Of a stretch of DNA of 58,954 nt, positions 1 to 58,954 are shown in pieces. The stretch is from the IMG/VR virus record IMGVR_UViG_3300044997_000299, positions 1-58,954 of that record. One strand, written 5' to 3'. Below the pieces are notes generated by a model, which saw only the letters and a list, made by a program, of their open reading frames with translations, was not told where the DNA came from and did not search any database. Positions within the stretch are counted from its first letter, which is position 1. The number at the start of each line of letters is the position of its first letter. A program made the translations under genes and the position numbers. The stretch is from a virus (lineage: Duplodnaviria > Caudoviricetes).

Positions 1-331
1 GTTGTGATCTATTTATTAAAGCAAAAGATATTTGTCCAGAAATTTTATTTGCTGTGCCAACTTGAAATTTTAACGAATCTCCAGCTTCTAATACTAATAC
101 ATTATGTACCGCGTTATCATGTGAGTTTGCTGCTACGCTTGCATGATAAAATTTATAGTCAGTTGTTTCTGAAATATCATGAAAAAAATAATTTGCTTCA
201 ACAGCAGTACTATCATCATTAGCCACAGAAATTTCTTTTACTAATGCAACAGAAGAAACGTTAATAGTTAACACCGTTGTTAAATTAGTTGTGGTTAAAT
301 CATAACCTTGAACTTTATAAAATATTGTCAT
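1..331 (-). CDS. virion/tail-associated hypothetical protein, 3' end truncated by window edge (not in ORF track)
   Basis: Hand translation MTIFYKVQGYDLTTTNLTTVLT...LVLEAGDSLKFQ... stays open to base 1; its ATG overlaps the upstream TGA (ATGA). Confidence 0.75.
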   Translation of the reverse strand, partial: MTIFYKVQGYDLTTTNLTTVLTINVSSVALVKEISVANDDSTAVEANYFFHDISETTDYKFYHASVAANSHDNAVHNVLVLEAGDSLKFQVGTANKISGQISFALINRSQ

Positions 332-507
332 GTGCTATTTCCTGAACTTAAAAACCAAGTAAAAATTTGCAATTCTTCTTTTGTTTCTTCGTTATAACTT
401 GTGTTAAGTTGTGTTTTTAATGTATCAATTGCTTGTATAATTTGACGTTGTGTATCCTTATTATAAACATCTGATGGCTCTGGAACATAAAAATCTATTT
501 TAGCCAT
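328..507 (-). CDS. 59-aa hypothetical tail-module protein (not in ORF track)
   Basis: MAKIDFYVPEPSDVYNKDTQRQIIQAIDTLKTQLNTSY...; TAATG coupling to the upstream 711-aa gene. Confidence 0.75.
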   Translation of the reverse strand: MAKIDFYVPEPSDVYNKDTQRQIIQAIDTLKTQLNTSYNEETKEELQIFTWFLSSGNST

Positions 508-2642
508 TATCTTCTTCCATCTGGTCTAACATCTACTCTAAAAATACCATATCGCCAATTAGTATTTACAGCATCGTTTTCTATTTTAATACTAGCTAAT
601 CTTGCACGTCCGCGAGTATCTATTTTATCTGTGCTTGAATTTACAGTAAAAGGACCTATAGATGTTTCACCTTTTGCAGTTGTCGTATCTGCTGGATAAG
701 ATCTCAAAAATAATGTGACTTTACAATTACCATCAATAACCTTGAAATCTGGAATAAATCTTTTTATAGATAGGAAAAATTCTCCATCTCCTTCAACATC
801 TAAATCAAAATCTCCCGATCTGATAAATGCAGGTATGGCTGTTTCAACTCCTGATGCACTAACTTCATTAATACCTATTTCATGTTTATATAACAAACTT
901 GCACCAGCACTTACACCATTTACTGTTGGAAAAGTTGGCGTAATTGTCGAATCAAATTCTGTAGCATAAGGATTATCATAAACAGAGGCGTCAAACCAAG
1001 TTGTTCTAGCTAAAGATCCAGTTGTCCAAACCTTTTCTAAATAATTATATGTCACCACTCTATCAACTTCTGTTGATCCAGATTTTGGATAAAACCACAT
1101 TATTTCTTGAAATAAACTATTATGGGCTGCAAATACAAGTTCATCTGAATCATGATTTATGCCTAAATTATCACCACTAGTAGTAAAAACAAAATCTTCA
1201 ACTAAACTTGGCATTGACATAACAGTTCCATCAAAAGCAAAAAATCCTCCAGAATCACCCATCCAGAATACAAGTCCTTGAGCAAACACTACTGCATGCT
1301 GACCAAGGCAACCACAATTAGATCCAACTTTTCTTATACTAAATGTAAAAGGTGGTCCTACAAATTGCATAGAATAAGCAGCATCATCAGTAAGAATTAA
1401 TATATAATCCTTTGCTCTAACCGCTGCTACAATTTTAGTGCCAGCATCTAATCTAAAAGTCCCCGCAGTATTTGTGGATGTCGGTGTGTAATTGTTAAAA
1501 TCTTCTTGATCAGAAAACCTAATTAGCATTTTATCTTGTGTGCCATTTGGTAATGTTTCATTTGTGCCCAAATGTATTAAATGTCTGTCTCTATCTGATA
1601 CTATAGTCATTACAGATTTTTGAGGCATTGAAGCATTTATTACAGCTCTTGTCGTTAGTCCACTTGATGGATTCCAAATAAATGTAGGACCATTGTGCAT
1701 TGTTGCGATTAATATTTGACCAAAATTATCTAACGACCAATTGGCTGGATCTATGGCTACAGTTGTTGCAACTGTCGAAGCTACACCCCAACCAACAAAG
1801 GTGGTTGCATCATAAACTACAGCATTATCTGCATGTGCTGCAGCAGTCGTGCCGTTGGTTCCTCTGCCTGCCCCTGTAAAAGTTGTTGCAGTTTTGCCTG
1901 AATAAGTAATTAGCTCTTGATCTATTAATATTGTTCCTGTTGCGGCAAATCCTGTTGTTGAATCTACTGGTATAGTTGAAACTGCATTATTGATTCCTCC
2001 TACTTGATTTATTGCAGTTTGCGTAACAGTTGAATTAAAACCACTCCAATTAAAAGTACCCCACCCATAACCATAAGTCTGTCCTAAAGGTCCAAAATTG
2101 AAATAAGGATTACATGTTGCAGATCCAGAGGCCGAAGCTGTTCCAGATGAAGTAGTTGGCATTGTAATTGTGAATGTTCCAGATGTAGGAGTAGTTTTAA
2201 CTTCAAATGCATTTGCAAAGTTAGAAGCTACAAATCCAGTAGGTGTTGTAACATTTGAAAAAATTACAATATCTCCTATTGTTAAACTGTGTCCAGCTTT
2301 ATTTACTGTAACTGTTGCTGATCCTGAAGTTGTATTAAATGTACAAGAAGTAAGTGCTGTGTCTAATGGTGTAATATCGTAAAACGCACCCTCAAAGTAT
2401 ATAACTAATAATTTGTTTGTGCCAATAGCAACGTATCTATTACCATCTAAATCTGACCATATTAATTGATTTCTAGCAGCTCCAACTAAAGTATTAGATA
2501 ATAACTCTTGCCAACCCCCTATTTTTTGAGGGTTACCGTAACGAAAGCGTACATTATCTCCATCTATCCAACGACCTTCCGCTTGAGATGCGGTATCTTG
2601 TTTATCGAATCCTGGTGCTAATGGTATTTTTCTTAAAGGCAT
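507..2642 (-). CDS. tail tubular/stabilization (nozzle-like) protein with Thr-rich beta insertion
   Basis: 711 aa; N-terminal PGFDK...GRWIDGDNVRF, IRFSDQED, beta-propeller-like C-half and C-terminal DGRR typical of P22 gp10-like podophage tail proteins. Confidence 0.7.
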   Translation of the reverse strand: MPLRKIPLAPGFDKQDTASQAEGRWIDGDNVRFRYGNPQKIGGWQELLSNTLVGAARNQLIWSDLDGNRYVAIGTNKLLVIYFEGAFYDITPLDTALTSCTFNTTSGSATVTVNKAGHSLTIGDIVIFSNVTTPTGFVASNFANAFEVKTTPTSGTFTITMPTTSSGTASASGSATCNPYFNFGPLGQTYGYGWGTFNWSGFNSTVTQTAINQVGGINNAVSTIPVDSTTGFAATGTILIDQELITYSGKTATTFTGAGRGTNGTTAAAHADNAVVYDATTFVGWGVASTVATTVAIDPANWSLDNFGQILIATMHNGPTFIWNPSSGLTTRAVINASMPQKSVMTIVSDRDRHLIHLGTNETLPNGTQDKMLIRFSDQEDFNNYTPTSTNTAGTFRLDAGTKIVAAVRAKDYILILTDDAAYSMQFVGPPFTFSIRKVGSNCGCLGQHAVVFAQGLVFWMGDSGGFFAFDGTVMSMPSLVEDFVFTTSGDNLGINHDSDELVFAAHNSLFQEIMWFYPKSGSTEVDRVVTYNYLEKVWTTGSLARTTWFDASVYDNPYATEFDSTITPTFPTVNGVSAGASLLYKHEIGINEVSASGVETAIPAFIRSGDFDLDVEGDGEFFLSIKRFIPDFKVIDGNCKVTLFLRSYPADTTTAKGETSIGPFTVNSSTDKIDTRGRARLASIKIENDAVNTNWRYGIFRVDVRPDGRR

Positions 2643-2662
2643 AAACCATTATACCTTATATT

Positions 2663-3559
2663 TTATTGAGTAGAAATAGGTTTATTTATTAATTCGTATT
2701 TAAACGTTAAAACCATTCTTAATTGATTACAGAACTTACTCAAAGGTCTTGGGCCATGAAAAATAAATCCATCAAATATTACAGCTCTTGCTGGTTTAGG
2801 TATGACAGCATTTTGAATTTCATTTCTATTTTCATTTAAAAAAAAAGTTTCTCCGCCAAAATTTATATTCCAATTATCGTTAAGATAAAACATTATAGTA
2901 ACTATTTCGTTATATTCTTTAGCACCATCGTCTACGTGATATTCTCCAGAAAATCCATAAGTATTTGCACTTGCGTAACATCTAGAAAGCTTAAAAATTT
3001 TATTTAACCCGTAATATTTTAATAAATCTTCAGAAAGATTTAAAAAATTTTTTTCGAAAACATTTTTAAAGTTTAAATGATAATTCCATTTTACAGATTC
3101 TTCAGTTACATTTTTACCACTGAATGTCCATTCTAAGTTTTTAAAATATTCATATATATTTTTTGAAGATTCTAAATCATATAAATTGTCTTCTATAATA
3201 AATAATCTTTTTTGATCTAAAGAATTAGCTAAATTTAATATAATTAACTCAAGATCATCACTTTGATTAATTTTATTTCTATCGCAGTTAACGAATTTAT
3301 ACACTAAACTTTCTGCTTTTTCTCCGATTAAATTTTTTATCTCTTCTCTAGATACATTTAAATTAGGATCAAAATGTTTGTTTCCGTAAATATTATGAAA
3401 CATACCTGCAATACATAAATCTTCAGATTGCCTCCATTTTTTTAAAATATTAAATGTTCCAATTAAATGATTTAAAAAATTTGAATGAGAATGTTTAATG
3501 TGTTGACAATTTTTATTATGTAAATAATTTATGTATTTTTGATATTTTTCAACAAACAT
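2663..3559 (-). CDS. HD-like (DUF6817-like) domain fused to 2OG-Fe(II) oxygenase
   Basis: N-terminal HS..FL.HL.GT...AGMFHNIYG; C-terminal HVD...GGET...H...R (prolyl-4-hydroxylase-like). Confidence 0.7.
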   Translation of the reverse strand: MFVEKYQKYINYLHNKNCQHIKHSHSNFLNHLIGTFNILKKWRQSEDLCIAGMFHNIYGNKHFDPNLNVSREEIKNLIGEKAESLVYKFVNCDRNKINQSDDLELIILNLANSLDQKRLFIIEDNLYDLESSKNIYEYFKNLEWTFSGKNVTEESVKWNYHLNFKNVFEKNFLNLSEDLLKYYGLNKIFKLSRCYASANTYGFSGEYHVDDGAKEYNEIVTIMFYLNDNWNINFGGETFFLNENRNEIQNAVIPKPARAVIFDGFIFHGPRPLSKFCNQLRMVLTFKYELINKPISTQ

Positions 3560-3777
3560 TATTTACTATCTATTTTAGTATCTGTGTAAGTTTGTTTATT
3601 AACAATGTCTTCACTAAATTTTGTTTGCCAATCCATAACCATTTTAACAAGATTATTTCCAAAATGTCTTAAATTTTCATCTGTTAGATGAAGTTTTCCT
3701 TTTCTAAAAAGAATTAACCTTTCTTTCCAAGAGAATTCTATATCACAAGATCCATTATCGTACTGTTTAAATTTCAT
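3559..3777 (-). CDS. hypothetical protein
   Basis: 72-aa ORF translationally coupled on both sides. Confidence 0.7.
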   Translation of the reverse strand: MKFKQYDNGSCDIEFSWKERLILFRKGKLHLTDENLRHFGNNLVKMVMDWQTKFSEDIVNKQTYTDTKIDSK

Positions 3778-4319
3778 TTTGATATTCCAAATAATAATCT
3801 TTTATCTTTAAACCATTCTTTATTTTCACCGTTTTTATTTACATAATGTAAAAATGTTTGAGCATGCCAATCCCCTTTAAATTCTTTTCTCCAGTGTTCT
3901 ATTTCACATCCCAAATAAATCGCTGCATCTCCCGGTCCCATATTCAGCTCTGTGCCATTCATGTATATTGGCCATGGTGTTCCATCCGAACCTATCATAA
4001 CAGTTACACTTATCTCACAAGCAGGTCTATCTTTATGTTTTTTTAAATCTGCATTTATTGTATACATTCTCCAAAATGCATATGTTGGTAGCAATTCAAG
4101 ACCAGTTTCTTTTTGCATTAATTCTAATTTGTTGACCATTAAAGATTCCATTAACGGGTCTCCATAAAAAAAAGTGTCTCCATTATCATTCTGATGAAAA
4201 TCAAATGAATCAAAATTAATTCTATGTTTTATTCTACAATAGTCTGTTAATAATTTAATTTCTTCTTTGGTTAAAAAGTTTTTAACTAATTTATATTTAA
4301 AATCTTTTATAGTGCCCAT
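3774..4319 (-). CDS. 2OG-Fe(II) oxygenase family protein
   Basis: HKDRPACEISVT and HWR...QTFLHYV motifs. Confidence 0.75.
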   Translation of the reverse strand: MGTIKDFKYKLVKNFLTKEEIKLLTDYCRIKHRINFDSFDFHQNDNGDTFFYGDPLMESLMVNKLELMQKETGLELLPTYAFWRMYTINADLKKHKDRPACEISVTVMIGSDGTPWPIYMNGTELNMGPGDAAIYLGCEIEHWRKEFKGDWHAQTFLHYVNKNGENKEWFKDKRLLFGISK

Positions 4320-4876
4320 GCTACAACCGAATATCTTTTTCCCTTCGTTACTGGTTTAACTGTATGAGGATATAAAAAATTACTTGGCCAAATAATCATT
4401 CTATTTGGTTTAACCTCAATTTCAAATTCCCCAGAACCATCTGGATTTCTAAAACATAAATTTCCACCCTCGTAATCATTATTTAATAATAAAATACAGC
4501 TCATAGTCCTAGGTATTGCTGCAAAATGATCTACATGCCAAGTGTAAAAACCAGTGTTCTCATATTTTAAAATTTCAATATCAAAAATGTCTCTGTATTC
4601 ATAATCTAAAATACTAGCATCAAATTTGTATTTTTTTAAATTTTTATTAAAAAAATGATATAACAAATTAAACCAGTGCACATTAGAAATTGAATTGTTT
4701 AAATTTGTCAAAGATAAGGCATAAGTTCTTCTAACATTAAAATCAGTTCTCAATAAATCACCTCCACCAATTTTAGTTTCTTCAAAGTTTGAATTATTTG
4801 CAAAACGAATTAAATTACTTAAAACTTTCCAAGGTAAAACTTCATCATAAGTTTTAATAAAATTTTTTATCTCCAT
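4307..4876 (-). CDS. 2OG-Fe(II) oxygenase (prolyl 4-hydroxylase-like)
   Basis: WHVD...LLLNNDYEGGNL...YPHTVKPVTKGKRYSVV. Confidence 0.85.
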   Translation of the reverse strand: MEIKNFIKTYDEVLPWKVLSNLIRFANNSNFEETKIGGGDLLRTDFNVRRTYALSLTNLNNSISNVHWFNLLYHFFNKNLKKYKFDASILDYEYRDIFDIEILKYENTGFYTWHVDHFAAIPRTMSCILLLNNDYEGGNLCFRNPDGSGEFEIEVKPNRMIIWPSNFLYPHTVKPVTKGKRYSVVAWAL

Positions 4877-5628
4877 GTTTTTTTTTGCCAGCTTTTATGT
4901 TTATATCTATCTAAGAAAGTCAAGCTAAAAAAAATAGAAGAATTTTGTATTTCTTTTTGTTTTCTTTTATTTAATGTCATTTTCCAAGAATCTCTCTTGA
5001 AAGGTATAACTTGAACGTAAGGAGTACCTTTTTTAATTACTGTTTCTAGGGTAGGGTATTTATCTCCATTTACAACTATCGGAAAATTTATTTCTAAATT
5101 ATATGAATCTGTATCAACAATTCCAGGTATTATTGAAAATCTATCATCAGAATTGTTTAAAGGTGAGACAAATAAACATGAATAACCTTTGGGTGTTTTA
5201 ATCTTCCAAGGATTTAATATTTTGTGAAAAGGTAAATTTTTGTTTTTTTCAACTAATGGAGACCCTTCAAGTTGAAATGTTTTATGAATTTCTAAAGAAG
5301 AAGCAGAATTTAAATTAATGTATTTTGCATTGAGTAATTGCCAAAAATTATCTAAACTAAATTGTTGATAAGAGTCTTTTATATTATTTCCCTTTTCATC
5401 TTTAGCATCTGCATTGTGTTTTAGAGCAATATCTTGCGGTATTTTTAATAAGTAACCAGCAGTTAATGAATCTAAAAAAGGCATACATCCTTTTGCAGTT
5501 CTTTTAGAAAGTGTATGTTCTAGATTTTTGTACCAATCTGGTATATTTAATTTTGCTGGTATTGGATAATCTTCCTTTAGTGCAAAATAGTCCTCGTGAG
5601 CACTAAACTCTATTTCTTTATGAAACAT
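4867..5628 (-). CDS. conserved phage protein (DUF6065-like beta-clip fold)
   Basis: KGCMPFLD, PWKIKTPKGYSCLF and GTPYVQVIPFKR motifs. Confidence 0.55.
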   Translation of the reverse strand: MFHKEIEFSAHEDYFALKEDYPIPAKLNIPDWYKNLEHTLSKRTAKGCMPFLDSLTAGYLLKIPQDIALKHNADAKDEKGNNIKDSYQQFSLDNFWQLLNAKYINLNSASSLEIHKTFQLEGSPLVEKNKNLPFHKILNPWKIKTPKGYSCLFVSPLNNSDDRFSIIPGIVDTDSYNLEINFPIVVNGDKYPTLETVIKKGTPYVQVIPFKRDSWKMTLNKRKQKEIQNSSIFFSLTFLDRYKHKSWQKKTWR

Positions 5629-5647
5629 GCTAAAGAAATAGTAATTT

Positions 5648-6094
5648 TTAAGGTAATTGTAAAGGACTTAAAGATGCTTGTCCTAAATCATTAAAGTATT
5701 GTTCTAATGATTTATTTAAAGGATATGTAATAGTGTTCACATTAAAATTATTAAGTTGAGTAAAATAAGTATTCCATTGTTGGAACAAAGGATGAGTTGG
5801 ATTAATTTTTAAAAAGTTATTAATCTCATTTTTGTAATTTGTAATGTAATCTATTAAATTTTTTTTCTCTAAAAAAATTCTTTCTAAGTTAGCATAAGTA
5901 ATTACATTTCCACTATAACTTATAGCCTGTTTTGTCGAATATTTAACTGCGTTAAAATTTTCTTGCGAATCTTGAATTATTTTATAATCATTAATATTTA
6001 TATTTAAATTATTTAAATCATATTCATTCGCTGCAATTTTATAAAATGTATTTTCTACACCATCACTATTTTTTAAAAAAATAAAATAAGACAT
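5648..6094 (-). CDS. putative tail fiber assembly/chaperone protein
   Basis: 148 aa, directly downstream of the tail fiber; function inferred from position only. Confidence 0.45.
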   Translation of the reverse strand: MSYFIFLKNSDGVENTFYKIAANEYDLNNLNININDYKIIQDSQENFNAVKYSTKQAISYSGNVITYANLERIFLEKKNLIDYITNYKNEINNFLKINPTHPLFQQWNTYFTQLNNFNVNTITYPLNKSLEQYFNDLGQASLSPLQLP

Positions 6095-6097
6095 ATT

Positions 6098-7339
6098 TTA
6101 AGTACCTGTATTTTCAAAAATAATTAACGCCCCAGGCTGATTAGTCGAGCCAGCAGAAGGTACTCTTCCTTGTCCAAATCCTACCCAATCAGCAACTAAA
6201 CTAGCTCCTGGGCAATTACCTGGTGTTCCAGGAGTATTGCTGCCCCCACCAGCTCCGCTCCCACCGTTAGCGGTTCCTACCCCTGCCAAATTTGTATTTC
6301 CACCAGCACCTCCAGAAAAACCTTGGCCTTGACCGCCTTGAAAACCACCGGCACCTCCAGCACCTATAGAAAAAGGTGCTACAAAAGGTTGAGTGATTGG
6401 TTTATTAAAAAAACCAAAACCACCTGTTCCACCGGGTGCTCCACCAGGTCCATCTGAAGTAGTCCCCCCCGTTCCCCCTCCACCCGCATACATATAGACA
6501 CCAATCCTATTCGCAGTTGGGGAGGCTGTATAAGTACCACCAGCCGGTCCTGCTTTTGCTAAAACAGGTATTCCCATTCCAGCACCCGCTGATCCAGAAG
6601 ATGCAGAGGTAATACGACCATCAGCATCGACTGTAATTGTTGCTGATGAATAAGTTCCTGCAGTAACTGCAGTTGCAATTAATTGATCTGATCCAACTGA
6701 GTTTGTGGCAAGTTTTGATTGAGTAATTGTTGATTGTGTAATTTTAATTGCTGTAACTGCATTAGTTGCAAGTTTAGCAGATGTCACTGCAAATGATGCA
6801 AGTTTAGCAGATGTCACTGCAAATGATTCAAGTCTAGCAGAAGTTATCGCAAAAGAAGCAATTTTAGAAGAAGTTATTGACAAATCTTCAATTTGTGCAG
6901 TAGCAATTGTTCCAGATAAAGTATCTAAATCAACTGAATTAATATTTGTTCCATCTGCAAATAATATTTTTATACCTTTATCTGTTGTAGAAAATGTAGT
7001 TCCTGTGCCACTAACTGTTTTGAATTCTACTGTAAAAGCACCCGTTGTTCCATTTTGAACAATATAAGTTTTTTCAATACCATTTGGAACTGTAACAATT
7101 TGATTTCCAGTAATTACCCCTGTTAATTTTATAACTGCATTTCTAGCTTGAGATAATGTAGCATTAGACATTAAAAGATTTGTTGTTTGAGCTCCGCCTG
7201 CAATAGATATTGCTTCGAAGCCAGCTATTGCTTGTTGTACTAAATTTAAATTTGTATTGGTTTTATCACCCCAAGTACCAGCGTTTTCGCCAGTAACCAT
7301 GAGTTCTAGTTTTAGATCTGTAGAAAAACTTGATGGCAT
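6098..7339 (-). CDS. tail fiber protein
   Basis: N-terminal MPSSFSTDLKLEL..TGENAGTWG..TN anchor, 10-aa (AVTSAKLASF) repeats, TVDADGRITS and Gly-rich tip. Confidence 0.8.
   Translation of the reverse strand: MPSSFSTDLKLELMVTGENAGTWGDKTNTNLNLVQQAIAGFEAISIAGGAQTTNLLMSNATLSQARNAVIKLTGVITGNQIVTVPNGIEKTYIVQNGTTGAFTVEFKTVSGTGTTFSTTDKGIKILFADGTNINSVDLDTLSGTIATAQIEDLSITSSKIASFAITSARLESFAVTSAKLASFAVTSAKLATNAVTAIKITQSTITQSKLATNSVGSDQLIATAVTAGTYSSATITVDADGRITSASSGSAGAGMGIPVLAKAGPAGGTYTASPTANRIGVYMYAGGGGTGGTTSDGPGGAPGGTGGFGFFNKPITQPFVAPFSIGAGGAGGFQGGQGQGFSGGAGGNTNLAGVGTANGGSGAGGGSNTPGTPGNCPGASLVADWVGFGQGRVPSAGSTNQPGALIIFENTGT
6767..6856. repeat. 30-bp tandem repeat (2 exact plus 1 degenerate copy) encoding fiber decapeptide repeats
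   Basis: tgcaagtttagcagatgtcactgcaaatga at 6767-6796 and 6797-6826; degenerate copy at 6827-6856. Confidence 0.9.
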
Positions 7340-7371
7340 ATTAACTCCTATTTAATTTATAAATAAATCAT

Positions 7372-8922
7372 TTATGCAGCTAAGTCAACTGGAGTCCAAG
7401 TATTAGAAGCCCCTGTTTGCACCTCTGCCCATGTTGTAATATTAGCAGATCCCATAGTTAAATTCAACTGCATTCCTGTCAAATTTACGACTGCATTAGC
7501 AGTAACGTTAGTGCTTCCAACTGTTAAATTTAATTGTAATCCTGTTACATTATAGCCAAAATTAATATTTACTTGACCAGGAATTAAATTTATCTGTGAT
7601 CCAGAAACATTTACATTAACATCTACAATGATACCTTCATTACCGATCGCTAGATTAATTTGTGTTCCTGTAACTTCAGCTATAGTTTCAAGACCTCCTT
7701 CAACTTGTCCTATAGTTAAATTACTTTGTAATCCAGTAACGTCTACATTTGCAATTCCTGTAACGCTTAATGAACCAACAGAAACAACTAAAGTATGCTC
7801 TGCAACATTAACAAAAATATTACCATCTGCAGATATATCAATTGTTCCAACATCTGAATTAATTTGAGTTCCTGTTACAAAAACATTTGCATCTGCTACA
7901 ATATCTTCATTACCAATAGTAACATTAATTTGAGATCCGGTAACTGTTACTATTTTATCATCTTCCTCACCCCAAGAAACTTCGCCCCAAGCATTATTAC
8001 CCCAACCTGCGTCTGGTTGAAAATCGGTAATAACTGATCCTTCATCTAAATTTATTTGGAAACCTGTTACTGATAAATTACCATCCGCATTTGTATTAAC
8101 TGATGTTACAGATATATTATTTTGAATCCCTGTTAAATTAATATTTGCATCAGCTGCAACAGATTCGTTTCCAATTAGAGAATTAATTTGAATACCTGTA
8201 GCATCAATATTAGCGTTTGCTATAGTTGTAACTCCAGTTTGCAATACATTTAATTGAGATCCTGAAATAAAAATCTCTGTTACAATATTTTCAGTAACAC
8301 CAGTTATAGATAAATTAACTTGTGTTCCTGTTACATCAACAGCTGTTAATAAATTTATTGTTACTGAATTTTGTGCAACATTTATTTGTGTTCCAGTTAG
8401 ATTGACAACTATATCATTTTCTAGTCCCCATGGAACAGCTCCCCAAGTAGAAACTCCCCAACCTGCATCTGGTTGAAAGTCTGTAGTGATTATACCTTCA
8501 TCTACATTTATTTGAGATCCCGCTACATTTGTTTGAGTAAATATATCAACTGTTACAGAGCCAATATCAAAATTAACTTGACTCCCGGTAATATCAACGT
8601 TTGCACCTCCTGTTAAACTTACTCCAGTAATTGCAAAATTTATTTGTTGACCGGTTAAACTTACAGAAACGTCTGTAATTGCTGTTTCTTCACCAATAGA
8701 TAAATTTATTTGTGAGCCAGTTACCTCAGCAACATCTCCTAGAATTCCGTAAGTAAATTGTCCCCAACTATTTGAACCCCAGCCATTAACAAAAACAAAC
8801 TCTACGCTACCAATAGAAAGTTCTAAAGATAAAGCATCTCCGCCCCAACTATCAGCATTCCAAGTAGATTCACCAAATGCAAGGATGCCAGGTGACGTTA
8901 CAGGTACTGTTATGCCCGCCAC
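7372..8922 (-). CDS. repetitive acidic virion fiber/spike protein
   Basis: 516 aa; many (V/L)TGxQIN repeats and four WGxxxWGxxxWG-like modules. Confidence 0.65.
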   Translation of the reverse strand: MAGITVPVTSPGILAFGESTWNADSWGGDALSLELSIGSVEFVFVNGWGSNSWGQFTYGILGDVAEVTGSQINLSIGEETAITDVSVSLTGQQINFAITGVSLTGGANVDITGSQVNFDIGSVTVDIFTQTNVAGSQINVDEGIITTDFQPDAGWGVSTWGAVPWGLENDIVVNLTGTQINVAQNSVTINLLTAVDVTGTQVNLSITGVTENIVTEIFISGSQLNVLQTGVTTIANANIDATGIQINSLIGNESVAADANINLTGIQNNISVTSVNTNADGNLSVTGFQINLDEGSVITDFQPDAGWGNNAWGEVSWGEEDDKIVTVTGSQINVTIGNEDIVADANVFVTGTQINSDVGTIDISADGNIFVNVAEHTLVVSVGSLSVTGIANVDVTGLQSNLTIGQVEGGLETIAEVTGTQINLAIGNEGIIVDVNVNVSGSQINLIPGQVNINFGYNVTGLQLNLTVGSTNVTANAVVNLTGMQLNLTMGSANITTWAEVQTGASNTWTPVDLAA

Positions 8923-8937
8923 CTGACCCTCCTAAAC

Positions 8938-9375
8938 TTATGCAATTCTTATAATTGCACTACTTGTTGAAAACGCTGGAAATTGAATTGTAAAAGTTCC
9001 AGCTGTTGCAGTTTTTGCTCCGCCAAAATCTAATACACATACAGATTTGTTTGATGCTGATGAATTATAAATTAATGCACCTCTTGCTGTCAAAGTAACT
9101 CCTGTAAAAGATAGATTTGCAAAATTTGTAAAAGCTATATCACCTGATAAAAGTGTTCCTGAATTTACTAAACTTTTTCCACCTGATGAATATCCTGATG
9201 AGGATACTTGTCCTGATGTAGTAAAGGATGTTGTTGATTTTCCAATCGTTGCAGAAGTTAAGTACATTGCTAATTTAAATTTATTTCCTGTTCCCGCTGT
9301 TGTTCCAAAATTATGTGTTGCTTGTATTAATTCTTTTTTAAAAGAATTACAAATCGCGTTTGTTGTTATCGGCAT
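8938..9375 (-). CDS. virion structural protein
   Basis: AICNSFKKEL...FKLAMY...ARGALIYN...VLDFG, a family common in tail modules. Confidence 0.65.
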   Translation of the reverse strand: MPITTNAICNSFKKELIQATHNFGTTAGTGNKFKLAMYLTSATIGKSTTSFTTSGQVSSSGYSSGGKSLVNSGTLLSGDIAFTNFANLSFTGVTLTARGALIYNSSASNKSVCVLDFGGAKTATAGTFTIQFPAFSTSSAIIRIA

Positions 9376-9389
9376 TTTTTCTCCTTTAA

Positions 9390-10055
9390 TTATGGTGAGG
9401 GAGAGTCAATTTTAATTCTTGGCACTCCACTATCGTATTCACCTCTTCGTCTTCTACCCATTTGTTGAAGAGCAAAGTTTTGAATTTCACTATCATACTT
9501 TCCTTTATACAAATTGTACATATCCATAGGTCCTTTTAAAAAAGAAAATGCCTCGGTCAAAACGCCATATAATAACATATTTTCTGCATAAGTTGACAAA
9601 TACGTATTTGTAGTTGAGTTAAAATGCTGTGGTTCTTTAATATATTCTAATTGCACAGGATAAGCTTGGTCTGGTGTTGGAGCTACAATTAAAGTAAAAT
9701 CATCGAAATTTCCATAAAATTTAGGTACTCCTGTAGCATTTGACGAATTAAACTCTCTCATAAAAGTTTGATCTCTTCTTTCCATATATTCAACAGTACC
9801 AGAAGCAAGTGTTCCAGTAGTTGCTACAAATAAAGCTCTTGGTATTAAAAAGTCTGCTGGCATTGCTAAAAATTTATTATTTGCAATAAATATTGAATTT
9901 GCATATTTTCTTAAATCATCATAATCTACCTTTCCAGCAACATTTAATTCTGTATTTCTTATAAAGCCATCAATGATTGTATTTGTTAAAACATTACTAT
10001 CTGCTTCAGTATAATCTCTTACTTGAGTTAAAAAATTTGCGTGTGTTATGGACAT
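9390..10055 (-). CDS. head-tail adaptor-like protein
   Basis: GVPKFY...APTPDQAY...LLYGVL.EA motifs. Confidence 0.65.
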   Translation of the reverse strand: MSITHANFLTQVRDYTEADSNVLTNTIIDGFIRNTELNVAGKVDYDDLRKYANSIFIANNKFLAMPADFLIPRALFVATTGTLASGTVEYMERRDQTFMREFNSSNATGVPKFYGNFDDFTLIVAPTPDQAYPVQLEYIKEPQHFNSTTNTYLSTYAENMLLYGVLTEAFSFLKGPMDMYNLYKGKYDSEIQNFALQQMGRRRRGEYDSGVPRIKIDSPSP

Positions 10056-10480
10056 TATGTTATATTCACTGTTATTGAACCAACAGCGATCAGAGCAATT
10101 CTCCCTCTAGCTTGTTGATCTGGATTAAGAGGTATCATTCCTCTTGACAAAAATGCAAAATCACCAGGTAAATCTAATAATGCTGTAGCCATTCCAGCTC
10201 CACCAGAATCTGCGAATAAACCAGTGTTGGGTGGTACAACTGTTGTAGGCTCTGCACCTCTTCCCAATTTAGGTGTTTGAAAATCTTGGTTTCTACTATT
10301 CAATAATGCTTCAGGATCTGCTCCGTATACTTTTGGATCTAATTGTGGATGTTTGGGTTCATATTCTGAAATATGCACCATTGATCCTTGCCATTCTTTA
10401 ACCATTTCTTGATAAGGAAAAGACTGACCAGATCGGTCAGATTTCATCTTTGATCTTTTACCTGTTGCAAATCTACCCAT
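10055..10480 (-). CDS. conserved phage virion protein
   Basis: SDRSG..FPY.EMVKEW.G..VH.SEYEPKHPQL. Confidence 0.6.
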   Translation of the reverse strand: MGRFATGKRSKMKSDRSGQSFPYQEMVKEWQGSMVHISEYEPKHPQLDPKVYGADPEALLNSRNQDFQTPKLGRGAEPTTVVPPNTGLFADSGGAGMATALLDLPGDFAFLSRGMIPLNPDQQARGRIALIAVGSITVNIT

Positions 10481-11172
10481 TAAAATGACCCCGATGGATA
10501 ATAGTTTGCTGGTGAAATAAAAACAGATGCACTTTGAGAATCCTCGACTAATGCTCTTTGTAATTCATCCTCATAATACATTTTTAACTGTTCAGTTCTT
10601 TGCGGTGCTTTAGATTGTGATATGTAAAAAGCAAGACCTGAAACTAAACACGGCAAAAATCTAAATGGTACATCAGGATTATTTGTATAAACACCTGTAT
10701 CTTCAATTCTTTCTAATGCATAAAATTTTAAATGAGTATAAGTATTTAAATCTGGTGCTGGATATAAAGTTATTGTAGGTGTTAATAGTCTATCAACATA
10801 ATATTGTGAAGGTGTTCCAGATTGTCCTTTATTAGGTAATGACGCATAAGTTGATCTATCAATTTTTGATAACGATACATCTTGAGTGCTTGTTGTCGTT
10901 CCGGAAGTTGATGAAATATATGCTTCTAACACATCGCTTACTGAAGAAGCTACATTGTAAGTTGCGGTGCCTGAGGCAAGAGCTTGAGTTTTTAATTCCA
11001 CTTTCCAAAGATGTACTCCTCTATTGCCCCATTCTGAAAATATTAAATTACAAAGAACTCTAGCTCTTTTTAAATCATATCCAGAATTAAGAGATAAACC
11101 ACATCTCTGATATGCTTCTTCAATCATTTCTTCAATTGATAAATTAAAACTTGTTGTTCCTGATGTAGCCAT
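10480..11172 (-). CDS. head-tail connector/adaptor protein
   Basis: MATSGT..F....IEEAY.RCG...EWGNRG..LW; G.PSQYY; LVSGLAFY. Confidence 0.65.
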   Translation of the reverse strand: MATSGTTSFNLSIEEMIEEAYQRCGLSLNSGYDLKRARVLCNLIFSEWGNRGVHLWKVELKTQALASGTATYNVASSVSDVLEAYISSTSGTTTSTQDVSLSKIDRSTYASLPNKGQSGTPSQYYVDRLLTPTITLYPAPDLNTYTHLKFYALERIEDTGVYTNNPDVPFRFLPCLVSGLAFYISQSKAPQRTEQLKMYYEDELQRALVEDSQSASVFISPANYYPSGSF

Positions 11173-11375
11173 TAAAACACTCCTTTAAATTTTGTTCCTT
11201 TAATTGCTATACCACCACCTTTTAATTTAAAAAAATATTGACCTGTTTTTTTAAAATTCTTTTCGTTTCTGTTTTTTATTTTCTCGTCAGTAAAGATTTT
11301 AGCCGCGTCCTTTGTAGTATTTTCTTTAATAACATCCATAGCTGATTTATCTTGATTTATTTTTTTCTCAGACAT
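11172..11375 (-). CDS. small basic virion-module protein (GG motif)
   Basis: Ends KLKGGGIAIKGTKFKGVF. Confidence 0.65.
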   Translation of the reverse strand: MSEKKINQDKSAMDVIKENTTKDAAKIFTDEKIKNRNEKNFKKTGQYFFKLKGGGIAIKGTKFKGVF

Positions 11376-11487
11376 TTTTATCCCTTACTTTACGATTAAA
11401 TAATTTTTTTGATTTTATCACTCTAGGATAAAATAGTCTAGAAGCTAGTTTTTTAGCTAGTGGATTTTTTAAGGATTGTTTTAACAT
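11368..11487 (-). CDS. 39-aa basic peptide, ArfA-like (not in ORF track)
   Basis: MLKQSLKNPLAKKLASRLFYPRVIKSKKLFNRKVRDKNV; fills the gap between neighbouring genes. Confidence 0.55.
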   Translation of the reverse strand: MLKQSLKNPLAKKLASRLFYPRVIKSKKLFNRKVRDKNV

Positions 11488-11704
11488 AACTTGGCCGTGG
11501 TCCGGTGTTACTTGCTTGTTGTTTTCGCTTTACAGCACTTGCTTTTTGACCTCGGCTCATGGCTCTAGCTTTTGCTAAAGGGACACACTTTGGATAGTTT
11601 TTTCTTTTCTCTCCACCACTTCTACCACATTTTGGGTAAGATCCATCAGGTCTACGATTTGCAATATCAACCCAATTTTCTTGAACCCATTTACGTAAAC
11701 CCAT
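11453..11704 (-). CDS. small basic conserved viral protein
   Basis: GLRKW..E.WVDI...CGRS...YPKCVP. Confidence 0.65.
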   Translation of the reverse strand: MGLRKWVQENWVDIANRRPDGSYPKCGRSGGEKRKNYPKCVPLAKARAMSRGQKASAVKRKQQASNTGPRPSYVKTILKKSTS

Positions 11705-11705
11705 A

Positions 11706-11960
11706 TTAACTTTTTTTAGTTACTTTTCTTCGATCTTCCATCACAGCTCCACAGCCTTTTGCAATTCCACCTTGTTCGTAATTAGAAATTTTTTTTCTTT
11801 CTTGTGAAACACTTCCACCCTTAACCATTTTTTTCTTCTTACCACCTGGAACTATTTTTCCAGAACAAACTGCAGATGCATACATATTAGCATAAGCTGA
11901 TGGATATACTTTAAATTTTGCTTTTGCAGCGGCTTTTCCTCTTGGACAAAGTTTTCCCAT
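11706..11960 (-). CDS. small basic conserved viral protein
   Basis: AAKAKFKVYPSAYAN; KGG/QGG motifs. Confidence 0.65.
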   Translation of the reverse strand: MGKLCPRGKAAAKAKFKVYPSAYANMYASAVCSGKIVPGGKKKKMVKGGSVSQERKKISNYEQGGIAKGCGAVMEDRRKVTKKS

Positions 11961-12064
11961 TATTTTTTCTTCTTTCTTTTTGATTTAGACATAGCTTTTG
12001 AGGGTTTAGCTCCTCTAAGCTTGCCCTCTACTTCCTTAGATATTTGTGCTCTACCAATTGGCAT
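11960..12064 (-). CDS. 34-aa basic peptide (not in ORF track)
   Basis: MPIGRAQISKEVEGKLRGAKPSKAMSKSKRKKKK; TAATG coupling to the next gene. Confidence 0.6.
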   Translation of the reverse strand: MPIGRAQISKEVEGKLRGAKPSKAMSKSKRKKKK

Positions 12065-12065
12065 A

Positions 12066-12524
12066 TTAGCTCATTGTTGAATATATTACCTTACCATTAA
12101 CTTTATTAGCTTTCAAGAACTGTGCCCTGTTTTTTAGAGTATTAAAACTGCAGTGCACCCATCCTGAATTAGGCTCATTTTCATTCCAAAATTCAAGTAT
12201 ACATTGATCATAATTTAAGTTTTTAACAATAAATTCTGCTAACTCTTTATTGGCTACACTAAAAATTTCAAAATCTGCTGCTTGCCCTTTAGTGTGTTGA
12301 CTGCTAGTCGATGAACCTATTACTTCACAAAGTTCTTTAGATCTATATCCAGAACTTACAAATACTGGCATACCATAATAGTCTCTAATAGGTTGTAAAA
12401 TATTATTACATAATAATTTAAGGTTTAATATTTGTTCTTCATTTGGAGTGTTATCTATCCCTAATCTTATAGCTTCTTGAGATTTAGTTAACTCATTTAA
12501 TGTAAAATTTTTACTCAAATACAT
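12066..12524 (-). CDS. endolysin, peptidase M15A-like
   Basis: LSKNFTL.E, SSGYRS, SQH..G.AAD and WVH zinc-binding motifs. Confidence 0.85.
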   Translation of the reverse strand: MYLSKNFTLNELTKSQEAIRLGIDNTPNEEQILNLKLLCNNILQPIRDYYGMPVFVSSGYRSKELCEVIGSSTSSQHTKGQAADFEIFSVANKELAEFIVKNLNYDQCILEFWNENEPNSGWVHCSFNTLKNRAQFLKANKVNGKVIYSTMS

Positions 12525-12525
12525 T

Positions 12526-13140
12526 TTAAAATTCTATACATGAATCATCTTCTCCAATTTCACCTTTTGGATTGATATTAAAAGCAATTGAATATCTTAA
12601 ATCTTGATTTTCATTACATTCTATAAGATGAGTTAAATCACTAGGAAACAAAATTAATGTGTTGTTTTCTATAATAGAAAAAGTTATTTTTTGTGAATTA
12701 AATTGATTATACTGTTTACACAAAATAAACCAAAAATTGTTACAACTTTTAAAAAAAGTTATTTTTGTTTTTTCATTTCCTAAAGGATAATAAACACCAC
12801 TTAAAAAAGAATTCCCATGCTTGTGTTTCTCTCCTTGTCCATTAAATTTTGTTTTTGTTGCCCAAGAAGTAGTAAACTTATAATTCATTTTATAATGAAA
12901 AATTTCGTTAATATAAAAATGTATATGTTTATTAATTTCTTCTTTTAAAAAATTTAAATTATTATCAAAAATATGTAAATTTTTTGATATAAAAACATCA
13001 CGATTGTCTCCTTTTTTATTTGGAACAAATTGTAAATTTTTAAGGTATTCTATTACTTTATTATTATCTACATTTAATTTTTTTAAAAATATCACAGCCT
13101 CAGGAAAAATAGGAATTATTTCAAAATTATTTTCTGTCAT
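12526..13140 (-). CDS. putative 2OG-Fe(II) oxygenase (TIGR02466-like)
   Basis: HKH.NSFLSGVYY...LILFPS.L.H...R.SIAFN. Confidence 0.8.
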   Translation of the reverse strand: MTENNFEIIPIFPEAVIFLKKLNVDNNKVIEYLKNLQFVPNKKGDNRDVFISKNLHIFDNNLNFLKEEINKHIHFYINEIFHYKMNYKFTTSWATKTKFNGQGEKHKHGNSFLSGVYYPLGNEKTKITFFKSCNNFWFILCKQYNQFNSQKITFSIIENNTLILFPSDLTHLIECNENQDLRYSIAFNINPKGEIGEDDSCIEF

Positions 13141-13687
13141 TTTTTAAATTTAATATAACTTCAATTACATGTTTTTCATACTGTTTGTTTGTAGAAAAAT
13201 TACCTAAAGTTTTTGCCATTAATATAGAATCTTTATTTGATGTAATCTCCCTAACTTTTCTAAATTCTTCATATACTTTTTTTGTATTTAAAATTTTAAT
13301 GTAGTATTTAACAGATTCACATTTATTTTTAAAAATTCTTACACGCCATTTTATTGATTCAGGTTGTAATAATGGCAACATTCCTTCTTTTGACCACACC
13401 CGTATACCAAATAAATTGTGACCTTCCCGTGCAAATCTTGATTTTCCATAATTACTTTCAACAATTGCTTGAGCTACGATTAGTTCTTGATTTATTTGTT
13501 GTGTTTTTGGTATGCTAAAATTTAGGTAAGATATACAGGATTTGAGAGCAGAGATGAATTCTTTGTTGTTTGAATACTCAAACCTTGGAATCTCCTTTTT
13601 GGGGGCGGGATTTGGAAAGAATGTACCTAATACAAATGCTACTAGAGCTATAATCAAATATTTTGTTGCTGTGGTCTTTATTATCAT
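13127..13687 (-). CDS. GH73 glucosaminidase-like peptidoglycan hydrolase with N-terminal membrane segment
   Basis: AQAIVESNYGKSRFA.EG.NLFGI; hydrophobic N-terminus YLIIALVAFVLGTFF. Confidence 0.8.
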   Translation of the reverse strand: MIIKTTATKYLIIALVAFVLGTFFPNPAPKKEIPRFEYSNNKEFISALKSCISYLNFSIPKTQQINQELIVAQAIVESNYGKSRFAREGHNLFGIRVWSKEGMLPLLQPESIKWRVRIFKNKCESVKYYIKILNTKKVYEEFRKVREITSNKDSILMAKTLGNFSTNKQYEKHVIEVILNLKNDRK

Positions 13688-13740
13688 AACATTTACAGTA
13701 ATTTAAAAGACAGCATCCAGTTGTTAAATTGTTTGTACAA

Positions 13741-14400
13741 TTAACTTTTTTTTGACTCATCTACGTGATAAAACATATCATCCGTATCTTCTAATTTCCA
13801 GTCCTTGTTTTCAACGTTCCATTCATTAGTTTGTACCTTATAATCCGGCCAATGTGTTGAATATGTAAAACTAGGAATACTCCACAGAATACGATTATTA
13901 GGTTGAGCTGCATAATTGCCGTTATCAAGAGCCAGTACATGAGCACACTTATGCTGATCGGGAATTTCAGAATGTTCAGTATCGAGGATATTAGGTTCCG
14001 GATGAGCCCAATCAATTGTAAATAAATATTCTCCATAAATAAATTTTTTGTCTTTACCTAAATATTTACAGCGCTGTCCTATTAAAAAATCAAAAGTAGT
14101 AATAGCAGGATAATAACTAAATGAATTCCACAACTCAAGATCTTCGAGATTTGGATGTTCCACTTGTCTTTTATGCACATCACTGCTGTCTCCTCTTTGA
14201 AGAAAAGCAGAGATAGGAAGCCTCCAATATATTGCACCATTCGTAAGTAAAGCATGAAATAAGATTGCATGCCCTGGAATACTTGCAATAGCAAAGACCA
14301 CACAATCTTCAGTTTCGCCTTGATTTTTTCGTAAGTCATATAAATACTCCCTTCTTATTTTACAATATATAGGAGGAATGTTTGCGTTTAAATAGGACAT
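13741..14400 (-). CDS. conserved phage hypothetical protein
   Basis: 219 aa; YLNANIPP, RLPISAF, HKCAH and GNYAAQPNNR motifs. Confidence 0.7.
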   Translation of the reverse strand: MSYLNANIPPIYCKIRREYLYDLRKNQGETEDCVVFAIASIPGHAILFHALLTNGAIYWRLPISAFLQRGDSSDVHKRQVEHPNLEDLELWNSFSYYPAITTFDFLIGQRCKYLGKDKKFIYGEYLFTIDWAHPEPNILDTEHSEIPDQHKCAHVLALDNGNYAAQPNNRILWSIPSFTYSTHWPDYKVQTNEWNVENKDWKLEDTDDMFYHVDESKKS

Positions 14401-14415
14401 TAATAATCTAATTCA

Positions 14416-14808
14416 TCATAATTTTTTTTCAATTATTTCGCTTAAACCATTTTCTCTGTCTAGAAATTTATAATCTATCTTTTCTACAATAAAATCGCTA
14501 GTAATTTTTTCACATATTTTTTTAGGGTTAAATTCACCACAACTGTAAACATCAAATTGCATTAATGCTGGATTTGGTTCATCCCATACATGCATGACAA
14601 TGTGAGATGTCTCAATGATTGCTACTCCTGTAATTCCACGATTACCTGTCATGTTAGAATACTTAATGTAAGGACCCATCATTACTTTCATTTCAATTTC
14701 TTTTATAAATTTTTCAAACCACCATTTTAAATAATCCTCTTCCATTGGAGGACTGTATGTTTCTGCTCTAATAATTAAATGTTTGTGTACTAATAACTTG
14801 CTGTTCAT
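14416..14808 (-). CDS. speD: S-adenosylmethionine decarboxylase proenzyme
   Basis: G.TGVAIIETSHI..HVW...QFDVYSC; self-cleavage Ser in ETSH. Confidence 0.85.
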   Translation of the reverse strand: MNSKLLVHKHLIIRAETYSPPMEEDYLKWWFEKFIKEIEMKVMMGPYIKYSNMTGNRGITGVAIIETSHIVMHVWDEPNPALMQFDVYSCGEFNPKKICEKITSDFIVEKIDYKFLDRENGLSEIIEKKL

Positions 14809-14826
14809 ACCCTACCTTTTTTGTTA

Positions 14827-15174
14827 TTAGCACTTCCATCGTCTACGTGCTTGTCGTAAACGTGAATTAGGATCTTTAGCTGCGTTTGGAAACATTTTCA
14901 TTTGTCCAGCTGATCTAGCACAAAAAGATTTTCTTCTCTGAGCTGCTTTACTACCAGGTTTTACTTTTCCAGTAACAGCTGTGCTTAGTTTGGATCCAGG
15001 ATTTTCTCGCCTGTATCTTTCAACTCCAGCTCTGGTCATTCCAGCTCCAGATTTAGTGGGTCTAAAATATTTTTTAGTTTTTGGAGGTTGCACATCGCCC
15101 CCGCGCGCGTACGCGAGAATTGCTTTACCAGTTCCTTTTACTTGAATGCCGTGTTTAGGCATTTTATTTATCAA
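14827..15174 (-). CDS. small basic conserved phage protein
   Basis: RRKSFCAR...DPNSR...RRWKC; YARGGDV. Confidence 0.7.
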   Translation of the reverse strand: MINKMPKHGIQVKGTGKAILAYARGGDVQPPKTKKYFRPTKSGAGMTRAGVERYRRENPGSKLSTAVTGKVKPGSKAAQRRKSFCARSAGQMKMFPNAAKDPNSRLRQARRRWKC

Positions 15175-15493
15175 TAAATAAAATTACATTTAAACTAGCA
15201 CTATTCCCGGTAATTCCAATTCCATCAATTATTCCTATACCATTTCTTTTGGCATATAAAACACCATCTTCTGGAATACTAAGTGTTTCTGTTTGATTAG
15301 CTCCAACTCTTACTGGAATAAAAACTTGCGTGTTAGTTGATGAACTTACTGTTGAAACTGTTGCCAATCCATTAATTATAACAGATCCAGCAGTTCCAGT
15401 TGATTGAACAGCATATCCTCTTAAACGTGTGGGTCCTGTAAATAATACAGCATTACTTGCACTCGATACGACTGGTTTTACATCTGACTTCAT
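15164..15493 (-). CDS. putative virion protein
   Basis: 109 aa; GPTRLRG and IPEDGVL; lies in the capsid module. Confidence 0.6.
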   Translation of the reverse strand: MKSDVKPVVSSASNAVLFTGPTRLRGYAVQSTGTAGSVIINGLATVSTVSSSTNTQVFIPVRVGANQTETLSIPEDGVLYAKRNGIGIIDGIGITGNSASLNVILFIDK

Positions 15494-15510
15494 AATTTTT
15501 TCCCTTTTAT

Positions 15511-15532
15511 AAGGAGCTCCGAAGAGCTCCTT
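15511..15532 (-). terminator. C(UUCG)G hairpin, weak terminator or processing site
   Basis: AAGGAGCTC-TTCG-GAGCTCCTT on the - strand; no long U tract follows. Confidence 0.55.
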
Positions 15533-15543
15533 AAATTAATTTA

Positions 15544-16065
15544 TTAAGCTGCAAAAGCAAAAGTACCTGTTGTTCCTGTGCTTGCTGGATTCATTTTAAA
15601 ATCAAAATTTATTGTCCATATACCATTTGTTGTACATGAAAAGAAAATTTTTGATCCAATACTAAATAAATTTGTAACAGCGTTGGCTGGTGTGTAAACA
15701 AGTCTTGTTTCACCTACAATTGACGTATCAAATGATACAGCACTTGCCGTTCTGCTTTCAACCACTGATCCTGTTTGAAATGCATCTGACCCTGCACAAT
15801 CAAAAATAAGAGTATTTGTACCACCAGTTGTATCAACTGATTGAGCATGCACTACTACCACGCCCACGTTTGCTTCTGGTAACGTTACAAGTTGTGCCGC
15901 AGCTCCTGTAAAATTATTTACTGTTATAGTATTTGCTACATAAGTTAAAGTTGCTGCTGTTGCAACTGTTGATACAGTTAATCCTGTGTAGCCAGGTGTT
16001 ATTGATCCAATAAATCCACTTCCGCTTTGGGAAAGGACTGGTCCTGAAAACGTAGTTTTTGCCAT
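15544..16065 (-). CDS. capsid decoration/minor capsid protein
   Basis: MAKTTFSGPV.S N-terminus, Thr/Ala-rich, follows the major capsid gene. Confidence 0.6.
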   Translation of the reverse strand: MAKTTFSGPVLSQSGSGFIGSITPGYTGLTVSTVATAATLTYVANTITVNNFTGAAAQLVTLPEANVGVVVVHAQSVDTTGGTNTLIFDCAGSDAFQTGSVVESRTASAVSFDTSIVGETRLVYTPANAVTNLFSIGSKIFFSCTTNGIWTINFDFKMNPASTGTTGTFAFAA

Positions 16066-16084
16066 ATTTATATTCTCCTAGTTT

Positions 16085-16144
16085 TTTTAATCTAGTCTCT
16101 AGGCCGTCTACTATACGCGTCTAGATTAAAAGTTAATGTATAGT
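16085..16144 (-). ncRNA. structured 5' leader with pseudoknot
   Basis: Stem 16121-16131/16085-16095; 5' ACUAUAC (16138-16144) pairs with loop GUAUAGU (16110-16116). Confidence 0.6.
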
Positions 16145-16150
16145 GAAATA

Positions 16151-16179
16151 ATTATAAATGAAAAAGGGGCCTGTGTAAA
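16151..16179 (-). promoter_or_regulatory. sigma70-type promoter embedded in capsid terminator
   Basis: TTTACA (16174-16179), 17 bp, TATAAT (16151-16156). Confidence 0.7.
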
Positions 16180-16191
16180 CACAAGCCCCTT
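16161..16191 (-). terminator. intrinsic terminator after major capsid gene
   Basis: AGGGGCTTGTG-TTTA-CACAGGCCCCT followed by a T tract on the - strand. Confidence 0.85.
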
Positions 16192-16210
16192 AATAAAAAC
16201 TTAATTTATA

Positions 16211-17119
16211 TTAAGCTCCTGGTGATCCGAAGACTCCTCTAGGATCAGAGAATCCAAAAGAATATCTCTCTCTAGCTTTAAATCTTGTATTACCAGTGTC
16301 AAAGTCACCTTCAATCGCTGTTCTTAATGGAGCTCTTACAAAATGCTTAAGTCCATTAGGAGCATCAGTCATGATGAAAAACGCATCACTATCAGTTAAG
16401 AAATTGTTGATTCTATAACCCTCTGGAATCATTCCCATATTCTTAAGTGCATTGATATCGTTATCAGCAGTGCTAACTCTAAGAGGTGATTTTAAAATTC
16501 TCTCTGCAGTAAATTGTAATTCTTTTGGAATTATTAATTTTCTGCCTTGTAGAGCAATTTTTAATCCTCTCTCGTCAACAAATGCTTGAATGTCGATTAA
16601 AGATTGTTCAAGTGAAGTTTCGGATAAATCAGCTGCTGTTGATAATTCATTACTGAAAGTTCCGCCACTTACTAGAGGATGATCAGTAGCACAAAGCTCT
16701 TTTCCATCTCCTCCAGGGAAGCTTGAACTAAACGCATTGTTTAGTACAGCCGCCGCTTTAACTTGTTTTGTGTTAGCCATAGATCTTGCTAACGCTCTTG
16801 TGTAACGAGCCGCTAATCGATCATACAAATTATCTTCAATTGCTTCTTCAGTAATTGCAAAAGCAAGAGCAATAGTTTCATGTGTGTATCTAGCTGTAAA
16901 GCTTTCTACTGCATCATCAAATTCTACTGCTGCACCTTCATTTTTTACTGGAGCAGAACCAAAACCTGATAACATTACTTCCTCCTCGAAAGCTCTGTCT
17001 GAAGTTTCAGTTGAAAATATTTCAGTATGCTGATTTTCGTATCGTGCATATTCCAAGCCGAACAAAGCGTTCAGACCTGGCTCTAGTTCTTTAACTAGTT
17101 GTGCTCTTGAAATAGCCAT
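16211..17119 (-). CDS. major capsid protein
   Basis: MAISRAQLVKELEPGLNALFGLEY...SDRAFEEEV...KARERYSFG.SDPRG. Confidence 0.92.
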   Translation of the reverse strand: MAISRAQLVKELEPGLNALFGLEYARYENQHTEIFSTETSDRAFEEEVMLSGFGSAPVKNEGAAVEFDDAVESFTARYTHETIALAFAITEEAIEDNLYDRLAARYTRALARSMANTKQVKAAAVLNNAFSSSFPGGDGKELCATDHPLVSGGTFSNELSTAADLSETSLEQSLIDIQAFVDERGLKIALQGRKLIIPKELQFTAERILKSPLRVSTADNDINALKNMGMIPEGYRINNFLTDSDAFFIMTDAPNGLKHFVRAPLRTAIEGDFDTGNTRFKARERYSFGFSDPRGVFGSPGA

Positions 17120-17131
17120 AGTTTAAACTCC

Positions 17132-17710
17132 TTATGCTTTGCCGACGGTACCAGCACGGTACTCGTGAGCGTTAATTAATACTAGTACACCAACATTTGA
17201 TGTAGTCTGATCAGAGTTATCTGGATCTTGAGATATATCAATTGCTTTAAGTACAAAAGTTGTTGCCGCAGAAATTGTTGAGGCATCCAATGCTTCTTTT
17301 GATACTCCTGAGAGTGTACTTCCAACTGTAGCCACAATACTGTAGTTTCCAAACAAATCAGCATTTGGGAATGATTCGTCAGATGCGATTGAGTAAACTA
17401 CATTTGGGTCATCTATTACATTGGCAATAATGTTATTCGCACTTATTGAACCAGGGTAAAAGTTTTTAAAAGTTGGCTTTTGTGTTGTAGGATCAGTATA
17501 AAACACTCCATTAAATACTCCAACAACAGGATTGTCACCAGCAGCCGCTCTTTCGATTGTACCATTAGTAACAGTTTTAACTAGATCCCCTTGAAATATG
17601 GCTGTGCCATAATTTTTCAAGATTCTATATCTGTTTTGAGAGTTATTAAACGGCGTGCCACCAAGCATCCTAACAGGTGTTAAGCCAGATGGTTTTTGTG
17701 TGTTAGCCAT
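17132..17710 (-). CDS. capsid-associated (cement/decoration) protein
   Basis: IFQGDLV, GVFNGVFYTDP, VIDDPNV; directly upstream of the capsid gene. Confidence 0.65.
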   Translation of the reverse strand: MANTQKPSGLTPVRMLGGTPFNNSQNRYRILKNYGTAIFQGDLVKTVTNGTIERAAAGDNPVVGVFNGVFYTDPTTQKPTFKNFYPGSISANNIIANVIDDPNVVYSIASDESFPNADLFGNYSIVATVGSTLSGVSKEALDASTISAATTFVLKAIDISQDPDNSDQTTSNVGVLVLINAHEYRAGTVGKA

Positions 17711-17768
17711 AGTTTTTTATTCCTATTTTATTTTAAGTTTAATAACTCGATGGTCTATTTCTAAAAAA

Positions 17769-18245
17769 TTATTTTTTAGATCCTCCACCGAATGTCACAC
17801 GAGATTGTCTATCAATATTAATAGGCATCTCAGGTCGTTGTTCCTTTAAAACGTCTTGGTCAACCGCGTCCATTTGTTGTTTTGTCTTACTCCTAAAGTA
17901 ATTCTTGCGCGATTCCACGATTTCCTCAGGTATCCTAGCCAACAATAGGCCACCAACCCCAACTACGCCTGCGTGTCTTCCTTCAGAGATAACTGGATAA
18001 TCATTCTCTCCAATTTGAGATTTTAATTCCTCAGCTCGTACTAATTCATATCCTTCTCTTAGTTTTTTAGATACATTTGCAGTATCTTGAAAACCCATTG
18101 TCTCTGCTCTAATCCAACGATGATGAAATCCAGTTGGTGGCGGAGGCGCATCTAGACTTGATGGTGGAGTCCAAACTTTTTTTCTTAGATCTTTTGATCT
18201 TTGCTCAGACTCGCGCGAAACCCTTTTATTTTCTTCTTTTTTCAT
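17769..18245 (-). CDS. conserved head-module protein
   Basis: WTPPSSLDAPP...HRWIR...LREGYELV...GGLLLARIP. Confidence 0.7.
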   Translation of the reverse strand: MKKEENKRVSRESEQRSKDLRKKVWTPPSSLDAPPPPTGFHHRWIRAETMGFQDTANVSKKLREGYELVRAEELKSQIGENDYPVISEGRHAGVVGVGGLLLARIPEEIVESRKNYFRSKTKQQMDAVDQDVLKEQRPEMPINIDRQSRVTFGGGSKK

Positions 18246-18256
18246 TTTAGCTCCTT

Positions 18257-19285
18257 TTAGTTTTTCACATATTTCGCGTATTCTTCAGGTGGCACCCCTA
18301 ATTTTTTAGAAATAGCCAACTGTGATTTGGTGAGTCTCACAGTCCTGCGTCCAGTTTGATTTCTATTAGCAGTTGCAACGTTTTGGACGACTTTACGTGG
18401 CTCCTGTTTATTCTCATCAACTTCTAGTTGAGAGTTAGCAAACTTTTGAGGAAAATAATCTCTCAATCGTTTATCTAATTCATTATAGTACTCATCACTA
18501 TCTACTTCAATACCCTCACTTTTTATCTTTGCATCAATTTTTAATGCGGCATCTGTCATGATGTCATCATTTAGAAACCAATCATTTTTCTCAGCCCATT
18601 TTCTAGCTTTTTCGCTAGTTTTGGGCATGTTTGCATAAATTTGTTCTTCATTAAATTGCTGTTTAGGAGCAATTTTGGCTTTTTCAGCTTCTTGCTCTCT
18701 CATATATTTTGTATTTGAAAGTCTTTCTTTTTCTATAGAAATTTGAACTAATCTCTGATTAGCTTTTGATATTGCTACAGCATCTTGAGATTCAATTGCC
18801 GATTGAAGTTCTCTCGTTGCTTGAATTTGATCAGATTCCACCCTAGCCTCAAATTCTTTTAAGTAACTTTCTTCTATTTTTGGAAATCTTATTTTAACTT
18901 CCTCAACTTGTTTTTGTAAACCTTTTGCATATTGAAGTGCAGCTTTTTCTCTTCTTTGAGCTTCTCGCATTTTGCCTGTAAGTTCATTTATTCGTAACCT
19001 TACATCTTTTGAATATGATGAAAGATCATCGGGTTTTGATTGAGGTTTAGAATCTTTAGATTCTGTGGTGTTTGTTTTTTCAGTTTCCTCTTGTACTTGT
19101 ATTTCAACTTTATCATCTTTATGTTGATTAACAATTGTGCCTTCAGGAATAACTTCTTCGCTGACTATTTTTACTTTTTCGTTCTCTTTTTTGCTTTCTT
19201 GAACAACAACATCTTTATCTTCATAACCGTCAGTATCTAACTCAACAGTTTTTTGACTTGGTTTTAGTATTTCAGTTTCTGACAT
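18257..19285 (-). CDS. capsid scaffolding protein
   Basis: Acidic N-terminus, coiled coil, C-terminal VRLTKSQ..I.KKLGVP.EEYAK. Confidence 0.7.
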   Translation of the reverse strand: MSETEILKPSQKTVELDTDGYEDKDVVVQESKKENEKVKIVSEEVIPEGTIVNQHKDDKVEIQVQEETEKTNTTESKDSKPQSKPDDLSSYSKDVRLRINELTGKMREAQRREKAALQYAKGLQKQVEEVKIRFPKIEESYLKEFEARVESDQIQATRELQSAIESQDAVAISKANQRLVQISIEKERLSNTKYMREQEAEKAKIAPKQQFNEEQIYANMPKTSEKARKWAEKNDWFLNDDIMTDAALKIDAKIKSEGIEVDSDEYYNELDKRLRDYFPQKFANSQLEVDENKQEPRKVVQNVATANRNQTGRRTVRLTKSQLAISKKLGVPPEEYAKYVKN

Positions 19286-19303
19286 TTTAGCTCCTTTTTA
19301 TTC

Positions 19304-19765
19304 TTAATATGTATGCAATATATCCTCTGGATTATTGATTGTTGCGATGATTTCATCATCGTTTAAAATTCGAACTTCTCCGCCATCTATTTTGAAACGG
19401 CTTCCTGCATATCTTCCAAAAATGATCCATTGATTTTCTTTACACCACGCACCCAATGGAAATTTTTTTCTATCTCTGTAACAAAGAGATCCCATTTTTA
19501 AAACTAAACCTACAACTGTAGTTTGTTGAATTGTGGATTGTGTTACATCAGAATAAATTATTCCACCTTTAGTTTTTTGCGGACCAGAATATGGAAGAAC
19601 TAAAATTCTCCAACCTGTAGGTGTAGGTAATTTATCAATTAATTTTTCATCAAGAGATGATGAATCGAGATAGAGTTTTTCTACCTCTTCCTTGGTCTTA
19701 TATGCATTTAAGAGACCGTTTTCTTTCGAATCAGTCTCGGGCGCCTGAGGCGTTGTCGTCGTCAT
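19304..19765 (-). CDS. groES: co-chaperonin GroES
   Basis: PTGWRILV...KTKGGII...FGRYAG...RILNDDEI. Confidence 0.9.
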   Translation of the reverse strand: MTTTTPQAPETDSKENGLLNAYKTKEEVEKLYLDSSSLDEKLIDKLPTPTGWRILVLPYSGPQKTKGGIIYSDVTQSTIQQTTVVGLVLKMGSLCYRDRKKFPLGAWCKENQWIIFGRYAGSRFKIDGGEVRILNDDEIIATINNPEDILHTY

Positions 19766-19946
19766 TTAGCTCCTGTTTTTTTAACAAGTCCGTTAGGTCT
19801 TGTAGCAGATCATCAAGTGATCTGATTTGACCTATTATATATTGATATGTTGTAAAATTGTCAACACCTATGATAATTTTATCACACAACAAGGATCTTT
19901 TCTCTTTTATCCTTTTTTGAATGTACCTTAATGTATCAAAATCCAT
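19731..19946 (-). CDS. conserved phage protein upstream of GroES
   Basis: GVDNF..YQY..GQI..L motif. Confidence 0.7.
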   Translation of the reverse strand: MDFDTLRYIQKRIKEKRSLLCDKIIIGVDNFTTYQYIIGQIRSLDDLLQDLTDLLKKQELNDDDNASGARD

Positions 19947-19948
19947 AA

Positions 19949-20077
19949 TTACATCTTGTGAAATCTGCCTTTTCTTTTGTAATTCTTCCAGTTACATATA
20001 ATCTCCAAAACGTTATCTTTGCTATCTACAATTTTAAATATATGACCTGTTTCTGTAGAATGTATCCAATGTTGCAT
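19949..20077 (-). CDS. 42-aa hypothetical (not in ORF track)
   Basis: MQHWIHSTETGHIFKIV...; fills an operon gap. Confidence 0.4.
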   Translation of the reverse strand: MQHWIHSTETGHIFKIVDSKDNVLEIICNWKNYKRKGRFHKM

Positions 20078-20091
20078 ATAATCGTTAATTA

Positions 20092-20655
20092 CTATCTTTT
20101 TTTTTCTAGGCATATTTTATTTTCACCTTTATCTAATATTTCAAAATTATAATATTTTAAGCATTTAGATACTGTATCCATATCAAATTTTTGATAATCG
20201 TCAAAAACAAATCTTGAATTTATAATACTGCGTTCAGCAAAAAATACTGCTTCATTTAATACATCTTTTGTCATATGAGGACCGTCAAAATGAACCAATA
20301 TAAAATTATTATATTCTGGATAACGTCGCATAAATTCTCTATCTGTCATATGATATAATTTAAATTCTTTATAATCAGATAAATCTTTTTCTAACTGCAA
20401 TCGCATTTCATTTGTGTAATCAGCAGTGAAAGAAGGGGAATTGTCGTAATGTTGATAGTTTAAATTTCCATAGGGATCTATGCCGATGTGAGTATATTGT
20501 TTTGGACAGTTTAATCTAAAACCGTCCATTATAATTTTAGAACCAAGCCCTTCGCGAACCCCTATCTCACAAGTTAAAACGTTATCTGATTTTAATTTTA
20601 TGTTTCGTACCCAATTATCAAGTAAATTGTAATCTTTACTGTCACCACGGATCAT
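20092..20655 (-). CDS. class I SAM-dependent methyltransferase (Methyltransf_24-like)
   Basis: EIGVREGLGS, GIDPY, HFDGPH, VFDD. Confidence 0.85.
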   Translation of the reverse strand: MIRGDSKDYNLLDNWVRNIKLKSDNVLTCEIGVREGLGSKIIMDGFRLNCPKQYTHIGIDPYGNLNYQHYDNSPSFTADYTNEMRLQLEKDLSDYKEFKLYHMTDREFMRRYPEYNNFILVHFDGPHMTKDVLNEAVFFAERSIINSRFVFDDYQKFDMDTVSKCLKYYNFEILDKGENKICLEKKR

Positions 20656-20849
20656 TCAATAATTTTTTTTTCTCTAGTGACATGACCTAAAACAACACCT
20701 TTATGTTCACCTTCCTTTATCATATAACCATGCGTTCCATTACCATTAATTTCTACTTCTTTTCGACTTTTTAAAAGAACATTATTTTTTTCTTGAATTT
20801 TTTTTGTAATATAATTCTTTACAATTAAGTCTTTTAATCTTTCTAACAT
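20652..20849 (-). CDS. hypothetical protein
   Basis: 65-aa coupled ORF. Confidence 0.6.
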   Translation of the reverse strand: MLERLKDLIVKNYITKKIQEKNNVLLKSRKEVEINGNGTHGYMIKEGEHKGVVLGHVTREKKIIE

Positions 20850-21280
20850 TATCCATTCTCCTGATCTTTTGCTTGAGATCTGTTCGCCATTGTTCTAGCA
20901 ACAGATTCTGCAGATCTTCCTACAACATAACCACCAAGACCTATTTGCAGTAATGTCCAAACATCATCAGGTAATTCTACAATTATAATAGATGATTTAA
21001 AAAAATATAATATGAGAGGCCCTAAAACATAATTCCATATTAAAATAAAAATCAATACATACATTAATAATGGTCGCCAACTTGCTGCAAACCAACCTGC
21101 TTTTGCTTCAGCTTCAACTACTTTAGCAGCTGCTTGAAGTTCCGCTGTGTTAGATTGTAATAATTGAATTTGTAATTGTGCTTTTAATTTTTCTTGTAAA
21201 TCTTTATCGGTGACAGCTTTATCAATTGTATTGAATAATATTTTAGCTAATGGTGCGACAGCACCTAACATTTGAATCAT
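20849..21280 (-). CDS. holin (3TM GTA-type)
   Basis: W..SWRP + TM segments + LGGYVVGRS.E. Confidence 0.8.
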   Translation of the reverse strand: MIQMLGAVAPLAKILFNTIDKAVTDKDLQEKLKAQLQIQLLQSNTAELQAAAKVVEAEAKAGWFAASWRPLLMYVLIFILIWNYVLGPLILYFFKSSIIIVELPDDVWTLLQIGLGGYVVGRSAESVARTMANRSQAKDQENG

Positions 21281-21699
21281 TAAAATATGCCTTTAAAAAC
21301 CTTTTTTTTAACTTGGATTTCTTTCTGACCCATTGAAGAACCACCTTCTATTCCCATTTTATCATTGTGAATCATTCCGCCATCTTTCAAGCCTCGTGAC
21401 ATAGGACCTTTTTTAGGAGGAACTCCATATTTTTTGCCTCCGGATAATCCACCCATTTTCATTCCAGGTTTTTTTTCTTCCTCTTCTTTTTTTCCTACAA
21501 ATCCACTTAATGGCGCAATCATAGCAGCTGGATTATTTAAGGGTGTTGGCGCAGTAGATTTTTTTCCACCCAACAATGCTGAACCAGCCATTCCTGCAAG
21601 TGCTCCAATAGCTGCAATTTCTAAACCAGTCATTGCTTTTATCGGTTTTTGTTTTATTTGTTTTTTAGGCTTTTGGCCTTTTTTAGCTCCGCTCATCAT
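21280..21699 (-). CDS. basic GG-motif virion-module protein
   Basis: MKMGG, LKDGG, C-terminal KVFKGIF. Confidence 0.65.
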   Translation of the reverse strand: MMSGAKKGQKPKKQIKQKPIKAMTGLEIAAIGALAGMAGSALLGGKKSTAPTPLNNPAAMIAPLSGFVGKKEEEEKKPGMKMGGLSGGKKYGVPPKKGPMSRGLKDGGMIHNDKMGIEGGSSMGQKEIQVKKKVFKGIF

Positions 21700-21974
21700 G
21701 TGAATTTTTTATTGCTCATTGCCATTTGTTTATGCATTCGAATTAAACCACCGTCTGCTTTTTTCATAATGCCACCTTTTTTCTTAATGACACCTCTACC
21801 TTTTAAAATATCTTTCATAGTCACCTTGCCATCACCTGTTAAATCTGGAAAACTTTTTTTCTTTATTCGTCCACCTTCTTTTTTTCCAACTTTTTTGGCA
21901 GTAGAAGGAGTTTTTTTAATTTCTTTCATCATTTTATCTTTAGGACTTCTCTCTTTTGTAGAATCATATGGCAT
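21696..21974 (-). CDS. basic GG-motif protein with EF-hand-like DLTGDGKVT loop
   Basis: KEGG, FPDLTGDGKVTMKDIL, KKGG, ADGG. Confidence 0.65.
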   Translation of the reverse strand: MPYDSTKERSPKDKMMKEIKKTPSTAKKVGKKEGGRIKKKSFPDLTGDGKVTMKDILKGRGVIKKKGGIMKKADGGLIRMHKQMAMSNKKFT

Positions 21975-21977
21975 TTT

Positions 21978-24323
21978 TTACTCCTTTTTTTGCGTAGGTT
22001 TTTTTAAATCTTGTTTTAATTTAGCTTCTGCTATGTTTATTCTCTTTTTTCCTAATTCTTCATTTAAATTAAGTTTGTCCTCTTGTAAAGTCTGCTGAGC
22101 ACTGAACTTATTACGTTCAAAATTCATTTTTTTAGCTTCTTCAACAGCTTTTCTTTGAATATCCATGGCTTTGAGGTCTAATTCACGTTGTTTTAAACCA
22201 ATTAATGGGTCTTGCCCCTTCTGAGCATCAAATTGTGTCTCCATTTGAGCCAATTCTTGTGTCATTTTTGCTTGTCTTTTTGCCACTTCACTATCAAATT
22301 CAATGGCAAATGCATCTTCATCGCTTTGTTGAAGCTGTATCATAGCTGAATTACTTTGAAAGTCAGCTAAAACTTGTTGTTTTATTTTTAAACTTACATG
22401 TTCCATTAAATGACCTTGTAGTAATGCATAAACTTGAGGATTAATCTGCACCATTCTACTCATCATAAATGCCATATGGGCTGCAATGTGTGCATCATGA
22501 TCTTGTTGTGGAAACGCTTTCGGTAAAACCATTTGTAATGCACCTGTATTTTCAATAGCTGGATCTAATGGTCGAGGTGGTTCAGGAGGTGGTTTTAAAA
22601 TTCCATTAATATTTTTAACTCCAAGTGCTTCATACATGCGTCTGTAAGCTTCATGGATATTGTGCATCTGTGGATTAGTTTGAGCTAATTGCAATTCAGC
22701 TTGTGCAACTTGTATTCGTTGTGTCATAGAAAATATGTCAGGATCTGCCACTGGAATAATGTCTACTCTTCTATCAAAATCTTGAGCTTTAATTTTTCTC
22801 TCACCGCCATAAACATCGTATGGATACTCTGGTGGTAAATAATCTGCAAACACTTGTGCAAGAATTTTAAATTCTTGTTTCATTGCGTAATAACATCGTT
22901 TGTGGATTGCGGACATAACTTTTGAACCACGTTCTAATAATGCCATTGTTGTTCCAACAGGTGCTTGTTGATTCATGTCACCAATTTGCATATCAGCAAT
23001 CGAAGCAAATCTTTTTCCTGACTCAACACAATAATTTAACAAACTAAATAATGTTCCACTGGGTTCTTTGAAAGGAAGTAATTGAAATTGATCTTTTATA
23101 TTACCGCCCGGAGCATCTACATCTCTAAATTCACCTGGTTGCAGTGGCTCAGAATCATCTCTTATTCTCATTCCTCTAGATTTAAATCCAGCAGGTAAAT
23201 TAGATAATGTTCCCGCATCAAGTAATTGTCTTAAAGCTGAAGTTGCAGTTCTGGATAAACCACCAATCATATGAATTAAACCAAAGCCATAAAATCCTAA
23301 ACCAGGTAAAAATTTAAAATGAACGAAATAATTTTTTCTTTTTTTCATTAAATCATCAGGATTATAATTTCTGTAAATAGATAATACTTTTTGAGAATCT
23401 TCATCGATCGTTACGATATATGGGACTTTAATATTTCCCTCTTCTTCAAAGTTAGGTAAATCTAAAAATGTATGTACTTCAATTAAATTATAAGTATCCT
23501 CAGCTGTTTCAGGAGTTGGTGATATACCTTCTAGTTCATTCACTTTATCTTTTGCATCATTTTGAGAATAGTAGGGTTTTGGCAAATTAATGTCTAAATA
23601 CATTCCTGAAATTTGCATTTTTTTTAATTCGTTTGAATTCATTTTTACAACTTGTGTAATTCGTTGAGCATCTTGCAGATCTGTTGCATTATAAGGAACT
23701 ATTAAATCTTCTGCTGGTATAAATTTTGAAACTGCCCTCTGCATTAATTCATCGTAGTAAACTTTTTTAAATGCTGAACCTGCAAGTGGAAGATAAAATA
23801 ACATTTGATCAAAGTCAGGAGTATATTCTTCCATTTTGTCCATGAGCATATAATTCATGAAATCTTTTACTCTTTGAGCTTGTTGTATTTTTTCTTCTGT
23901 CTCTGCTCCAATAACCTCTGTTCTTACTGGGCCAGAGCTTGGTAGTAATTCTTTAATTGCTTGTGCTTGAAATTGTGTTACTGATTCTGCAAGAAGAGGG
24001 TGTGTTACTCCTGATGCTCCAATAAATGGTCTCGTTAAAGATTGATACTTGAATCCCAAAAGATCTAATCCTTTAACATAACCTTGAACCCAATCATCTC
24101 GTGAAGTTCTGTCATAATTTACTTCAGTAACTAATTGATATCCTATTTTTTTCAATTCTTGTTCATCTAATTTTTCTGCAAGATTTGCAAAAAAATTTTC
24201 CTGCTCTCCCTCTTCGGGTAAGGGCTCACCAGCTATGAGATTATTTTCTTCATCAATAACTGTAGTCACCGGTTCTGGAATAGTACCAACAGTTTCTTCA
24301 ATTTGAATATCTTCTTCTGCCAT
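21978..24323 (-). CDS. portal protein
   Basis: 781 aa; HPLLAESVTQFQA, LPLAGSAFKKVY, GLGFYGFGLIH, LLDAGTL.NLPAGFK. Confidence 0.9.
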   Translation of the reverse strand: MAEEDIQIEETVGTIPEPVTTVIDEENNLIAGEPLPEEGEQENFFANLAEKLDEQELKKIGYQLVTEVNYDRTSRDDWVQGYVKGLDLLGFKYQSLTRPFIGASGVTHPLLAESVTQFQAQAIKELLPSSGPVRTEVIGAETEEKIQQAQRVKDFMNYMLMDKMEEYTPDFDQMLFYLPLAGSAFKKVYYDELMQRAVSKFIPAEDLIVPYNATDLQDAQRITQVVKMNSNELKKMQISGMYLDINLPKPYYSQNDAKDKVNELEGISPTPETAEDTYNLIEVHTFLDLPNFEEEGNIKVPYIVTIDEDSQKVLSIYRNYNPDDLMKKRKNYFVHFKFLPGLGFYGFGLIHMIGGLSRTATSALRQLLDAGTLSNLPAGFKSRGMRIRDDSEPLQPGEFRDVDAPGGNIKDQFQLLPFKEPSGTLFSLLNYCVESGKRFASIADMQIGDMNQQAPVGTTMALLERGSKVMSAIHKRCYYAMKQEFKILAQVFADYLPPEYPYDVYGGERKIKAQDFDRRVDIIPVADPDIFSMTQRIQVAQAELQLAQTNPQMHNIHEAYRRMYEALGVKNINGILKPPPEPPRPLDPAIENTGALQMVLPKAFPQQDHDAHIAAHMAFMMSRMVQINPQVYALLQGHLMEHVSLKIKQQVLADFQSNSAMIQLQQSDEDAFAIEFDSEVAKRQAKMTQELAQMETQFDAQKGQDPLIGLKQRELDLKAMDIQRKAVEEAKKMNFERNKFSAQQTLQEDKLNLNEELGKKRINIAEAKLKQDLKKPTQKKE

Positions 24324-24324
24324 T

Positions 24325-24525
24325 TTAAAAAATTTTTGTTAATTTTAATCTAGCTAATTTTTGACCTCTAGAAACTATACCACCTGATTTTAATTTTACG
24401 CCGTATTTTTTCTTTTGACCCTCTAAACCTAGTCCTGTTTCTTGAACTTGGCTTAATTGATCTTTGATTGTTGCCTCTGCACTTGTACCTTTTTTAATAT
24501 AATCAGCTATAAATTTATCAAACAT
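24325..24525 (-). CDS. small GG-motif protein
   Basis: KLKSGGIV..G...TKIF. Confidence 0.6.
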   Translation of the reverse strand: MFDKFIADYIKKGTSAEATIKDQLSQVQETGLGLEGQKKKYGVKLKSGGIVSRGQKLARLKLTKIF

Positions 24526-27218
24526 TAAATTAATGGTACGAAGAACTCTCTTTTGACTTCTACCAATCCTCCTAGTTTATACCCTTTGCTTGGCGTTTTT
24601 TTCATGCCTTGTGTATCTATTACTATACTTTCGACATAATTTATAGGATCGTTATTGTCTACCACATCATAGTTTCTACCACCATATTTTCTAGAATAAT
24701 TATTTCTGTATATCTCGCTTTTAAATGCTCTAACAGGTCTCATCTCTACTCCTTCACGTTTTGTGCTTAATACCTTGTAAGGTTTTGTTGGATCAGTTAA
24801 ATACACTTTTTTAACGGATAAATTGCCTCCCATTTCTTTTACTATATCCTGAGCAGCTTTTGGTAGAACTGCTGTGCCTGATAATTTACCTGGATAAAAT
24901 TCCTCTCCTTGTTTATCAGGACCAGTTTTAATAGCAGTATTTTCTCTGTACTTACCGATGCCTTCAGGCCCTCCTTTAAAAACAATATTTTCATTTTTAA
25001 TTTTAGGATTTTTTTTGAAATACGGCATTAAATCTCCAGCCCCTAGACCATAAAATTGTTCTATTTTGAATTTATTATTTTGATCCAACTGAAAAAATTC
25101 TGCTGGGGCAAGGGCTACATAACGTTTGTTCTCTCTTTGAGCAGAATTTATTAAACTTTTTAAACTTAATTTAACCCAAGTTTCTTCTCTGCCCATTGGA
25201 AAATAATCATAAGATTTTTTATTTTGCCTAAATATTTCATTACCACTGTAATACATATTTACTTTTTGTTGCAATGTGGGCTCAGGTGCCTTAAAATCCA
25301 TGGTTATTAATTTTTGTCTTAAGTCTGTTAATTCTTTCATCTCGACATCATTCAATGGTCTGGTCGAAGCAATATCGGTATATTTTTTCATCTCATCAAT
25401 TATTTCTTGTTTTTCTCTTTTTGCAATTTGAGTGGATATTTTATTTGCAAAAGGATTATTTCTTACCATCATGTCGGAAGTTATACTTACAGGTTGATTT
25501 TTTTCTATTAAATCTCTAGCTTTGTCATTAATACTTTTAAAACCTTTACTAATATTTTGATGAGGATCTGATTGTAATTCAAATAAAAAAAAAGTATCTC
25601 CATACGAATCTACACCACGAACATCGTATCGTGTAAACGCTACTGGATTTGGTTCAGGAAAGTGTGATGTAAAAGCGTTTTTTGAACTTGAATTATTAGG
25701 TATTGGATTGTCATAAAAAATAACTTTTTCTCTATAATCAATGCCCCCTAATGGTTTAGCTTTAGAATGTCTTGGAGTTGGAAAAAGTTTTTCTATCTTA
25801 AGTGCCTCTGAATTTATTGCATTAATTTTTTGATAATATTCTTTTAAAGCTCTCACAGTTAAAGCTTTATTTTGTGGCAGATCAATTAATAATTGATCCA
25901 ACTGATTTATTAATTTTGTAAAAGTATCAGATTTGATTCCTCTTAAATCACTGGACATTGTGTCAAGTAAAGTTTCTGCACCATCAATATCATCTATAAT
26001 TTTTCCAAAAACTTCTCTGTTTAATGGATTTGTTGCAAATGATTTTTCAAGCAATATTTTTGTAACATCCTCGATTAATGGTTGTTGACTTTGTCTTATA
26101 TCAATTAATTTTTCTAATTTGATTGGATATTCATAATCTCTTATTTTCAAATTAAATGCAGGATTTGTTTCAAGAGAAGCTAATATTTCTTGTTTAGTAA
26201 TTATTGCTTTTGGACTTGTTCTGGATATACTAAACAATTCTCCACTAATAGGTTCCCCTTTTGAATTGAATGTTAATAATCCAGAATCTGCAAGCTCTTC
26301 AGATTTAACTCCTTTTGCTCTCGCATTTCTTAAAAACCCAATCCATTGATCGGCTGTTCCACGCTCAACTCCTGATTTTGCAATCACATCATAAGACTCA
26401 GAACCAATAAATTCTCTAACATGTTTTTGTTTTTCACCTATATTTTTTAATGAACCTTGGCCAAATGTAAGTGGATCGTTGACCGTGGTCATCTCTCTGC
26501 CTTTACTTGGTTTAGTAACGGCTAGTTCGTACTTTTGAATTAATTTTTCTTTTTCTTTTTCTACTTGTGCATACTCATTAAAAGCTTTTTTTTCACTAAT
26601 TAATCTTGGTTCATTTACATCTATTGCTCTAGTTCCAATAAGTTCTTGTCGTTGAGCTGTGGACAAATTTTGATATTCTCTTAAATTTTCTGCAAAGGTA
26701 TTTCTTCTATACTCAGGCAATCCTCTTACAAAAATTTCAAAAACAGGATCTCTTTGAATCATTTGCGAATGTATCTCTGAGTTAGCTTGATCTAAGGAAC
26801 TTGGTGATCTACTTGTTGTGACAGCGCTTTCAGTTGGTTGTGAAGATTTTACGACTTCATCAGTCTTGGATCCTGGGCCTATAGCTTCATACAGTTTTTG
26901 TAGACCACGGTTCGCGATCCGTGTTCCATAGCCCACGATTGGAATAGCACCTAGCACACCAAGACCTATTCCTAAACCTTGTGCAACCATATTAATTTTA
27001 TCAGGATCTTTAGATAAAATATTTTGAACTAAATTTCTTGCTTCATCTTGTGCGTATTGCAGAGACCTAAACTCACCAGTCACTGGTGCTAGATCATAAC
27101 CCAAGGACGCTATGCCAGATAAAAATTGCTGTTTGTTTTTAGCAACTTCTTCAGCGCTTAAAACATTTGCAAATTCCATTAGCGACGTATCAGGATCCTT
27201 GAAATCTTGTACGGCCAT
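24525..27218 (-). CDS. large putative internal/ejected virion protein
   Basis: 897 aa; N-terminal hydrophobic LGAIPIVG, GV..EEL..SG, SHF...FELQSD; ends GYKLGGLV. Confidence 0.55.
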   Translation of the reverse strand: MAVQDFKDPDTSLMEFANVLSAEEVAKNKQQFLSGIASLGYDLAPVTGEFRSLQYAQDEARNLVQNILSKDPDKINMVAQGLGIGLGVLGAIPIVGYGTRIANRGLQKLYEAIGPGSKTDEVVKSSQPTESAVTTSRSPSSLDQANSEIHSQMIQRDPVFEIFVRGLPEYRRNTFAENLREYQNLSTAQRQELIGTRAIDVNEPRLISEKKAFNEYAQVEKEKEKLIQKYELAVTKPSKGREMTTVNDPLTFGQGSLKNIGEKQKHVREFIGSESYDVIAKSGVERGTADQWIGFLRNARAKGVKSEELADSGLLTFNSKGEPISGELFSISRTSPKAIITKQEILASLETNPAFNLKIRDYEYPIKLEKLIDIRQSQQPLIEDVTKILLEKSFATNPLNREVFGKIIDDIDGAETLLDTMSSDLRGIKSDTFTKLINQLDQLLIDLPQNKALTVRALKEYYQKINAINSEALKIEKLFPTPRHSKAKPLGGIDYREKVIFYDNPIPNNSSSKNAFTSHFPEPNPVAFTRYDVRGVDSYGDTFFLFELQSDPHQNISKGFKSINDKARDLIEKNQPVSITSDMMVRNNPFANKISTQIAKREKQEIIDEMKKYTDIASTRPLNDVEMKELTDLRQKLITMDFKAPEPTLQQKVNMYYSGNEIFRQNKKSYDYFPMGREETWVKLSLKSLINSAQRENKRYVALAPAEFFQLDQNNKFKIEQFYGLGAGDLMPYFKKNPKIKNENIVFKGGPEGIGKYRENTAIKTGPDKQGEEFYPGKLSGTAVLPKAAQDIVKEMGGNLSVKKVYLTDPTKPYKVLSTKREGVEMRPVRAFKSEIYRNNYSRKYGGRNYDVVDNNDPINYVESIVIDTQGMKKTPSKGYKLGGLVEVKREFFVPLI

Positions 27219-27219
27219 T

Positions 27220-27951
27220 TTAGTAATACTTGGTTTTTTTTATTCTATCCTTTAAAACTTTACCATTACCTTTAACTACACCACCCTCAGAAAATCTTTT
27301 TGTAAAAGTTCCCATTACACTATCATACAATTCATTTACTTCCTTTTCTTTCATATTTTTCATCATGTCAGTGTAGCCTTTTTTTTCTAAAGTTTGTCTT
27401 TCAAAAGATTTAGGATTAGTCATTCCACCTTCTTTAAAATTAGCACTTTGCATCATTGATGTATCTGGATCTACAATAGGAGATTCAAACGAAGTTTTAC
27501 CACTTGCTGTTCCATAATAGGTGCTTGGTGTAATTGGAGGTTTATCTTTTTGATCATAAAACCCTTCTTTGAATTCGTTACGGTCTAAATAATTATCTTT
27601 CACTATTTTTTTTGGTTTTGTTTTTTTATCCACTTTTCCTCCTAATTGAAAATTTATTTTTCCTTTTACACCAAATCCCTCTTTAGAACCACTTAAGCTA
27701 ATGTTTCCTTGGCTCTCATTAAAATTTTTTCCAATACCAATTTGATTAATTCCTTTTGGACCAATTGCACCATACAGGTAGCTTGTGTCATTAGTATCGC
27801 TTCGTTTTGCTCCTATGATTGCTTCTGGTCTGTCCTTTGGATTAATGCCTACGCCAAAATCAAAATCAACTCCTCCAGCTGAACCTATTGTGGTTAATGG
27901 TATTGTTTTAGGTATTTTTTTTAATTCCTCTTTAATTTTTTTTCCGCTCAT
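27220..27951 (-). CDS. putative virion protein with beta-strand-rich N-half and GG motifs
   Basis: Amphipathic Gly-rich strands, then QLGG, KEGG, SEGG. Confidence 0.55.
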   Translation of the reverse strand: MSGKKIKEELKKIPKTIPLTTIGSAGGVDFDFGVGINPKDRPEAIIGAKRSDTNDTSYLYGAIGPKGINQIGIGKNFNESQGNISLSGSKEGFGVKGKINFQLGGKVDKKTKPKKIVKDNYLDRNEFKEGFYDQKDKPPITPSTYYGTASGKTSFESPIVDPDTSMMQSANFKEGGMTNPKSFERQTLEKKGYTDMMKNMKEKEVNELYDSVMGTFTKRFSEGGVVKGNGKVLKDRIKKTKYY

Positions 27952-28118
27952 TTTTTTTTTGGTTTTTTACCAGCTTTTTTCATCGATATAGCAATAGCTG
28001 CTTGTCTTGCTAAACCACCTTTTACTTTACCCAACCTTACACAATTAGGAACTAATTTATTTCCTTTTTTCTTCATTCCTTTTTGTTCGTATCCATGCCA
28101 ACAAGTCCCTCTAGCCAT
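27948..28118 (-). CDS. small basic protein (start revised to MARGTCW)
   Basis: CW.GY...GMKKKG..LVPNCV motif. Confidence 0.65.
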   Translation of the reverse strand: MARGTCWHGYEQKGMKKKGNKLVPNCVRLGKVKGGLARQAAIAISMKKAGKKPKKK

Positions 28119-29589
28119 AGTATTGATACTCCGCTGGTAATCTTGATTGTTTCTCTTCAACAAAATCATGTTGAGCACTGATAAAATTACCTTCTCGATA
28201 TCTTAACACAGCTTGAGTGGTGCTGTCGACTAGGTCATCATGATCTCCATTTGGAAAGGAAGCACATTCTTCAATTACTTCTAAGGCAAATTGTTTACCC
28301 TCTGGATAATAAACCATACCTGATGCAAAGATTGGTGCACAAGCGTTTACTCTAGAATGTTTATCCCTTCCTCTTCCAGGCACAAAATCTAAAACAGGTA
28401 TTCCCATTCTACGTAATTCTTGTATCAGAGGCATACCTGATGCTTTTGCTTCAATGACCACGGACTCTGGTTTCCAATAATTATATTGTTCTAACGCGAT
28501 AGATTTTAATTCTGGAAATTCATATCTACCTCTTATTGAGTCTAATAAAATTAAACATGTTGGAGAATCATCGTATGGTTTAAATATTCCCCAAGTTGTA
28601 ATCGCAGAATAATCTGAAGTTTCTTTTTTTGTAAATGCAGTATCATAGCTTTGTATAACATATTGCAGAGCAGGTATTTGTCCTTGCCAAGGAATCCACC
28701 ATTCACGTTTAATTAATGCACCTTCTTCTGCTGTTGGATTTTGCATATATTGTGCATTCCATCTTTTAGGAGGTATAGATGCTTTAACAGATTCTAATTC
28801 TTCAATACGCCAATACTCTGGCCATACAGGTTGTCCGCTGTCCAAGATTGCTGGAAATTGTATTACCTCCCAATTATCTGCTCTTTCATTTACTTGTGCT
28901 TTCAAAAGTTGTCCTGTTAAATCATTTGTTGCCCAGCGTGTCATAACAATCACAATCGCTCCACCTGGTTGTAAACGCTGACGAGGTCCAGACACATACC
29001 AGTCATAAGTTTTTTCCATAGCATTCTCTGACATGATATTTTGTTCAGTATGAGGGTCATCAATAATTAAAAAATCAGCACCTCTACCGGTTATTGCACC
29101 ACCGACGCCGGCTGCAAAATATTCACCACCATGATTTGTTTCCCAACGACCAGCAGCTTTTGAATCTTCTGATAAATCCAAATTATTAAAAACTTTTTTA
29201 TACTCCTCCCCCTGTATCAAGTTTCTTACTTTTCTACCAAATCGAAAAGATAATTCTGCGTTGTGAGAGACTTGCATAATTTTAGACTTGGGCAGGAGTC
29301 CCATGATCCATGCCGGAAAAAGATAAGAGGCAAACTCTGATTTTGTATGTCTAGGTGGCATGTTGACTATTAATCTTTTAATTTTGCCTTGAGCAACTTG
29401 AGTCAACTTATCCGCAATAATTTGATGGTGCCCCCATGTAGAAGGTTCCTTACCCTCTCTGCAAATAAAATCTGGCCAGACTTGTTTAACAAAATAAATA
29501 AAATTTTCTCTGGCTAATAGTATCTTTTGTGCCTTTAAAAGTTTTGCAGTTTTTTCTAATTTTTCACGAGGGACTAGCTCCAAATTCAT
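28111..29589 (-). CDS. terL: terminase large subunit (start revised to MNLELV)
   Basis: PPRHTKS Walker A-like, IIDDPH Walker B, SYDTA, IEAKASG, HDDLVDS nuclease motifs. Confidence 0.92.
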   Translation of the reverse strand: MNLELVPREKLEKTAKLLKAQKILLARENFIYFVKQVWPDFICREGKEPSTWGHHQIIADKLTQVAQGKIKRLIVNMPPRHTKSEFASYLFPAWIMGLLPKSKIMQVSHNAELSFRFGRKVRNLIQGEEYKKVFNNLDLSEDSKAAGRWETNHGGEYFAAGVGGAITGRGADFLIIDDPHTEQNIMSENAMEKTYDWYVSGPRQRLQPGGAIVIVMTRWATNDLTGQLLKAQVNERADNWEVIQFPAILDSGQPVWPEYWRIEELESVKASIPPKRWNAQYMQNPTAEEGALIKREWWIPWQGQIPALQYVIQSYDTAFTKKETSDYSAITTWGIFKPYDDSPTCLILLDSIRGRYEFPELKSIALEQYNYWKPESVVIEAKASGMPLIQELRRMGIPVLDFVPGRGRDKHSRVNACAPIFASGMVYYPEGKQFALEVIEECASFPNGDHDDLVDSTTQAVLRYREGNFISAQHDFVEEKQSRLPAEYQYYG

Positions 29590-29722
29590 AAGTAAAATGC
29601 AGTATATATTTGTGTCAATGTTTGCACAAGTCAACGACTGTAAGATACATCTGCAGTTTTAAGGGGGTGTAGGGTGCTAGAAGTATGTTTTAATAGGTTG
29701 CAAGAAATAGAGATACTAATTT

Positions 29723-29749
29723 AACTAGGGCGTGAAACACGCCCTAGTT
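29723..29749 (-). terminator. 12-bp perfect hairpin closing the early region
   Basis: aactagggcgtg-aaa-cacgccctagtt. Confidence 0.7.
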
Positions 29750-29758
29750 GTAAGATAG

Positions 29759-30046
29759 TTAGTGTTGTGTTGTTTGCCGATTAGCCATGTCCCTTTGTAC
29801 GTTAAACTTGTCCGCCAAGTCTTGAGATAATTCACGTCCGAAGTTAGCTATTTTCAAGTCACTCTGATTCGCGATAATAAATTCAAATATCTTCGAATCA
29901 AGATAACTAGCTAATAGTTGCCAATCGATAAATTGTATTTTGTTTTTAAAAGTATCGATTTGTTTTTTTAACTCAATAATTATCTCATCACTACTTTTAT
30001 TTTGAGACACAATCTGGTTAAGTTTTTCTAATTCGAATTTTTTCAT
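29759..30046 (-). CDS. hypothetical early protein
   Basis: 95-aa ORF coupled to upstream gene. Confidence 0.65.
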   Translation of the reverse strand: MKKFELEKLNQIVSQNKSSDEIIIELKKQIDTFKNKIQFIDWQLLASYLDSKIFEFIIANQSDLKIANFGRELSQDLADKFNVQRDMANRQTTQH

Positions 30047-30372
30047 ATTAACTCCTTAATGTCATGAGTATATGAGGTTCGAATAGACTTTGTCGAGAAC
30101 TTTTTAAACAATTCCATATTGTCTTTTTTAAAGTCCTCTTGAGAAAAAATATTTATCTCTTTAACATCTTTGTTAATCGAATAAATAAATTTATCTTTTT
30201 GTATCGTTAGATTATTTGTTTTTAACAAATCAAAAAGTTGAACTAATTCTGGCTTGATAATTCTATTCCAGTCAGAATTTAACTCCGCTTTTTTTTCTAA
30301 CAAATCACACGCGCGAACTATCAACTGTTTATTTTTAGTTGATAATTCTATTTTTGTTTTTTGTTTTGTCAT
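30043..30372 (-). CDS. hypothetical early protein (start revised to MTKQK)
   Basis: GAAAGGGA RBS before ATG at 30372. Confidence 0.65.
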   Translation of the reverse strand: MTKQKTKIELSTKNKQLIVRACDLLEKKAELNSDWNRIIKPELVQLFDLLKTNNLTIQKDKFIYSINKDVKEINIFSQEDFKKDNMELFKKFSTKSIRTSYTHDIKELI

Positions 30373-30402
30373 TGTTTCCCTTTCATTAGTTATTAATGAC
30401 AA

Positions 30403-30436
30403 TAATTATCTTATATACATAAGATAATTAAAACAA
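30403..30436 (-). promoter_or_regulatory. promoter with palindromic operator 1
   Basis: TAATTATCTTAT-ATAC-ATAAGATAATTA; TTGTTT-17-TAAGAT on the - strand. Confidence 0.75.
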
Positions 30437-30602
30437 GAAATATTTTTAATTATGTACAATTATTTTTTTACTGTTGCTTCTTTGCAACATTCATATCAAA
30501 TTTAAAAATCTAATGTTTAAAACCAAAACACTACCCTGCAACCAACTCCACCAGTTCCACCGTTGTCAGCTGCATCCCATCCGCTGCTTTAATAAATTAA
30601 TC

Positions 30603-30636
30603 ACGGAACGGGAACAGGATGGGAAACGGGACGGGA
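30603..30636 (+). repeat. GGGAAC-type G-tract cluster A
   Basis: acggaacgggaacaggatgggaaacgggacggga (4 GGG runs). Confidence 0.85.
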
Positions 30637-30732
30637 TTAGAGAAGAAGTAAAATTAAAAATAAAAGTAAAAGCAATTGGCCTGCTGTGGTAAACAACAGG
30701 CCAATCACTGCAAGGATTGAAATCCAAAACAT
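30637..30732 (-). CDS. 31-aa hydrophobic membrane micropeptide (not in ORF track)
   Basis: MFWISILAVIGLLFTTAGQLLLLLFLILLLL; TAATG-coupled to the upstream gene. Confidence 0.65.
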   Translation of the reverse strand: MFWISILAVIGLLFTTAGQLLLLLFLILLLL

Positions 30733-30965
30733 TAAACCACTACTTCAATCCAAGTATCATTCCTTAAAACTTTTTTAACTTGATTGATGTAAACTGATCC
30801 GGCCTCATCGAACAAACCAACCTCTGACCCTTTACAGTCAACTAAGATTGTCTGTTTAAGACCGCGACCTTGTTTCGGTGACTCCAAAAGAACGCCGGAA
30901 GTTTCAAGACCTAACTGATTTGTTTTTACTTTATCACCTTTTTTTAACTCTATTGCTTTTATCAT
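30732..30965 (-). CDS. hypothetical early protein
   Basis: 77 aa, AGGAG RBS. Confidence 0.75.
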   Translation of the reverse strand: MIKAIELKKGDKVKTNQLGLETSGVLLESPKQGRGLKQTILVDCKGSEVGLFDEAGSVYINQVKKVLRNDTWIEVVV

Positions 30966-30983
30966 AGTGCTCCTTTTGTTTGT

Positions 30984-31026
30984 TATCTTATATACATAAG
31001 ATAGCTTATTACTGAAGTCAAGTCAA
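30984..31026 (-). promoter_or_regulatory. promoter with palindromic operator 2
   Basis: TATCTTATATACATAAGATA (30984-31003), identical to copy 1; TTGACT-17-TATCTT. Confidence 0.75.
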
Positions 31027-31102
31027 AAATAGAAAAAATTGCAGGGAGATCCAGGATGCGCTGGATGGTATTATTATTAACATCTGCAAACAAGTCACGC
31101 AT

Positions 31103-31141
31103 CACGGAACGGGAACGGGACGGGCGACCGTGGTCGCCCGT
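31103..31141 (+). repeat. G-tract cluster B with GC hairpin
   Basis: cacggaacgggaacgggacggg; acgggcgacc-gt-ggtcgcccgt. Confidence 0.8.
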
Positions 31142-31152
31142 GAACTTTTAAT

Positions 31153-31746
31153 TTAGCAAATTTTAAAACCGCCTGACTCTTCGGCAAACTCTGCGAACTC
31201 TTGAACGTTTTTTATATTAAACGGATAATCGCCAGTCCAGTCTTTTTTATTTTGTATTACGTTCCATTTTTCGTAATCTTCTTTAGGATAATCACGCGGA
31301 GCAATACCCATTCCATGCTTTTTTACCATTTCTTGATGGAACTTTTGCGCCTCTTCTTCAACTTTTTTGTTGTGTGCCTCTGCTTTCTTATAATCTGCCA
31401 TGTGTTGTTCGGCATACATTTTTGTATGTCCGACCTTAATTAAATGTTTTAACTGTTTAGCAATTTCTCTTGCAACAGTTTCATTTACCTTAAAACCACT
31501 ATTCTCGTGCCAGTAGTCTACATGTTCTTCTTCCACACAACCAGTGAACTCGATTATATAATTCGCAAGAGGTCTCCACCACCAAACATTATTGCGAAAG
31601 TAATAACCTTTGTTCTCTTCTTCAAACTTGTCCATCTGCTTGAAGTAATCGTCTTTTTCTTTTTCGGTTGCTGTGTTCCAGTCTATTTTAGGTTTCACAG
31701 AACCTTCTTTAATTTTCGGATTTAATCCGTACACGTCCATACCCAT
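31153..31746 (-). CDS. conserved early phage protein
   Basis: MGMDVYG...YFRNNVWWWRPL...YPF...FAEF...SGGF.IC. Confidence 0.8.
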   Translation of the reverse strand: MGMDVYGLNPKIKEGSVKPKIDWNTATEKEKDDYFKQMDKFEEENKGYYFRNNVWWWRPLANYIIEFTGCVEEEHVDYWHENSGFKVNETVAREIAKQLKHLIKVGHTKMYAEQHMADYKKAEAHNKKVEEEAQKFHQEMVKKHGMGIAPRDYPKEDYEKWNVIQNKKDWTGDYPFNIKNVQEFAEFAEESGGFKIC

Positions 31747-31772
31747 GGTTGCTCCTTATGTTGTTTATTTAT

Positions 31773-31805
31773 TATCTTATATATATGAGATACTTTTAAA
31801 GTCAA
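31773..31805 (-). promoter_or_regulatory. promoter with palindromic operator 3
   Basis: TATCTTATATATATGAGATA (31773-31792); TTGACT at 31800-31805. Confidence 0.7.
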
Positions 31806-31925
31806 TTAACTTTTTAGTTGTATTTAAAATAAATCATATTAGTCCTCTCAATGCAGGAATTTCCGCACCTTTTTCCGATGCAGCTACCTTCAGGATGGTG
31901 AACTTCTCTTTGATTAATCAAGACT

Positions 31926-31957
31926 ACGGGAACGGGACGTGGGATGCGGGAACGGGA
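31926..31957 (+). repeat. G-tract cluster C
   Basis: acgggaacgggacgtgggatgcgggaacggga (5 GGG runs). Confidence 0.85.
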
Positions 31958-32050
31958 CTACATCAACAAAATCAACAGAAGCAGCAGAGCTACCTGCCCT
32001 GGTACTGTGAACAGCAGCAGGGCAAGTAATAATAGTAACAACCAAAACAT
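31958..32050 (-). CDS. 30-aa hydrophobic micropeptide, paralog of 30637-30732 (not in ORF track)
   Basis: MFWLLLLLLALLLFTVPGQVALLLLLILLM; no obvious SD. Confidence 0.55.
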   Translation of the reverse strand: MFWLLLLLLALLLFTVPGQVALLLLLILLM

Positions 32051-32065
32051 GATGCGGGAACGGGA
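32051..32065 (+). repeat. G-tract cluster D; 15-bp direct repeat of 31943-31957
   Basis: gatgcgggaacggga. Confidence 0.85.
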
Positions 32066-32076
32066 TCAGCTTTTGT

Positions 32077-32175
32077 CTATTTTAAATTAGGCCTTGTAAC
32101 TCTATCTCTAATAGTTCCTGCAAACTCAGGATAAAGAATCGCAATGAGTGCAGGAACTATTATTAATGTCCACAT
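32077..32175 (-). CDS. 32-aa membrane micropeptide (not in ORF track)
   Basis: MWTLIIVPALIAILYPEFAGTIRDRVTRPNLK; starts right after the upstream stop, AAAGG RBS. Confidence 0.55.
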   Translation of the reverse strand: MWTLIIVPALIAILYPEFAGTIRDRVTRPNLK

Positions 32176-32176
32176 G

Positions 32177-32416
32177 TTACGCTACCTTTTTCCGATGACC
32201 AAACAAATCTAAGATGTGTGTATCCAGAATTTCCCACGAGATGCCAACATTTGCATCATGATACTTCAAACACAAATCAAGAACTTGACGGCATTCCTCC
32301 TTGTTTAGTCTGATATTTATGTTTTGGGCTTGTTCCTTAACGTCTTCGACATTCCACAAAATGGAGATGTGATCATCATCAACCCAACCCCACTTCGGTA
32401 ATTTTTTCTTTCTCAT
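32177..32416 (-). CDS. hypothetical early protein
   Basis: W..EDV...L...ECR.VL......HDA..GISW motif. Confidence 0.75.
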   Translation of the reverse strand: MRKKKLPKWGWVDDDHISILWNVEDVKEQAQNINIRLNKEECRQVLDLCLKYHDANVGISWEILDTHILDLFGHRKKVA

Positions 32417-32418
32417 AA

Positions 32419-32598
32419 TTAAAACCTAATTGGTTCAGCTTTTCTAAAATCGTCTTCAAGAAAAATTGGCTCTCCTGATATTTCATAGCCCGCTTGTTCT
32501 ATTAAAATTTTTTTAGCCATTCTTTCATTTTTTGCATAGATCTTATATTGCATAGTTGCAGGTATATCGTATACAAAAAGTTTATTTTTATTTTTCAT
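32419..32598 (-). CDS. 59-aa hypothetical early protein (not in ORF track)
   Basis: MKNKNKLFVYDIPATMQYKIYAKNERMAKK...; fills an operon gap. Confidence 0.6.
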   Translation of the reverse strand: MKNKNKLFVYDIPATMQYKIYAKNERMAKKILIEQAGYEISGEPIFLEDDFRKAEPIRF

Positions 32599-32599
32599 T

Positions 32600-32902
32600 T
32601 TAATATTTTAATTTAATTTGATTAGGCCTTGTAACTCTATCTCTACCAGTTTCATAAAACAAAGTATCATGAAGTTTCCATTTTTTAAGATGACGAGCTT
32701 CGTTGGCCACAGTCCCAAAACCACGGCGCTGAGTTCCTGATCTTATCTGCACCCACATCTTTTCGTTTACATTACCTTCAGTAAACCATACGTAAACAAA
32801 ATTTTTAAAGTCCTTTAATAGTTCTTGTTTTTTTATTTTGAAGTAAGTTTCTTTACCGTGCTCTTTGCACGTATAAATCATATTTTCTTTCGGCTTCTGC
32901 AT
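32600..32902 (-). CDS. hypothetical early protein (DUF2314-like EKMWV motif)
   Basis: EKMWV...G...N; AGGAG RBS. Confidence 0.7.
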   Translation of the reverse strand: MQKPKENMIYTCKEHGKETYFKIKKQELLKDFKNFVYVWFTEGNVNEKMWVQIRSGTQRRGFGTVANEARHLKKWKLHDTLFYETGRDRVTRPNQIKLKY

Positions 32903-32934
32903 CGTGGCTCCTTTTGTTAATTGTTAAAGCAAAC

Positions 32935-32972
32935 TGTCCCATACATATAAGATAAGTAATTCCTAATGTCAA
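32935..32972 (-). promoter_or_regulatory. promoter with degenerate operator 4
   Basis: TGTCCCATACATATAAGATA (32935-32954); TTGACA-17-TATATG. Confidence 0.7.
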
Positions 32973-33100
32973 GTATAATTTTAAAATATTTTTCTACTAC
33001 GCCACAGATTGTGACGCACCGACCACAGACCTTGGTGAGCAGCATGCTACCCTGGTGAAGTAGAATCCTGATCCGTGATTCGATGTTTGTGGATCTTGGC

Positions 33101-33131
33101 TACGGGACGGGAACTAGAAACGGGAATGGGA
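33101..33131 (+). repeat. G-tract cluster E
   Basis: tacgggacgggaactagaaacgggaatggga. Confidence 0.8.
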
Positions 33132-33134
33132 GCT

Positions 33135-33197
33135 TAAAAATGGTAGCCCAACGGACACTAAACAGGAGCTAATTATTTAGAGGATGTCGAGCTACCG
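33135..33197 (-). ncRNA. candidate anti-Shine-Dalgarno small RNA 1
   Basis: Own promoter, 11-bp stem with G-U pairs, apical AUUAGCUCC loop, 3' U tract. Confidence 0.6.
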
Positions 33198-33203
33198 ACC
33201 ACA

Positions 33204-33232
33204 AATATAATCATCATGGGATGTGATGTCAA
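33204..33232 (-). promoter_or_regulatory. sigma70 promoter of sRNA 1
   Basis: TTGACA (33227-33232), 17 bp, TATATT (33204-33209). Confidence 0.75.
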
Positions 33233-33235
33233 CAA

Positions 33236-33670
33236 TTATTTTTTATTTGTTTTTGAACTTGCATCCTGGTGCCCTGAAGTAGATGCCTGATGGGTGATTA
33301 TCTTATTTAAAACCGCGGTCCATGAAACGGGGTGCGGGAAATGGGAAACGGGAAGCGTGAATAACGGATCAGGGTGCAAGCAAGAATTGTAGTCATAAAG
33401 TTTTACGGCCCTCAGCCTGAGGTCGAAATTTAAGATAAAAACTCTGCCACCAGCACTACCGCGTTTTAAAATCCACGCTTTTTGATATTTAGTTAATGAA
33501 GTTTGTTTTCTCTTTTTTACCTTCAACTCGAGCCAAAATTCAGTTCCTCGATAACATCCATTGACATCGGGAATGCCAAGTCCAACATTAGTTTCGATTC
33601 TTTGAAAGTGTACGTTTGGCAACGCTTTTTTTATTTTTTGGTATAGCTTCGATTCTTCTTTTTGCATCAA
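33236..33670 (-). CDS. VRR-NUC/Holliday-junction resolvase-like nuclease
   Basis: E..L...RIE...G.PD....FWLELK.......Q.AW.....GG..FIL. Confidence 0.8.
   Translation of the reverse strand: MMQKEESKLYQKIKKALPNVHFQRIETNVGLGIPDVNGCYRGTEFWLELKVKKRKQTSLTKYQKAWILKRGSAGGRVFILNFDLRLRAVKLYDYNSCLHPDPLFTLPVSHFPHPVSWTAVLNKIITHQASTSGHQDASSKTNKK
33329..33353 (+). repeat. G-tract cluster F (inside nuclease 3' tail)
   Basis: ggggtgcgggaaatgggaaacggga. Confidence 0.75.
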
Positions 33671-34016
33671 ATTTTCCGCAAACTAAATGCGTTTGTAGAT
33701 AGGGTAAAAACCATTTGTTATCTCTAAAAACTTGTGAAAGACTGTTTGAAATAGCGTTAACAATTAATTCCTCGTTTTTTTCTTTAAAAAGTAAATTTCC
33801 TTGTGAGCTAAGTCCCGCTTGATAGACACAAGCGTGAATAATTTCGTGTAAGAGGGTATTGGCCTCTGATCTAGCATTCTGTTCTTTTTGGATATCGATT
33901 TTAGCGTTGCTACTGTCATATTCTCCTAAAACATTATCATCCTTCTTGTCTTTTGTCTCAAAATTAATTAAATTAATTGCAATATCTTCAAATCCAATTT
34001 TAATCTTTTTTTTCAT
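33588..34016 (-). CDS. HEXXH metallopeptidase-like protein (start revised to MKKKIK)
   Basis: TLLHEIIHA...EE..VN; GGAG RBS. Confidence 0.75.
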   Translation of the reverse strand: MKKKIKIGFEDIAINLINFETKDKKDDNVLGEYDSSNAKIDIQKEQNARSEANTLLHEIIHACVYQAGLSSQGNLLFKEKNEELIVNAISNSLSQVFRDNKWFLPYLQTHLVCGKFDAKRRIEAIPKNKKSVAKRTLSKNRN

Positions 34017-34096
34017 TAGTTTTAATCTCCACCGCACCTAAAGACATGTTTAAGTGCTTGTTATGTACTCTATTAAACTGCACCCAAAAATCTTCT

Positions 34097-34603
34097 TTAA
34101 GAAGATTTTTTGTTTTCTTCGATTTCAAGGACTTTTTCAAACGATATCTCATCTTTAAGCTCATTGATTGTTTTGATTAATTCATCTTTTGTCATCGCTG
34201 ACAAGTCTTGCACTTTAATCTCTTTTCGATCAATGTAAAAGCCTGCTGCTTGCCCAAGCCTAAATTCTGCATTAATAGCCGCAGCAAGTTGGTTTTTATC
34301 TTCGGCTTTTTTTGAAAGTGAGTCTAATCTTTTTAAATGTCTTAAATAATCCTTATAGGTATTTGTTTTTGTCTCACGCAATCTTTCAATATACGCAACA
34401 ACATGAGGAAACTTATCTGGGTTTGTTAATAGACTTCCCCATTTACCAGTGGTTGTTTCGGCATAACCTGCGTGACGGGCAGCTTCTTGTTTTGTACAAT
34501 CAGGGTAATTAGCAACATAAAATTCTGCAAATGCACGTTGTTTACCAGTTAAAAGCTCAGCCCCTTTCAAATTTGCTTTAACTTCTTGAACTAAAGTTTC
34601 CAT
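34097..34603 (-). CDS. terS: terminase small subunit
   Basis: LT.KQRAFAEFY...EAARHAGY HTH; AAINAE..LG...G.YIDRKEI. Confidence 0.75.
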   Translation of the reverse strand: METLVQEVKANLKGAELLTGKQRAFAEFYVANYPDCTKQEAARHAGYAETTTGKWGSLLTNPDKFPHVVAYIERLRETKTNTYKDYLRHLKRLDSLSKKAEDKNQLAAAINAEFRLGQAAGFYIDRKEIKVQDLSAMTKDELIKTINELKDEISFEKVLEIEENKKSS

Positions 34604-34911
34604 GAATTTTTAATTATAATATAGATATTTCTATGTAAATAACACTGTAAAGGTAAGAAAAGTTTTCTTGTCCAGTAGAATAATAGTACATATATGTTAA
34701 CTATATTGATTATTATTGTTATTTTATTTGTATTTATTGAATTTAGTGTTCAGTGTACTTTCAGGGTAGTATGCTGAAAGAATAACTATTGGTATATCTA
34801 TCTTATTTGATGTTTTCAGCTTGTCAGTGTACTTTTAAGTTTATTTTTATGTAGAGACATGAAAAGGTCTAATGTATCTATATATGTGGCTGAAATTTGT
34901 GATTTAATTGA

Positions 34912-34968
34912 TTTTTTTGATGGTGGACTGAATGAATCAGCCCACCATAACTAATGAAAGGTAGGTGT
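34912..34968 (-). ncRNA. candidate antisense small RNA 2
   Basis: TGGACA/TG-A-TATAAA promoter (~34973-35002), single-stranded CCUACCUUUCAUUAGUU, then a 12-bp hairpin with a G-U pair. Confidence 0.5.
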
Positions 34969-35046
34969 GTTATTTATATCACAGTCCGTGATCCGTTGTC
35001 CACACCCCTGCGTTCAATAATTGCCTAAATTAATGCAGGCAATAGG

Positions 35047-35202
35047 TTAATTGTCCTTATCGTCCTCGTCTTGATCTTTCAGATCTTCATCTTCATCTTC
35101 ATCTTGTATTTCAAGAACTGACTTAATATTTTCTACGTCAGATTCTAGTTTTTCGATTTTTTCTTGTAGTTGTTCTATAACGTTTTTGTTGTCTTCACTC
35201 AT
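35047..35202 (-). CDS. 51-aa acidic coiled-coil peptide (not in ORF track)
   Basis: MSEDNKNVIEQLQEKIEKLESDVENIKSVLEIQDEDEDEDLKDQDEDDKDN; AGGAG RBS. Confidence 0.7.
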   Translation of the reverse strand: MSEDNKNVIEQLQEKIEKLESDVENIKSVLEIQDEDEDEDLKDQDEDDKDN

Positions 35203-35225
35203 TGTATTCTCCTATTTTTTTTATT

Positions 35226-35381
35226 TTACTCTTCGTCTTCGTCTTCGTCTTGGTTCTTATCTTCATCCTCGTCATTTTCAACATCATTTTCGAGCTCTAT
35301 TACCTTATCTCGTAAAGCAATTAAATCATCTTCAATTCTGTCGATAATGTCTTGGATTGTTTCTTTTTTTTTCTTTCCCAA
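35226..35381 (-). CDS. 51-aa acidic coiled-coil peptide, TTG start (not in ORF track)
   Basis: MGKKKKETIQDIIDRIEDDLIALRDKVIELENDVENDEDEDKNQDEDEDEE; GGAGG RBS. Confidence 0.7.
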   Translation of the reverse strand: MGKKKKETIQDIIDRIEDDLIALRDKVIELENDVENDEDEDKNQDEDEDEE

Positions 35382-35507
35382 AATCTACCTCCACGAGGCC
35401 AAATATACAAAAAATTATATGGGATAAAGCCCCGTAAAAGCCTTAATTTTCGCGATGTATGCTCAGTAGACGATAAATGCTCAATAGACTATGAAAATTA
35501 AAAATAT

Positions 35508-35633
35508 TTATTTTTTAAATGTTTTAAATAAATCTTCTGCAGCATCTGTGTAAAACTTTTGAATATTATTAAAATAATTGCTCCAAAATGCTTTAACATC
35601 ACTATAAGAAGGTATTATAAATAGTTTTTCCAT
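35508..35633 (-). CDS. 41-aa amphipathic peptide (not in ORF track)
   Basis: MEKLFIIPSYSDVKAFWSNYFNNIQKFYTDAAEDLFKTFKK; CAGGAG RBS. Confidence 0.65.
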   Translation of the reverse strand: MEKLFIIPSYSDVKAFWSNYFNNIQKFYTDAAEDLFKTFKK

Positions 35634-35680
35634 GTTATTTCTCCTGTTTTCTAAATATATATGTTGCAGTGCAACAAAAT

Positions 35681-36211
35681 TCAAGTGGTTAAATGCTCAA
35701 TCATATTATTTTTAGCAATGAGCTTACAAATCATTATAAAATCTTTCAAATTCAAATTATTTTTCATGCTATTAATAATAGCACAGCAAAATACAAGGTT
35801 ACCATCTATGTAGGGTTTTGTACTATCAATCCGATCAATAGAAATATTATATAAAGTTTTACCAACACCTAACGTGTGCGTCATTTCAATTCCAGAGTAC
35901 GGACACCGCATTCCAAATTTTTGATATTGTTCTTGCCAAACATCTAAAAACTCACTTAATGAAATTAAACATTCGGCTCTTTTTGAATTTTTACGTTGTC
36001 TATTTAATCCTTGATAAGTTCGTCTTACAAAAGCAATTGAATTCAAAGACCATCTTTGTTTTTGTTCCTTATTTTTACAATCCTTACACCAAGAATCAAG
36101 GGTTTCTCGATCACCTCTTTTATAAAAAAGTGTTGATAATTTTTTTTGTTTGCATTTTGGACAATTTTTATAAGAAGTTTCCTGTGCCGTTGTCAATGTT
36201 TCTTCGTTCAT
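35681..36211 (-). CDS. Cys-rich HNH-like endonuclease
   Basis: CPKC...CKDC; RCPYSG...SIDRIDS.KPY..GN....C...N.MK. Confidence 0.75.
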   Translation of the reverse strand: MNEETLTTAQETSYKNCPKCKQKKLSTLFYKRGDRETLDSWCKDCKNKEQKQRWSLNSIAFVRRTYQGLNRQRKNSKRAECLISLSEFLDVWQEQYQKFGMRCPYSGIEMTHTLGVGKTLYNISIDRIDSTKPYIDGNLVFCCAIINSMKNNLNLKDFIMICKLIAKNNMIEHLTT

Positions 36212-36515
36212 TGTATTTTTTTCGCCAGTTAATGTAATTAATTTGTTCTTTAGTGAAATAAATTTGTTCGTTGTCGACCATTTTAAGATATTTTTCTCTA
36301 ACTGTTTTATCGTTTAAATCTGCTAAGTTACAAATGATCTTAAAGTTTTCACTATTATTTATAAACCACAAGTGAGCTTGATATTTAAACATAATTAACG
36401 ATCGTTCCATTCCGGGATAAATAACATCCTCGAATGCTCGTTGAATTACTGCTCTCCAAAGTTTTGTTTCTGGTAAGACTTCGTCTTCGTAAATTTCTGT
36501 TTTTAGCTCCTGCAT
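36168..36515 (-). CDS. conserved phage protein (possible transcription regulator)
   Basis: E.KLWRAVI..A..D...A..WF.....F..IC.LA. Confidence 0.6.
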   Translation of the reverse strand: MQELKTEIYEDEVLPETKLWRAVIQRAFEDVIYPGMERSLIMFKYQAHLWFINNSENFKIICNLADLNDKTVREKYLKMVDNEQIYFTKEQINYINWRKKYNERRNIDNGTGNFL

Positions 36516-36523
36516 TGTAGTTC

Positions 36524-36588
36524 ATTTAGACGAAGGCCGGCTAGGTATGGTAGCTCTTTAACGAGATCAAACCGACCTTCATCCAAAT
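36524..36588 (-). other. 19-bp RNA stem-loop in 5' UTR
   Basis: AUUUGGAUGAAGGUCGGUU/AGCCGGCCUUCGUCUAAAU with 4 G-U pairs. Confidence 0.65.
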
Positions 36589-36806
36589 CACTTTACTACA
36601 CGTAGGCCACGCATAGCCAAACGATCCTTATTGGTTCGTTTATAAACTTCATCAAGATAGGATTTAAATCCTAATGTACTATCACTAAAGCCAAAAGTGG
36701 TGCCACAATAGAGACCGAATAGTACAGACGATATTTTTCTATACTCTTCTCTCGTTGTGCGAGATGCGATAATCGCTAATGTTTTTCCAAATTCTGTCTT
36801 GTTCAC
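36588..36806 (-). CDS. hypothetical protein
   Basis: 72-aa ORF, C-terminal LRVVK. Confidence 0.6.
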   Translation of the reverse strand: MNKTEFGKTLAIIASRTTREEYRKISSVLFGLYCGTTFGFSDSTLGFKSYLDEVYKRTNKDRLAMRGLRVVK

Positions 36807-36894
36807 AAGTTTTCATTTGTTGTGCCAGCAGATTATTAGAATTAAAGACACAAAAACAAATATTATCTCAATCCAATGTAAACCAACTAGCAGT

Positions 36895-37107
36895 TCAAGC
36901 ATTGTCCGTGATTCGTGTTTCTTGAGTCGTTTTCCGTGAGTCTAGGTGTGATGTACACTTGGGGCAATTTATAAAGTTATTTAAGTCCTTGTACAAGAAA
37001 AAAATTGAAGGATAAAAACCTTGTTTTTTAATATAATTATTACCCTTACAAACTGTGCAATTATTTTGATTTTTGGCCATTTTTATGTTCCTTAAAGATT
37101 TTTTCAA
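36895..37107 (-). CDS. small CxxC zinc-finger protein
   Basis: CTVCKGN...CPKC. Confidence 0.55.
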   Translation of the reverse strand: MKKSLRNIKMAKNQNNCTVCKGNNYIKKQGFYPSIFFLYKDLNNFINCPKCTSHLDSRKTTQETRITDNA

Positions 37108-37276
37108 GGTAGGCCTCTGGACTCATTTTTTTTAAATTTGCACGTCTTTCTATTTCTTTATCAACTAATAAAGCTATAAAAGCTGCAGGGTTACGATACT
37201 CTTTATCGCAAAGCGCTAATAATTTATCATAGCTTGATTTTCTAACCGCAACTGACTTCCAGTTTTTTATGTCCAT
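37061..37276 (-). CDS. putative ribbon-helix-helix DNA-binding protein
   Basis: KSVAV strand followed by two helices (YDKL..L...R......LL). Confidence 0.6.
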   Translation of the reverse strand: MDIKNWKSVAVRKSSYDKLLALCDKEYRNPAAFIALLVDKEIERRANLKKMSPEAYLEKIFKEHKNGQKSK

Positions 37277-37426
37277 TTATTTTTCTCTTTTATTTATTAA
37301 TGTTTCAATTTTATGAGGCATTGTTATTACATCACTTGCAGTTATTTTAAATCCATTTACTGTAAATAAAGTGGGACCCATACATCCAATTAATAATAAT
37401 AGTATAGATATTAAAATTATTTTCAT
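37277..37426 (-). CDS. 49-aa lipoprotein (not in ORF track)
   Basis: MKIILISILLLLIG-C lipobox. Confidence 0.6.
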   Translation of the reverse strand: MKIILISILLLLIGCMGPTLFTVNGFKITASDVITMPHKIETLINKREK

Positions 37427-37608
37427 ATTTTAAAATCTCGTATCATTGCCCAACGTTCCTCGATTGTGGGTTCGTTACGCAGTTTCCAAAAAATTCTTAA
37501 TCGATTTTTTAATGGCGGGTAACTTTTGCCATCTGGGTGATTGTCCATATAATATTTTCTAGACGTGTATAATAAAAAATTATTAATTATTCTTTTAATA
37601 TATTTCAT
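37423..37608 (-). CDS. hypothetical protein (start revised to MKYIKR)
   Basis: ATGA coupling. Confidence 0.5.
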   Translation of the reverse strand: MKYIKRIINNFLLYTSRKYYMDNHPDGKSYPPLKNRLRIFWKLRNEPTIEERWAMIRDFKI

Positions 37609-37697
37609 GTGTATAGAACAATTGTTAAGATCATTAATAACCAACAAATTATGATGAACAATAACCAAGGGTAAGGCTCAAAATTATTTAATTTCAT
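37605..37697 (-). CDS. 30-aa membrane micropeptide (not in ORF track)
   Basis: MKLNNFEPYPWLLFIIICWLLMILTIVLYT. Confidence 0.5.
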   Translation of the reverse strand: MKLNNFEPYPWLLFIIICWLLMILTIVLYT

Positions 37698-37698
37698 A

Positions 37699-37776
37699 TT
37701 AATCCCTATAAATTTTTATGGCTATAATTATAGTAACTACTAAAGTTGATAAAATAACAAAATCAGTTAATACCAT
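37699..37776 (-). CDS. 25-aa membrane micropeptide (not in ORF track)
   Basis: MVLTDFVILSTLVVTIIIAIKIYRD. Confidence 0.45.
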   Translation of the reverse strand: MVLTDFVILSTLVVTIIIAIKIYRD

Positions 37777-37870
37777 TTTTTTTCTTTCTTAGATTACCAA
37801 ATACATCATATTTTTTTTTATACATTGCTATTCCTTTTTTTAACCATGCAGGTTGTTTACTTTTCTTCAT
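37763..37870 (-). CDS. 35-aa basic peptide (not in ORF track)
   Basis: MKKSKQPAWLKKGIAMYKKKYDVFGNLRKKKNGIN. Confidence 0.4.
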   Translation of the reverse strand: MKKSKQPAWLKKGIAMYKKKYDVFGNLRKKKNGIN

Positions 37871-37871
37871 A

Positions 37872-38105
37872 TCAATGTCTAAACCCCCTAATATCTAAAA
37901 TTGCTTGTTCTGGAGTATAATTATATTTTTGTCCTAATGCTACAAAAAAGTTTAAAACTCTTTTTTGAGCTTCTTTTTCATTTTTAGGTTTTTTCCCATT
38001 ACAATAAACATGTTCTGCAATTAAACTATTGCAGTCATATTTTTTCGTTAACATTTCAATCCATTTATATAAAGGATGGTTTTTATCAACTACTATTTTT
38101 TTCAT
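37872..38105 (-). CDS. hypothetical protein (start revised to MKKIVV)
   Basis: ATGA coupling, GGAG RBS. Confidence 0.6.
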   Translation of the reverse strand: MKKIVVDKNHPLYKWIEMLTKKYDCNSLIAEHVYCNGKKPKNEKEAQKRVLNFFVALGQKYNYTPEQAILDIRGFRH

Positions 38106-38200
38106 AAGAAACTCCACAATACAAAACACGTTACCAGTAAACTAAATCTTGGTAACAATGTGTAAAACAAAATTAATGTAACAAATAAAAATAAAATCAT
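38102..38200 (-). CDS. 32-aa membrane micropeptide (not in ORF track)
   Basis: MILFLFVTLILFYTLLPRFSLLVTCFVLWSFL; coupled on both sides. Confidence 0.55.
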   Translation of the reverse strand: MILFLFVTLILFYTLLPRFSLLVTCFVLWSFL

Positions 38201-38403
38201 TTAACACCTTGGTATTGTTTAATTATATGATCTGCAATATCACTGTCTATTAAAACATATCCTGTGTCGTTTAACTGTAATTTTAAATTACAAAGTTTTT
38301 CTTTACATGCTTTATAAAACACGCTATCTGACAAATCATTTTTAGGCACAGCTTTAGCTATGTCTTGTACTTCTTTTAAATACTCAAACCAATCTTTAGC
38401 CAT
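38197..38403 (-). CDS. hypothetical protein
   Basis: 68-aa coupled ORF. Confidence 0.6.
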   Translation of the reverse strand: MAKDWFEYLKEVQDIAKAVPKNDLSDSVFYKACKEKLCNLKLQLNDTGYVLIDSDIADHIIKQYQGVK

Positions 38404-38687
38404 TATTTTTTTATTGAATTAATAAATTTTCTATAAACACTTGCTGCTGAAGTTTTACCCATAACTCTTGCTCTTTGTTCCATGGCGATAGCCGCTTGTA
38501 TTTTATGTGCATGTGTTTTACCACTATTTTTTATTTTAGATACGCTTTTTTTAGCGTCCGCTAAAGTTGCAAATTTTAATCCCCTAATTGTCCCTTTGGG
38601 ATTTTCATCTGTGTACAAATCTGAGTGTTTTTTTGATTTAGCTGGTTGTCCAGGTTTTCTAGGAATTCTTTTCATTGCATTTTCCAT
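38403..38687 (-). CDS. small basic conserved viral protein
   Basis: HSDLYTDENPKGTI.GLKF...HAHKIQA...MEQRA. Confidence 0.7.
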   Translation of the reverse strand: MENAMKRIPRKPGQPAKSKKHSDLYTDENPKGTIRGLKFATLADAKKSVSKIKNSGKTHAHKIQAAIAMEQRARVMGKTSAASVYRKFINSIKK

Positions 38688-38893
38688 AAATTAATTATTT
38701 TATTTGTTTGATCTAATAATTCATTAAATTTTTCAATTGTCGTATCAAAAGTCATTGAAACTTTTCTGTGGTTCACAAACATTGAAATTGTTTTTTCTTT
38801 ATTATTAAATTCTACAGAAAAAGACTCAATACTCAATGGATTAAGTTTAATTAATTCCCTTGTATCTAACTTAAATTCAGTAGTTACATTCAT
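38672..38893 (-). CDS. hypothetical protein, probably leaderless
   Basis: ATG 8 nt after a TATATT -10 box. Confidence 0.6.
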   Translation of the reverse strand: MNVTTEFKLDTRELIKLNPLSIESFSVEFNNKEKTISMFVNHRKVSMTFDTTIEKFNELLDQTNKIINLWKMQ

Positions 38894-38986
38894 ATCCCAT
38901 GAATATATAAATTAAGAAGATAATGTCAAGTAAAAAAACAACTAAATATTAAGGATATTGACAAACTATCCCATAATATCTACTAA
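38893..38986. promoter_or_regulatory. divergent sigma70 promoter pair with TATCCCAT half-sites
   Basis: - strand TTGACA (38924-38929)-16-TATATT; + strand TTGACA (38958-38963)-17-TACTAA; TATCCCAT at 38893 and 38967. Confidence 0.65.
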
Positions 38987-38992
38987 TACCTC

Positions 38993-39250
38993 ATGAAATT
39001 ATATCGTTTCATTGCACGTTATGCAGGGCAACGTATAATAATAGACGTTAAAGCACATAACGATGATGAAGCTAAGGTTAATTTCATAAATGGGTTAAAG
39101 CAAGGCGGAGGAACGTGGAGAGATGAAAATATGTATTCTCCTTCCAAAGTTTTCATAACTTATGAAGAAATAAATGATGATAGAAACGTTACAGTCTCTG
39201 TTACTAAAAAAGATCAGCTTGGAATCCAAGTGGAACCAATCTTATCTTGA
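38993..39250 (+). CDS. hypothetical protein
   Basis: 85 aa behind the + strand promoter. Confidence 0.65.
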   Translation: MKLYRFIARYAGQRIIIDVKAHNDDEAKVNFINGLKQGGGTWRDENMYSPSKVFITYEEINDDRNVTVSVTKKDQLGIQVEPILS

Positions 39251-39383
39251 TAATGGTTGCGAGACACCAGATATGAAGTGGATAGATCTTGAACTTAAAA
39301 AAACAAGACTAGCAATGAGAGATCTAGCCAATGTTGTTGCAAGACAAGAATTATTAAGAGAATACTCAGATATTTCTAGTTAA
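39174..39383 (+). CDS. hypothetical coiled-coil protein
   Basis: K..LESKWNQ.Y...G..T.DMKWI.LELK. Confidence 0.65.
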   Translation: MMIETLQSLLLKKISLESKWNQSYLDNGCETPDMKWIDLELKKTRLAMRDLANVVARQELLREYSDISS

Positions 39384-39413
39384 GGCAACAAAAAAAATAG
39401 AATAGTTAAAATT

Positions 39414-39605
39414 CTAAAGGATACTTTCGTCTTTAATATTTAAATTCATTTTTGTAAATAAAACTTTACCGTTTTTATATTGTCTAGATTTTTCTAAACA
39501 AATCGGACAAGCAAAAATACTTTCTTCTTTTGTTTTTCTAAAATGCACCGGGGTTCCACAATGAGGACAAATTCCTAAATTGACATATACTTCCTCTAAA
39601 TCCAT
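39414..39605 (-). CDS. small zinc-ribbon protein
   Basis: CPHC...CPIC. Confidence 0.65.
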   Translation of the reverse strand: MDLEEVYVNLGICPHCGTPVHFRKTKEESIFACPICLEKSRQYKNGKVLFTKMNLNIKDESIL

Positions 39606-41467
39606 TATGCATCTCCCCAGTCCTTTCCAATTGTAACATCGACTTTAGACGGCACAACTAATTCTGGAATAGAACTTTCCATTATTTTTTTTATTTCTTC
39701 TGAATCTTTGCTTTCCCTTACACTAAAGCATAATTCGTCATGTATTTGCAACATAGGTAAAAATCCAGCATTATAACAGTCAATCATAGCTTGTTTAACT
39801 TGATCTGCAGCTGAACCTTGAATGAGTCTATTTAAAGCTTTAAATGTACCGGATCTTCTAATGTTATTAATTCCATACTTTTGAACTGCATCATCATAAG
39901 TTGTTGATTTATTTAATCCCCAACTTGCAACTTCCCATTTATCAAATCTGCAACGTCTTCCTCTAATTGTTCTTATAGACCCATTTGCTTCTGCTGATTC
40001 TTGACACTTTGACGCTAATTGTTTTACGAAAGGAACTTTCTTGTTGTAATTCTCCAAAAGTTTTTTTGCTTCTTCTTCTCCGATTCCAAGTTGAGCGGAT
40101 AATTTTTTGGCACCCATTCCATAAAAAAGTCCCAAGTTAATAGTTTTCGCTTGTCCTCTAGGTATGCCCGCCATATCTGCGACTGTTTGATGGAAGTCTG
40201 CGTCGTCTTTCTCATAAGCTTTTATTAATTGATCTGATCCCTTAAATCCAACTGTGTAAGCATAGTGTGCCACAAGTCTTGGCTCCTGTTGCGAATAGTC
40301 GAATGAACCCCATAGTAAATTAAAATCAGGTTTAAATATAGATCTAATTTTAGATCCAAACTCTTTATTTTTTGCTGGAACTTGCTGTAAGTTTGGATTT
40401 GACATGGATAATCTGCCAGAAACTGTGCCCCCTGAATCTGATTTTAATTGATTTATTTCCGCGTGAATTCTGCCTTTATGTTGATACTTTATAATTGAAT
40501 CAATAAATGTAGATGTAAATTTGTTTATTTCTCTTGCTTCTCGCAGGTATTTTGCAATCGGTGCAGAACAATTTAATAGCCAATTTGCTGTAAAGCTTGG
40601 TTCTTTTGTCTTCTCTGTTCTTGGATAGTCTATCTTTAATTTATCGAAAGCTTTTGCTATACTTCTTGCCTCCCAAATTTCTACATTCAAACCGCATTCT
40701 TTGTTAATTTGATGTAATAAAGTTTTTTCTTTTTCTAAAAATTCTTTCTTTAATTTTTCAGCCTGCATGACATTTACACGTATTCCTTTTGCTCTCATTG
40801 AAATTAGAATCGGCGTAAGTCTAGTCTCTAAATCAAATATAGTTTGTAAAGAGTTGTCGTAAATTTTGAATTTTAAATATTGCCAAAGTTTTAAAGTTAA
40901 TGATGCATCTTGTTCGGCATAAAATCCTACATACTGTGCTGGTAGTTTATAAAGCTCCTGTTTAGCGTCTAGACCCCAATCGGCCGCTGCTTCTTTAAGC
41001 TCTTGTTCAGATTTTGTTTCGCCTAACCAATCGAAGCCGAGAGAATTTAGTGAATAGGAAAATCTATTTTCGTCTACAATAGCTGCAGCTATCATAGTAT
41101 CAATTATTCTTCCATTTTTAATATTGATCCCGTGCGCTCTTAACCAACCCACATCGTATGATGAATTGTGAAATATTTTATCACCTGAACCACTTACTAT
41201 GTCTTGAACCCAATCCATTACCATTTTGTAATCCATGTTGGAACCAACTTCATGACTGATAGGGTAATAACCAACAAAGCCTTCCGTGGCCACACCTATG
41301 CCTACAATGTTTCCGTCCATGGTAGGCCAACCAGATCCCTTTTCTTTTATGTTTGGATCTTTTGTTTCTAAGTCTATTGCTATTTCTTTTGCATTTTTTA
41401 AATCAGGAAAGTGTGTCGGGGGAGTCCAATCGGATTCTTTAAATACAAAATTTATTTGATGACTCAT
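39605..41467 (-). CDS. polA: DNA polymerase family A with 3'-5' exonuclease
   Basis: DLET exonuclease I motif, GRLS..NPNLQQ, DYSQQEPR, KTINLGLFYGMG, QIHDEL. Confidence 0.95.
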   Translation of the reverse strand: MSHQINFVFKESDWTPPTHFPDLKNAKEIAIDLETKDPNIKEKGSGWPTMDGNIVGIGVATEGFVGYYPISHEVGSNMDYKMVMDWVQDIVSGSGDKIFHNSSYDVGWLRAHGINIKNGRIIDTMIAAAIVDENRFSYSLNSLGFDWLGETKSEQELKEAAADWGLDAKQELYKLPAQYVGFYAEQDASLTLKLWQYLKFKIYDNSLQTIFDLETRLTPILISMRAKGIRVNVMQAEKLKKEFLEKEKTLLHQINKECGLNVEIWEARSIAKAFDKLKIDYPRTEKTKEPSFTANWLLNCSAPIAKYLREAREINKFTSTFIDSIIKYQHKGRIHAEINQLKSDSGGTVSGRLSMSNPNLQQVPAKNKEFGSKIRSIFKPDFNLLWGSFDYSQQEPRLVAHYAYTVGFKGSDQLIKAYEKDDADFHQTVADMAGIPRGQAKTINLGLFYGMGAKKLSAQLGIGEEEAKKLLENYNKKVPFVKQLASKCQESAEANGSIRTIRGRRCRFDKWEVASWGLNKSTTYDDAVQKYGINNIRRSGTFKALNRLIQGSAADQVKQAMIDCYNAGFLPMLQIHDELCFSVRESKDSEEIKKIMESSIPELVVPSKVDVTIGKDWGDA

Positions 41468-41679
41468 TTTGTGTAATCTCTTTTAATAATCATTTCACAA
41501 TAATGTATTGCTTTTTTAATATCAGCCAACTTACCTTTGTCTTGATGTCGTGTTATATATTTTACTACATTACCCTCTGCAAAAAATAATTTATTTTTAT
41601 TTATATATTGCGATGGTTGAATGGCATACTTTTTATAATGTTTTCCACCAACTTGTTTAAAAAAATTTTTATTTGTCAT
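41464..41679 (-). CDS. DUF3310-like protein
   Basis: QVGG.HY....IQP.......F.EGNVVKY..R...KG...DI.KA.HY. Confidence 0.85.
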   Translation of the reverse strand: MTNKNFFKQVGGKHYKKYAIQPSQYINKNKLFFAEGNVVKYITRHQDKGKLADIKKAIHYCEMIIKRDYTK

Positions 41680-41877
41680 AAATATATCTTATTTTTGGCT
41701 TAAATTTTTTATGATATTCGTCTCTAATTATTCTTAATCTTTTACACATTAACTGTAATATTTTTAAACGTTTTCTTATTAGTATTAATTCTTTTTTCAT
41801 GTTTTTTATGCTGTTAAAATTGCATAACTCTATTTTTCAACCAACTGTAGCACAACTGAGTTTTTACAATTTAAACA

Positions 41878-43458
41878 TTAAATATTTCTTTTAATTTCAT
41901 TTAACATTCTACAAAGTGGAAACGTATATTGATGATTACTTCTCAATATATGTAAGTTTTGTTTAGCTCTTGTTACTCCTACATACCATACTCTATATTC
42001 AGAGCAACGATCTTTTCCTATTTTATTTTCTAAATGAGCAGGCCAATTAGATTTTTCATAAATTACTACATCATTAGCTTCACCACCTTTAATTGAATGA
42101 ATTGTGTCTATAATAATTTCAGAATCTAAATCAGGATTGATATCAGCTTCAATTAATTTATTAAAATAATATTTGTCATGCTCAGAAAAATTTCTATTAA
42201 ATATGTTAGTCCAATCATCTTTAGGAACTCTAAGACCAGCTTCTGTAACTAAAAAATTATAGTCAAATAATAAATTGTTATTTATAGCCATCCATTTTTT
42301 ACTGTCTAAGCTTCTCCAACCATATGTTATTTCATTAATATAAGTGTAAAGAATTTGACATTGTTCTTTATTAATTTTATTACCACGCATTAATTGGTTC
42401 CAAAGTTTAATCGCTCTCCATTTATGTATGTCAAAAGACTTTGAACCTTTTGCACTTTGAAAAAATAAACCCAAAGTTTTTGCTTCTTGTTTTAATTCAT
42501 CTACAATTTCATTTGTTCGGCCAAGTATCATCCAACTGTCTGATGCACCAAAATTTATATCTTTAAGTCTTTGATATATAGTAATATTTCCTATATTTAT
42601 TTTAGGCACAAAATCTTTTTTCTTTCTACCTTTAATATAAGTTGCAATGTATTGAGAAAAATCGTGTATTGTTTTAGGTATTCTATAAGAAGTTTTTAAA
42701 ATAAAATCTTTACCAGGAAACTCATTAAAGTACTCTACTTCAGCTCCGTTCCACTCATAAATCGCCTGATCATCATCTCCCGCTATATAAATTCTATTAG
42801 AGTTGTTAGCTAACTTATAAATTAATTTCCATTGCAAAGGAGTTAAATCTTGAGCTTCATCTATAATTAAAACTTTTAATTTTGGTGCTGGAGCATTTTT
42901 AATATAATGCTCGATCATATCAGTAAAATCTACTCTATGATCTTGCTTATATTCATCATAAGCTTCAATAATTAATCTAAATTTTTCGTAAACAACTCTT
43001 TTAATTTTTTCTTCTTTGTATTGATCATCTGGATGAATTAATCTATTTCTTGCTTTGTCGTACACTCGTAAAGACCAATCATTCCAAACAAGATGTCCAT
43101 TGTAATTTTCAAATCTAACTCTAGGCAAACCTAATGTTTGAGCAAACTCTACCATATCTATATCAGGATCAACTACTGGAACTTGCTTATAATTTTGTCT
43201 GCAAAAACTATGTATTGTTCTAAAATTTCTTAAATCATCATCTGTGCAGCCTACAAATTTTTTAAATGCTCTATATCTTGCCTCATTAACTGCTTTATTT
43301 GTAAATGATAAGTAGGCCATGTCCCTAGGTTTGATGCCTCTTGTTATAAATTTATCAACTCTTTCTAGTAGAGTTGTTGTTTTTCCTGTGCCTGGAGGAC
43401 CATATATTTTAATGGTTCGGTTCTTCAAACGGTGCTTTTTCTCTTTTGAATAAGACAT
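41878..43458 (-). CDS. UvrD/Rep-like SF1 helicase
   Basis: GPPGTGKT, DEAQD, GDDDQAIY, TIHSIKGGE, YVGVTRAK. Confidence 0.92.
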   Translation of the reverse strand: MSYSKEKKHRLKNRTIKIYGPPGTGKTTTLLERVDKFITRGIKPRDMAYLSFTNKAVNEARYRAFKKFVGCTDDDLRNFRTIHSFCRQNYKQVPVVDPDIDMVEFAQTLGLPRVRFENYNGHLVWNDWSLRVYDKARNRLIHPDDQYKEEKIKRVVYEKFRLIIEAYDEYKQDHRVDFTDMIEHYIKNAPAPKLKVLIIDEAQDLTPLQWKLIYKLANNSNRIYIAGDDDQAIYEWNGAEVEYFNEFPGKDFILKTSYRIPKTIHDFSQYIATYIKGRKKKDFVPKINIGNITIYQRLKDINFGASDSWMILGRTNEIVDELKQEAKTLGLFFQSAKGSKSFDIHKWRAIKLWNQLMRGNKINKEQCQILYTYINEITYGWRSLDSKKWMAINNNLLFDYNFLVTEAGLRVPKDDWTNIFNRNFSEHDKYYFNKLIEADINPDLDSEIIIDTIHSIKGGEANDVVIYEKSNWPAHLENKIGKDRCSEYRVWYVGVTRAKQNLHILRSNHQYTFPLCRMLNEIKRNI

Positions 43459-44938
43459 TTGACCTTTCGATTATTGGTTCTTCTGGTTTCCTACAATACC
43501 AAATATTTTTAATTTTTAATTTATCATAATATTCTTTTTTAATTGAACCATTCTTTTTTAGTGTATTGATAATTTCAAATTTTTTTATTGCCTTATTATT
43601 TTTTCTAATAAATCTTTCAAAAGTTTTATATTTAAAAACTACATTATTATTGTGTAAATACCACATGTCTGCCTCTACTTGCGAAGCATTGTCTGCTTGT
43701 TGAGTTTCTTGTGTGAATTGAATCATTAAATCTGCAAATTCTTCTTGTGCTTCTTTATCTTCATCGTAACCCTCAATGTCTTGTTGCATTGTTTTTAATT
43801 GATTTAAAAATACTCTGAACTCCTTGTCTTTCAATTTTTGCCAAACCATATCAGCTTGATCAAATAATGCTTCTGCAAATAATTGTTGTTGATTACATTG
43901 TTTGCCATTTAATTCTATAGTTTTTTTGTCTATTGTTAAAAAATAAATTGGCGGATTAGTTTTTAATCTTTGAAACGAATCTACTTTTGGCATGTAAGCT
44001 GAACTGTCAATGCCATATAATAATGTTCTACATAAGCCAGCGTTACAGTGATCTTTCATTGGTTTGTCACTACACTTATATCCATAATCTTTTTTTTCAT
44101 AACTTTTAATTACAGCTTGAACTTCATGTGCAGGTAATTGTTCATAGAACTGATCATTACGATCCCAAACTTCTTTTTGCCATCCATCTGGATTTTTCTT
44201 TTTTGCAAGAGTCGCAAAAGCAGTAAGAGCATTATTTCTATATCCACCTTCACATCCATTTCTTATTATAGCTTGTAAGCAGGGAGGAAATTGATTAAAT
44301 TCTTTTTCTTCAATTAAACTATCATCTACTTTTATTGAAAAAAATTGTTCTTTTGTTAATCTAAACTTATCAATAAAACTATACCAATCAATTAAAGGTA
44401 TTCCTGCTCCATTATCATAAAGTGCATAACGTGTTGTCCTAGCCGCTTTTTGATAAGGAATATTTAACCAATTACCTAAATCATTTCTGTGAACCATGAT
44501 TTGTCTTTGTTTTGGGAATATTTCACAACTAGATAGTCCTAAATCAGTCGATAACAAACTAAGTTTATCAATCATATCAGAGGCCTGTATTGGTTCTTTT
44601 GTATGTAAAAATAAATGCACTCCACCTGACTTTGACCTATAAGGCACAAGTGGATACTTTTTTTTTCTAATATTTCCTATTAAATTTTTTACGTTTAAAT
44701 CGTATTTATCTACGTCTATGCATCCCCAAATACACGTATTGTCTTGTCGAATGGGTATAACACCTAAATTAATTTCACCATTTAAATGTTTTTGAAATAA
44801 TTCTTGAGTGAGAGGAGCACGCTTAGTTACAGCGCGCCCTCTCTCTTTTCCAGTCTTTTGGTCTTTATCGCCTTCAAGATAATATTCCCCGTAGGCAATA
44901 TCTAAGCCTTGAAATATTTCGATAAATTTCTCGACCAT
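43409..44938 (-). CDS. AEP-family primase (PrimPol-like) with C-terminal PriCT-like domain
   Basis: WGCIDVD, RSKSGGVH, EIFPKQ, PPC...G.RNN. Confidence 0.8.
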   Translation of the reverse strand: MVEKFIEIFQGLDIAYGEYYLEGDKDQKTGKERGRAVTKRAPLTQELFQKHLNGEINLGVIPIRQDNTCIWGCIDVDKYDLNVKNLIGNIRKKKYPLVPYRSKSGGVHLFLHTKEPIQASDMIDKLSLLSTDLGLSSCEIFPKQRQIMVHRNDLGNWLNIPYQKAARTTRYALYDNGAGIPLIDWYSFIDKFRLTKEQFFSIKVDDSLIEEKEFNQFPPCLQAIIRNGCEGGYRNNALTAFATLAKKKNPDGWQKEVWDRNDQFYEQLPAHEVQAVIKSYEKKDYGYKCSDKPMKDHCNAGLCRTLLYGIDSSAYMPKVDSFQRLKTNPPIYFLTIDKKTIELNGKQCNQQQLFAEALFDQADMVWQKLKDKEFRVFLNQLKTMQQDIEGYDEDKEAQEEFADLMIQFTQETQQADNASQVEADMWYLHNNNVVFKYKTFERFIRKNNKAIKKFEIINTLKKNGSIKKEYYDKLKIKNIWYCRKPEEPIIERSNVLFKREKAPFEEPNH

Positions 44939-45762
44939 TAAAAAGGAGTTTGTTCAGATTTTGAGCTTTGTTGAGTTTCAGTTGCAACTGGCGTATCATC
45001 TTCATAATTTACAGACACACCTTTGCGACAAGTTTCGTACAAATCAACTGCAGATTTAAATGCATTTTGATTTGATACCTGCCCTATATGATTTATAGCC
45101 CAACCAGTCCATTGACCCTTACCGTTTGATTCTTGAACAGTAGTTAGTTTATAAACTTGGCTAAATGATGGTTGTGATACCAAATCACCCTTACTGTTTT
45201 TAACTTTTGGTAAGGCTCTCATCATTGAGTTCCACTTTCGAGATTTTTTAGCTTGAGTTCTACTCATGGAAATTAACCCTGTAGTGTTTGGACTTTGATC
45301 CTCATTTAATAAAAGAACAAAGTGAGATGCTGTTCCCTCTAAATAGTTTCCGTTTAAAAGCCTGTCTCTATTTTGAGCATCCCTTTTTGTTTGAGATACA
45401 ATATCTGAATCAGCAGAGTAAATTTTAACAGGTGCATTTACACCTCCAGTTCCTCTTTCTTTCCATTCAATATATTCAAACTTATAATAACAAGGAACAA
45501 CTAATATACCTTTGGCTCCGTCATACAGTTTTTTTGTAACAGAGTTACAAATCATTCCTGTTTGAGCACCTTCAATATATTTTTCGTGTCCAAGTCTTTT
45601 TTCGTAAGATGCATCGCTAATTAATTTAATAAACGGCATAGCCATTTGATTGGCTGTTACGTTTTCTAGCCCTGCATCACCGTACTGATCAATTATAGAA
45701 GCTACATTAAATGTAGGTTTTTCTACGATTGCAGTTTTTTCTTTCTTGACTTGTGTTTGCAT
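44938..45762 (-). CDS. single-stranded DNA-binding protein (putative)
   Basis: OB-like core, acidic tail ending TPF; lies in the replication module. Confidence 0.65.
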   Translation of the reverse strand: MQTQVKKEKTAIVEKPTFNVASIIDQYGDAGLENVTANQMAMPFIKLISDASYEKRLGHEKYIEGAQTGMICNSVTKKLYDGAKGILVVPCYYKFEYIEWKERGTGGVNAPVKIYSADSDIVSQTKRDAQNRDRLLNGNYLEGTASHFVLLLNEDQSPNTTGLISMSRTQAKKSRKWNSMMRALPKVKNSKGDLVSQPSFSQVYKLTTVQESNGKGQWTGWAINHIGQVSNQNAFKSAVDLYETCRKGVSVNYEDDTPVATETQQSSKSEQTPF

Positions 45763-45763
45763 T

Positions 45764-46312
45764 TTAGTCCTTAGTGGTTAGTTTAGTCTTACTAGAAATG
45801 TGCACTCCAAACAAATCATCAGGTATGTCCATTCCTCTTTCAGTTTGTTCCTTAACAAACGTAGACAAAGTCATATGATGAACATGTTCTTTTTGAATTG
45901 GAGTTGTGCCTTTAGATCTTAGAAGTTCTAGCACTTCTCTTGCTTTACTATCTTCACCCATACTAAACTCAACAGAAATATCGTGTTTAATAATATCTCC
46001 GTAGCCATTTTTCCTTAGCCAATCAAATGCCTTAGATTGATTCGCTTTAGTAATATAAGCTTTGTATGTTGGAACAGCCTCAACCATAGTTCCATCAGAG
46101 AGTTTAATCATTGATATATCCATCTCAGCCATTAAATTAGGAATTAGCTCAGAGGATATTAGGGCTTCTTTTTCAACAAGCTTTTTTACTTCTGCTTGTT
46201 TTTCTTCAATATCAGTTTGTGTTTTTTTTAAATCTTGACATAATTTTGATATTGAGTGCATTTTATCTTGATCAACACTTTGCAGTGCATCAAGACTGTT
46301 TGTTGCCACCAT
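45764..46312 (-). CDS. conserved replication-module protein (start revised to MVATNS)
   Basis: IP.LM.E...L.DG...A.I...AF.WLR..G.GDIIK; AGGAG RBS. Confidence 0.7.
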   Translation of the reverse strand: MVATNSLDALQSVDQDKMHSISKLCQDLKKTQTDIEEKQAEVKKLVEKEALISSELIPNLMAEMDISMIKLSDGTMVEAVPTYKAYITKANQSKAFDWLRKNGYGDIIKHDISVEFSMGEDSKAREVLELLRSKGTTPIQKEHVHHMTLSTFVKEQTERGMDIPDDLFGVHISSKTKLTTKD

Positions 46313-46367
46313 TTTTTCTCCTTGACGTCTTATTAAACTACTATAAACACATGTCAAACATAATTTT

Positions 46368-47792
46368 GTGGTAGCAAAATATATTTTTAAAACTGAACCT
46401 TTTGCACATCAACGCAAAGCATTGGAGCTTTCTTGGAATAAAGAGAGTTACGCTCTTTTTATGGAGATGGGCACAGGAAAAACTAAAGTTTTATTGGATA
46501 ATGTTGGAGTATTATACACATTAAATAATATAAATGCTTCATTAATAATAGCAACAAAATCTGTATACACAGTATGGTTTAATGATGAAATACCTAAACA
46601 TCTAAACGTTCCTTATGAAACTTATTTATGGAAACCAACAAAAGAAAAAACTTGTCAAGAATTTATTTTAAAACAAAGTGATAAACTTAAATTGTTTGTC
46701 ATGAACATAGAAGCTTTGTCTACGATTAAGGGTTACCAATTTGCAGTACAATTTTTAATAAAACATAATGCATTAATTGCAGTAGACGAATCATCTACTG
46801 TTAAAAACTATAGAGCTAAAAGAACTAAAAATCTTTTAAAATTAAGAAAAATTTCTAAGTATCGTAGAATTTTGACAGGATCACCGGTGACTAAAAGTCC
46901 GGTAGATTTATATACTCAGTGCGAATTTTTAGACCCTAAACATTTAGGTTTTAATTCATTTGTAGCTTTTAAAAATAGATACTGTGTATTTGATATTGTT
47001 CATATTACAGGGGACAGACAAATTGCTGTACCAGTAGGATTTAAGAATCTTGAAGAGCTAGAACAAAAATTAAAAACGTTTTCTTTTAGAATTAAAAAAG
47101 AAGATTGTTTAGATTTACCAGATAAAGTATATACAAAAAGAGTGGTGCAATTAACTGAAGAACAGAAAAAAGTTTACAATGAAATAAAAGAACAAGCTAT
47201 TGCAAACTTAGACGGAGATAGAATGACTGTCAATAATGTGCTCACTGAAATTATTAGACTTCATCAAATTACTGCGGGTTTTTTTTCTGGAGAATCTGGT
47301 AAGATACAAAAATTAAATAATAATAAATTAGATGCACTATTAGAAATTATAGAAGACACTGACGAAAAAATTATTATATGGGCAAACTGGGTTTATAATA
47401 TTGAAGAGATAACTAATAAACTTATAGACATTTATGGTCCGTCGTCCGTTGTTAATTTTTACGGCGCAGTAAATTCTGAAAAAAGAAGTAAAGCTATTGA
47501 TTTATTTATGAATGATCGCAATTGTAGATTTTTTGTCGCTAACCCATCAACTGGAGGATTTGGTTTAACACTGACATCGGCCACATTAGTTATTTATTAT
47601 TCAAATAGTTTTAATGCTGAGCATAGAATTCAATCTGAAGAAAGAGCTCATCGAATAGGCCAAACTAAAAAAGTAACTTATATTGATTTAATAACTGAAG
47701 ATAGTGTAGATGAAAAAATTGTGCTTTCTTTAAAAAATAAATTTAAACTATCGGCTGCAACCTTGGGAGAGGTTGTTCGGACTTGGTTATAA
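46368..47792 (+). CDS. SNF2-family helicase
   Basis: EMGTGKT, DES, LTGSP, G.GLTL...QSEERAHRIGQ. Confidence 0.92.
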   Translation: MVAKYIFKTEPFAHQRKALELSWNKESYALFMEMGTGKTKVLLDNVGVLYTLNNINASLIIATKSVYTVWFNDEIPKHLNVPYETYLWKPTKEKTCQEFILKQSDKLKLFVMNIEALSTIKGYQFAVQFLIKHNALIAVDESSTVKNYRAKRTKNLLKLRKISKYRRILTGSPVTKSPVDLYTQCEFLDPKHLGFNSFVAFKNRYCVFDIVHITGDRQIAVPVGFKNLEELEQKLKTFSFRIKKEDCLDLPDKVYTKRVVQLTEEQKKVYNEIKEQAIANLDGDRMTVNNVLTEIIRLHQITAGFFSGESGKIQKLNNNKLDALLEIIEDTDEKIIIWANWVYNIEEITNKLIDIYGPSSVVNFYGAVNSEKRSKAIDLFMNDRNCRFFVANPSTGGFGLTLTSATLVIYYSNSFNAEHRIQSEERAHRIGQTKKVTYIDLITEDSVDEKIVLSLKNKFKLSAATLGEVVRTWL

Positions 47793-48441
47793 TTTTATAT
47801 TCTTCAAATTTTTTCCACCATTTGTCTTTCCACATTTTCATTTGATCTCCGAATATTTCAAACGATTGAAATTGTAAATCTCTTGAACACATTAACACTA
47901 CACCGCCCTCTATTTCTCCATAATGTTTACTATGTGCTTCAGCATATGCTGCTAACTGTAAAAAATAATCTTCGATCCACTCAGCTCGTTTAGGTTTATT
48001 AGTTTGTTTAAAATCAATGATTGTTGGTTTATCCTTATAAATACCTATTAAATCTGTAGTTCCAGCATACAGGTCTTCATATCTTAAACTAGTTTCAGAT
48101 CCCCAAGCTTCTTTCACATTCTTCAATCCTTCCTTAATAATCATATTAGCCATGTCCTTAGCTTTCTGTCCTTCATCTGTCATGGACATATAATTGGTGC
48201 CTTCAATATATTTCTCTAAATATTTATGCATCTCAATTCCAATTTTAGATGCTTCTTGTTTAATTCGTTCTGCTTCTTCGTTACCAACTTTTTTTATCCA
48301 TTTATCAAGATTTAATCTATCTTTTGTTTTAGATAGTATAGTTGTAACTGACGGAATCTTCATTCCATTAACAACATATGTTCTTCCACTCTCTTGAGTG
48401 TCTTTGTCGTATTTTAAATAATTGTATTTTTTAATTAACAC
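47743..48441 (-). CDS. PD-(D/E)XK exonuclease
   Basis: PSVTTIL, G..MH, AGTTD, IIDFK, QL.AY. Confidence 0.88.
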   Translation of the reverse strand: MLIKKYNYLKYDKDTQESGRTYVVNGMKIPSVTTILSKTKDRLNLDKWIKKVGNEEAERIKQEASKIGIEMHKYLEKYIEGTNYMSMTDEGQKAKDMANMIIKEGLKNVKEAWGSETSLRYEDLYAGTTDLIGIYKDKPTIIDFKQTNKPKRAEWIEDYFLQLAAYAEAHSKHYGEIEGGVVLMCSRDLQFQSFEIFGDQMKMWKDKWWKKFEEYKIITKSEQPLPRLQPIV

Positions 48442-48450
48442 ACTAACTTA

Positions 48451-48657
48451 TTACTTTAATACAGCCGTAAGTAAAGTAACAATTATACTGCCCATAGCTG
48501 CGATAATTACACCCGCTGACACCATAATTACTTTTTCAAGTCTAACGATTCTTTCATGTAATTGATCAATTTTTTTAAACGTTTCTCTTTGCATCATTCT
48601 GCAAAGTTTTTCGTGTTCATTAATTCTAGTTAAGGCTGTTTTACCGTTTTTATACAT
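48451..48657 (-). CDS. small coiled-coil plus TM protein
   Basis: HEK.C...RLE and a C-terminal hydrophobic helix. Confidence 0.6.
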   Translation of the reverse strand: MYKNGKTALTRINEHEKLCRMMQRETFKKIDQLHERIVRLEKVIMVSAGVIIAAMGSIIVTLLTAVLK

Positions 48658-51547
48658 TTTCCCTACCTTGTGCTGCTAATATTCCTAAAGTATCAGTTGG
48701 AAAAGCTGCGGCAAATCTTTGTGCATTAATCGGTTGTTGTGCAGACAAAGGCACAATACCTGGCAATCTTGGTAATGCTGCTTGTAAAGGCCCTGGAGGA
48801 GCTTGTCTTACTGCTTCTCTCATTAATTGTTCTTCACTATCATTTCTTGGTGCTCCGCCAATTGGTCTAAATAAATCATCAATTTCTGGTGGAGGTAAAA
48901 CTTTTCCTAACATGTTATCAGGAACCGAAGCAAACAATCTTTCTTTTTGTTTTGGATCTATATGTAAACCTTTTAAATCATCTGGAACATATTTTTCATT
49001 CGATAATCTTTGCAATAGTTCCTGAGTAGATATGTTTCTACCTTCAAATTTTCTTGGATCATTTGGATAATCATTAGACAAAACATTTAATATTTTTATA
49101 ATTGATCTACGCATTGCTGCTGCGACTAATGTTGTGTCGCCTGTTTCAGCGGCTTCTAAATAAGTTTTAAAAGAACTATTAATTGCTTTTAATCTTTGAG
49201 GACTTGCAAAAAATCTATTAGTAAAATAACCTAAAGCTAACAAAGGCACCATACCCAAAGGACCAAAACCATACATTCCAAGTGCTAAACCTGCTACGTT
49301 ACCTGATAATATTAACCTTCTCGCTAAGAAAGTAGATGCATCAGGAACTATCATTTTATTTAAAGCTGTTACATAACCAATTAAATCTTCAAGTTCCTTA
49401 ACCATTTTTTTACCTTGTTCAGGTCCTAAAATCATTTCAAATTTTTTAGCATGTTCGGCTGTTGGTAAAACTAATTTTCTAAAAGTATCTGGATCAAATT
49501 GGATATTTCCTCTAGCATATTGTGAAACACTATTTCCATTTGGTAATTTCATATCTGCAATTCTAGTTGCTGGTAAACCTGCCTCTTGAAAAGTTCGTTC
49601 TCTGCCAATCAAATCTAAAATAAAATTATCTTCACCAGCCGCTCTTACAAATGATTTTTGATAAGCATCTGATAAATATGCTGAATGAAGTCTTTTTAAA
49701 GTTTCATTACCTTCCTTTGAACCTGCTTTTAAAAATTGATATTGTCCAGTTTCTGGATTTATTTTATATTGATCCGCTTGTAATAATTTTTGTAAATCAG
49801 TCACAGCATCAAAACTTTGTCTGCTTGGTGCAGATGTAAAAATATTGTCGGCCACTGTTTTTGCAAGTTGGTCTGCATTTTTATTTCCTGATTCAAAAAA
49901 ACCAGCTACTTGTTTATCTGAGAATAAATTTTTACCAAAATTATTTCTTATTTTATCTGCTAAAGGTGTTTCAAATGAAATAATATTTTGAGCATATTGT
50001 TTATTAGCTTCAACTAATTGTTTTTCAAGTCTGCTTATAGCATCAGCGTTTAATTTAGCTCCTTGAGCACCAGTAACTTGACCAATAGTTGTTTTAATTG
50101 GTTGTGATACGTCTAAAATTTGATCAGCTATAGCCTTATTTGTTGGATTATATCTTAAAAAAATTTCAGCAGAAGGATCTAAGTTAATGCTTGCAAAATC
50201 TTTTTCCATGGATTGCACTAACTCTTTGTAAGTATTTATTAATTCTAAGTTATTCGGAGATCTCGCCACTGCATTATTTAATAGTTGCCTCATTCTTAAA
50301 TATTCATTAGGAGAAATCAATCTATTTGATCTAAGTAAATTTTCATAATCAAACATAAATCTACCAATAGGAGTCTGCAATACTTCATTAGTTAGACTTA
50401 ATTTGAATTCTACAGGTGAGGTATCGCTTTGCTTTATAAAATTATAATATTTTCTTTGATGATTCATTGGTATTATCATTGGATCTCCAAATTGATTAGA
50501 CATCTGTCTAAATAAATCGTAATTTACATCGTTCATATTTCTAAAATTCAAATAATTTTTTTCCATTTGACGAGCAACATTATCTGATACTGAGGCTAAT
50601 TGAGCTAAGTGCATATTAGGTTGTAAATTAAATACACTTTCAACTTTTTCTGCAAATGCAGCTATTCTTTTTGCTTTTGCTTGTTCAGCTGGTCTTCCAA
50701 CAAAAGGAACTTGTCCAAATACTTTATTAAAACCACTTAAAATTCTACCTCCTATTGTATTAGGATCTGCTGCTTCAAAAGCAGATGCCTCAAGTCCATT
50801 AGTCTCAGCTAATTGTTTAATTTTTTTTGCATAATCACCTTCAAGTCCTAAAAATTGTCTTGTTAATTTTCCTGCTCCAAAAGCAATAGGAGCTAATAAT
50901 TCTGCTCCAGCACTCCAAGCTAAACCAACTGCTAAATCATCAGCTGCCTGAATAAATGGATTAGCATTGATGTCTTTACCTTTATAACCTTTTGCCTCAA
51001 TTCCTTCTTTTGCTCTTATAATTTCATCTGCTATGTCATACGCTTGACCTCCGGCAGTGTATCCTAATGTTCCAGCAACTACAGGTCTTAAAATAGCTCC
51101 TATTGGTTTACTAGGATCCAATCCTCCAATTCTATCAAGGTTCATTAATGCATTTGAAAATTGAGTATTAGCTGGTTTTGTAAATGCTTCTGGTTTTAAT
51201 TTTGATATTAAAGAAGCATACTTAGTTGGATTAGCCACAATTTTAGCAAGTCTTGTTCTATCCATTAATAATTGAGCTCCAAAAGCTCCGATATCAAATA
51301 CAGATTGAACAGTATCTCTATTTAAAATATCGCCAGTTGCAGCTCGTATTGGGTCATATTCAGCAGTTTTTTGTTGAGCTAATTGATCTGCTACTCTTTT
51401 TTGATCTTCTAGAATGTCTTTTATAGGTCTTGTCTGAAGTTCACCTTTTTTTTGTAGGCCATCTAAAATATTTAATCTTTGTAAATCTAATTTACGCAAA
51501 TCGATTTGATTTGTATTTAACAATTCTTGTATTTCTTCTAATGTCAT
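48650..51547 (-). CDS. large internal virion/ejection protein
   Basis: 965 aa, helical with Gly/Ala hydrophobic patches; C-terminal FAAAFPTD.LG. Confidence 0.6.
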   Translation of the reverse strand: MTLEEIQELLNTNQIDLRKLDLQRLNILDGLQKKGELQTRPIKDILEDQKRVADQLAQQKTAEYDPIRAATGDILNRDTVQSVFDIGAFGAQLLMDRTRLAKIVANPTKYASLISKLKPEAFTKPANTQFSNALMNLDRIGGLDPSKPIGAILRPVVAGTLGYTAGGQAYDIADEIIRAKEGIEAKGYKGKDINANPFIQAADDLAVGLAWSAGAELLAPIAFGAGKLTRQFLGLEGDYAKKIKQLAETNGLEASAFEAADPNTIGGRILSGFNKVFGQVPFVGRPAEQAKAKRIAAFAEKVESVFNLQPNMHLAQLASVSDNVARQMEKNYLNFRNMNDVNYDLFRQMSNQFGDPMIIPMNHQRKYYNFIKQSDTSPVEFKLSLTNEVLQTPIGRFMFDYENLLRSNRLISPNEYLRMRQLLNNAVARSPNNLELINTYKELVQSMEKDFASINLDPSAEIFLRYNPTNKAIADQILDVSQPIKTTIGQVTGAQGAKLNADAISRLEKQLVEANKQYAQNIISFETPLADKIRNNFGKNLFSDKQVAGFFESGNKNADQLAKTVADNIFTSAPSRQSFDAVTDLQKLLQADQYKINPETGQYQFLKAGSKEGNETLKRLHSAYLSDAYQKSFVRAAGEDNFILDLIGRERTFQEAGLPATRIADMKLPNGNSVSQYARGNIQFDPDTFRKLVLPTAEHAKKFEMILGPEQGKKMVKELEDLIGYVTALNKMIVPDASTFLARRLILSGNVAGLALGMYGFGPLGMVPLLALGYFTNRFFASPQRLKAINSSFKTYLEAAETGDTTLVAAAMRRSIIKILNVLSNDYPNDPRKFEGRNISTQELLQRLSNEKYVPDDLKGLHIDPKQKERLFASVPDNMLGKVLPPPEIDDLFRPIGGAPRNDSEEQLMREAVRQAPPGPLQAALPRLPGIVPLSAQQPINAQRFAAAFPTDTLGILAAQGRENV

Positions 51548-53376
51548 TTTAATAATGCTCCACCTATTGCATCTCTAGAAAATATTTTATTAAAGATACT
51601 TTGATTATTTTTAGTTGTATTTTCAATTATATTTTTTGTTGAACTTGGTAAGTTGAATGCTTTGTTATATTTTTCGTCTATATCTGATAAATCAATACCA
51701 GCTGCAAAAGCGTCATTTATTGTAGCTTCCCTGCCAGATTTAAATTGATTACGTAATACGCTATATCTTGCTATAATCTCTTCATTTGATGGATTTAAGA
51801 AAGGAATATATGTAATCAAACCACCAGCAACATCTCTTGCATTATCTACGTCAGATACAGCTATTCTATCTTGTCTTTTATTAACTTGTGCTAAAGAATA
51901 TACAGCAATTAATTCAAAGGTTCGTAATTGAGCTTGATCTCGTAATGTTTCATCAGTACTATTTAAATTTGGTGAAATTTTTTTTAATTCAAAAAAAATT
52001 TCATTAGCTGCTTTAATCCCACTAGCTGTGTCTTTAGCATTTGCAGGAGGTTTGTTAGAATCAATTGCATTTGGTAAATCTGCTGATAATTCATCAACCA
52101 ACCTATTAATTGATTCAGCATAATCTTTACCGCCCATCAATTGGTTTATTTGTGCAAGACTTCTTCCAATAATTAAATTATATCCACCGAATGCACCAGA
52201 GGCACTTGGATTTCTTCTTACTATTTCTAACACAGATTCAGTTACTTTATCTCCAGCGGCTTTTGCTCGATAATCAGAAACAAATTTTCTACGTTCTATG
52301 GGATTTTCCTCTAATTTAAAAAAATTTAATATTTCTGATGGATCCACTTTATAAGGCGTAGGTGTTCCTTTAACATTTTCAAAAATAGTAAATTTACCAT
52401 CATCTGTGGGAGTGGCGTATCTTATTTTTTTTTCTCCAGTGATTTTATCTAAAAGTAATACTCTTTGTTTAGGTGGCTCTATTTTTTCAATTTTTTTTGT
52501 ATCTTTTCCTAATTGAGAAAGTATACTTTTTGTTAAGTCTAACTCATCTTTTTGTCTTTCTCTCTCTAAAGCTATAGCTATTGGAATTACTTTTTGACCT
52601 GCTTGTCCTAATACATCTAAAAAACCCCCTAAACCAGGTTTGTCAGTTCTTCCAGATAGTAAATTTGATGCAATTTGTAAAAGCATTAAATTTCCAGCTT
52701 TATCGTATCCTTCTTCACCCATTATATCTTTAACCAAATCTTTTACTGCTTGAAGTTGCACTAGTCGTCCTTGTTTAGCTGCAAGTAAATCTAATTTTAA
52801 AGCAGTAGAATCAGCATTTTGTAAAATATTTTTTTGAGCATCTATGCCAGCTTGAACTTGATTTGTTCCAAAAGGTTGTCCAGTAACCGTTGGCGGTTGT
52901 AAGTTTTGCACATTTCTATCGTACTGACCTATATCACCCATGGCCTCTCTTTCTAAATCTGCTTTACGACGTTCTTCTAATTCAGAACCTGGTATTGCAG
53001 GTCCTGTTTCTGATGCAATAAATGATTCTGCTTTTTTTTCTCTTGCACCTCTCCCTAATTGATAAATTAAATCATCTCTTTTTTGTTTTAATTGATCTCT
53101 GTCGGTTGTTAAATAATCTAATCCGCCTGCACCAGCAATTAAACCTGCTATACCTAAAGGACTTCTTAAAGTTTTAAGTGTTCCTTTTCCTAGATTTGCT
53201 AATGACTGACCTGAACCAGAAAAACTAGTTTCAAAAAAAGGAAAATATTTAGATCTTTGAAATTGTATTAAAGGTTTAGGAGTTTGTGGTATTTTTCCTC
53301 CTTGTTCAGGATATTCAAAAAATTTTCCTAACTGTGCTTTTTGAACTACTAATTTTCTTTTATGAATAGGAACCAT
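51544..53376 (-). CDS. internal virion/ejection protein
   Basis: 610 aa in the ejection cluster. Confidence 0.55.
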   Translation of the reverse strand: MVPIHKRKLVVQKAQLGKFFEYPEQGGKIPQTPKPLIQFQRSKYFPFFETSFSGSGQSLANLGKGTLKTLRSPLGIAGLIAGAGGLDYLTTDRDQLKQKRDDLIYQLGRGAREKKAESFIASETGPAIPGSELEERRKADLEREAMGDIGQYDRNVQNLQPPTVTGQPFGTNQVQAGIDAQKNILQNADSTALKLDLLAAKQGRLVQLQAVKDLVKDIMGEEGYDKAGNLMLLQIASNLLSGRTDKPGLGGFLDVLGQAGQKVIPIAIALERERQKDELDLTKSILSQLGKDTKKIEKIEPPKQRVLLLDKITGEKKIRYATPTDDGKFTIFENVKGTPTPYKVDPSEILNFFKLEENPIERRKFVSDYRAKAAGDKVTESVLEIVRRNPSASGAFGGYNLIIGRSLAQINQLMGGKDYAESINRLVDELSADLPNAIDSNKPPANAKDTASGIKAANEIFFELKKISPNLNSTDETLRDQAQLRTFELIAVYSLAQVNKRQDRIAVSDVDNARDVAGGLITYIPFLNPSNEEIIARYSVLRNQFKSGREATINDAFAAGIDLSDIDEKYNKAFNLPSSTKNIIENTTKNNQSIFNKIFSRDAIGGALLK

Positions 53377-53387
53377 GGTCCGTGCTC

Positions 53388-54344
53388 CTATGATGGTTGA
53401 CGGTTAAAAACTGAATAAGCTGCAATGCCTGTTCCAACAGCTTGAGCAAGAGGAGATGTTTGTGGTGCAAAACCTTGCGTAACAGTTTGTTGAGAAGAAG
53501 GCACTCCTCTTTGAATATCTGATAGAAAAGATAACCTTTGATATGGATCTGTTGCCTGTTGAACAGCAGTTTGTCTGGCTGCTTCTAGTGTAGCTTGTTC
53601 TATTGCTCTTCCAGTTCCACCAGTTGCCATTAAATTTTGTATATCTTGAGTTTGTTGTCTAGATAAAGCATCACTAACACTTAAACCAACTTGTGCTGCT
53701 CCTAGTCCTGTTTGTGCTTGCAATGCTTGGTTAGCTTGAAAACCTTGTAACGCTTGCCCAAATCCAGCAAACTGAGCTTCACCTATTTTACCAAGTCGTG
53801 CTCTTTCAAATTCACCAGCAGCGATTGCTTGCCTACCACCACCAAAAGCTCCTTCAGCAATTGCTTTTGCTTGTAATTGATTCTGTGCCATTTGAGATTG
53901 TCTATTAATTTCATCAAGCACAAATTGATTATAGGGATTTAAAAATCTCTGAAATTGTGCAGAAGAAGGATCTAATTGTGAAGCAGAAACAGCTGCTCCA
54001 GCTCTTTGTTGAGCACCTGTTAAAGCACTAATACCCTGACCAGTTTGTCCAGCTAATGTTTGTGCAGCTCTTTCTGCTGTAGACAAAGGAGCCACTTGAA
54101 ACGCTGGTAATCCTAATGGTTGACTTGCAGTTATTGCAGCTTGATCCATTAAACCTAATCTTCTAGCTTCTATTTCTGGTGCTTCTCTTATCGTTTGAAC
54201 GTTTGTAGTATTTGCTGGTTGGCTTCCACCACCACCTCCTCCAGATGATCCGCAATGTGCAACAGATCCATTATACTCAAAAGACTCTTCTATAAGAATC
54301 TTATCTGTAGCCATATCAATAACTAGTTTTGTATAAATTTTCAT
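53388..54344 (-). CDS. ejection/pilot protein (start revised to MKIYTK)
   Basis: Gln/Ala-rich; F.NPY...V, GAFGG.RQ, PYQRL.F.SDI motifs. Confidence 0.65.
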   Translation of the reverse strand: MKIYTKLVIDMATDKILIEESFEYNGSVAHCGSSGGGGGGSQPANTTNVQTIREAPEIEARRLGLMDQAAITASQPLGLPAFQVAPLSTAERAAQTLAGQTGQGISALTGAQQRAGAAVSASQLDPSSAQFQRFLNPYNQFVLDEINRQSQMAQNQLQAKAIAEGAFGGGRQAIAAGEFERARLGKIGEAQFAGFGQALQGFQANQALQAQTGLGAAQVGLSVSDALSRQQTQDIQNLMATGGTGRAIEQATLEAARQTAVQQATDPYQRLSFLSDIQRGVPSSQQTVTQGFAPQTSPLAQAVGTGIAAYSVFNRQPS

Positions 54345-54754
54345 AATACTTTTTCTAATTGAACTTGCGTTTTTAAAAATCCTTTTGGTTTTAAAATTTT
54401 TTCCCAACCAGGTCTTGTAATCATTTCCATTTTCTTGCACCCTTCGTCTTTTGCAAATTCAAGTATATAATTCATAAAATTCACCCATCTTTTCATGTTA
54501 TTGCCTGTAGTTATTTTACAACTACAAACTTTGTATTTGGGATACTGTCTTATTTCAGTAATACAAACACATAAAACTTTTTTTTCTACATTGTCCCAAG
54601 CAATCCATAACTGCATGAGATCTTTTTCTAACCATTTTTTAAAGTCTTCAGCGTCTGCGAAACCTCCGTTGTATTCACAAGCTGCTTGAATCTTATCTTT
54701 AACTAAAATCCAAACATCTTTAACGTTTTCAGACTTAAATTTTACACAATACAT
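54341..54754 (-). CDS. GNAT-like protein of ejection cluster
   Basis: QLW...TEI..YP......G....W.......AK..GC.......RPGW.K.L. Confidence 0.6.
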   Translation of the reverse strand: MYCVKFKSENVKDVWILVKDKIQAACEYNGGFADAEDFKKWLEKDLMQLWIAWDNVEKKVLCVCITEIRQYPKYKVCSCKITTGNNMKRWVNFMNYILEFAKDEGCKKMEMITRPGWEKILKPKGFLKTQVQLEKVL

Positions 54755-56184
54755 TATGCAAATTTTTCTAATTCAGCCATTTGTTTGTAAAAAAATTGAG
54801 CACCTAAATTTCTTTGTTCTTCTTTAGATTTACCCCCCATTAATTTACCAGCACCAAGGACTGATTTAGATTTTGTAACAAACTCACCATCTGCTAGTTG
54901 AGCTAACATGGTGTCTTTATTTCCGCTTCCTTTACCAGTTTCATCTCTGACTAATTTACCGGAAGTTCTTTTGTAATTCATTTCATCATTTTCATTTCTA
55001 ATTAATTTTGAGGGTAATACATCAACCACGTCACCGCTCATAAATGCTTTTGGTGGTTCATTTACTGACCTTGCTTGTATTAATTCTATTAATCTTTGTA
55101 TATATTCTGGTGTATTAGGAGCCTTTGGTACACTTACATCGCTTTCACCAACAAGTCCTAGTATGCCTTTTAAATCATTTATTGGCATTTTAACATCATT
55201 TGATAAATTATTTAATATTTTTTTAGCCTGATTAATGTCAGCAATAGATAATCTATCTGTGTCTTTCATTTCTTGCGCAAATTTTATAGCAGTATTATTT
55301 GGGTCTGATTTATATTCCAAAATATATTTTCTTTTTAGGGCCTCTGGCAAATTTTCAGCAATAGTGTCAATTCCCAATGACATTGGTTCAGTTTCAGTTT
55401 GCAAAGATTCACCTTTTGATGGTTGCGGTAAAAATCTATTTTTAGCCATCGCGTACAAACTACTTATTGGCGATGAGGGTGTATTTATGGCCATTGCTGA
55501 TTGGTTCATTAAATCATCTGGTGATGCTAGACCACCTTCTTGCATTCCGCTGTAAGGAGATCCTTCTGGATATTTAGATGGATCTGGTCCGTATCTGCCA
55601 GAGAATGGTTGAAACATTCCAGGATCTGCTGCATAGAATCTATTAAATCCAGGGTACTTTGGTTGAGGTGCAGGTGTTGGCTTGAAAGCTCCAGCAGCAT
55701 ATAATCCTGCTCCTAATGCCCCAGCTCCTAATAAAACTTTTCCCTTATCATATTCTTTACTTGGTAAAATTTTACCAGCTTCATCTGTTTTTCTAAAAAA
55801 GTCTAATCCTTTATTTATTGCTTTACTTCCTTGCTCAAATGCATCACTTAATCCTTTTCCAAAAGAAAAAGAAGGAGAACCTTGAACACTTTGTTGAAAC
55901 TGCATGTAGTCACCTGCGTCATACTGCATTGGTAATTCTTTTCTAGTTGCAGCTAATCCCGCTTCTTGTGCTAATACTTCTCGTCCAACATTACTTCCTA
56001 CTTGACTTAGATCATCTATACCAGGAATTGTAGATATACCTTCTTGTGCTCCAGCAGAAGCTCCTTGAGTTGCATAAGCTAAAGCTGCATCGCTAATAGT
56101 GCTTTTAAGTAAATCTGAACCTCTTTTACCTTGTAATGCGTTGATACCTCCAGATATCAAAATCGACGCTGTAATCGGATCCAT
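54754..56184 (-). CDS. internal virion protein with C-terminal GSG..D...A.L.DGEFV domain
   Basis: MDPIT N-terminus, MQEGGL, GKGSGNKDTMLAQLADGEFV. Confidence 0.65.
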   Translation of the reverse strand: MDPITASILISGGINALQGKRGSDLLKSTISDAALAYATQGASAGAQEGISTIPGIDDLSQVGSNVGREVLAQEAGLAATRKELPMQYDAGDYMQFQQSVQGSPSFSFGKGLSDAFEQGSKAINKGLDFFRKTDEAGKILPSKEYDKGKVLLGAGALGAGLYAAGAFKPTPAPQPKYPGFNRFYAADPGMFQPFSGRYGPDPSKYPEGSPYSGMQEGGLASPDDLMNQSAMAINTPSSPISSLYAMAKNRFLPQPSKGESLQTETEPMSLGIDTIAENLPEALKRKYILEYKSDPNNTAIKFAQEMKDTDRLSIADINQAKKILNNLSNDVKMPINDLKGILGLVGESDVSVPKAPNTPEYIQRLIELIQARSVNEPPKAFMSGDVVDVLPSKLIRNENDEMNYKRTSGKLVRDETGKGSGNKDTMLAQLADGEFVTKSKSVLGAGKLMGGKSKEEQRNLGAQFFYKQMAELEKFA

Positions 56185-56224
56185 ATATGGCTTGCTCCTG
56201 TTTTAAATACGTATTTAGAACACT

Positions 56225-56929
56225 TTATTCAATTTTAGCAAATTCGTCAATGAACCTAGCTTTAAATGGTGCCGATCCGTGATGGGTGATCTCTGCGTCA
56301 ATCAAAGCAAATATACTACCACCAGCTGCTTTAAACCTACTACAAAAAGCAAAATCTTCTCCAATAATTTTACCTTCAGATTCATCATACATTGTATCCC
56401 AAAAATTGTATGCAAATTTATCTTTTTTAAGTTTTAAATTTGAATAATAATTAATTAACCTTACAAAGGCTTCTCTTTTAATAACCATACATCCAGCAGG
56501 TCCTTTTTCTATTTCAACAATACCATTTTCACAAATCATGTCATTAGGATTTAAAACTTTTAATGGCCAAACGAAACCACCTTTGTCAATTGGAATTTTA
56601 TATTTAGTCCACATTTCGTCTGCTTTTTTCCAATCAAAATATTTAAGAGGATAAGGAATTAAAATTATTTCTTTTTCAGCATCAATCATTCTAAATATAT
56701 CTTTGGCATTGAATTGAATGTCAGTGTCTATAAATATCATATGAGTGCAATCACTTTGAAGAAAAGCATTGGTGCAATTATTACGCCCTACAGTTACTAG
56801 AGATGCTTTATGCAAATGTAAACTTATATGTTTTTTTCTTTTGCAACATTCTGATTGTAATAAAAATATTGATTGTAAATAATGCATATCCACTTGACCC
56901 ATGGTTGGTGAGCTAACAAAAAGTTTCAT
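56225..56929 (-). CDS. GT-A-like glycosyltransferase
   Basis: SLV..GRN, FIDTDI, GEDFAFC. Confidence 0.75.
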   Translation of the reverse strand: MKLFVSSPTMGQVDMHYLQSIFLLQSECCKRKKHISLHLHKASLVTVGRNNCTNAFLQSDCTHMIFIDTDIQFNAKDIFRMIDAEKEIILIPYPLKYFDWKKADEMWTKYKIPIDKGGFVWPLKVLNPNDMICENGIVEIEKGPAGCMVIKREAFVRLINYYSNLKLKKDKFAYNFWDTMYDESEGKIIGEDFAFCSRFKAAGGSIFALIDAEITHHGSAPFKARFIDEFAKIE

Positions 56930-57741
56930 TCTATTATTAATTCGTCAACAAATTTACCGCAGAATTGATGTTCGCCTACATGAGTTATGATGTCATTAAC
57001 ATACGCATGACATTTACCACCTATATCTTTCCATTTTTTACAAAATGCAAAATCCTCGCCCATATAAGTATGTTTTTCTTGATCAAACAAAGTATCAAAA
57101 AAATTATACAAAAAAGGTTTATCAATTGGTTTGCCATTTATAATTGTAGGTTGTATAATTTTTAAATGTGGATATTTATCAATCATTTTTTCTATTACAG
57201 ATCTTTTAATTAACATACATCCTGCTGGTGAATGAGAAACCTCTATAACACCATTTTCTACTTTTAAACGCTCTTGATCATCGATCCGCATAGGATAAGT
57301 ATTGCCACTTAGTGATAAATCCACTGCATTTTTAATTTTACCAGATTTAAAATTTTCAAATATTTTTTCCCAATTTATTGTTTTCATTGGATATGGAATT
57401 GAAATTACGTCTTTGTCTTTTTCAATCATTGTAAATATAGATTTTGCTTGAAAATCTATGTCAGCATCTATAAACAATAGGTGCGTGTGTCCAGTTTCCA
57501 TAAACCCTCCTACGCATAAATTTCTACCTTGTGTTACTAATGATGATTTAAACAATTGAATTGTGATCTTTACTTTTTTAGCGTAACATTCTTTTTGAAA
57601 TTCTAATAACGATTGTGTGTAATGAATAGATACCTCTGAGTGCACTGGAGTTGCTATAAATATTGAAAACCCTATTTCATTATCTTTAGGTTTATCAGCT
57701 GGTAAAGGCTTAATCCAAATTGGTTTACTTGAGTCTTGCAT
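56926..57741 (-). CDS. GT-A-like glycosyltransferase (paralog of neighbour)
   Basis: IATP, SLVTQGRN, FIDADI, GEDFAFC. Confidence 0.75.
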   Translation of the reverse strand: MQDSSKPIWIKPLPADKPKDNEIGFSIFIATPVHSEVSIHYTQSLLEFQKECYAKKVKITIQLFKSSLVTQGRNLCVGGFMETGHTHLLFIDADIDFQAKSIFTMIEKDKDVISIPYPMKTINWEKIFENFKSGKIKNAVDLSLSGNTYPMRIDDQERLKVENGVIEVSHSPAGCMLIKRSVIEKMIDKYPHLKIIQPTIINGKPIDKPFLYNFFDTLFDQEKHTYMGEDFAFCKKWKDIGGKCHAYVNDIITHVGEHQFCGKFVDELIIE

Positions 57742-58660
57742 TTAAAGCACCTTTTATAAACTGTGTCCACTGATTACCTTGTTTTTTCCAGTTGTAAAAA
57801 TCATTTGTGTATTTTATTTGAAATTTTAAATGATTGACAATGTAATTTTCGTGCAAATGATTTGCAGCAATATCTATTGCCATGGCAAATTTTTTTGCTA
57901 ATCTAATAAAATCTTTTTCATAATTAACATAAATTGGAAATTCTGCACAAGTTTCAAACAAAGCACCAAAATTTGTTGTTATTAAATATAATCCAGCAGA
58001 CATTGATTCTAAAGCTGATATACAAGATGTTTCTTCCCAAATGCTTGGATAAGCAAATACATGATATTTATGTAAATTTTCTAATATAAATTCGTGTGGT
58101 TTATAACCAATATAATTTACATTAGATAAACGTCGTGCTTGATCGTAAAGCCCTTGATAAATAGTATCGTTTGCTTGTTTAAAATTATCTCCATAAACTT
58201 GTGTTGAGGAATACACATCTAATGTAATTAATGGATTGTTAATAAACTGCATTGCAGCAAGTATTACATTCAAACCTCGCCAAGGAGTTGGATGAAATAT
58301 TAATTTTATTGGATCTCCTTTTTTAAAACTAAAATCTACAGGTTTTATATTAACAACTCCATTTTTTATTACTGTGCAACGTTCAGTGGGTAAATCAAAA
58401 GCCATTCTAAATTTTTCATAATTCCAATGAGAATTAAACACATACCAATCATAAGCTTTATGATTTGATTTATCTTTAAACCAAGGTGCTATATTAGGTT
58501 GATCATAAGAATTTTTTTGCCAAAGAATATTTAATTTTGTAGGATGTAAAGGCACCTTACCTGGTATTGATGTACATATCTGTACTTGATCAAGTAAATC
58601 TGGACTTACATATTTTCTTAAAAACTCAAATTGAAGTTCGGTGCCACCTCTAGGATCCAT
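57725..58660 (-). CDS. GT-B (GT4-like) glycosyltransferase
   Basis: GGTE, PWRGL, YPSIWEETSCISALE. Confidence 0.85.
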   Translation of the reverse strand: MDPRGGTELQFEFLRKYVSPDLLDQVQICTSIPGKVPLHPTKLNILWQKNSYDQPNIAPWFKDKSNHKAYDWYVFNSHWNYEKFRMAFDLPTERCTVIKNGVVNIKPVDFSFKKGDPIKLIFHPTPWRGLNVILAAMQFINNPLITLDVYSSTQVYGDNFKQANDTIYQGLYDQARRLSNVNYIGYKPHEFILENLHKYHVFAYPSIWEETSCISALESMSAGLYLITTNFGALFETCAEFPIYVNYEKDFIRLAKKFAMAIDIAANHLHENYIVNHLKFQIKYTNDFYNWKKQGNQWTQFIKGALNARLK

Positions 58661-58911
58661 TACCTAGTCTTACCAAATAATGACAAATGTGCAACAGTTA
58701 CTGTAACGTCTTGTGCGATATCCTCTTGTTTAGTTGGTGTATTAGGGTTTGCAACATCAGCATTTGCTTCCGCGGCCGATCCATAAACCTCACCCGTTAT
58801 TTTGTTTCTGTATGTAATTTTTGTAGGACATTTTATAACTGGCACCTCTTTACCATCTATAATTCTATATTCTTTTATATGTTGATCCGTTAATATTATT
58901 TCGTCATCCAT
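58660..58911 (-). CDS. conserved phage hypothetical protein
   Basis: 83 aa; N..TG..Y.S..EA.ADV.NP.T. Confidence 0.7.
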   Translation of the reverse strand: MDDEIILTDQHIKEYRIIDGKEVPVIKCPTKITYRNKITGEVYGSAAEANADVANPNTPTKQEDIAQDVTVTVAHLSLFGKTR

Positions 58912-58954
58912 ATCAATTAAAACCCATTGGACATTTACGTTTAACTTCTTCTTT

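What the first reader, a model, noticed from the sequence alone, without database searches (positions are those of the whole stretch)
33135..33232. Phage small RNA displaying an anti-Shine-Dalgarno seed that matches the groES and other late-gene RBSs
Seen: a near-consensus promoter (TTGACA-17-TATATT) fires into ~60 nt with no ORF. The RNA folds into GGUAGCUCGAC/GUUGGGCUACC plus CUAAAUA/UGUUUAG, whose G-U pairs work only on the - strand, and ends in a U tract. The apical segment UUAGCUCCUGUUU (33160-33172) is perfectly complementary over 13 nt to the groES RBS (19766-19778). Shorter matches: 10 nt to the leader of the 476-aa virion gene (~56194-56203), 10 nt to codons 2-5 of the 115-aa gene (36503-36512), and 9 nt to the RBSs of the 342-aa scaffold, 158-aa and 41-aa genes. 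Inference: an early trans-acting sRNA that delays head-morphogenesis translation, or silences host AGGAG leaders.
Basis: partly seen in the sequence, partly recalled or inferred. Interest (0 to 1): 0.85.

Follow-up and report, generated by a model that had tools for sequence, protein, structure and literature searches.

The report
Conserved phage RNA matching groES start
A short, strongly folded RNA made just after a strong promoter in this marine-type phage and its relatives exposes a sequence that can pair with the ribosome-landing site of the phage's own GroES chaperone gene, so it probably throttles that gene's translation.

Summary
A near-consensus promoter on the minus strand (-35 at 33232-33227, -10 at 33209-33204) leads into a 55-nt hairpin (33196-33142). 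Its loop is exactly complementary over 13 nt to the groES ribosome-binding site (19766-19778).

The RNA is a single-copy, previously uncatalogued family: no Rfam match, and 28 distinct variants in three architectures among relatives of HTVC023P-type pelagiphages. GCUCCUGUUU is invariant, and stem changes are wobble-compatible or compensatory on this strand only.

In all 16 contigs that hold both loci, the RNA matches the groES site over 12-15 nt. Cross-pairing RNA and site between the window's architecture and the second one drops to 10 nt. In two further genomes, the groES site is the longest match anywhere on the coding strand (15 nt).

Three points need correcting:
- The U tract occurs only in this window, and in one architecture an ORF starts 15-30 nt downstream. 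The RNA is therefore often a 5' leader, not a free 60-nt sRNA.
- The groES "leader" lies inside a conserved 71-aa ORF.
- An equally long match inside the DNA polymerase gene is clade-specific.

No expression data exist. The best reading is a trans-acting antisense repressor of groES translation, confidence about 0.6. The scan's earlier notes concern only this same window.

The parts
33227..33232 (-). -35 hexamer TTGACA of the RNA's promoter
   Evidence: TTGAC(A/T/C) is present upstream of all 28 family variants.
33204..33209 (-). -10 hexamer TATATT, 17-nt spacer. The predicted start is about 33196-33197, the first G of the stem.
   Evidence: 11 of 12 matches. The hexamer and its distance to the stem are conserved in relatives. 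The start site is inferred, not measured.
33142..33196 (-). 55-nt structured RNA, single copy in the genome.
   Evidence: fold; 81.8 bits, next-best hit 14.9. (conservation).
33186..33196 (-). 5' arm of the outer stem, GGUAGCUCGAC.
   Evidence: 11 pairs, 8 invariant. The 3 that vary do so on one side only and always keep a pair (UA/UG, GU/AU, CG/UG). 100% of cells are paired.
33142..33152 (-). 3' arm of the outer stem, GUUGGGCUACC.
33158..33180 (-). Upper stem CUAAAUA/UGUUUAG (33174-33180 with 33158-33164) enclosing the loop AUUAGCUCC (33165-33173).
   Evidence: In one search, helix 2 has 2 of 6 pairs changed on both sides and 83.8% of cells paired.
33160..33172 (-). Anti-Shine-Dalgarno seed UUAGCUCCUGUUU. 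GCUCCUGUUU is invariant in the family.
   Evidence: invariant columns. (complementarity).
33136..33141 (-). A + UUUUU tail after the stem. It looks like a terminator in this genome only.
   Evidence: Absent from the other variants. The terminator scan did not list it.
19766..19778 (-). Predicted target AAACAGGAGCUAA: the Shine-Dalgarno region of groES, whose ATG is at 19765-19763.
19304..19765 (-). groES (153 aa).
   Evidence: phrog_3188 co-chaperonin GroES, E 2.1e-15. A passage of PMC9599517 lists GroES as a core gene of HTVC023P-type phages.
19731..19946 (-). Conserved 71-aa ORF whose last codons (KKQEL...) contain the groES ribosome-binding site. It carries an embedded promoter-like TTGACA (19859-19864) / TATATA (19836-19841) and a covarying hairpin (19806-19824).
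40953..40969 (-). Second long complementary site (17 bp with one G-U) inside the DNA polymerase gene. Probably fortuitous.
   Evidence: Present in only 3 of 11 genomes compared; the others code DAKGEM at this place.
56194..56203 (-). 10-nt match at the ribosome-binding site of the 476-aa gene. A possible secondary target.
   Evidence: The same site is present in the close relative G006.

Best explanation
The locus encodes a promoter-proximal, stably folded regulatory RNA. It starts at or next to the first G of an 11-bp terminal stem and displays the invariant sequence GCUCCUGUUU. This sequence sits in an apical loop in this window's architecture, or in a single-stranded internal segment in a second architecture.

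The exposed segment pairs in trans with the Shine-Dalgarno region of the phage's own groES mRNA, 13.4 kb downstream on the same strand. It covers the SD up to the base before the AUG, which would block 30S binding and lower GroES translation. Because groES opens the head-gene block, it may also lower translation of the genes behind it.

Shown here by computation: the RNA structure, its conservation, its strand, the promoter motif, and the conserved and partly co-varying complementarity.

Inferred: that the RNA is made, where it ends, that pairing occurs in the cell, that the effect is repression, and its timing. In most relatives the RNA is probably the 5' part of a longer early transcript, or is cut out of one, rather than a terminated 60-nt sRNA.
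For: 1. Fold. The RNA folds far better than shuffles in all three architectures, z -3.7 to -5.7.

2. Conservation at the expected place. A 161-nt query found it in 41 of the 49 loci that encode the neighbouring VRR-NUC gene. Conservation peaks exactly on the hairpin even where the protein is only 63-66% identical.

3. Family size. 28 of 31 distinct pattern matches carry a promoter, the stem and GCUCCUGUUU. More variants occur in metagenome contigs.

4. Stem changes keep pairing on this strand only.
- Architecture A, outer helix: 100% of cells paired, against 26-46% when the partner is slid.
- Architecture A, upper helix: 2 pairs changed on both sides.
- Architecture B, inner hairpin: 2 pairs changed on both sides, and the anti-SD is left unpaired.

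5. Copy number and novelty. It is single copy and matches no Rfam family.

6. Match to a start region in the window. 13 nt; reached by 1 of 1000 shuffles, or 5 of 1000 with CUCCU fixed.

7. Same-contig pairs. The perfect match is 12-15 nt in 16 of 16. The pairs cover architectures A (12-13 nt), B (15 nt) and C (13 nt).

8. Covariation between architectures.
- Architecture B has RNA UGGCUCCUGUUUCUU and site AAGAAACAGGAGCCA.
- Architecture A has RNA UAGCUCCUGUUU and site AAACAGGAGCUA.
- That is an A-to-G change in the RNA matched by a U-to-C change in the site.
- Cross-pairs between A and B give 10 nt.

9. Cofold gain. -12 to -14 kcal/mol for matched B pairs, against 0 to -5 for B RNA with A leaders.

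10. Unbiased genome scans. The groES site is the longest match on the whole coding strand of G002 (62.4 kb, 15 nt, 0 of 500 shuffles reach it) and of G024 (48.8 kb, 15 nt, 3 of 500).

11. Target context. In the groES mRNA the site lies in an A-rich single-stranded stretch after a covarying 5' hairpin.
Against: - There is no expression evidence of any kind.
- The terminator-like U tract occurs in only 1 of 28 variants. In architecture B an ORF starts 15-30 nt after the stem. A role as a cis leader is therefore at least as natural.
- The 10-nt core AAACAGGAGC of the target is also constrained by the codons K-Q-E of the overlapping 71-aa ORF and by SD function. Its conservation is not independent evidence, and much of the conserved complementarity could be one ancient coincidence kept by descent.
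- Covariation rests on few events. In G016 the site changed (GAGCAA) without a compensating change at that position. Its RNA would match other genomes' sites better (14-15 nt) than its own (13 nt).
- Relatives with the same AAACAGGAGC site lack the RNA: G003, L407 and L415. So do G001, which has the variant AAAACGGAGC, and the two cultured phages HTVC023P and HTVC027P.
- In the window, the cofold gain is only -5.5 kcal/mol. It is no better than shuffled RNAs, which lose their own structure.
- In the window, an equally long match occurs in the polymerase gene.
Confidence: 0.6

Rival explanations
1. It is a purely cis-acting 5' leader module tied to the promoter. It could be a 5'-terminal stem-loop that protects the early transcript from decay, an RNase III-type processing site, or a put-like element that makes RNA polymerase resistant to termination. 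On this reading the invariant GCUCCUGUUU is a protein or polymerase contact, and the groES match is incidental.
For: - The stem starts at the predicted +1.
- The promoter-plus-RNA unit sits in front of different downstream genes in different relatives. In architecture B it lies 15-30 nt before an ORF.
- The U tract is not conserved.
- The outer stem is conserved in sequence, not only in pairing, as expected for a binding site.
- C-rich repeats that could be Rho-loading sites follow it in the window's clade.
Against: - It does not explain why the flanks of the invariant segment track the groES site between architectures (15 nt in matched B pairs, 10 nt for cross-pairs between A and B).
- It does not explain why the groES site is the best match in whole-genome scans of three genomes.
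- The element is single copy, although the genome has several similar early promoters without it.
Confidence: 0.25
2. It is a cis anti-SD. The exposed GCUCCU pairs with the Shine-Dalgarno sequence of the first gene of its own transcript and tunes that gene's translation.
For: In architecture B an SD (for example AAAGGAGCA or GAAAGGAGAA) lies 8-20 nt after the stem, within reach of the unpaired GGCUCCU.
Against: - Complementarity to those SDs is only the 5-6-nt core and varies among downstream genes.
- In architecture A the next ORF is roughly 190-370 nt away. In the window it is 239 nt away and has its own promoter.
- The long matches are to groES.
Confidence: 0.07
3. It is an ordinary intrinsic terminator of the upstream VRR-NUC gene, or a chance hairpin, with a fortuitous SD-like complement.
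For: In the window a stem followed by five U lies downstream of the 33236-33670 ORF. Matches of 13 nt somewhere in 59 kb occur in 7% of shuffles.
Against: - A conserved promoter lies between the ORF and the hairpin.
- The U tract is absent in relatives.
- The loop sequence is invariant across three architectures.
- The complementarity recurs in every same-contig pair.
Confidence: 0.04

Closest known systems
c4 antisense RNA of phages P1 and P7 (as described in review PMC12197685, passages read; further details recalled)
   Same: It is a phage-encoded, structured RNA of about 55-80 nt. Complementary sequences presented in loops bind around a ribosome-binding site of a phage mRNA and block translation. 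c4 is cut out of the 5' part of a longer transcript, which is the likeliest origin of this RNA in most relatives.
   Different: - There is no sequence or model similarity: no Rfam hit at gathering or E-value thresholds.
- c4 uses two loops and two target sites within its own operon and controls an antirepressor (recalled).
- Here there is one seed, the target is 10-13 kb away, and the target is a chaperonin gene at the head of the structural block.
Trans-encoded SD-occluding sRNAs of prophage origin, such as DicF, and the P22 sar RNA (recalled; sar appears in the reference list of PMC12197685, seen)
   Same: A short RNA with its own promoter that pairs with the SD or start region to repress translation.
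   Different: - sar is encoded antisense to its target.
- DicF acts on host ftsZ with Hfq.
- Here the predicted target is a phage core gene. The RNA has no conserved terminator or U tail and no evident Hfq module.
HK022 put RNAs (recalled, not tested)
   Same: A structured RNA encoded immediately downstream of an early promoter.
   Different: put acts in cis on RNA polymerase and has no antisense target. The family here shows co-varying complementarity to a distant ribosome-binding site.
PeSL promoter/stem-loop cassettes of T4-type phages (recalled, not tested)
   Same: A promoter and a stem-loop form a unit found between small early genes in a plastic genome region with repeated intergenic cassettes.
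   Different: PeSLs are multi-copy recombination and regulatory cassettes. This RNA is single copy per genome and has an invariant anti-SD.

Membership tests
Trans-acting base-pairing sRNA that occludes a ribosome-binding site | Own promoter directly upstream | tested here: met
   TTGACA-17-TATATT scores 11 of 12. The motif and its spacing to the stem are conserved in all 28 variants. This is a motif only; no transcript start was measured.
Trans-acting base-pairing sRNA that occludes a ribosome-binding site | Discrete short transcript with a defined 3' end (intrinsic terminator or processing site) | tested here: inconclusive
   A stem followed by five U occurs in the window only, 1 of 28 variants. 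In architecture B an ORF starts 15-30 nt after the stem.
Trans-acting base-pairing sRNA that occludes a ribosome-binding site | Conserved, structurally accessible seed | tested here: met
   GCUCCUGUUU is invariant. AGCUCC or GCUCCUG is unpaired in the MFE folds of all 6 representatives and in the architecture B consensus.
Trans-acting base-pairing sRNA that occludes a ribosome-binding site | Complementarity to the target start region conserved and co-varying across genomes | tested here: met
   12-15 nt in 16 of 16 same-contig pairs. Cross-pairs between architectures A and B give 10 nt. One A-to-G change in the RNA is matched by a U-to-C change in the site. One site change, in G016, is not compensated at its own position.
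Trans-acting base-pairing sRNA that occludes a ribosome-binding site | Demonstrated regulation of the target | not testable with these tools
   Needs a reporter or infection experiment.
C4 antisense RNA (P1/P7) and every other Rfam family | Match to the family covariance model | tested here: not met
   0 matches at gathering score over the whole window. The best sub-threshold matches in 33080-33260 were 17, 13.2 and 10.1 bits, against cut-offs of 41, 47 and 111.8.
Intrinsic (Rho-independent) terminator | G+C-rich stem directly followed by a conserved U tract at the end of a transcription unit | tested here: not met
   The U tract is absent from relatives (GUUCUCA, GUAAUCC, GUCAUCUU and others). 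A promoter lies between the upstream ORF and the stem. The site is not listed by the terminator scan.
tRNA / tmRNA | Cloverleaf recognised by ARAGORN | tested here: not met
   0 genes found in the window.
put-like cis antiterminator RNA | Acts in cis on RNA polymerase to suppress downstream terminators | not testable with these tools
   Only position (promoter-proximal) and structure can be compared. There is no model for this family in the tools used.

The most novel reading that the evidence does not exclude
A portable 'promoter + riboregulator' cassette does double duty. It forms the protective 5' end of whatever early operon it heads. In trans, its exposed 16S-like anti-SD gates translation of the core GroES and head-gene block, and of a few other genes that carry the extended AAACAGGAGC site. 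This would give phages that rely on the host polymerase and sigma-70-type promoters throughout an RNA-based timer for morphogenesis. It would be the first regulatory RNA described for the most abundant group of pelagiphages.
Probability: 0.3. Interest if true: 0.78.

Novelty: new member of a known kind. Interest (0 to 1): 0.64.

Why it matters

Nothing about small or noncoding RNAs turned up in those two papers. The term searches for 'sRNA' and 'small RNA' gave 0 occurrences in both, and 'noncoding' gave 0 in PMC9599517, the only one of the two searched for it. The ten papers that mention HTVC023P showed nothing on the subject in their titles and abstract openings.

A conserved RNA predicted to control the chaperonin that opens the head-gene block would be a concrete, testable handle on how these phages time morphogenesis. 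They lack an RNA polymerase of their own among the genes annotated here.

The natural pair of co-varying architectures, A and B, predicts orthogonal RNA/leader pairs. That makes a clean reporter test possible even without a cultured host-phage pair that carries the element.

Tried and rejected
- Rfam at gathering and at permissive thresholds gave nothing usable.
- ARAGORN found no tRNA or tmRNA.
- blastn of 32000-34500 against the phage collection gave no match.
- Public RNA runs: none was listed for 32400-34400.
- The DNA polymerase internal site (40953-40969) was considered as the true target and rejected. It is conserved in only 3 of 11 genomes.
- A second complementarity was considered: RNA GUCCGUUGGG with leader CCUAACGGAC, 10 bp with one G-U. 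It is present throughout architecture A but absent in B and C, so it is treated as probable chance.
- My guess that the L043-type RNA would pair with an 'AGCUUAU' groES site was wrong. The same-contig site in G016 is GAGCAA, and the match is 13 nt through the A run.
- RNAduplex and cofold energies discriminate poorly, because shuffled RNAs lose their own structure.
- A search with the 897-aa protein, meant to capture both loci on one locus, gave only 6 loci.
- The TerL search gave 80 loci but no new RNA/groES combination. Its two same-contig pairs, L402 and L406, come from contigs already counted.
- No element was found in HTVC023P or HTVC027P, in G001, G003 or G004, or in five further relatives.
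- Supplementary data sets of PMC9599517 and PMC12753301 (orthogroup and expression tables) were not opened. They may bear on groES timing.
- The host-leader hypothesis was not tested, because no host genome is linked to a virus record.

Full report
WHAT IS THERE

The window is a whole IMG/VR virus record of 58,954 nt, estimated 97% complete. Nearly all genes are on the minus strand. Its DNA polymerase is 59% identical to that of Pelagibacter phage HTVC023P, and the gene order is similar. It is therefore a relative of the HTVC023P-type pelagiphages.

The finding lies in a region of small genes separated by repeated intergenic cassettes. It sits just downstream of a VRR-NUC-type nuclease ORF at 33236-33670.

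On the minus strand I confirm the following:
- TTGACA at 33232-33227, a 17-nt spacer, and TATATT at 33209-33204. This is the best of 24 promoter-like sites in 6 kb.
- A 55-nt RNA at 33196-33142 whose first base is about where transcription should start.
- The RNA folds into an 11-bp outer stem, a 7-bp upper stem and a 9-nt loop AUUAGCUCC. MFE is -20.6 kcal/mol, z is -4.87, and 0 of 200 shuffles fold as well.
- A + UUUUU follows the stem.
- There is no ORF, no tRNA and no Rfam family.

IT IS A CONSERVED, STRAND-SPECIFIC RNA FAMILY

A 161-nt query found the element in 41 of 49 IMG/VR loci that encode the neighbouring nuclease. In the distant ones (nuclease 63-66% identical) only the hairpin itself still aligns, at about 81% identity.

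Pattern scans and a covariance model brought the family to 28 distinct variants in IMG/VR (28 of 31 distinct pattern matches). More variants turned up in metagenome contigs. All 28 lie behind a TTGAC(A/T/C) promoter.

Three architectures exist:
- A (this window): the anti-SD is in the apical loop.
- B: a 13-14-bp outer stem and a variable inner hairpin, followed by single-stranded UGGCUCCUGUUU.
- C: a compact form.

GCUCCUGUUU is invariant in all three.

Evidence for pairing:
- In A, the 11 outer pairs are 100% paired. Their 3 variable pairs change only to wobble-compatible pairs that work on this strand alone.
- Sliding the partner by 1-3 columns drops pairing to 26-46%.
- The upper helix of A and the inner hairpin of B each have two pairs with changes on both sides.
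- The element is single copy: 81.8 bits, with the next-best hit at 14.9 bits.

THE COMPLEMENTARITY

In the window, the loop and the 3' side of the upper stem (33160-33172) are perfectly complementary to AAACAGGAGCUAA (19778-19766). This is the Shine-Dalgarno region of groES, ending one base before its AUG.

Chance levels:
- A match of 13 nt or more anywhere on the coding strand arises in 142 of 2000 shuffles.
- Within 89 start regions it arises in 1 of 1000 shuffles, or 5 of 1000 with CUCCU held fixed.

The window has a second match of equal length, 17 bp with one G-U, inside the DNA polymerase gene (40953-40969). That site exists in only 3 of 11 genomes compared. Elsewhere the codons read DAKGEM, not DAKQEL, so I treat it as fortuitous or clade-specific.

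They are what any RNA carrying the complement of this phage's common AGGAGC(U) ribosome-binding sites would give.

ACROSS GENOMES

In 16 of 16 contigs that carry both the RNA and groES, the perfect match is 12-15 nt. Some of these contigs may be the same sequence held in two collections. They cover nine RNA/site combinations.

| Architecture | RNA | groES site | Match |
|---|---|---|---|
| A | UAGCUCCUGUUU | AAACAGGAGCUA | 12-13 nt |
| B | UGGCUCCUGUUUCUU | AAGAAACAGGAGCCA | 15 nt |
| C | UAGCUCCUGUUUC | GAAACAGGAGCUA | 13 nt |

- Cross-pairing A and B RNAs with each other's sites gives 10 nt.
- The A-to-G change in the B RNA is matched by U-to-C in its site.
- Cofold gains are -12 to -14 kcal/mol for matched B pairs, against 0 to -5 for B RNA with A leaders.
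- In unbiased scans of two B genomes, the groES site is the longest match on the entire coding strand: 15 nt, reached by 0 of 500 shuffles in G002 and 3 of 500 in G024. The next-best match is 12 nt, at another ribosome-binding site.

WHAT WEAKENS THE CASE

- The 10-nt core of the site is also fixed by codons. The groES start lies inside the last codons (KKQEL...) of a conserved 71-aa ORF at 19731-19946. Conservation of the core is therefore not independent evidence.
- Covariation rests on few events. In G016 the site changed to GAGCAA without compensation at that position, although a U run keeps the total at 13 nt.
- Relatives with the same AAACAGGAGC site lack the RNA: G003, L407 and L415. 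So do G001, which has the variant AAAACGGAGC, and both cultured phages, whose groES sites read AAGGAGG and GAAGGAGC.
- The U tract is unique to this window.
- In architecture B an ORF begins 15-30 nt after the stem. In A the next ORF is roughly 190-370 nt away.
- The RNA is thus often the 5' end of an mRNA, and its 3' end is unknown.
- No RNA data could be obtained.

MECHANISM

The most likely mechanism, at about 0.6, is this. The RNA is made from a host-type promoter, either as a short RNA or as the 5' part of an early transcript. Its exposed anti-SD pairs with the single-stranded A-rich/SD stretch of the groES mRNA.

That mRNA appears to start at a sigma-70-like promoter embedded in the 71-aa ORF. 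It begins with a hairpin that has three compensatory pairs in 34 leaders. Pairing would block ribosome binding and lower GroES synthesis, and possibly that of the head genes behind it.

Rivals:
- A purely cis leader function, such as stabiliser, processing site or antiterminator: 0.25.
- Cis sequestration of the downstream SD: 0.07.
- A terminator or chance: 0.04.

COMPARISON AND NOVELTY

It works like the RBS-occluding phage antisense RNAs. The closest is P1/P7 c4, a leader-derived RNA whose loops bind around a ribosome-binding site (passages of PMC12197685). It is not a member of that or any other catalogued family.

The searched literature on HTVC023P-type phages lists GroES as a core gene but no regulatory RNA. 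These were term searches and passages only; supplements were not seen.

I rate it a new member of a known kind, of good interest because of the abundance of this phage group and because the natural A/B variants give a ready-made specificity test.

Noticed in passing
window 30600-30640, 31101-31124, 31926-31960, 32046-32069, 33095-33130, 33320-33350 (minus strand C-rich); L230, L244, L192: CCCGUUCCCG-type repeats follow gene ends in the early region. In architecture B relatives, the same motif sits between the SD and the start codon of a 35-aa hydrophobic peptide ORF directly after the RNA. In the window it directly precedes the ATG of a 30-aa hydrophobic ORF (32050).
   Followed up: partly
window 19731-19946 (minus strand): A conserved 71-aa ORF overlaps the groES start by 35 nt. 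It carries a sigma-70-like TTGACA/TATATA inside its codons GVDN/YQYII. Similar motifs occur at the same place in HTVC027P and HTVC023P.
   Followed up: partly
window 19806-19824 (minus strand): Hairpin CAGAUCA-CUUGA-UGAUCUG just after that embedded promoter. In 34 leaders, 3 of its 7 pairs show changes on both sides, through synonymous or conservative codon changes. It is a likely 5'-terminal stem of the groES mRNA.
   Followed up: yes
window 40953-40969: 17-bp complementarity (one G-U) between the RNA and codons DAKQEL of the DNA polymerase gene. It is present only in the window's close clade, 3 of 11 genomes.
   Followed up: yes
window 33210-33226 and relatives: The promoter spacer holds ATCCCATGAT in some relatives and the inverted ATCATGGGAT in others. 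This suggests a near-palindromic protein-binding site inside the promoter.
   Followed up: no
window 33236-33670: The VRR-NUC domain covers only residues 4-80 of the 144-aa ORF. The ORF's tail reads through the C-rich repeat and ends inside the -35 box of the RNA promoter.
   Followed up: no
L207, L275, L276 (G002, G025, G024), about 3.3 kb upstream of the RNA: A gene starting MHTEYESEP has its SD locked in a local hairpin CUCCUGU-cagaa-ACAGGAG. It also matches the architecture B RNA over 12 nt.
   Followed up: partly
L410:3040-3100: A variant of the architecture B RNA with GGCUCCUGUUCUUCAG and compensating changes in the 5' arm. It would pair with CUGAAGAA(A)CAGGAGCC of a B-type groES leader over about 18 bp. 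The groES site of that genome is not on the contig.
   Followed up: no
window 32086-32138 and 32621-32673: Two different small genes share a 53-nt 3' end, 79% identical, with peptide ...RDRVTRPN. This fits cassette shuffling in the early region.
   Followed up: no
window 30405-30429, 30982-31006, 31771-31795, 32931-32960: A palindrome, TTATCTTATATACATAAGATAA, overlaps the -10 of four early promoters but not the RNA's promoter.
   Followed up: no

What the first reader, a model, noticed from the sequence alone, without database searches (positions are those of the whole stretch)
34912..35002. Second sRNA candidate with a 15-nt perfect antisense match to an early-gene RBS 4.5 kb away
Seen: TGGACA plus an extended TG-A-TATAAA promoter on the - strand, an unpaired 5' arm ACACACCUACCUUUCAUUAGUU, then a 12-bp hairpin with a G-U pair. 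Bases 34947-34961 are the exact reverse complement of 30379-30393, the leader/SD of the 30043-30372 gene. The same arm pairs 11 nt over the start codon of the HEXXH gene (34011-34021) and 9 nt with the speD RBS (14811-14819). Inference: together with sRNA 1 this suggests a multi-sRNA translational timing network. Caveats: no U tract follows the hairpin, and the + strand could instead be read as an RBS plus a 17-codon GTG ORF.
Basis: partly seen in the sequence, partly recalled or inferred. Interest (0 to 1): 0.8.

Follow-up and report, generated by a model that had tools for sequence, protein, structure and literature searches.

The report
Candidate antisense RNA in freshwater pelagiphage
Upstream of a lake phage's packaging genes lie a conserved promoter-like site, a C/U-rich single strand and a hairpin that probably make an RNA whose 5' end pairs with the ribosome-binding site of another phage gene, but there are no expression data and nothing shows that it is a separate small RNA.

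Summary
The 15-nt match alone is not beyond chance: the genome has 18 maximal inverted exact matches of 15 nt or more, against a mean of 10.3 in shuffles.

The window is a whole 58,954-bp freshwater relative of HTVC023P-type pelagiphages. The element heads the 443-nt spacer upstream of a terS-like gene.

Support from relatives:
- 14 other distinct sequences keep the promoter-like hexamers, a palindrome in the spacer, the C/U-rich arm and the hairpin.
- The hairpin covaries, and its G.U pairs exist only in - strand RNA.
- Arm and target leader changed together in six linked lineages plus one unlinked pair. Cognate duplexes average -19.2 kcal/mol against -16.9 permuted; 0.48% of permutations do as well.
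- Control inverted matches decay in relatives; this one does not.

Against a discrete sRNA:
- There is no U tract and no terminator before terS.
- Half the arm is predicted to be paired in cis in most relatives.
- The target site is no clear energetic outlier in four of six relatives' loci.
- There are no RNA data.

Verdict: a real - strand RNA element. Antisense control of the 30043-30372 gene is plausible (about 0.45). The "sRNA", "early gene" and "network" claims are unproven.

The parts
34997..35002 (-). -35-like hexamer: TGGACA in the window, TTGACC in most relatives.
   Evidence: Of 15 distinct sequences, 10 have TTGACC, 3 have TAGAC(G/T), and 2 have TGGACA (the window and L079). Homology between the window and most relatives begins here.
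34978..34992 (.). Palindrome ATCACGGACTGTGAT in the promoter spacer; candidate operator for a dimeric regulator.
   Evidence: It is a perfect 7+1+7 palindrome in most relatives. In the L012 group both half-sites changed symmetrically, ACCACG...CGTGGT. The motif with up to 3 mismatches occurs 8 times in the window, against 0.34 expected.
34973..34981 (-). Extended -10-like TG-A-TATAAA (TATATA in the L012 group).
   Evidence: Not listed by the consensus scan, because it lacks the final T. A transcription start near 34966-34968 is inferred only.
34949..34968 (-). C/U-rich, G-poor 5' arm ACACCUACCUUUCAUUAGUU, which resembles an anti-Shine-Dalgarno sequence.
   Evidence: Mean P(unpaired) is 0.88 in the window. 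CACAC(C)UACC is nearly invariant in 15 distinct sequences.
34947..34961 (-). The 15 nt exactly complementary to the leader of the 30043-30372 mRNA.
   Evidence: Its last two bases are also the two outermost pairs of the hairpin.
34920..34948 (-). 12-bp G+C-rich hairpin with a 5-nt loop.
   Evidence: -20.2 kcal/mol, z -5.18; 11 of 12 variants are more stable as - strand RNA; 89.7% of cells paired, 5 of 11 pairs changed on both sides, 0 of 500 shuffles as high.
34912..34918 (-). A tract after the hairpin. In several relatives the A-rich 3' flank pairs with the arm.
   Evidence: 0 U among the 8 bases after the stem.
34604..34911 (-). Rest of the spacer down to terS: a nearly invariant block with four CTGAA-type repeats, then an A+T-rich tract. 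No terminator-like site.
34097..34603 (-). terS-like gene, the first gene downstream of the element.
   Evidence: phrog_641 9.3e-07 and phrog_51 1.7e-06. PF03592 2.2e-4, below the cut-off; 44% identity to the annotated terS of HTVC023P.
30379..30393 (-). Proposed target site AUAACUAAUGAAAGG in the mRNA leader, at -21 to -7 of the start codon, including the Shine-Dalgarno.
30043..30372 (-). Proposed target gene: 109 aa, no known family, found only in the freshwater clade.
   Evidence: 23 homologues at 76-92% identity, none with a Pfam domain..
30405..30429 (.). 25-nt palindrome overlapping the -10 of the target gene's own promoter. It is one of three copies.
   Evidence: (family D7: 30405, 30982, 31771).

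Best explanation
A regulated, host-type (sigma-70-like) promoter at 35002-34973 starts a - strand RNA near 34966. A palindromic operator sits in its spacer.

The first ~20 nt of the RNA are a C/U-rich single strand that resembles an anti-Shine-Dalgarno sequence. The next 29 nt form a stable hairpin. The single strand base-pairs with positions -21 to -7 of the mRNA of the separately promoted gene 30043-30372. This covers its Shine-Dalgarno and so blocks ribosome binding, or exposes the mRNA to decay.

There is no intrinsic terminator. The RNA is therefore most likely the 5' leader of the terS/packaging transcript, or a fragment left by pausing or processing at the hairpin, rather than a classical terminated sRNA. 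Firing of this promoter would then couple packaging-gene transcription to shut-off of that gene.

Shown: the sequence features, the hairpin as - strand RNA, and the co-variation of arm and target. Inferred: the start site, the RNA's 3' end, the direction of the effect (repression), and the timing.
For: 1. The features and the exact 15-nt complementarity over the SD are present.

2. The module is kept in 14 other distinct sequences of the freshwater clade, drawn from the 41 fetched relatives' loci that hold the full spacer (42 with the window; 21 distinct spacers). Homology to most of them begins at the -35.

3. The hairpin works as - strand RNA.
- 11 of 12 variants are more stable on that strand (mean -20.6 against -16.9 kcal/mol), and 8 of 12 carry G.U pairs.
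- 5 of 11 pairs changed on both sides; 0 of 500 shuffles reach this.

4. Arm and target changed together. The core between ACUAA and AAAGG reads, arm complement / target:
- window: UG / UG
- L062: CA / UG (two G.U pairs)
- L057: CA / CUG (a bulge plus one G.U)
- L058: CG / CUG (a bulge)
- L060: CAG / CAG (14 perfect pairs)
- L077: CAA / CAG (one G.U)
- L079 (arm) and L094 (target) overlap over 314 nt at 98.4% identity. Both carry an extra U, ACUUAAC, seen in no other lineage.

5. Cognate duplexes are stronger than permuted ones.
- With 6 pairs: -18.5 against -17.0 kcal/mol, 3.3% of 720 permutations as good.
- With 7 pairs: -19.2 against -16.9 +/- 0.8, 0.48% of 5040 permutations.
- 4 of 7 arms bind their own target type best.

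6. Empirical control.
- There are 17 other exact inverted pairs of at least 11 nt in 29700-35010.
- When both arms changed, these controls keep a mean of 0.48 of their duplex energy in relatives (n=37 comparisons).
- The focal pair keeps 0.83 (minimum 0.75; 4 of 6 relatives could be mapped).
- The three control pairs that link the D7-like site at 32955 to the D7 copies keep 0.80-0.96. One further control pair (34547/30697) keeps 0.81 in its single comparison.

7. The site ranks 2nd of about 5,900 - strand windows in the genome. It ranks 1st in L151 and L152.

8. The genome has no sigma-factor hit. The HTVC027P paper's section on host transcription has a sentence, cut in the passage shown to me, that begins 'As HTVC027P does' just after discussing phage-encoded RNA polymerase (PMC12753301, passages).
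Against: - There are no expression data. No RNA run is listed for this DNA.
- There is no U tract after the hairpin (0 of 8 bases). Three other strong - strand hairpins in this genome do have U-rich tails, so the phage uses canonical terminators elsewhere.
- No terminator-like site lies between 34604 and 34950.
- The -10 lacks the usual final T, and the scan did not list the site.
- In most close relatives the 3' half of the arm is predicted to pair with the A-rich 3' flank, extending the stem to about 21 bp. Mean P(unpaired) is 0.49-0.64.
- In relatives' own loci the target ranks only 2nd (L150, L146, L077) or below 6th (L070), with energies inside the background.
- My own tally of changes on the lineages is about 6 that keep or improve pairing against about 5 that erode it, mostly at the hairpin-proximal end.
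- There are only about six independent lineages, and the terS tree is star-like. The seventh pair is not on one contig.
- The module is absent from 37 other loci searched, including HTVC023P and HTVC027P. No complement longer than 13 nt was found in 21 distant loci.
- The 15-mer alone is at chance level.
Confidence: 0.45

Rival explanations
1. The element is only a structured 5' leader of the terS/late operon. It would consist of a regulated promoter plus a hairpin that serves mRNA stability, RNase III-type processing or processive antitermination. The complementarity to the distant RBS would then be an ancestral coincidence between an anti-SD-like stretch and an SD, with no function.
For: - It sits at the head of the packaging and structural gene block, with no terminator before terS.
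- In most relatives the arm joins an extended stem of about 21 bp, at -28 to -30 kcal/mol.
- The target site is not an energetic outlier in 4 of 6 relatives' loci.
- The 15-mer is at chance level within the genome.
- Any C/U-rich stretch pairs with SD regions. The best site genome-wide is another RBS, at 8943, with -21.1 kcal/mol.
- Marine relatives carry other hairpins and a palindrome at the same place, but no such complementarity.
Against: - The same changes occur in arm and target: UG/UG, CAG/CAG and the shared extra U.
- The permutation results are 3.3% and 0.48%.
- Retention is 0.83, against 0.48 for control inverted matches.
- The window, L079 and L013 have free arms and the best complementarity.
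Confidence: 0.35
2. The signal is at the DNA level. The two 15-bp inverted repeats would be sites for one sequence-specific DNA-binding protein, or crossover sites or footprints of an inversion of the 4.5-kb terS segment.
For: - The repeats flank the terS-to-target segment.
- In HTVC027P the terS segment lies inverted relative to HTVC023P.
- Sites that must match one protein would also change together.
Against: - In all 14 loci that hold both sites (13, including the window, plus L077), arm and target lie on the same strand, 4.27-4.77 kb apart.
- No strand-changing joint was seen in four metagenome runs, though these are contigs only.
- There is no serine or tyrosine recombinase hit in a genome estimated 97% complete.
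- The repeats are not identical in 5 of 7 lineages. Where they differ by transitions, the differences are all in the G.U-compatible direction for - strand RNA.
- The hairpin's G.U pairs point to RNA.
Confidence: 0.08
3. The + strand is the functional one. It would carry an RBS-like GAAAGG followed by GTG and a tiny ORF, and/or the 31-codon ORF at 34859-34954 that runs through the hairpin.
For: - The arm's complement reads as an SD followed 5-6 nt later by GTG.
- The 31-32-aa ORF is intact in 11 of 21 distinct spacers. It shows an in-frame 3-nt indel and some synonymous changes.
Against: - The 31-aa ORF lacks ATG or is truncated in 10 of 21 spacers: 5 have ATA and 9 are truncated, with 4 showing both.
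- The GTG frame is 1-12 codons long and not conserved.
- The ATG at 34955 is absent from all relatives.
- The hairpin's wobble pairs would be A.C mismatches on this strand.
- All but one long gene lie on the - strand.
Confidence: 0.04

Closest known systems
   Same: Both are phage RNAs made from the upstream part of a transcription unit. Both pair with a ribosome-binding region lying further downstream in the same direction and block translation.
   Different: - c4 is a processed, about 77-nt structured RNA that pairs through loop sequences with a target about 100 nt away in its own operon.
- Here the pairing part is a linear 5' arm and the target is 4.5 kb away behind its own promoter.
- Processing is unknown here, and there is no sequence or Rfam similarity.
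Trans-encoded base-pairing sRNAs of bacteria and prophages, such as DicF and other phage-derived sRNAs. I saw only the search listing and the start of the abstract of PMC12197685.
   Same: Both have their own promoter-like site, a single-stranded seed complementary to an SD region, and a stem-loop after the seed.
   Different: There is no Rho-independent terminator, no evidence of a discrete short transcript, and no known chaperone. The seed is partly paired in cis in most relatives.
Promoter-proximal leader elements of phage late operons: lambda PR'/qut with 6S RNA, HK022 put RNAs, and the RNase III sites of T7 (recalled)
   Same: The position matches: directly behind a regulated promoter at the head of the late or packaging genes. 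A DNA element sits between -35 and -10, and a conserved stem-loop lies in the first 50 nt.
   Different: No terminator follows for an antiterminator to overcome. No Q-, N- or put-like features were tested or found. The window's stem is only 12 bp. None of these elements is known to co-vary with a distant RBS.
Intrinsic (Rho-independent) terminator
   Same: Both have a stable G+C-rich hairpin.
   Different: The hairpin is followed by A7, not U. On the opposite strand the T run comes before the stem, so it fits neither strand.

Membership tests
Trans-encoded base-pairing sRNA | Own promoter | tested here: inconclusive
   The -35/-10-like hexamers are conserved in 15 of 15 distinct sequences. However, the -10 lacks the final T, the scan did not list the site, and there is no start-site data.
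Trans-encoded base-pairing sRNA | Rho-independent terminator that defines a short transcript | tested here: not met
   There are 0 U among the 8 bases after the stem in the window. Only L079 (UUUU) and the L012 group (UUU) have a few. No terminator-like site lies before terS.
Trans-encoded base-pairing sRNA | Seed complementary to the target's translation-initiation region and kept in relatives | tested here: met
   There are 15 pairs at -21 to -7. Coupled changes occur in 6 linked lineages plus 1 unlinked pair. The permutation results are 3.3% and 0.48%. Retention is 0.83, against 0.48 in controls. Strength is moderate: in 4 of 6 relatives' loci the target is not the best site.
Trans-encoded base-pairing sRNA | Detected as a discrete RNA | not testable with these tools
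   No RNA run is listed for this DNA.
Any Rfam family | Score at or above the family's gathering threshold | tested here: not met
   There were 0 matches in the whole window at gathering thresholds. In 34560-35100 the only hit up to E=5 was a 16-bit chance hit, against a threshold of 37.
Intrinsic terminator | G+C-rich stem followed directly by a U tract | tested here: not met
P1 c4-type antisense RNA | Encoded upstream of its target in the same transcription direction | tested here: met
   Arm and target lie on the - strand, with the arm 4.27-4.77 kb upstream, in all 14 loci that hold both.
P1 c4-type antisense RNA | Processed small RNA that pairs through loops | tested here: not met
   The complementary bases lie in the linear 5' arm, not in the loop. 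Processing is not testable here.
Small protein gene on the opposite strand | Open frame and start codon kept in relatives | tested here: not met
   The ORF is intact in 11 of 21 distinct spacers and broken or startless in 10 of 21. The GTG frame is 1-12 codons long.
Site-specific DNA inversion system | A recombinase gene and identical inverted sites, with both orientations found | tested here: not met
   There is no PF00239 or PF00589 hit. The sites differ in 5 of 7 lineages. Only one orientation is seen in the 14 loci.

The most novel reading that the evidence does not exclude
The 5' end of the packaging/late-operon mRNA is itself a riboregulator. Its anti-Shine-Dalgarno-like arm co-evolves with the ribosome-binding site of a separately promoted gene 4.5 kb downstream and silences it. 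In some lineages the arm is held in check by a target-like 'mimic' sequence just 3' of the hairpin. Switching on packaging transcription would then switch off that gene, without any dedicated sRNA gene or terminator.
Probability: 0.25. Interest if true: 0.65.

Novelty: new member of a known kind. Interest (0 to 1): 0.45.

Why it matters
[quoted passage not shown] They appear to rely on host RNA polymerase. Their temporal gene classes are arranged as a mosaic, and nothing is known about how the timing is set.

A phage RNA whose seed and target co-vary across uncultured lake genomes would be a first concrete post-transcriptional control point in this group. My searches for 'pelagiphage' with 'small RNA' found 2 papers, and neither is about such an RNA.

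It would also show that sRNA-target pairs can be supported from metagenomic co-variation alone when the host is hard to grow.

If the complementarity turns out to be idle, the finding still marks a regulated promoter and a conserved RNA hairpin at the head of the packaging genes.

Tried and rejected
- RNA evidence. No RNA holder is listed for window 30000-36000; the 7 holders listed are DNA lake-water metagenomes. I laid contigs of 4 of these runs on 30300-35050. They showed no variant at the arm or target and no strand-changing joint, so they added no haplotype.
- More haplotypes.
  - A pattern scan of viral contigs returned the same 14 contigs.
  - Genome contigs gave 2 loci, neither from the freshwater clade.
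- Distant relatives. The covariance model R1 found only the 15 sequences it was built from. The other matches up to E=1 were 3 weak hits elsewhere in the window and reverse-strand hits on the hairpin; there were none in 37 other loci. No complement of 14 nt or more links the spacer to the rest of 21 distant loci.
- Rfam gave nothing.
- HEXXH start pairing. It is specific to the window and decays in relatives, so I rejected it as a target.
- speD RBS pairing. It was not testable, because the loci do not reach it.
- A boxA/nut-like reading of the marine relatives' leader was considered from memory only and not pursued.
- Function of the target protein. There was no PHROG or Pfam hit. The atlas gave only 'hypothetical protein' viral clusters.
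- The PF00940 search is uninformative, because its control rang nowhere.
- Supplementary Table S3 of PMC12753301 (temporal classes of HTVC027P genes) was not requested, since supplements are closed. It could bear on the timing of terS-region genes, but the target gene has no marine homologue.
- The terS tree is nearly unresolved, so changes could not be polarised formally.

Full report
**What the window is.** The 58,954-bp window is the whole record, a single contig estimated 97% complete. It is about 32% G+C, and nearly all long ORFs lie on the - strand. Its large terminase is 68% identical to that of Pelagibacter phage HTVC023P and 65% identical to that of HTVC027P. The DNA is held by lake-water metagenomes. 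It is therefore a freshwater relative of the HTVC023P-type pelagiphages.

The finding lies at the upstream end of a 443-nt spacer (34604-35046). On one side is a 51-codon acidic ORF (35047-35202). On the other is a terS-like gene at 34097-34603 (phrog_641 9.3e-07; 44% identity to the annotated terS of HTVC023P). terL is at 28111-29634. The proposed target gene (30043-30372) sits between terS and terL, behind its own promoter. That promoter is overlapped by a 25-nt palindrome that occurs three times in this interval. I found no sigma-factor domain. The RNA polymerase family search is uninformative, because its control rang nowhere.

**Check of the observation.**
- TGGACA at 35002-34997;
- an 18-nt spacer;
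- TG-A-TATAAA at 34981-34973;
- a G-poor stretch;
- a 12-bp hairpin at 34948-34920 with one G.U pair;
- A7 after the hairpin.

The hairpin folds at -20.2 kcal/mol with z -5.18. Bases 34947-34961 are the exact reverse complement of 30379-30393. That site lies at -21 to -7 of the start codon and covers the GAAAGG Shine-Dalgarno. The shorter matches at 34011-34021 and 14811-14819 are also exact, and the latter gene is an AdoMet decarboxylase.

The 15-mer is not remarkable on its own. The genome holds 18 maximal inverted exact matches of at least 15 nt, against a mean of 10.3 (range 5-17) in 30 dinucleotide shuffles. For an arm fixed beforehand the chance is 0.1-0.6%, but the arm was chosen after the fact.

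**Relatives.**
- The terS protein brought in 55 viral loci and 78 metagenome loci. The target protein brought in 10 loci.
- Forty-two loci, the window included, hold the full spacer, giving 21 distinct sequences.
- Across the promoter-arm-hairpin module there are 15 distinct sequences.
- The -35 is TTGACC in 10 of them, TAGAC(G/T) in 3 and TGGACA in 2. The extended -10 is kept in all.
- Homology between the window and most relatives starts exactly at the -35.
- The spacer holds a palindrome, ATCACGG-A-CCGTGAT. In the L012 group its two halves changed symmetrically, which is what a site for a dimeric protein would do.
- The motif is over-represented in the window: 8 matches with up to 3 mismatches, against 0.34 expected.

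**The hairpin is an RNA structure on the - strand.**
- All twelve distinct variants fold into 10-14-bp stems of -18 to -23 kcal/mol.
- Eleven of the twelve are more stable as - strand RNA than as the opposite strand (mean -20.6 against -16.9). Eight carry G.U pairs that would be A.C mismatches on the other strand.
- On the MAFFT alignment 89.7% of cells pair, and 5 of 11 pairs changed on both sides. None of 500 shuffles reaches these values, and slid controls fall to 26-54% paired.
- This holds although the L012 group is misaligned by one column in that alignment.
- Stem comparisons show several G-C to A-U double changes.

Six distinct arm/target combinations lie on single contigs, with the two sites 4.27-4.77 kb apart. 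The core between ACUAA and AAAGG reads, arm complement / target:

| Lineage | Arm complement / target | Pairing |
|---|---|---|
| window | UG / UG | 15 perfect pairs |
| L062 | CA / UG | 15 pairs, two of them G.U |
| L057 | CA / CUG | one bulge plus one G.U |
| L058 | CG / CUG | one bulge |
| L060 | CAG / CAG | 14 perfect pairs |
| L077 | CAA / CAG | one G.U |

- Every transition difference is in the direction that gives G.U rather than A.C in - strand RNAs.
- A seventh pair comes from two contigs that overlap over 314 nt at 98.4% identity, while their nearest other relatives are about 85% identical. L079 supplies the arm and L094 the target. Both carry an extra U (ACUUAAC) seen in no other lineage.
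- No other arm binds the L094 leader well (-9.7 to -16.0 kcal/mol), whereas the L079 arm does (-23.3).
- With six pairs, cognate duplexes average -18.5 against -17.0 for permuted pairs, and 3.3% of 720 permutations do as well.
- With seven pairs, they average -19.2 against -16.9 +/- 0.8, and 0.48% of 5040 permutations do as well.
- Four of seven arms bind their own target type best.

As an empirical null I took the 17 other exact inverted pairs of at least 11 nt in 29700-35010.
- When both arms had changed in a relative, these controls kept on average 0.48 of the window's duplex energy (37 comparisons).
- The focal pair kept 0.83 (minimum 0.75). Four of six relatives could be mapped; L151 and L152 could not be mapped by BLAST.
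- The three control pairs that link the D7-like site at 32955 to the D7 copies also stay high (0.80-0.96). One further control pair (34547/30697) reaches 0.81 in its single comparison.

**What speaks against a classical sRNA.**
- No U tract follows the hairpin. On the opposite strand the T run lies before the stem, so it is a terminator on neither strand.
- The phage does use canonical hairpin-plus-U terminators elsewhere: 3 of 9 strong - strand hairpins have them.
- No terminator-like site lies before terS. A transcript from this promoter should therefore run into terS.
- In most close relatives the 3' half of the arm is predicted to pair with the A-rich 3' flank, which itself resembles the target. 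The stem then reaches about 21 bp at -28 to -30 kcal/mol, with P(unpaired) of 0.49-0.64. The arm is free in the window (0.88), L079 (0.80) and L013 (0.77).
- In relatives' own loci the target site is the best site only in L151 and L152. It ranks 2nd in L150, L146 and L077 and below 6th in L070, with energies inside the background.
- My own tally of changes is roughly six that keep or improve pairing against five that erode it. The erosion is mostly next to the hairpin.
- Only about six independent lineages exist, and the terS tree is unresolved.
- The module is confined to the freshwater clade. Distant relatives show no comparable complementarity.
- No RNA data could be found.

**Other readings.**
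- Opposite-strand coding is unlikely. The 31-codon ORF is intact in 11 of 21 spacers and broken or startless in 10. The GTG frame is 1-12 codons long. The ATG at 34955 is missing in all relatives.
- A DNA-inversion reading was prompted by the inverted terS segment of HTVC027P. It finds no recombinase, non-identical repeats in five of seven lineages, and only one orientation in 14 loci.
- Pairing with the HEXXH gene start is specific to the window (retention 0.40).

**Most likely mechanism.** A regulated host-type promoter starts a - strand RNA. Its first ~20 nt, which resemble an anti-SD sequence, pair with the SD region of the 30043-30372 mRNA, and the following hairpin stabilises or structures the RNA. 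Because there is no terminator, the RNA is probably the leader of the terS transcript or a fragment of it. I put this at 0.45. I put a purely cis-acting leader element with idle complementarity at 0.35, DNA-level explanations at 0.08 and opposite-strand coding at 0.04.

**Comparison with what is known.**
- The closest known analogue in logic is the c4 antisense RNA of P1/P7 (recalled), an upstream RNA that blocks a downstream RBS. Its architecture differs.
- The element fails the terminator criterion of classical sRNAs.
- It matches no Rfam family.
- Phage-derived sRNAs are an established class (PMC12197685, search listing and start of abstract only).
- I found no paper on such RNAs in pelagiphages.
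- If real, it is a new member of a known kind.

Noticed in passing
window 30405-30429, 30982-31006, 31771-31795; a related half-copy near 32945-32975: A 25-nt palindrome (core TATCTTAT-N-ATAAGATA) overlaps the -10 of three separately promoted small genes between terS and terL. It looks like a shared operator. It stays conserved in relatives: the control pairs that link the half-copy near 32955 to these copies keep 0.80-0.96 of their duplex energy.
   Followed up: partly
window 30560-30623, 31070-31125, 31900-32070, 33080-33135 (- strand): C-rich, G-poor CCCGTT-type repeat tracts sit in the spacers downstream of genes, and several end in CCGTGAT. That is a half-site of the palindrome in the candidate's promoter spacer. 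They may be Rho-utilisation sites or regulator-binding sites.
   Followed up: partly
window 34740-34890, then the A+T-rich stretch 34660-34740: A nearly invariant block holds four CTGAA-type repeats (GTACACTGA...). All copies are replaced together in other lineages: by CAGAA in marine relatives, by CTAGGAAA in HTVC023P and by CTCCCAGTT in L185. An A+T-rich tract follows. This is the pattern of iterons that co-evolve with a binding protein, so it is a candidate pac site or origin next to terS.
   Followed up: partly
window 32903-33235 (- strand): A near-consensus promoter, TTGACA-17-TATATT, lies at 33232-33204. It is followed by about 270 nt without an ORF. That stretch is richer in G+C, contains CCCGT repeats, and ends at the next promoter. 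It is another non-coding RNA candidate.
   Followed up: no
L166 6450-6700, and likewise L154, L160, L138, L087, L173: Upstream of terS, marine relatives carry a hairpin with variable stems but a conserved loop (GAAGCGAGAGUGGAAC-like). They also carry a second G+C hairpin preceded by UUAGUUA, and a perfect palindrome GTTTCACGTGAAAC. No Rfam family matches.
   Followed up: partly
L189 (HTVC027P record 15254-17670) against L188 (HTVC023P): The terS segment (gp29-gp34) of HTVC027P is inverted relative to the flanking genes and to HTVC023P. It includes gp30, gp33 and gp34. The transcriptome paper puts these three genes in extra temporal clusters (PMC12753301, section 12).
   Followed up: no
window 34603 (terS start): The terS-like ORF has no Shine-Dalgarno in the window or in close relatives, whereas marine relatives have ACAGGAGC. 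A TTTACA-N15-TATAAT-like site ends only about 9 nt before the ATG, so a leaderless start is conceivable.
   Followed up: no
window 7372-8922: The gene shows 66-nt periodic internal repeats (families D1-D3) and has no Pfam hit. Its RBS at about 8943 is the best predicted partner of the arm genome-wide, at -21.1 kcal/mol.
   Followed up: no
L094 1-223 and L117 1-430: Both contigs begin with the same 17-nt adaptor-like sequence, followed by DNA unrelated to the phage. Their 5' parts therefore look chimeric.
   Followed up: partly
window 34703-34738: In three of the four lake metagenome runs laid (X4-X6), a short contig piece over this A+T-rich stretch has 10-20 times the depth of the rest and carries two 2-nt insertions; in X7 the same form is seen at depth 5. 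It seems to be shared with more abundant relatives.
   Followed up: no
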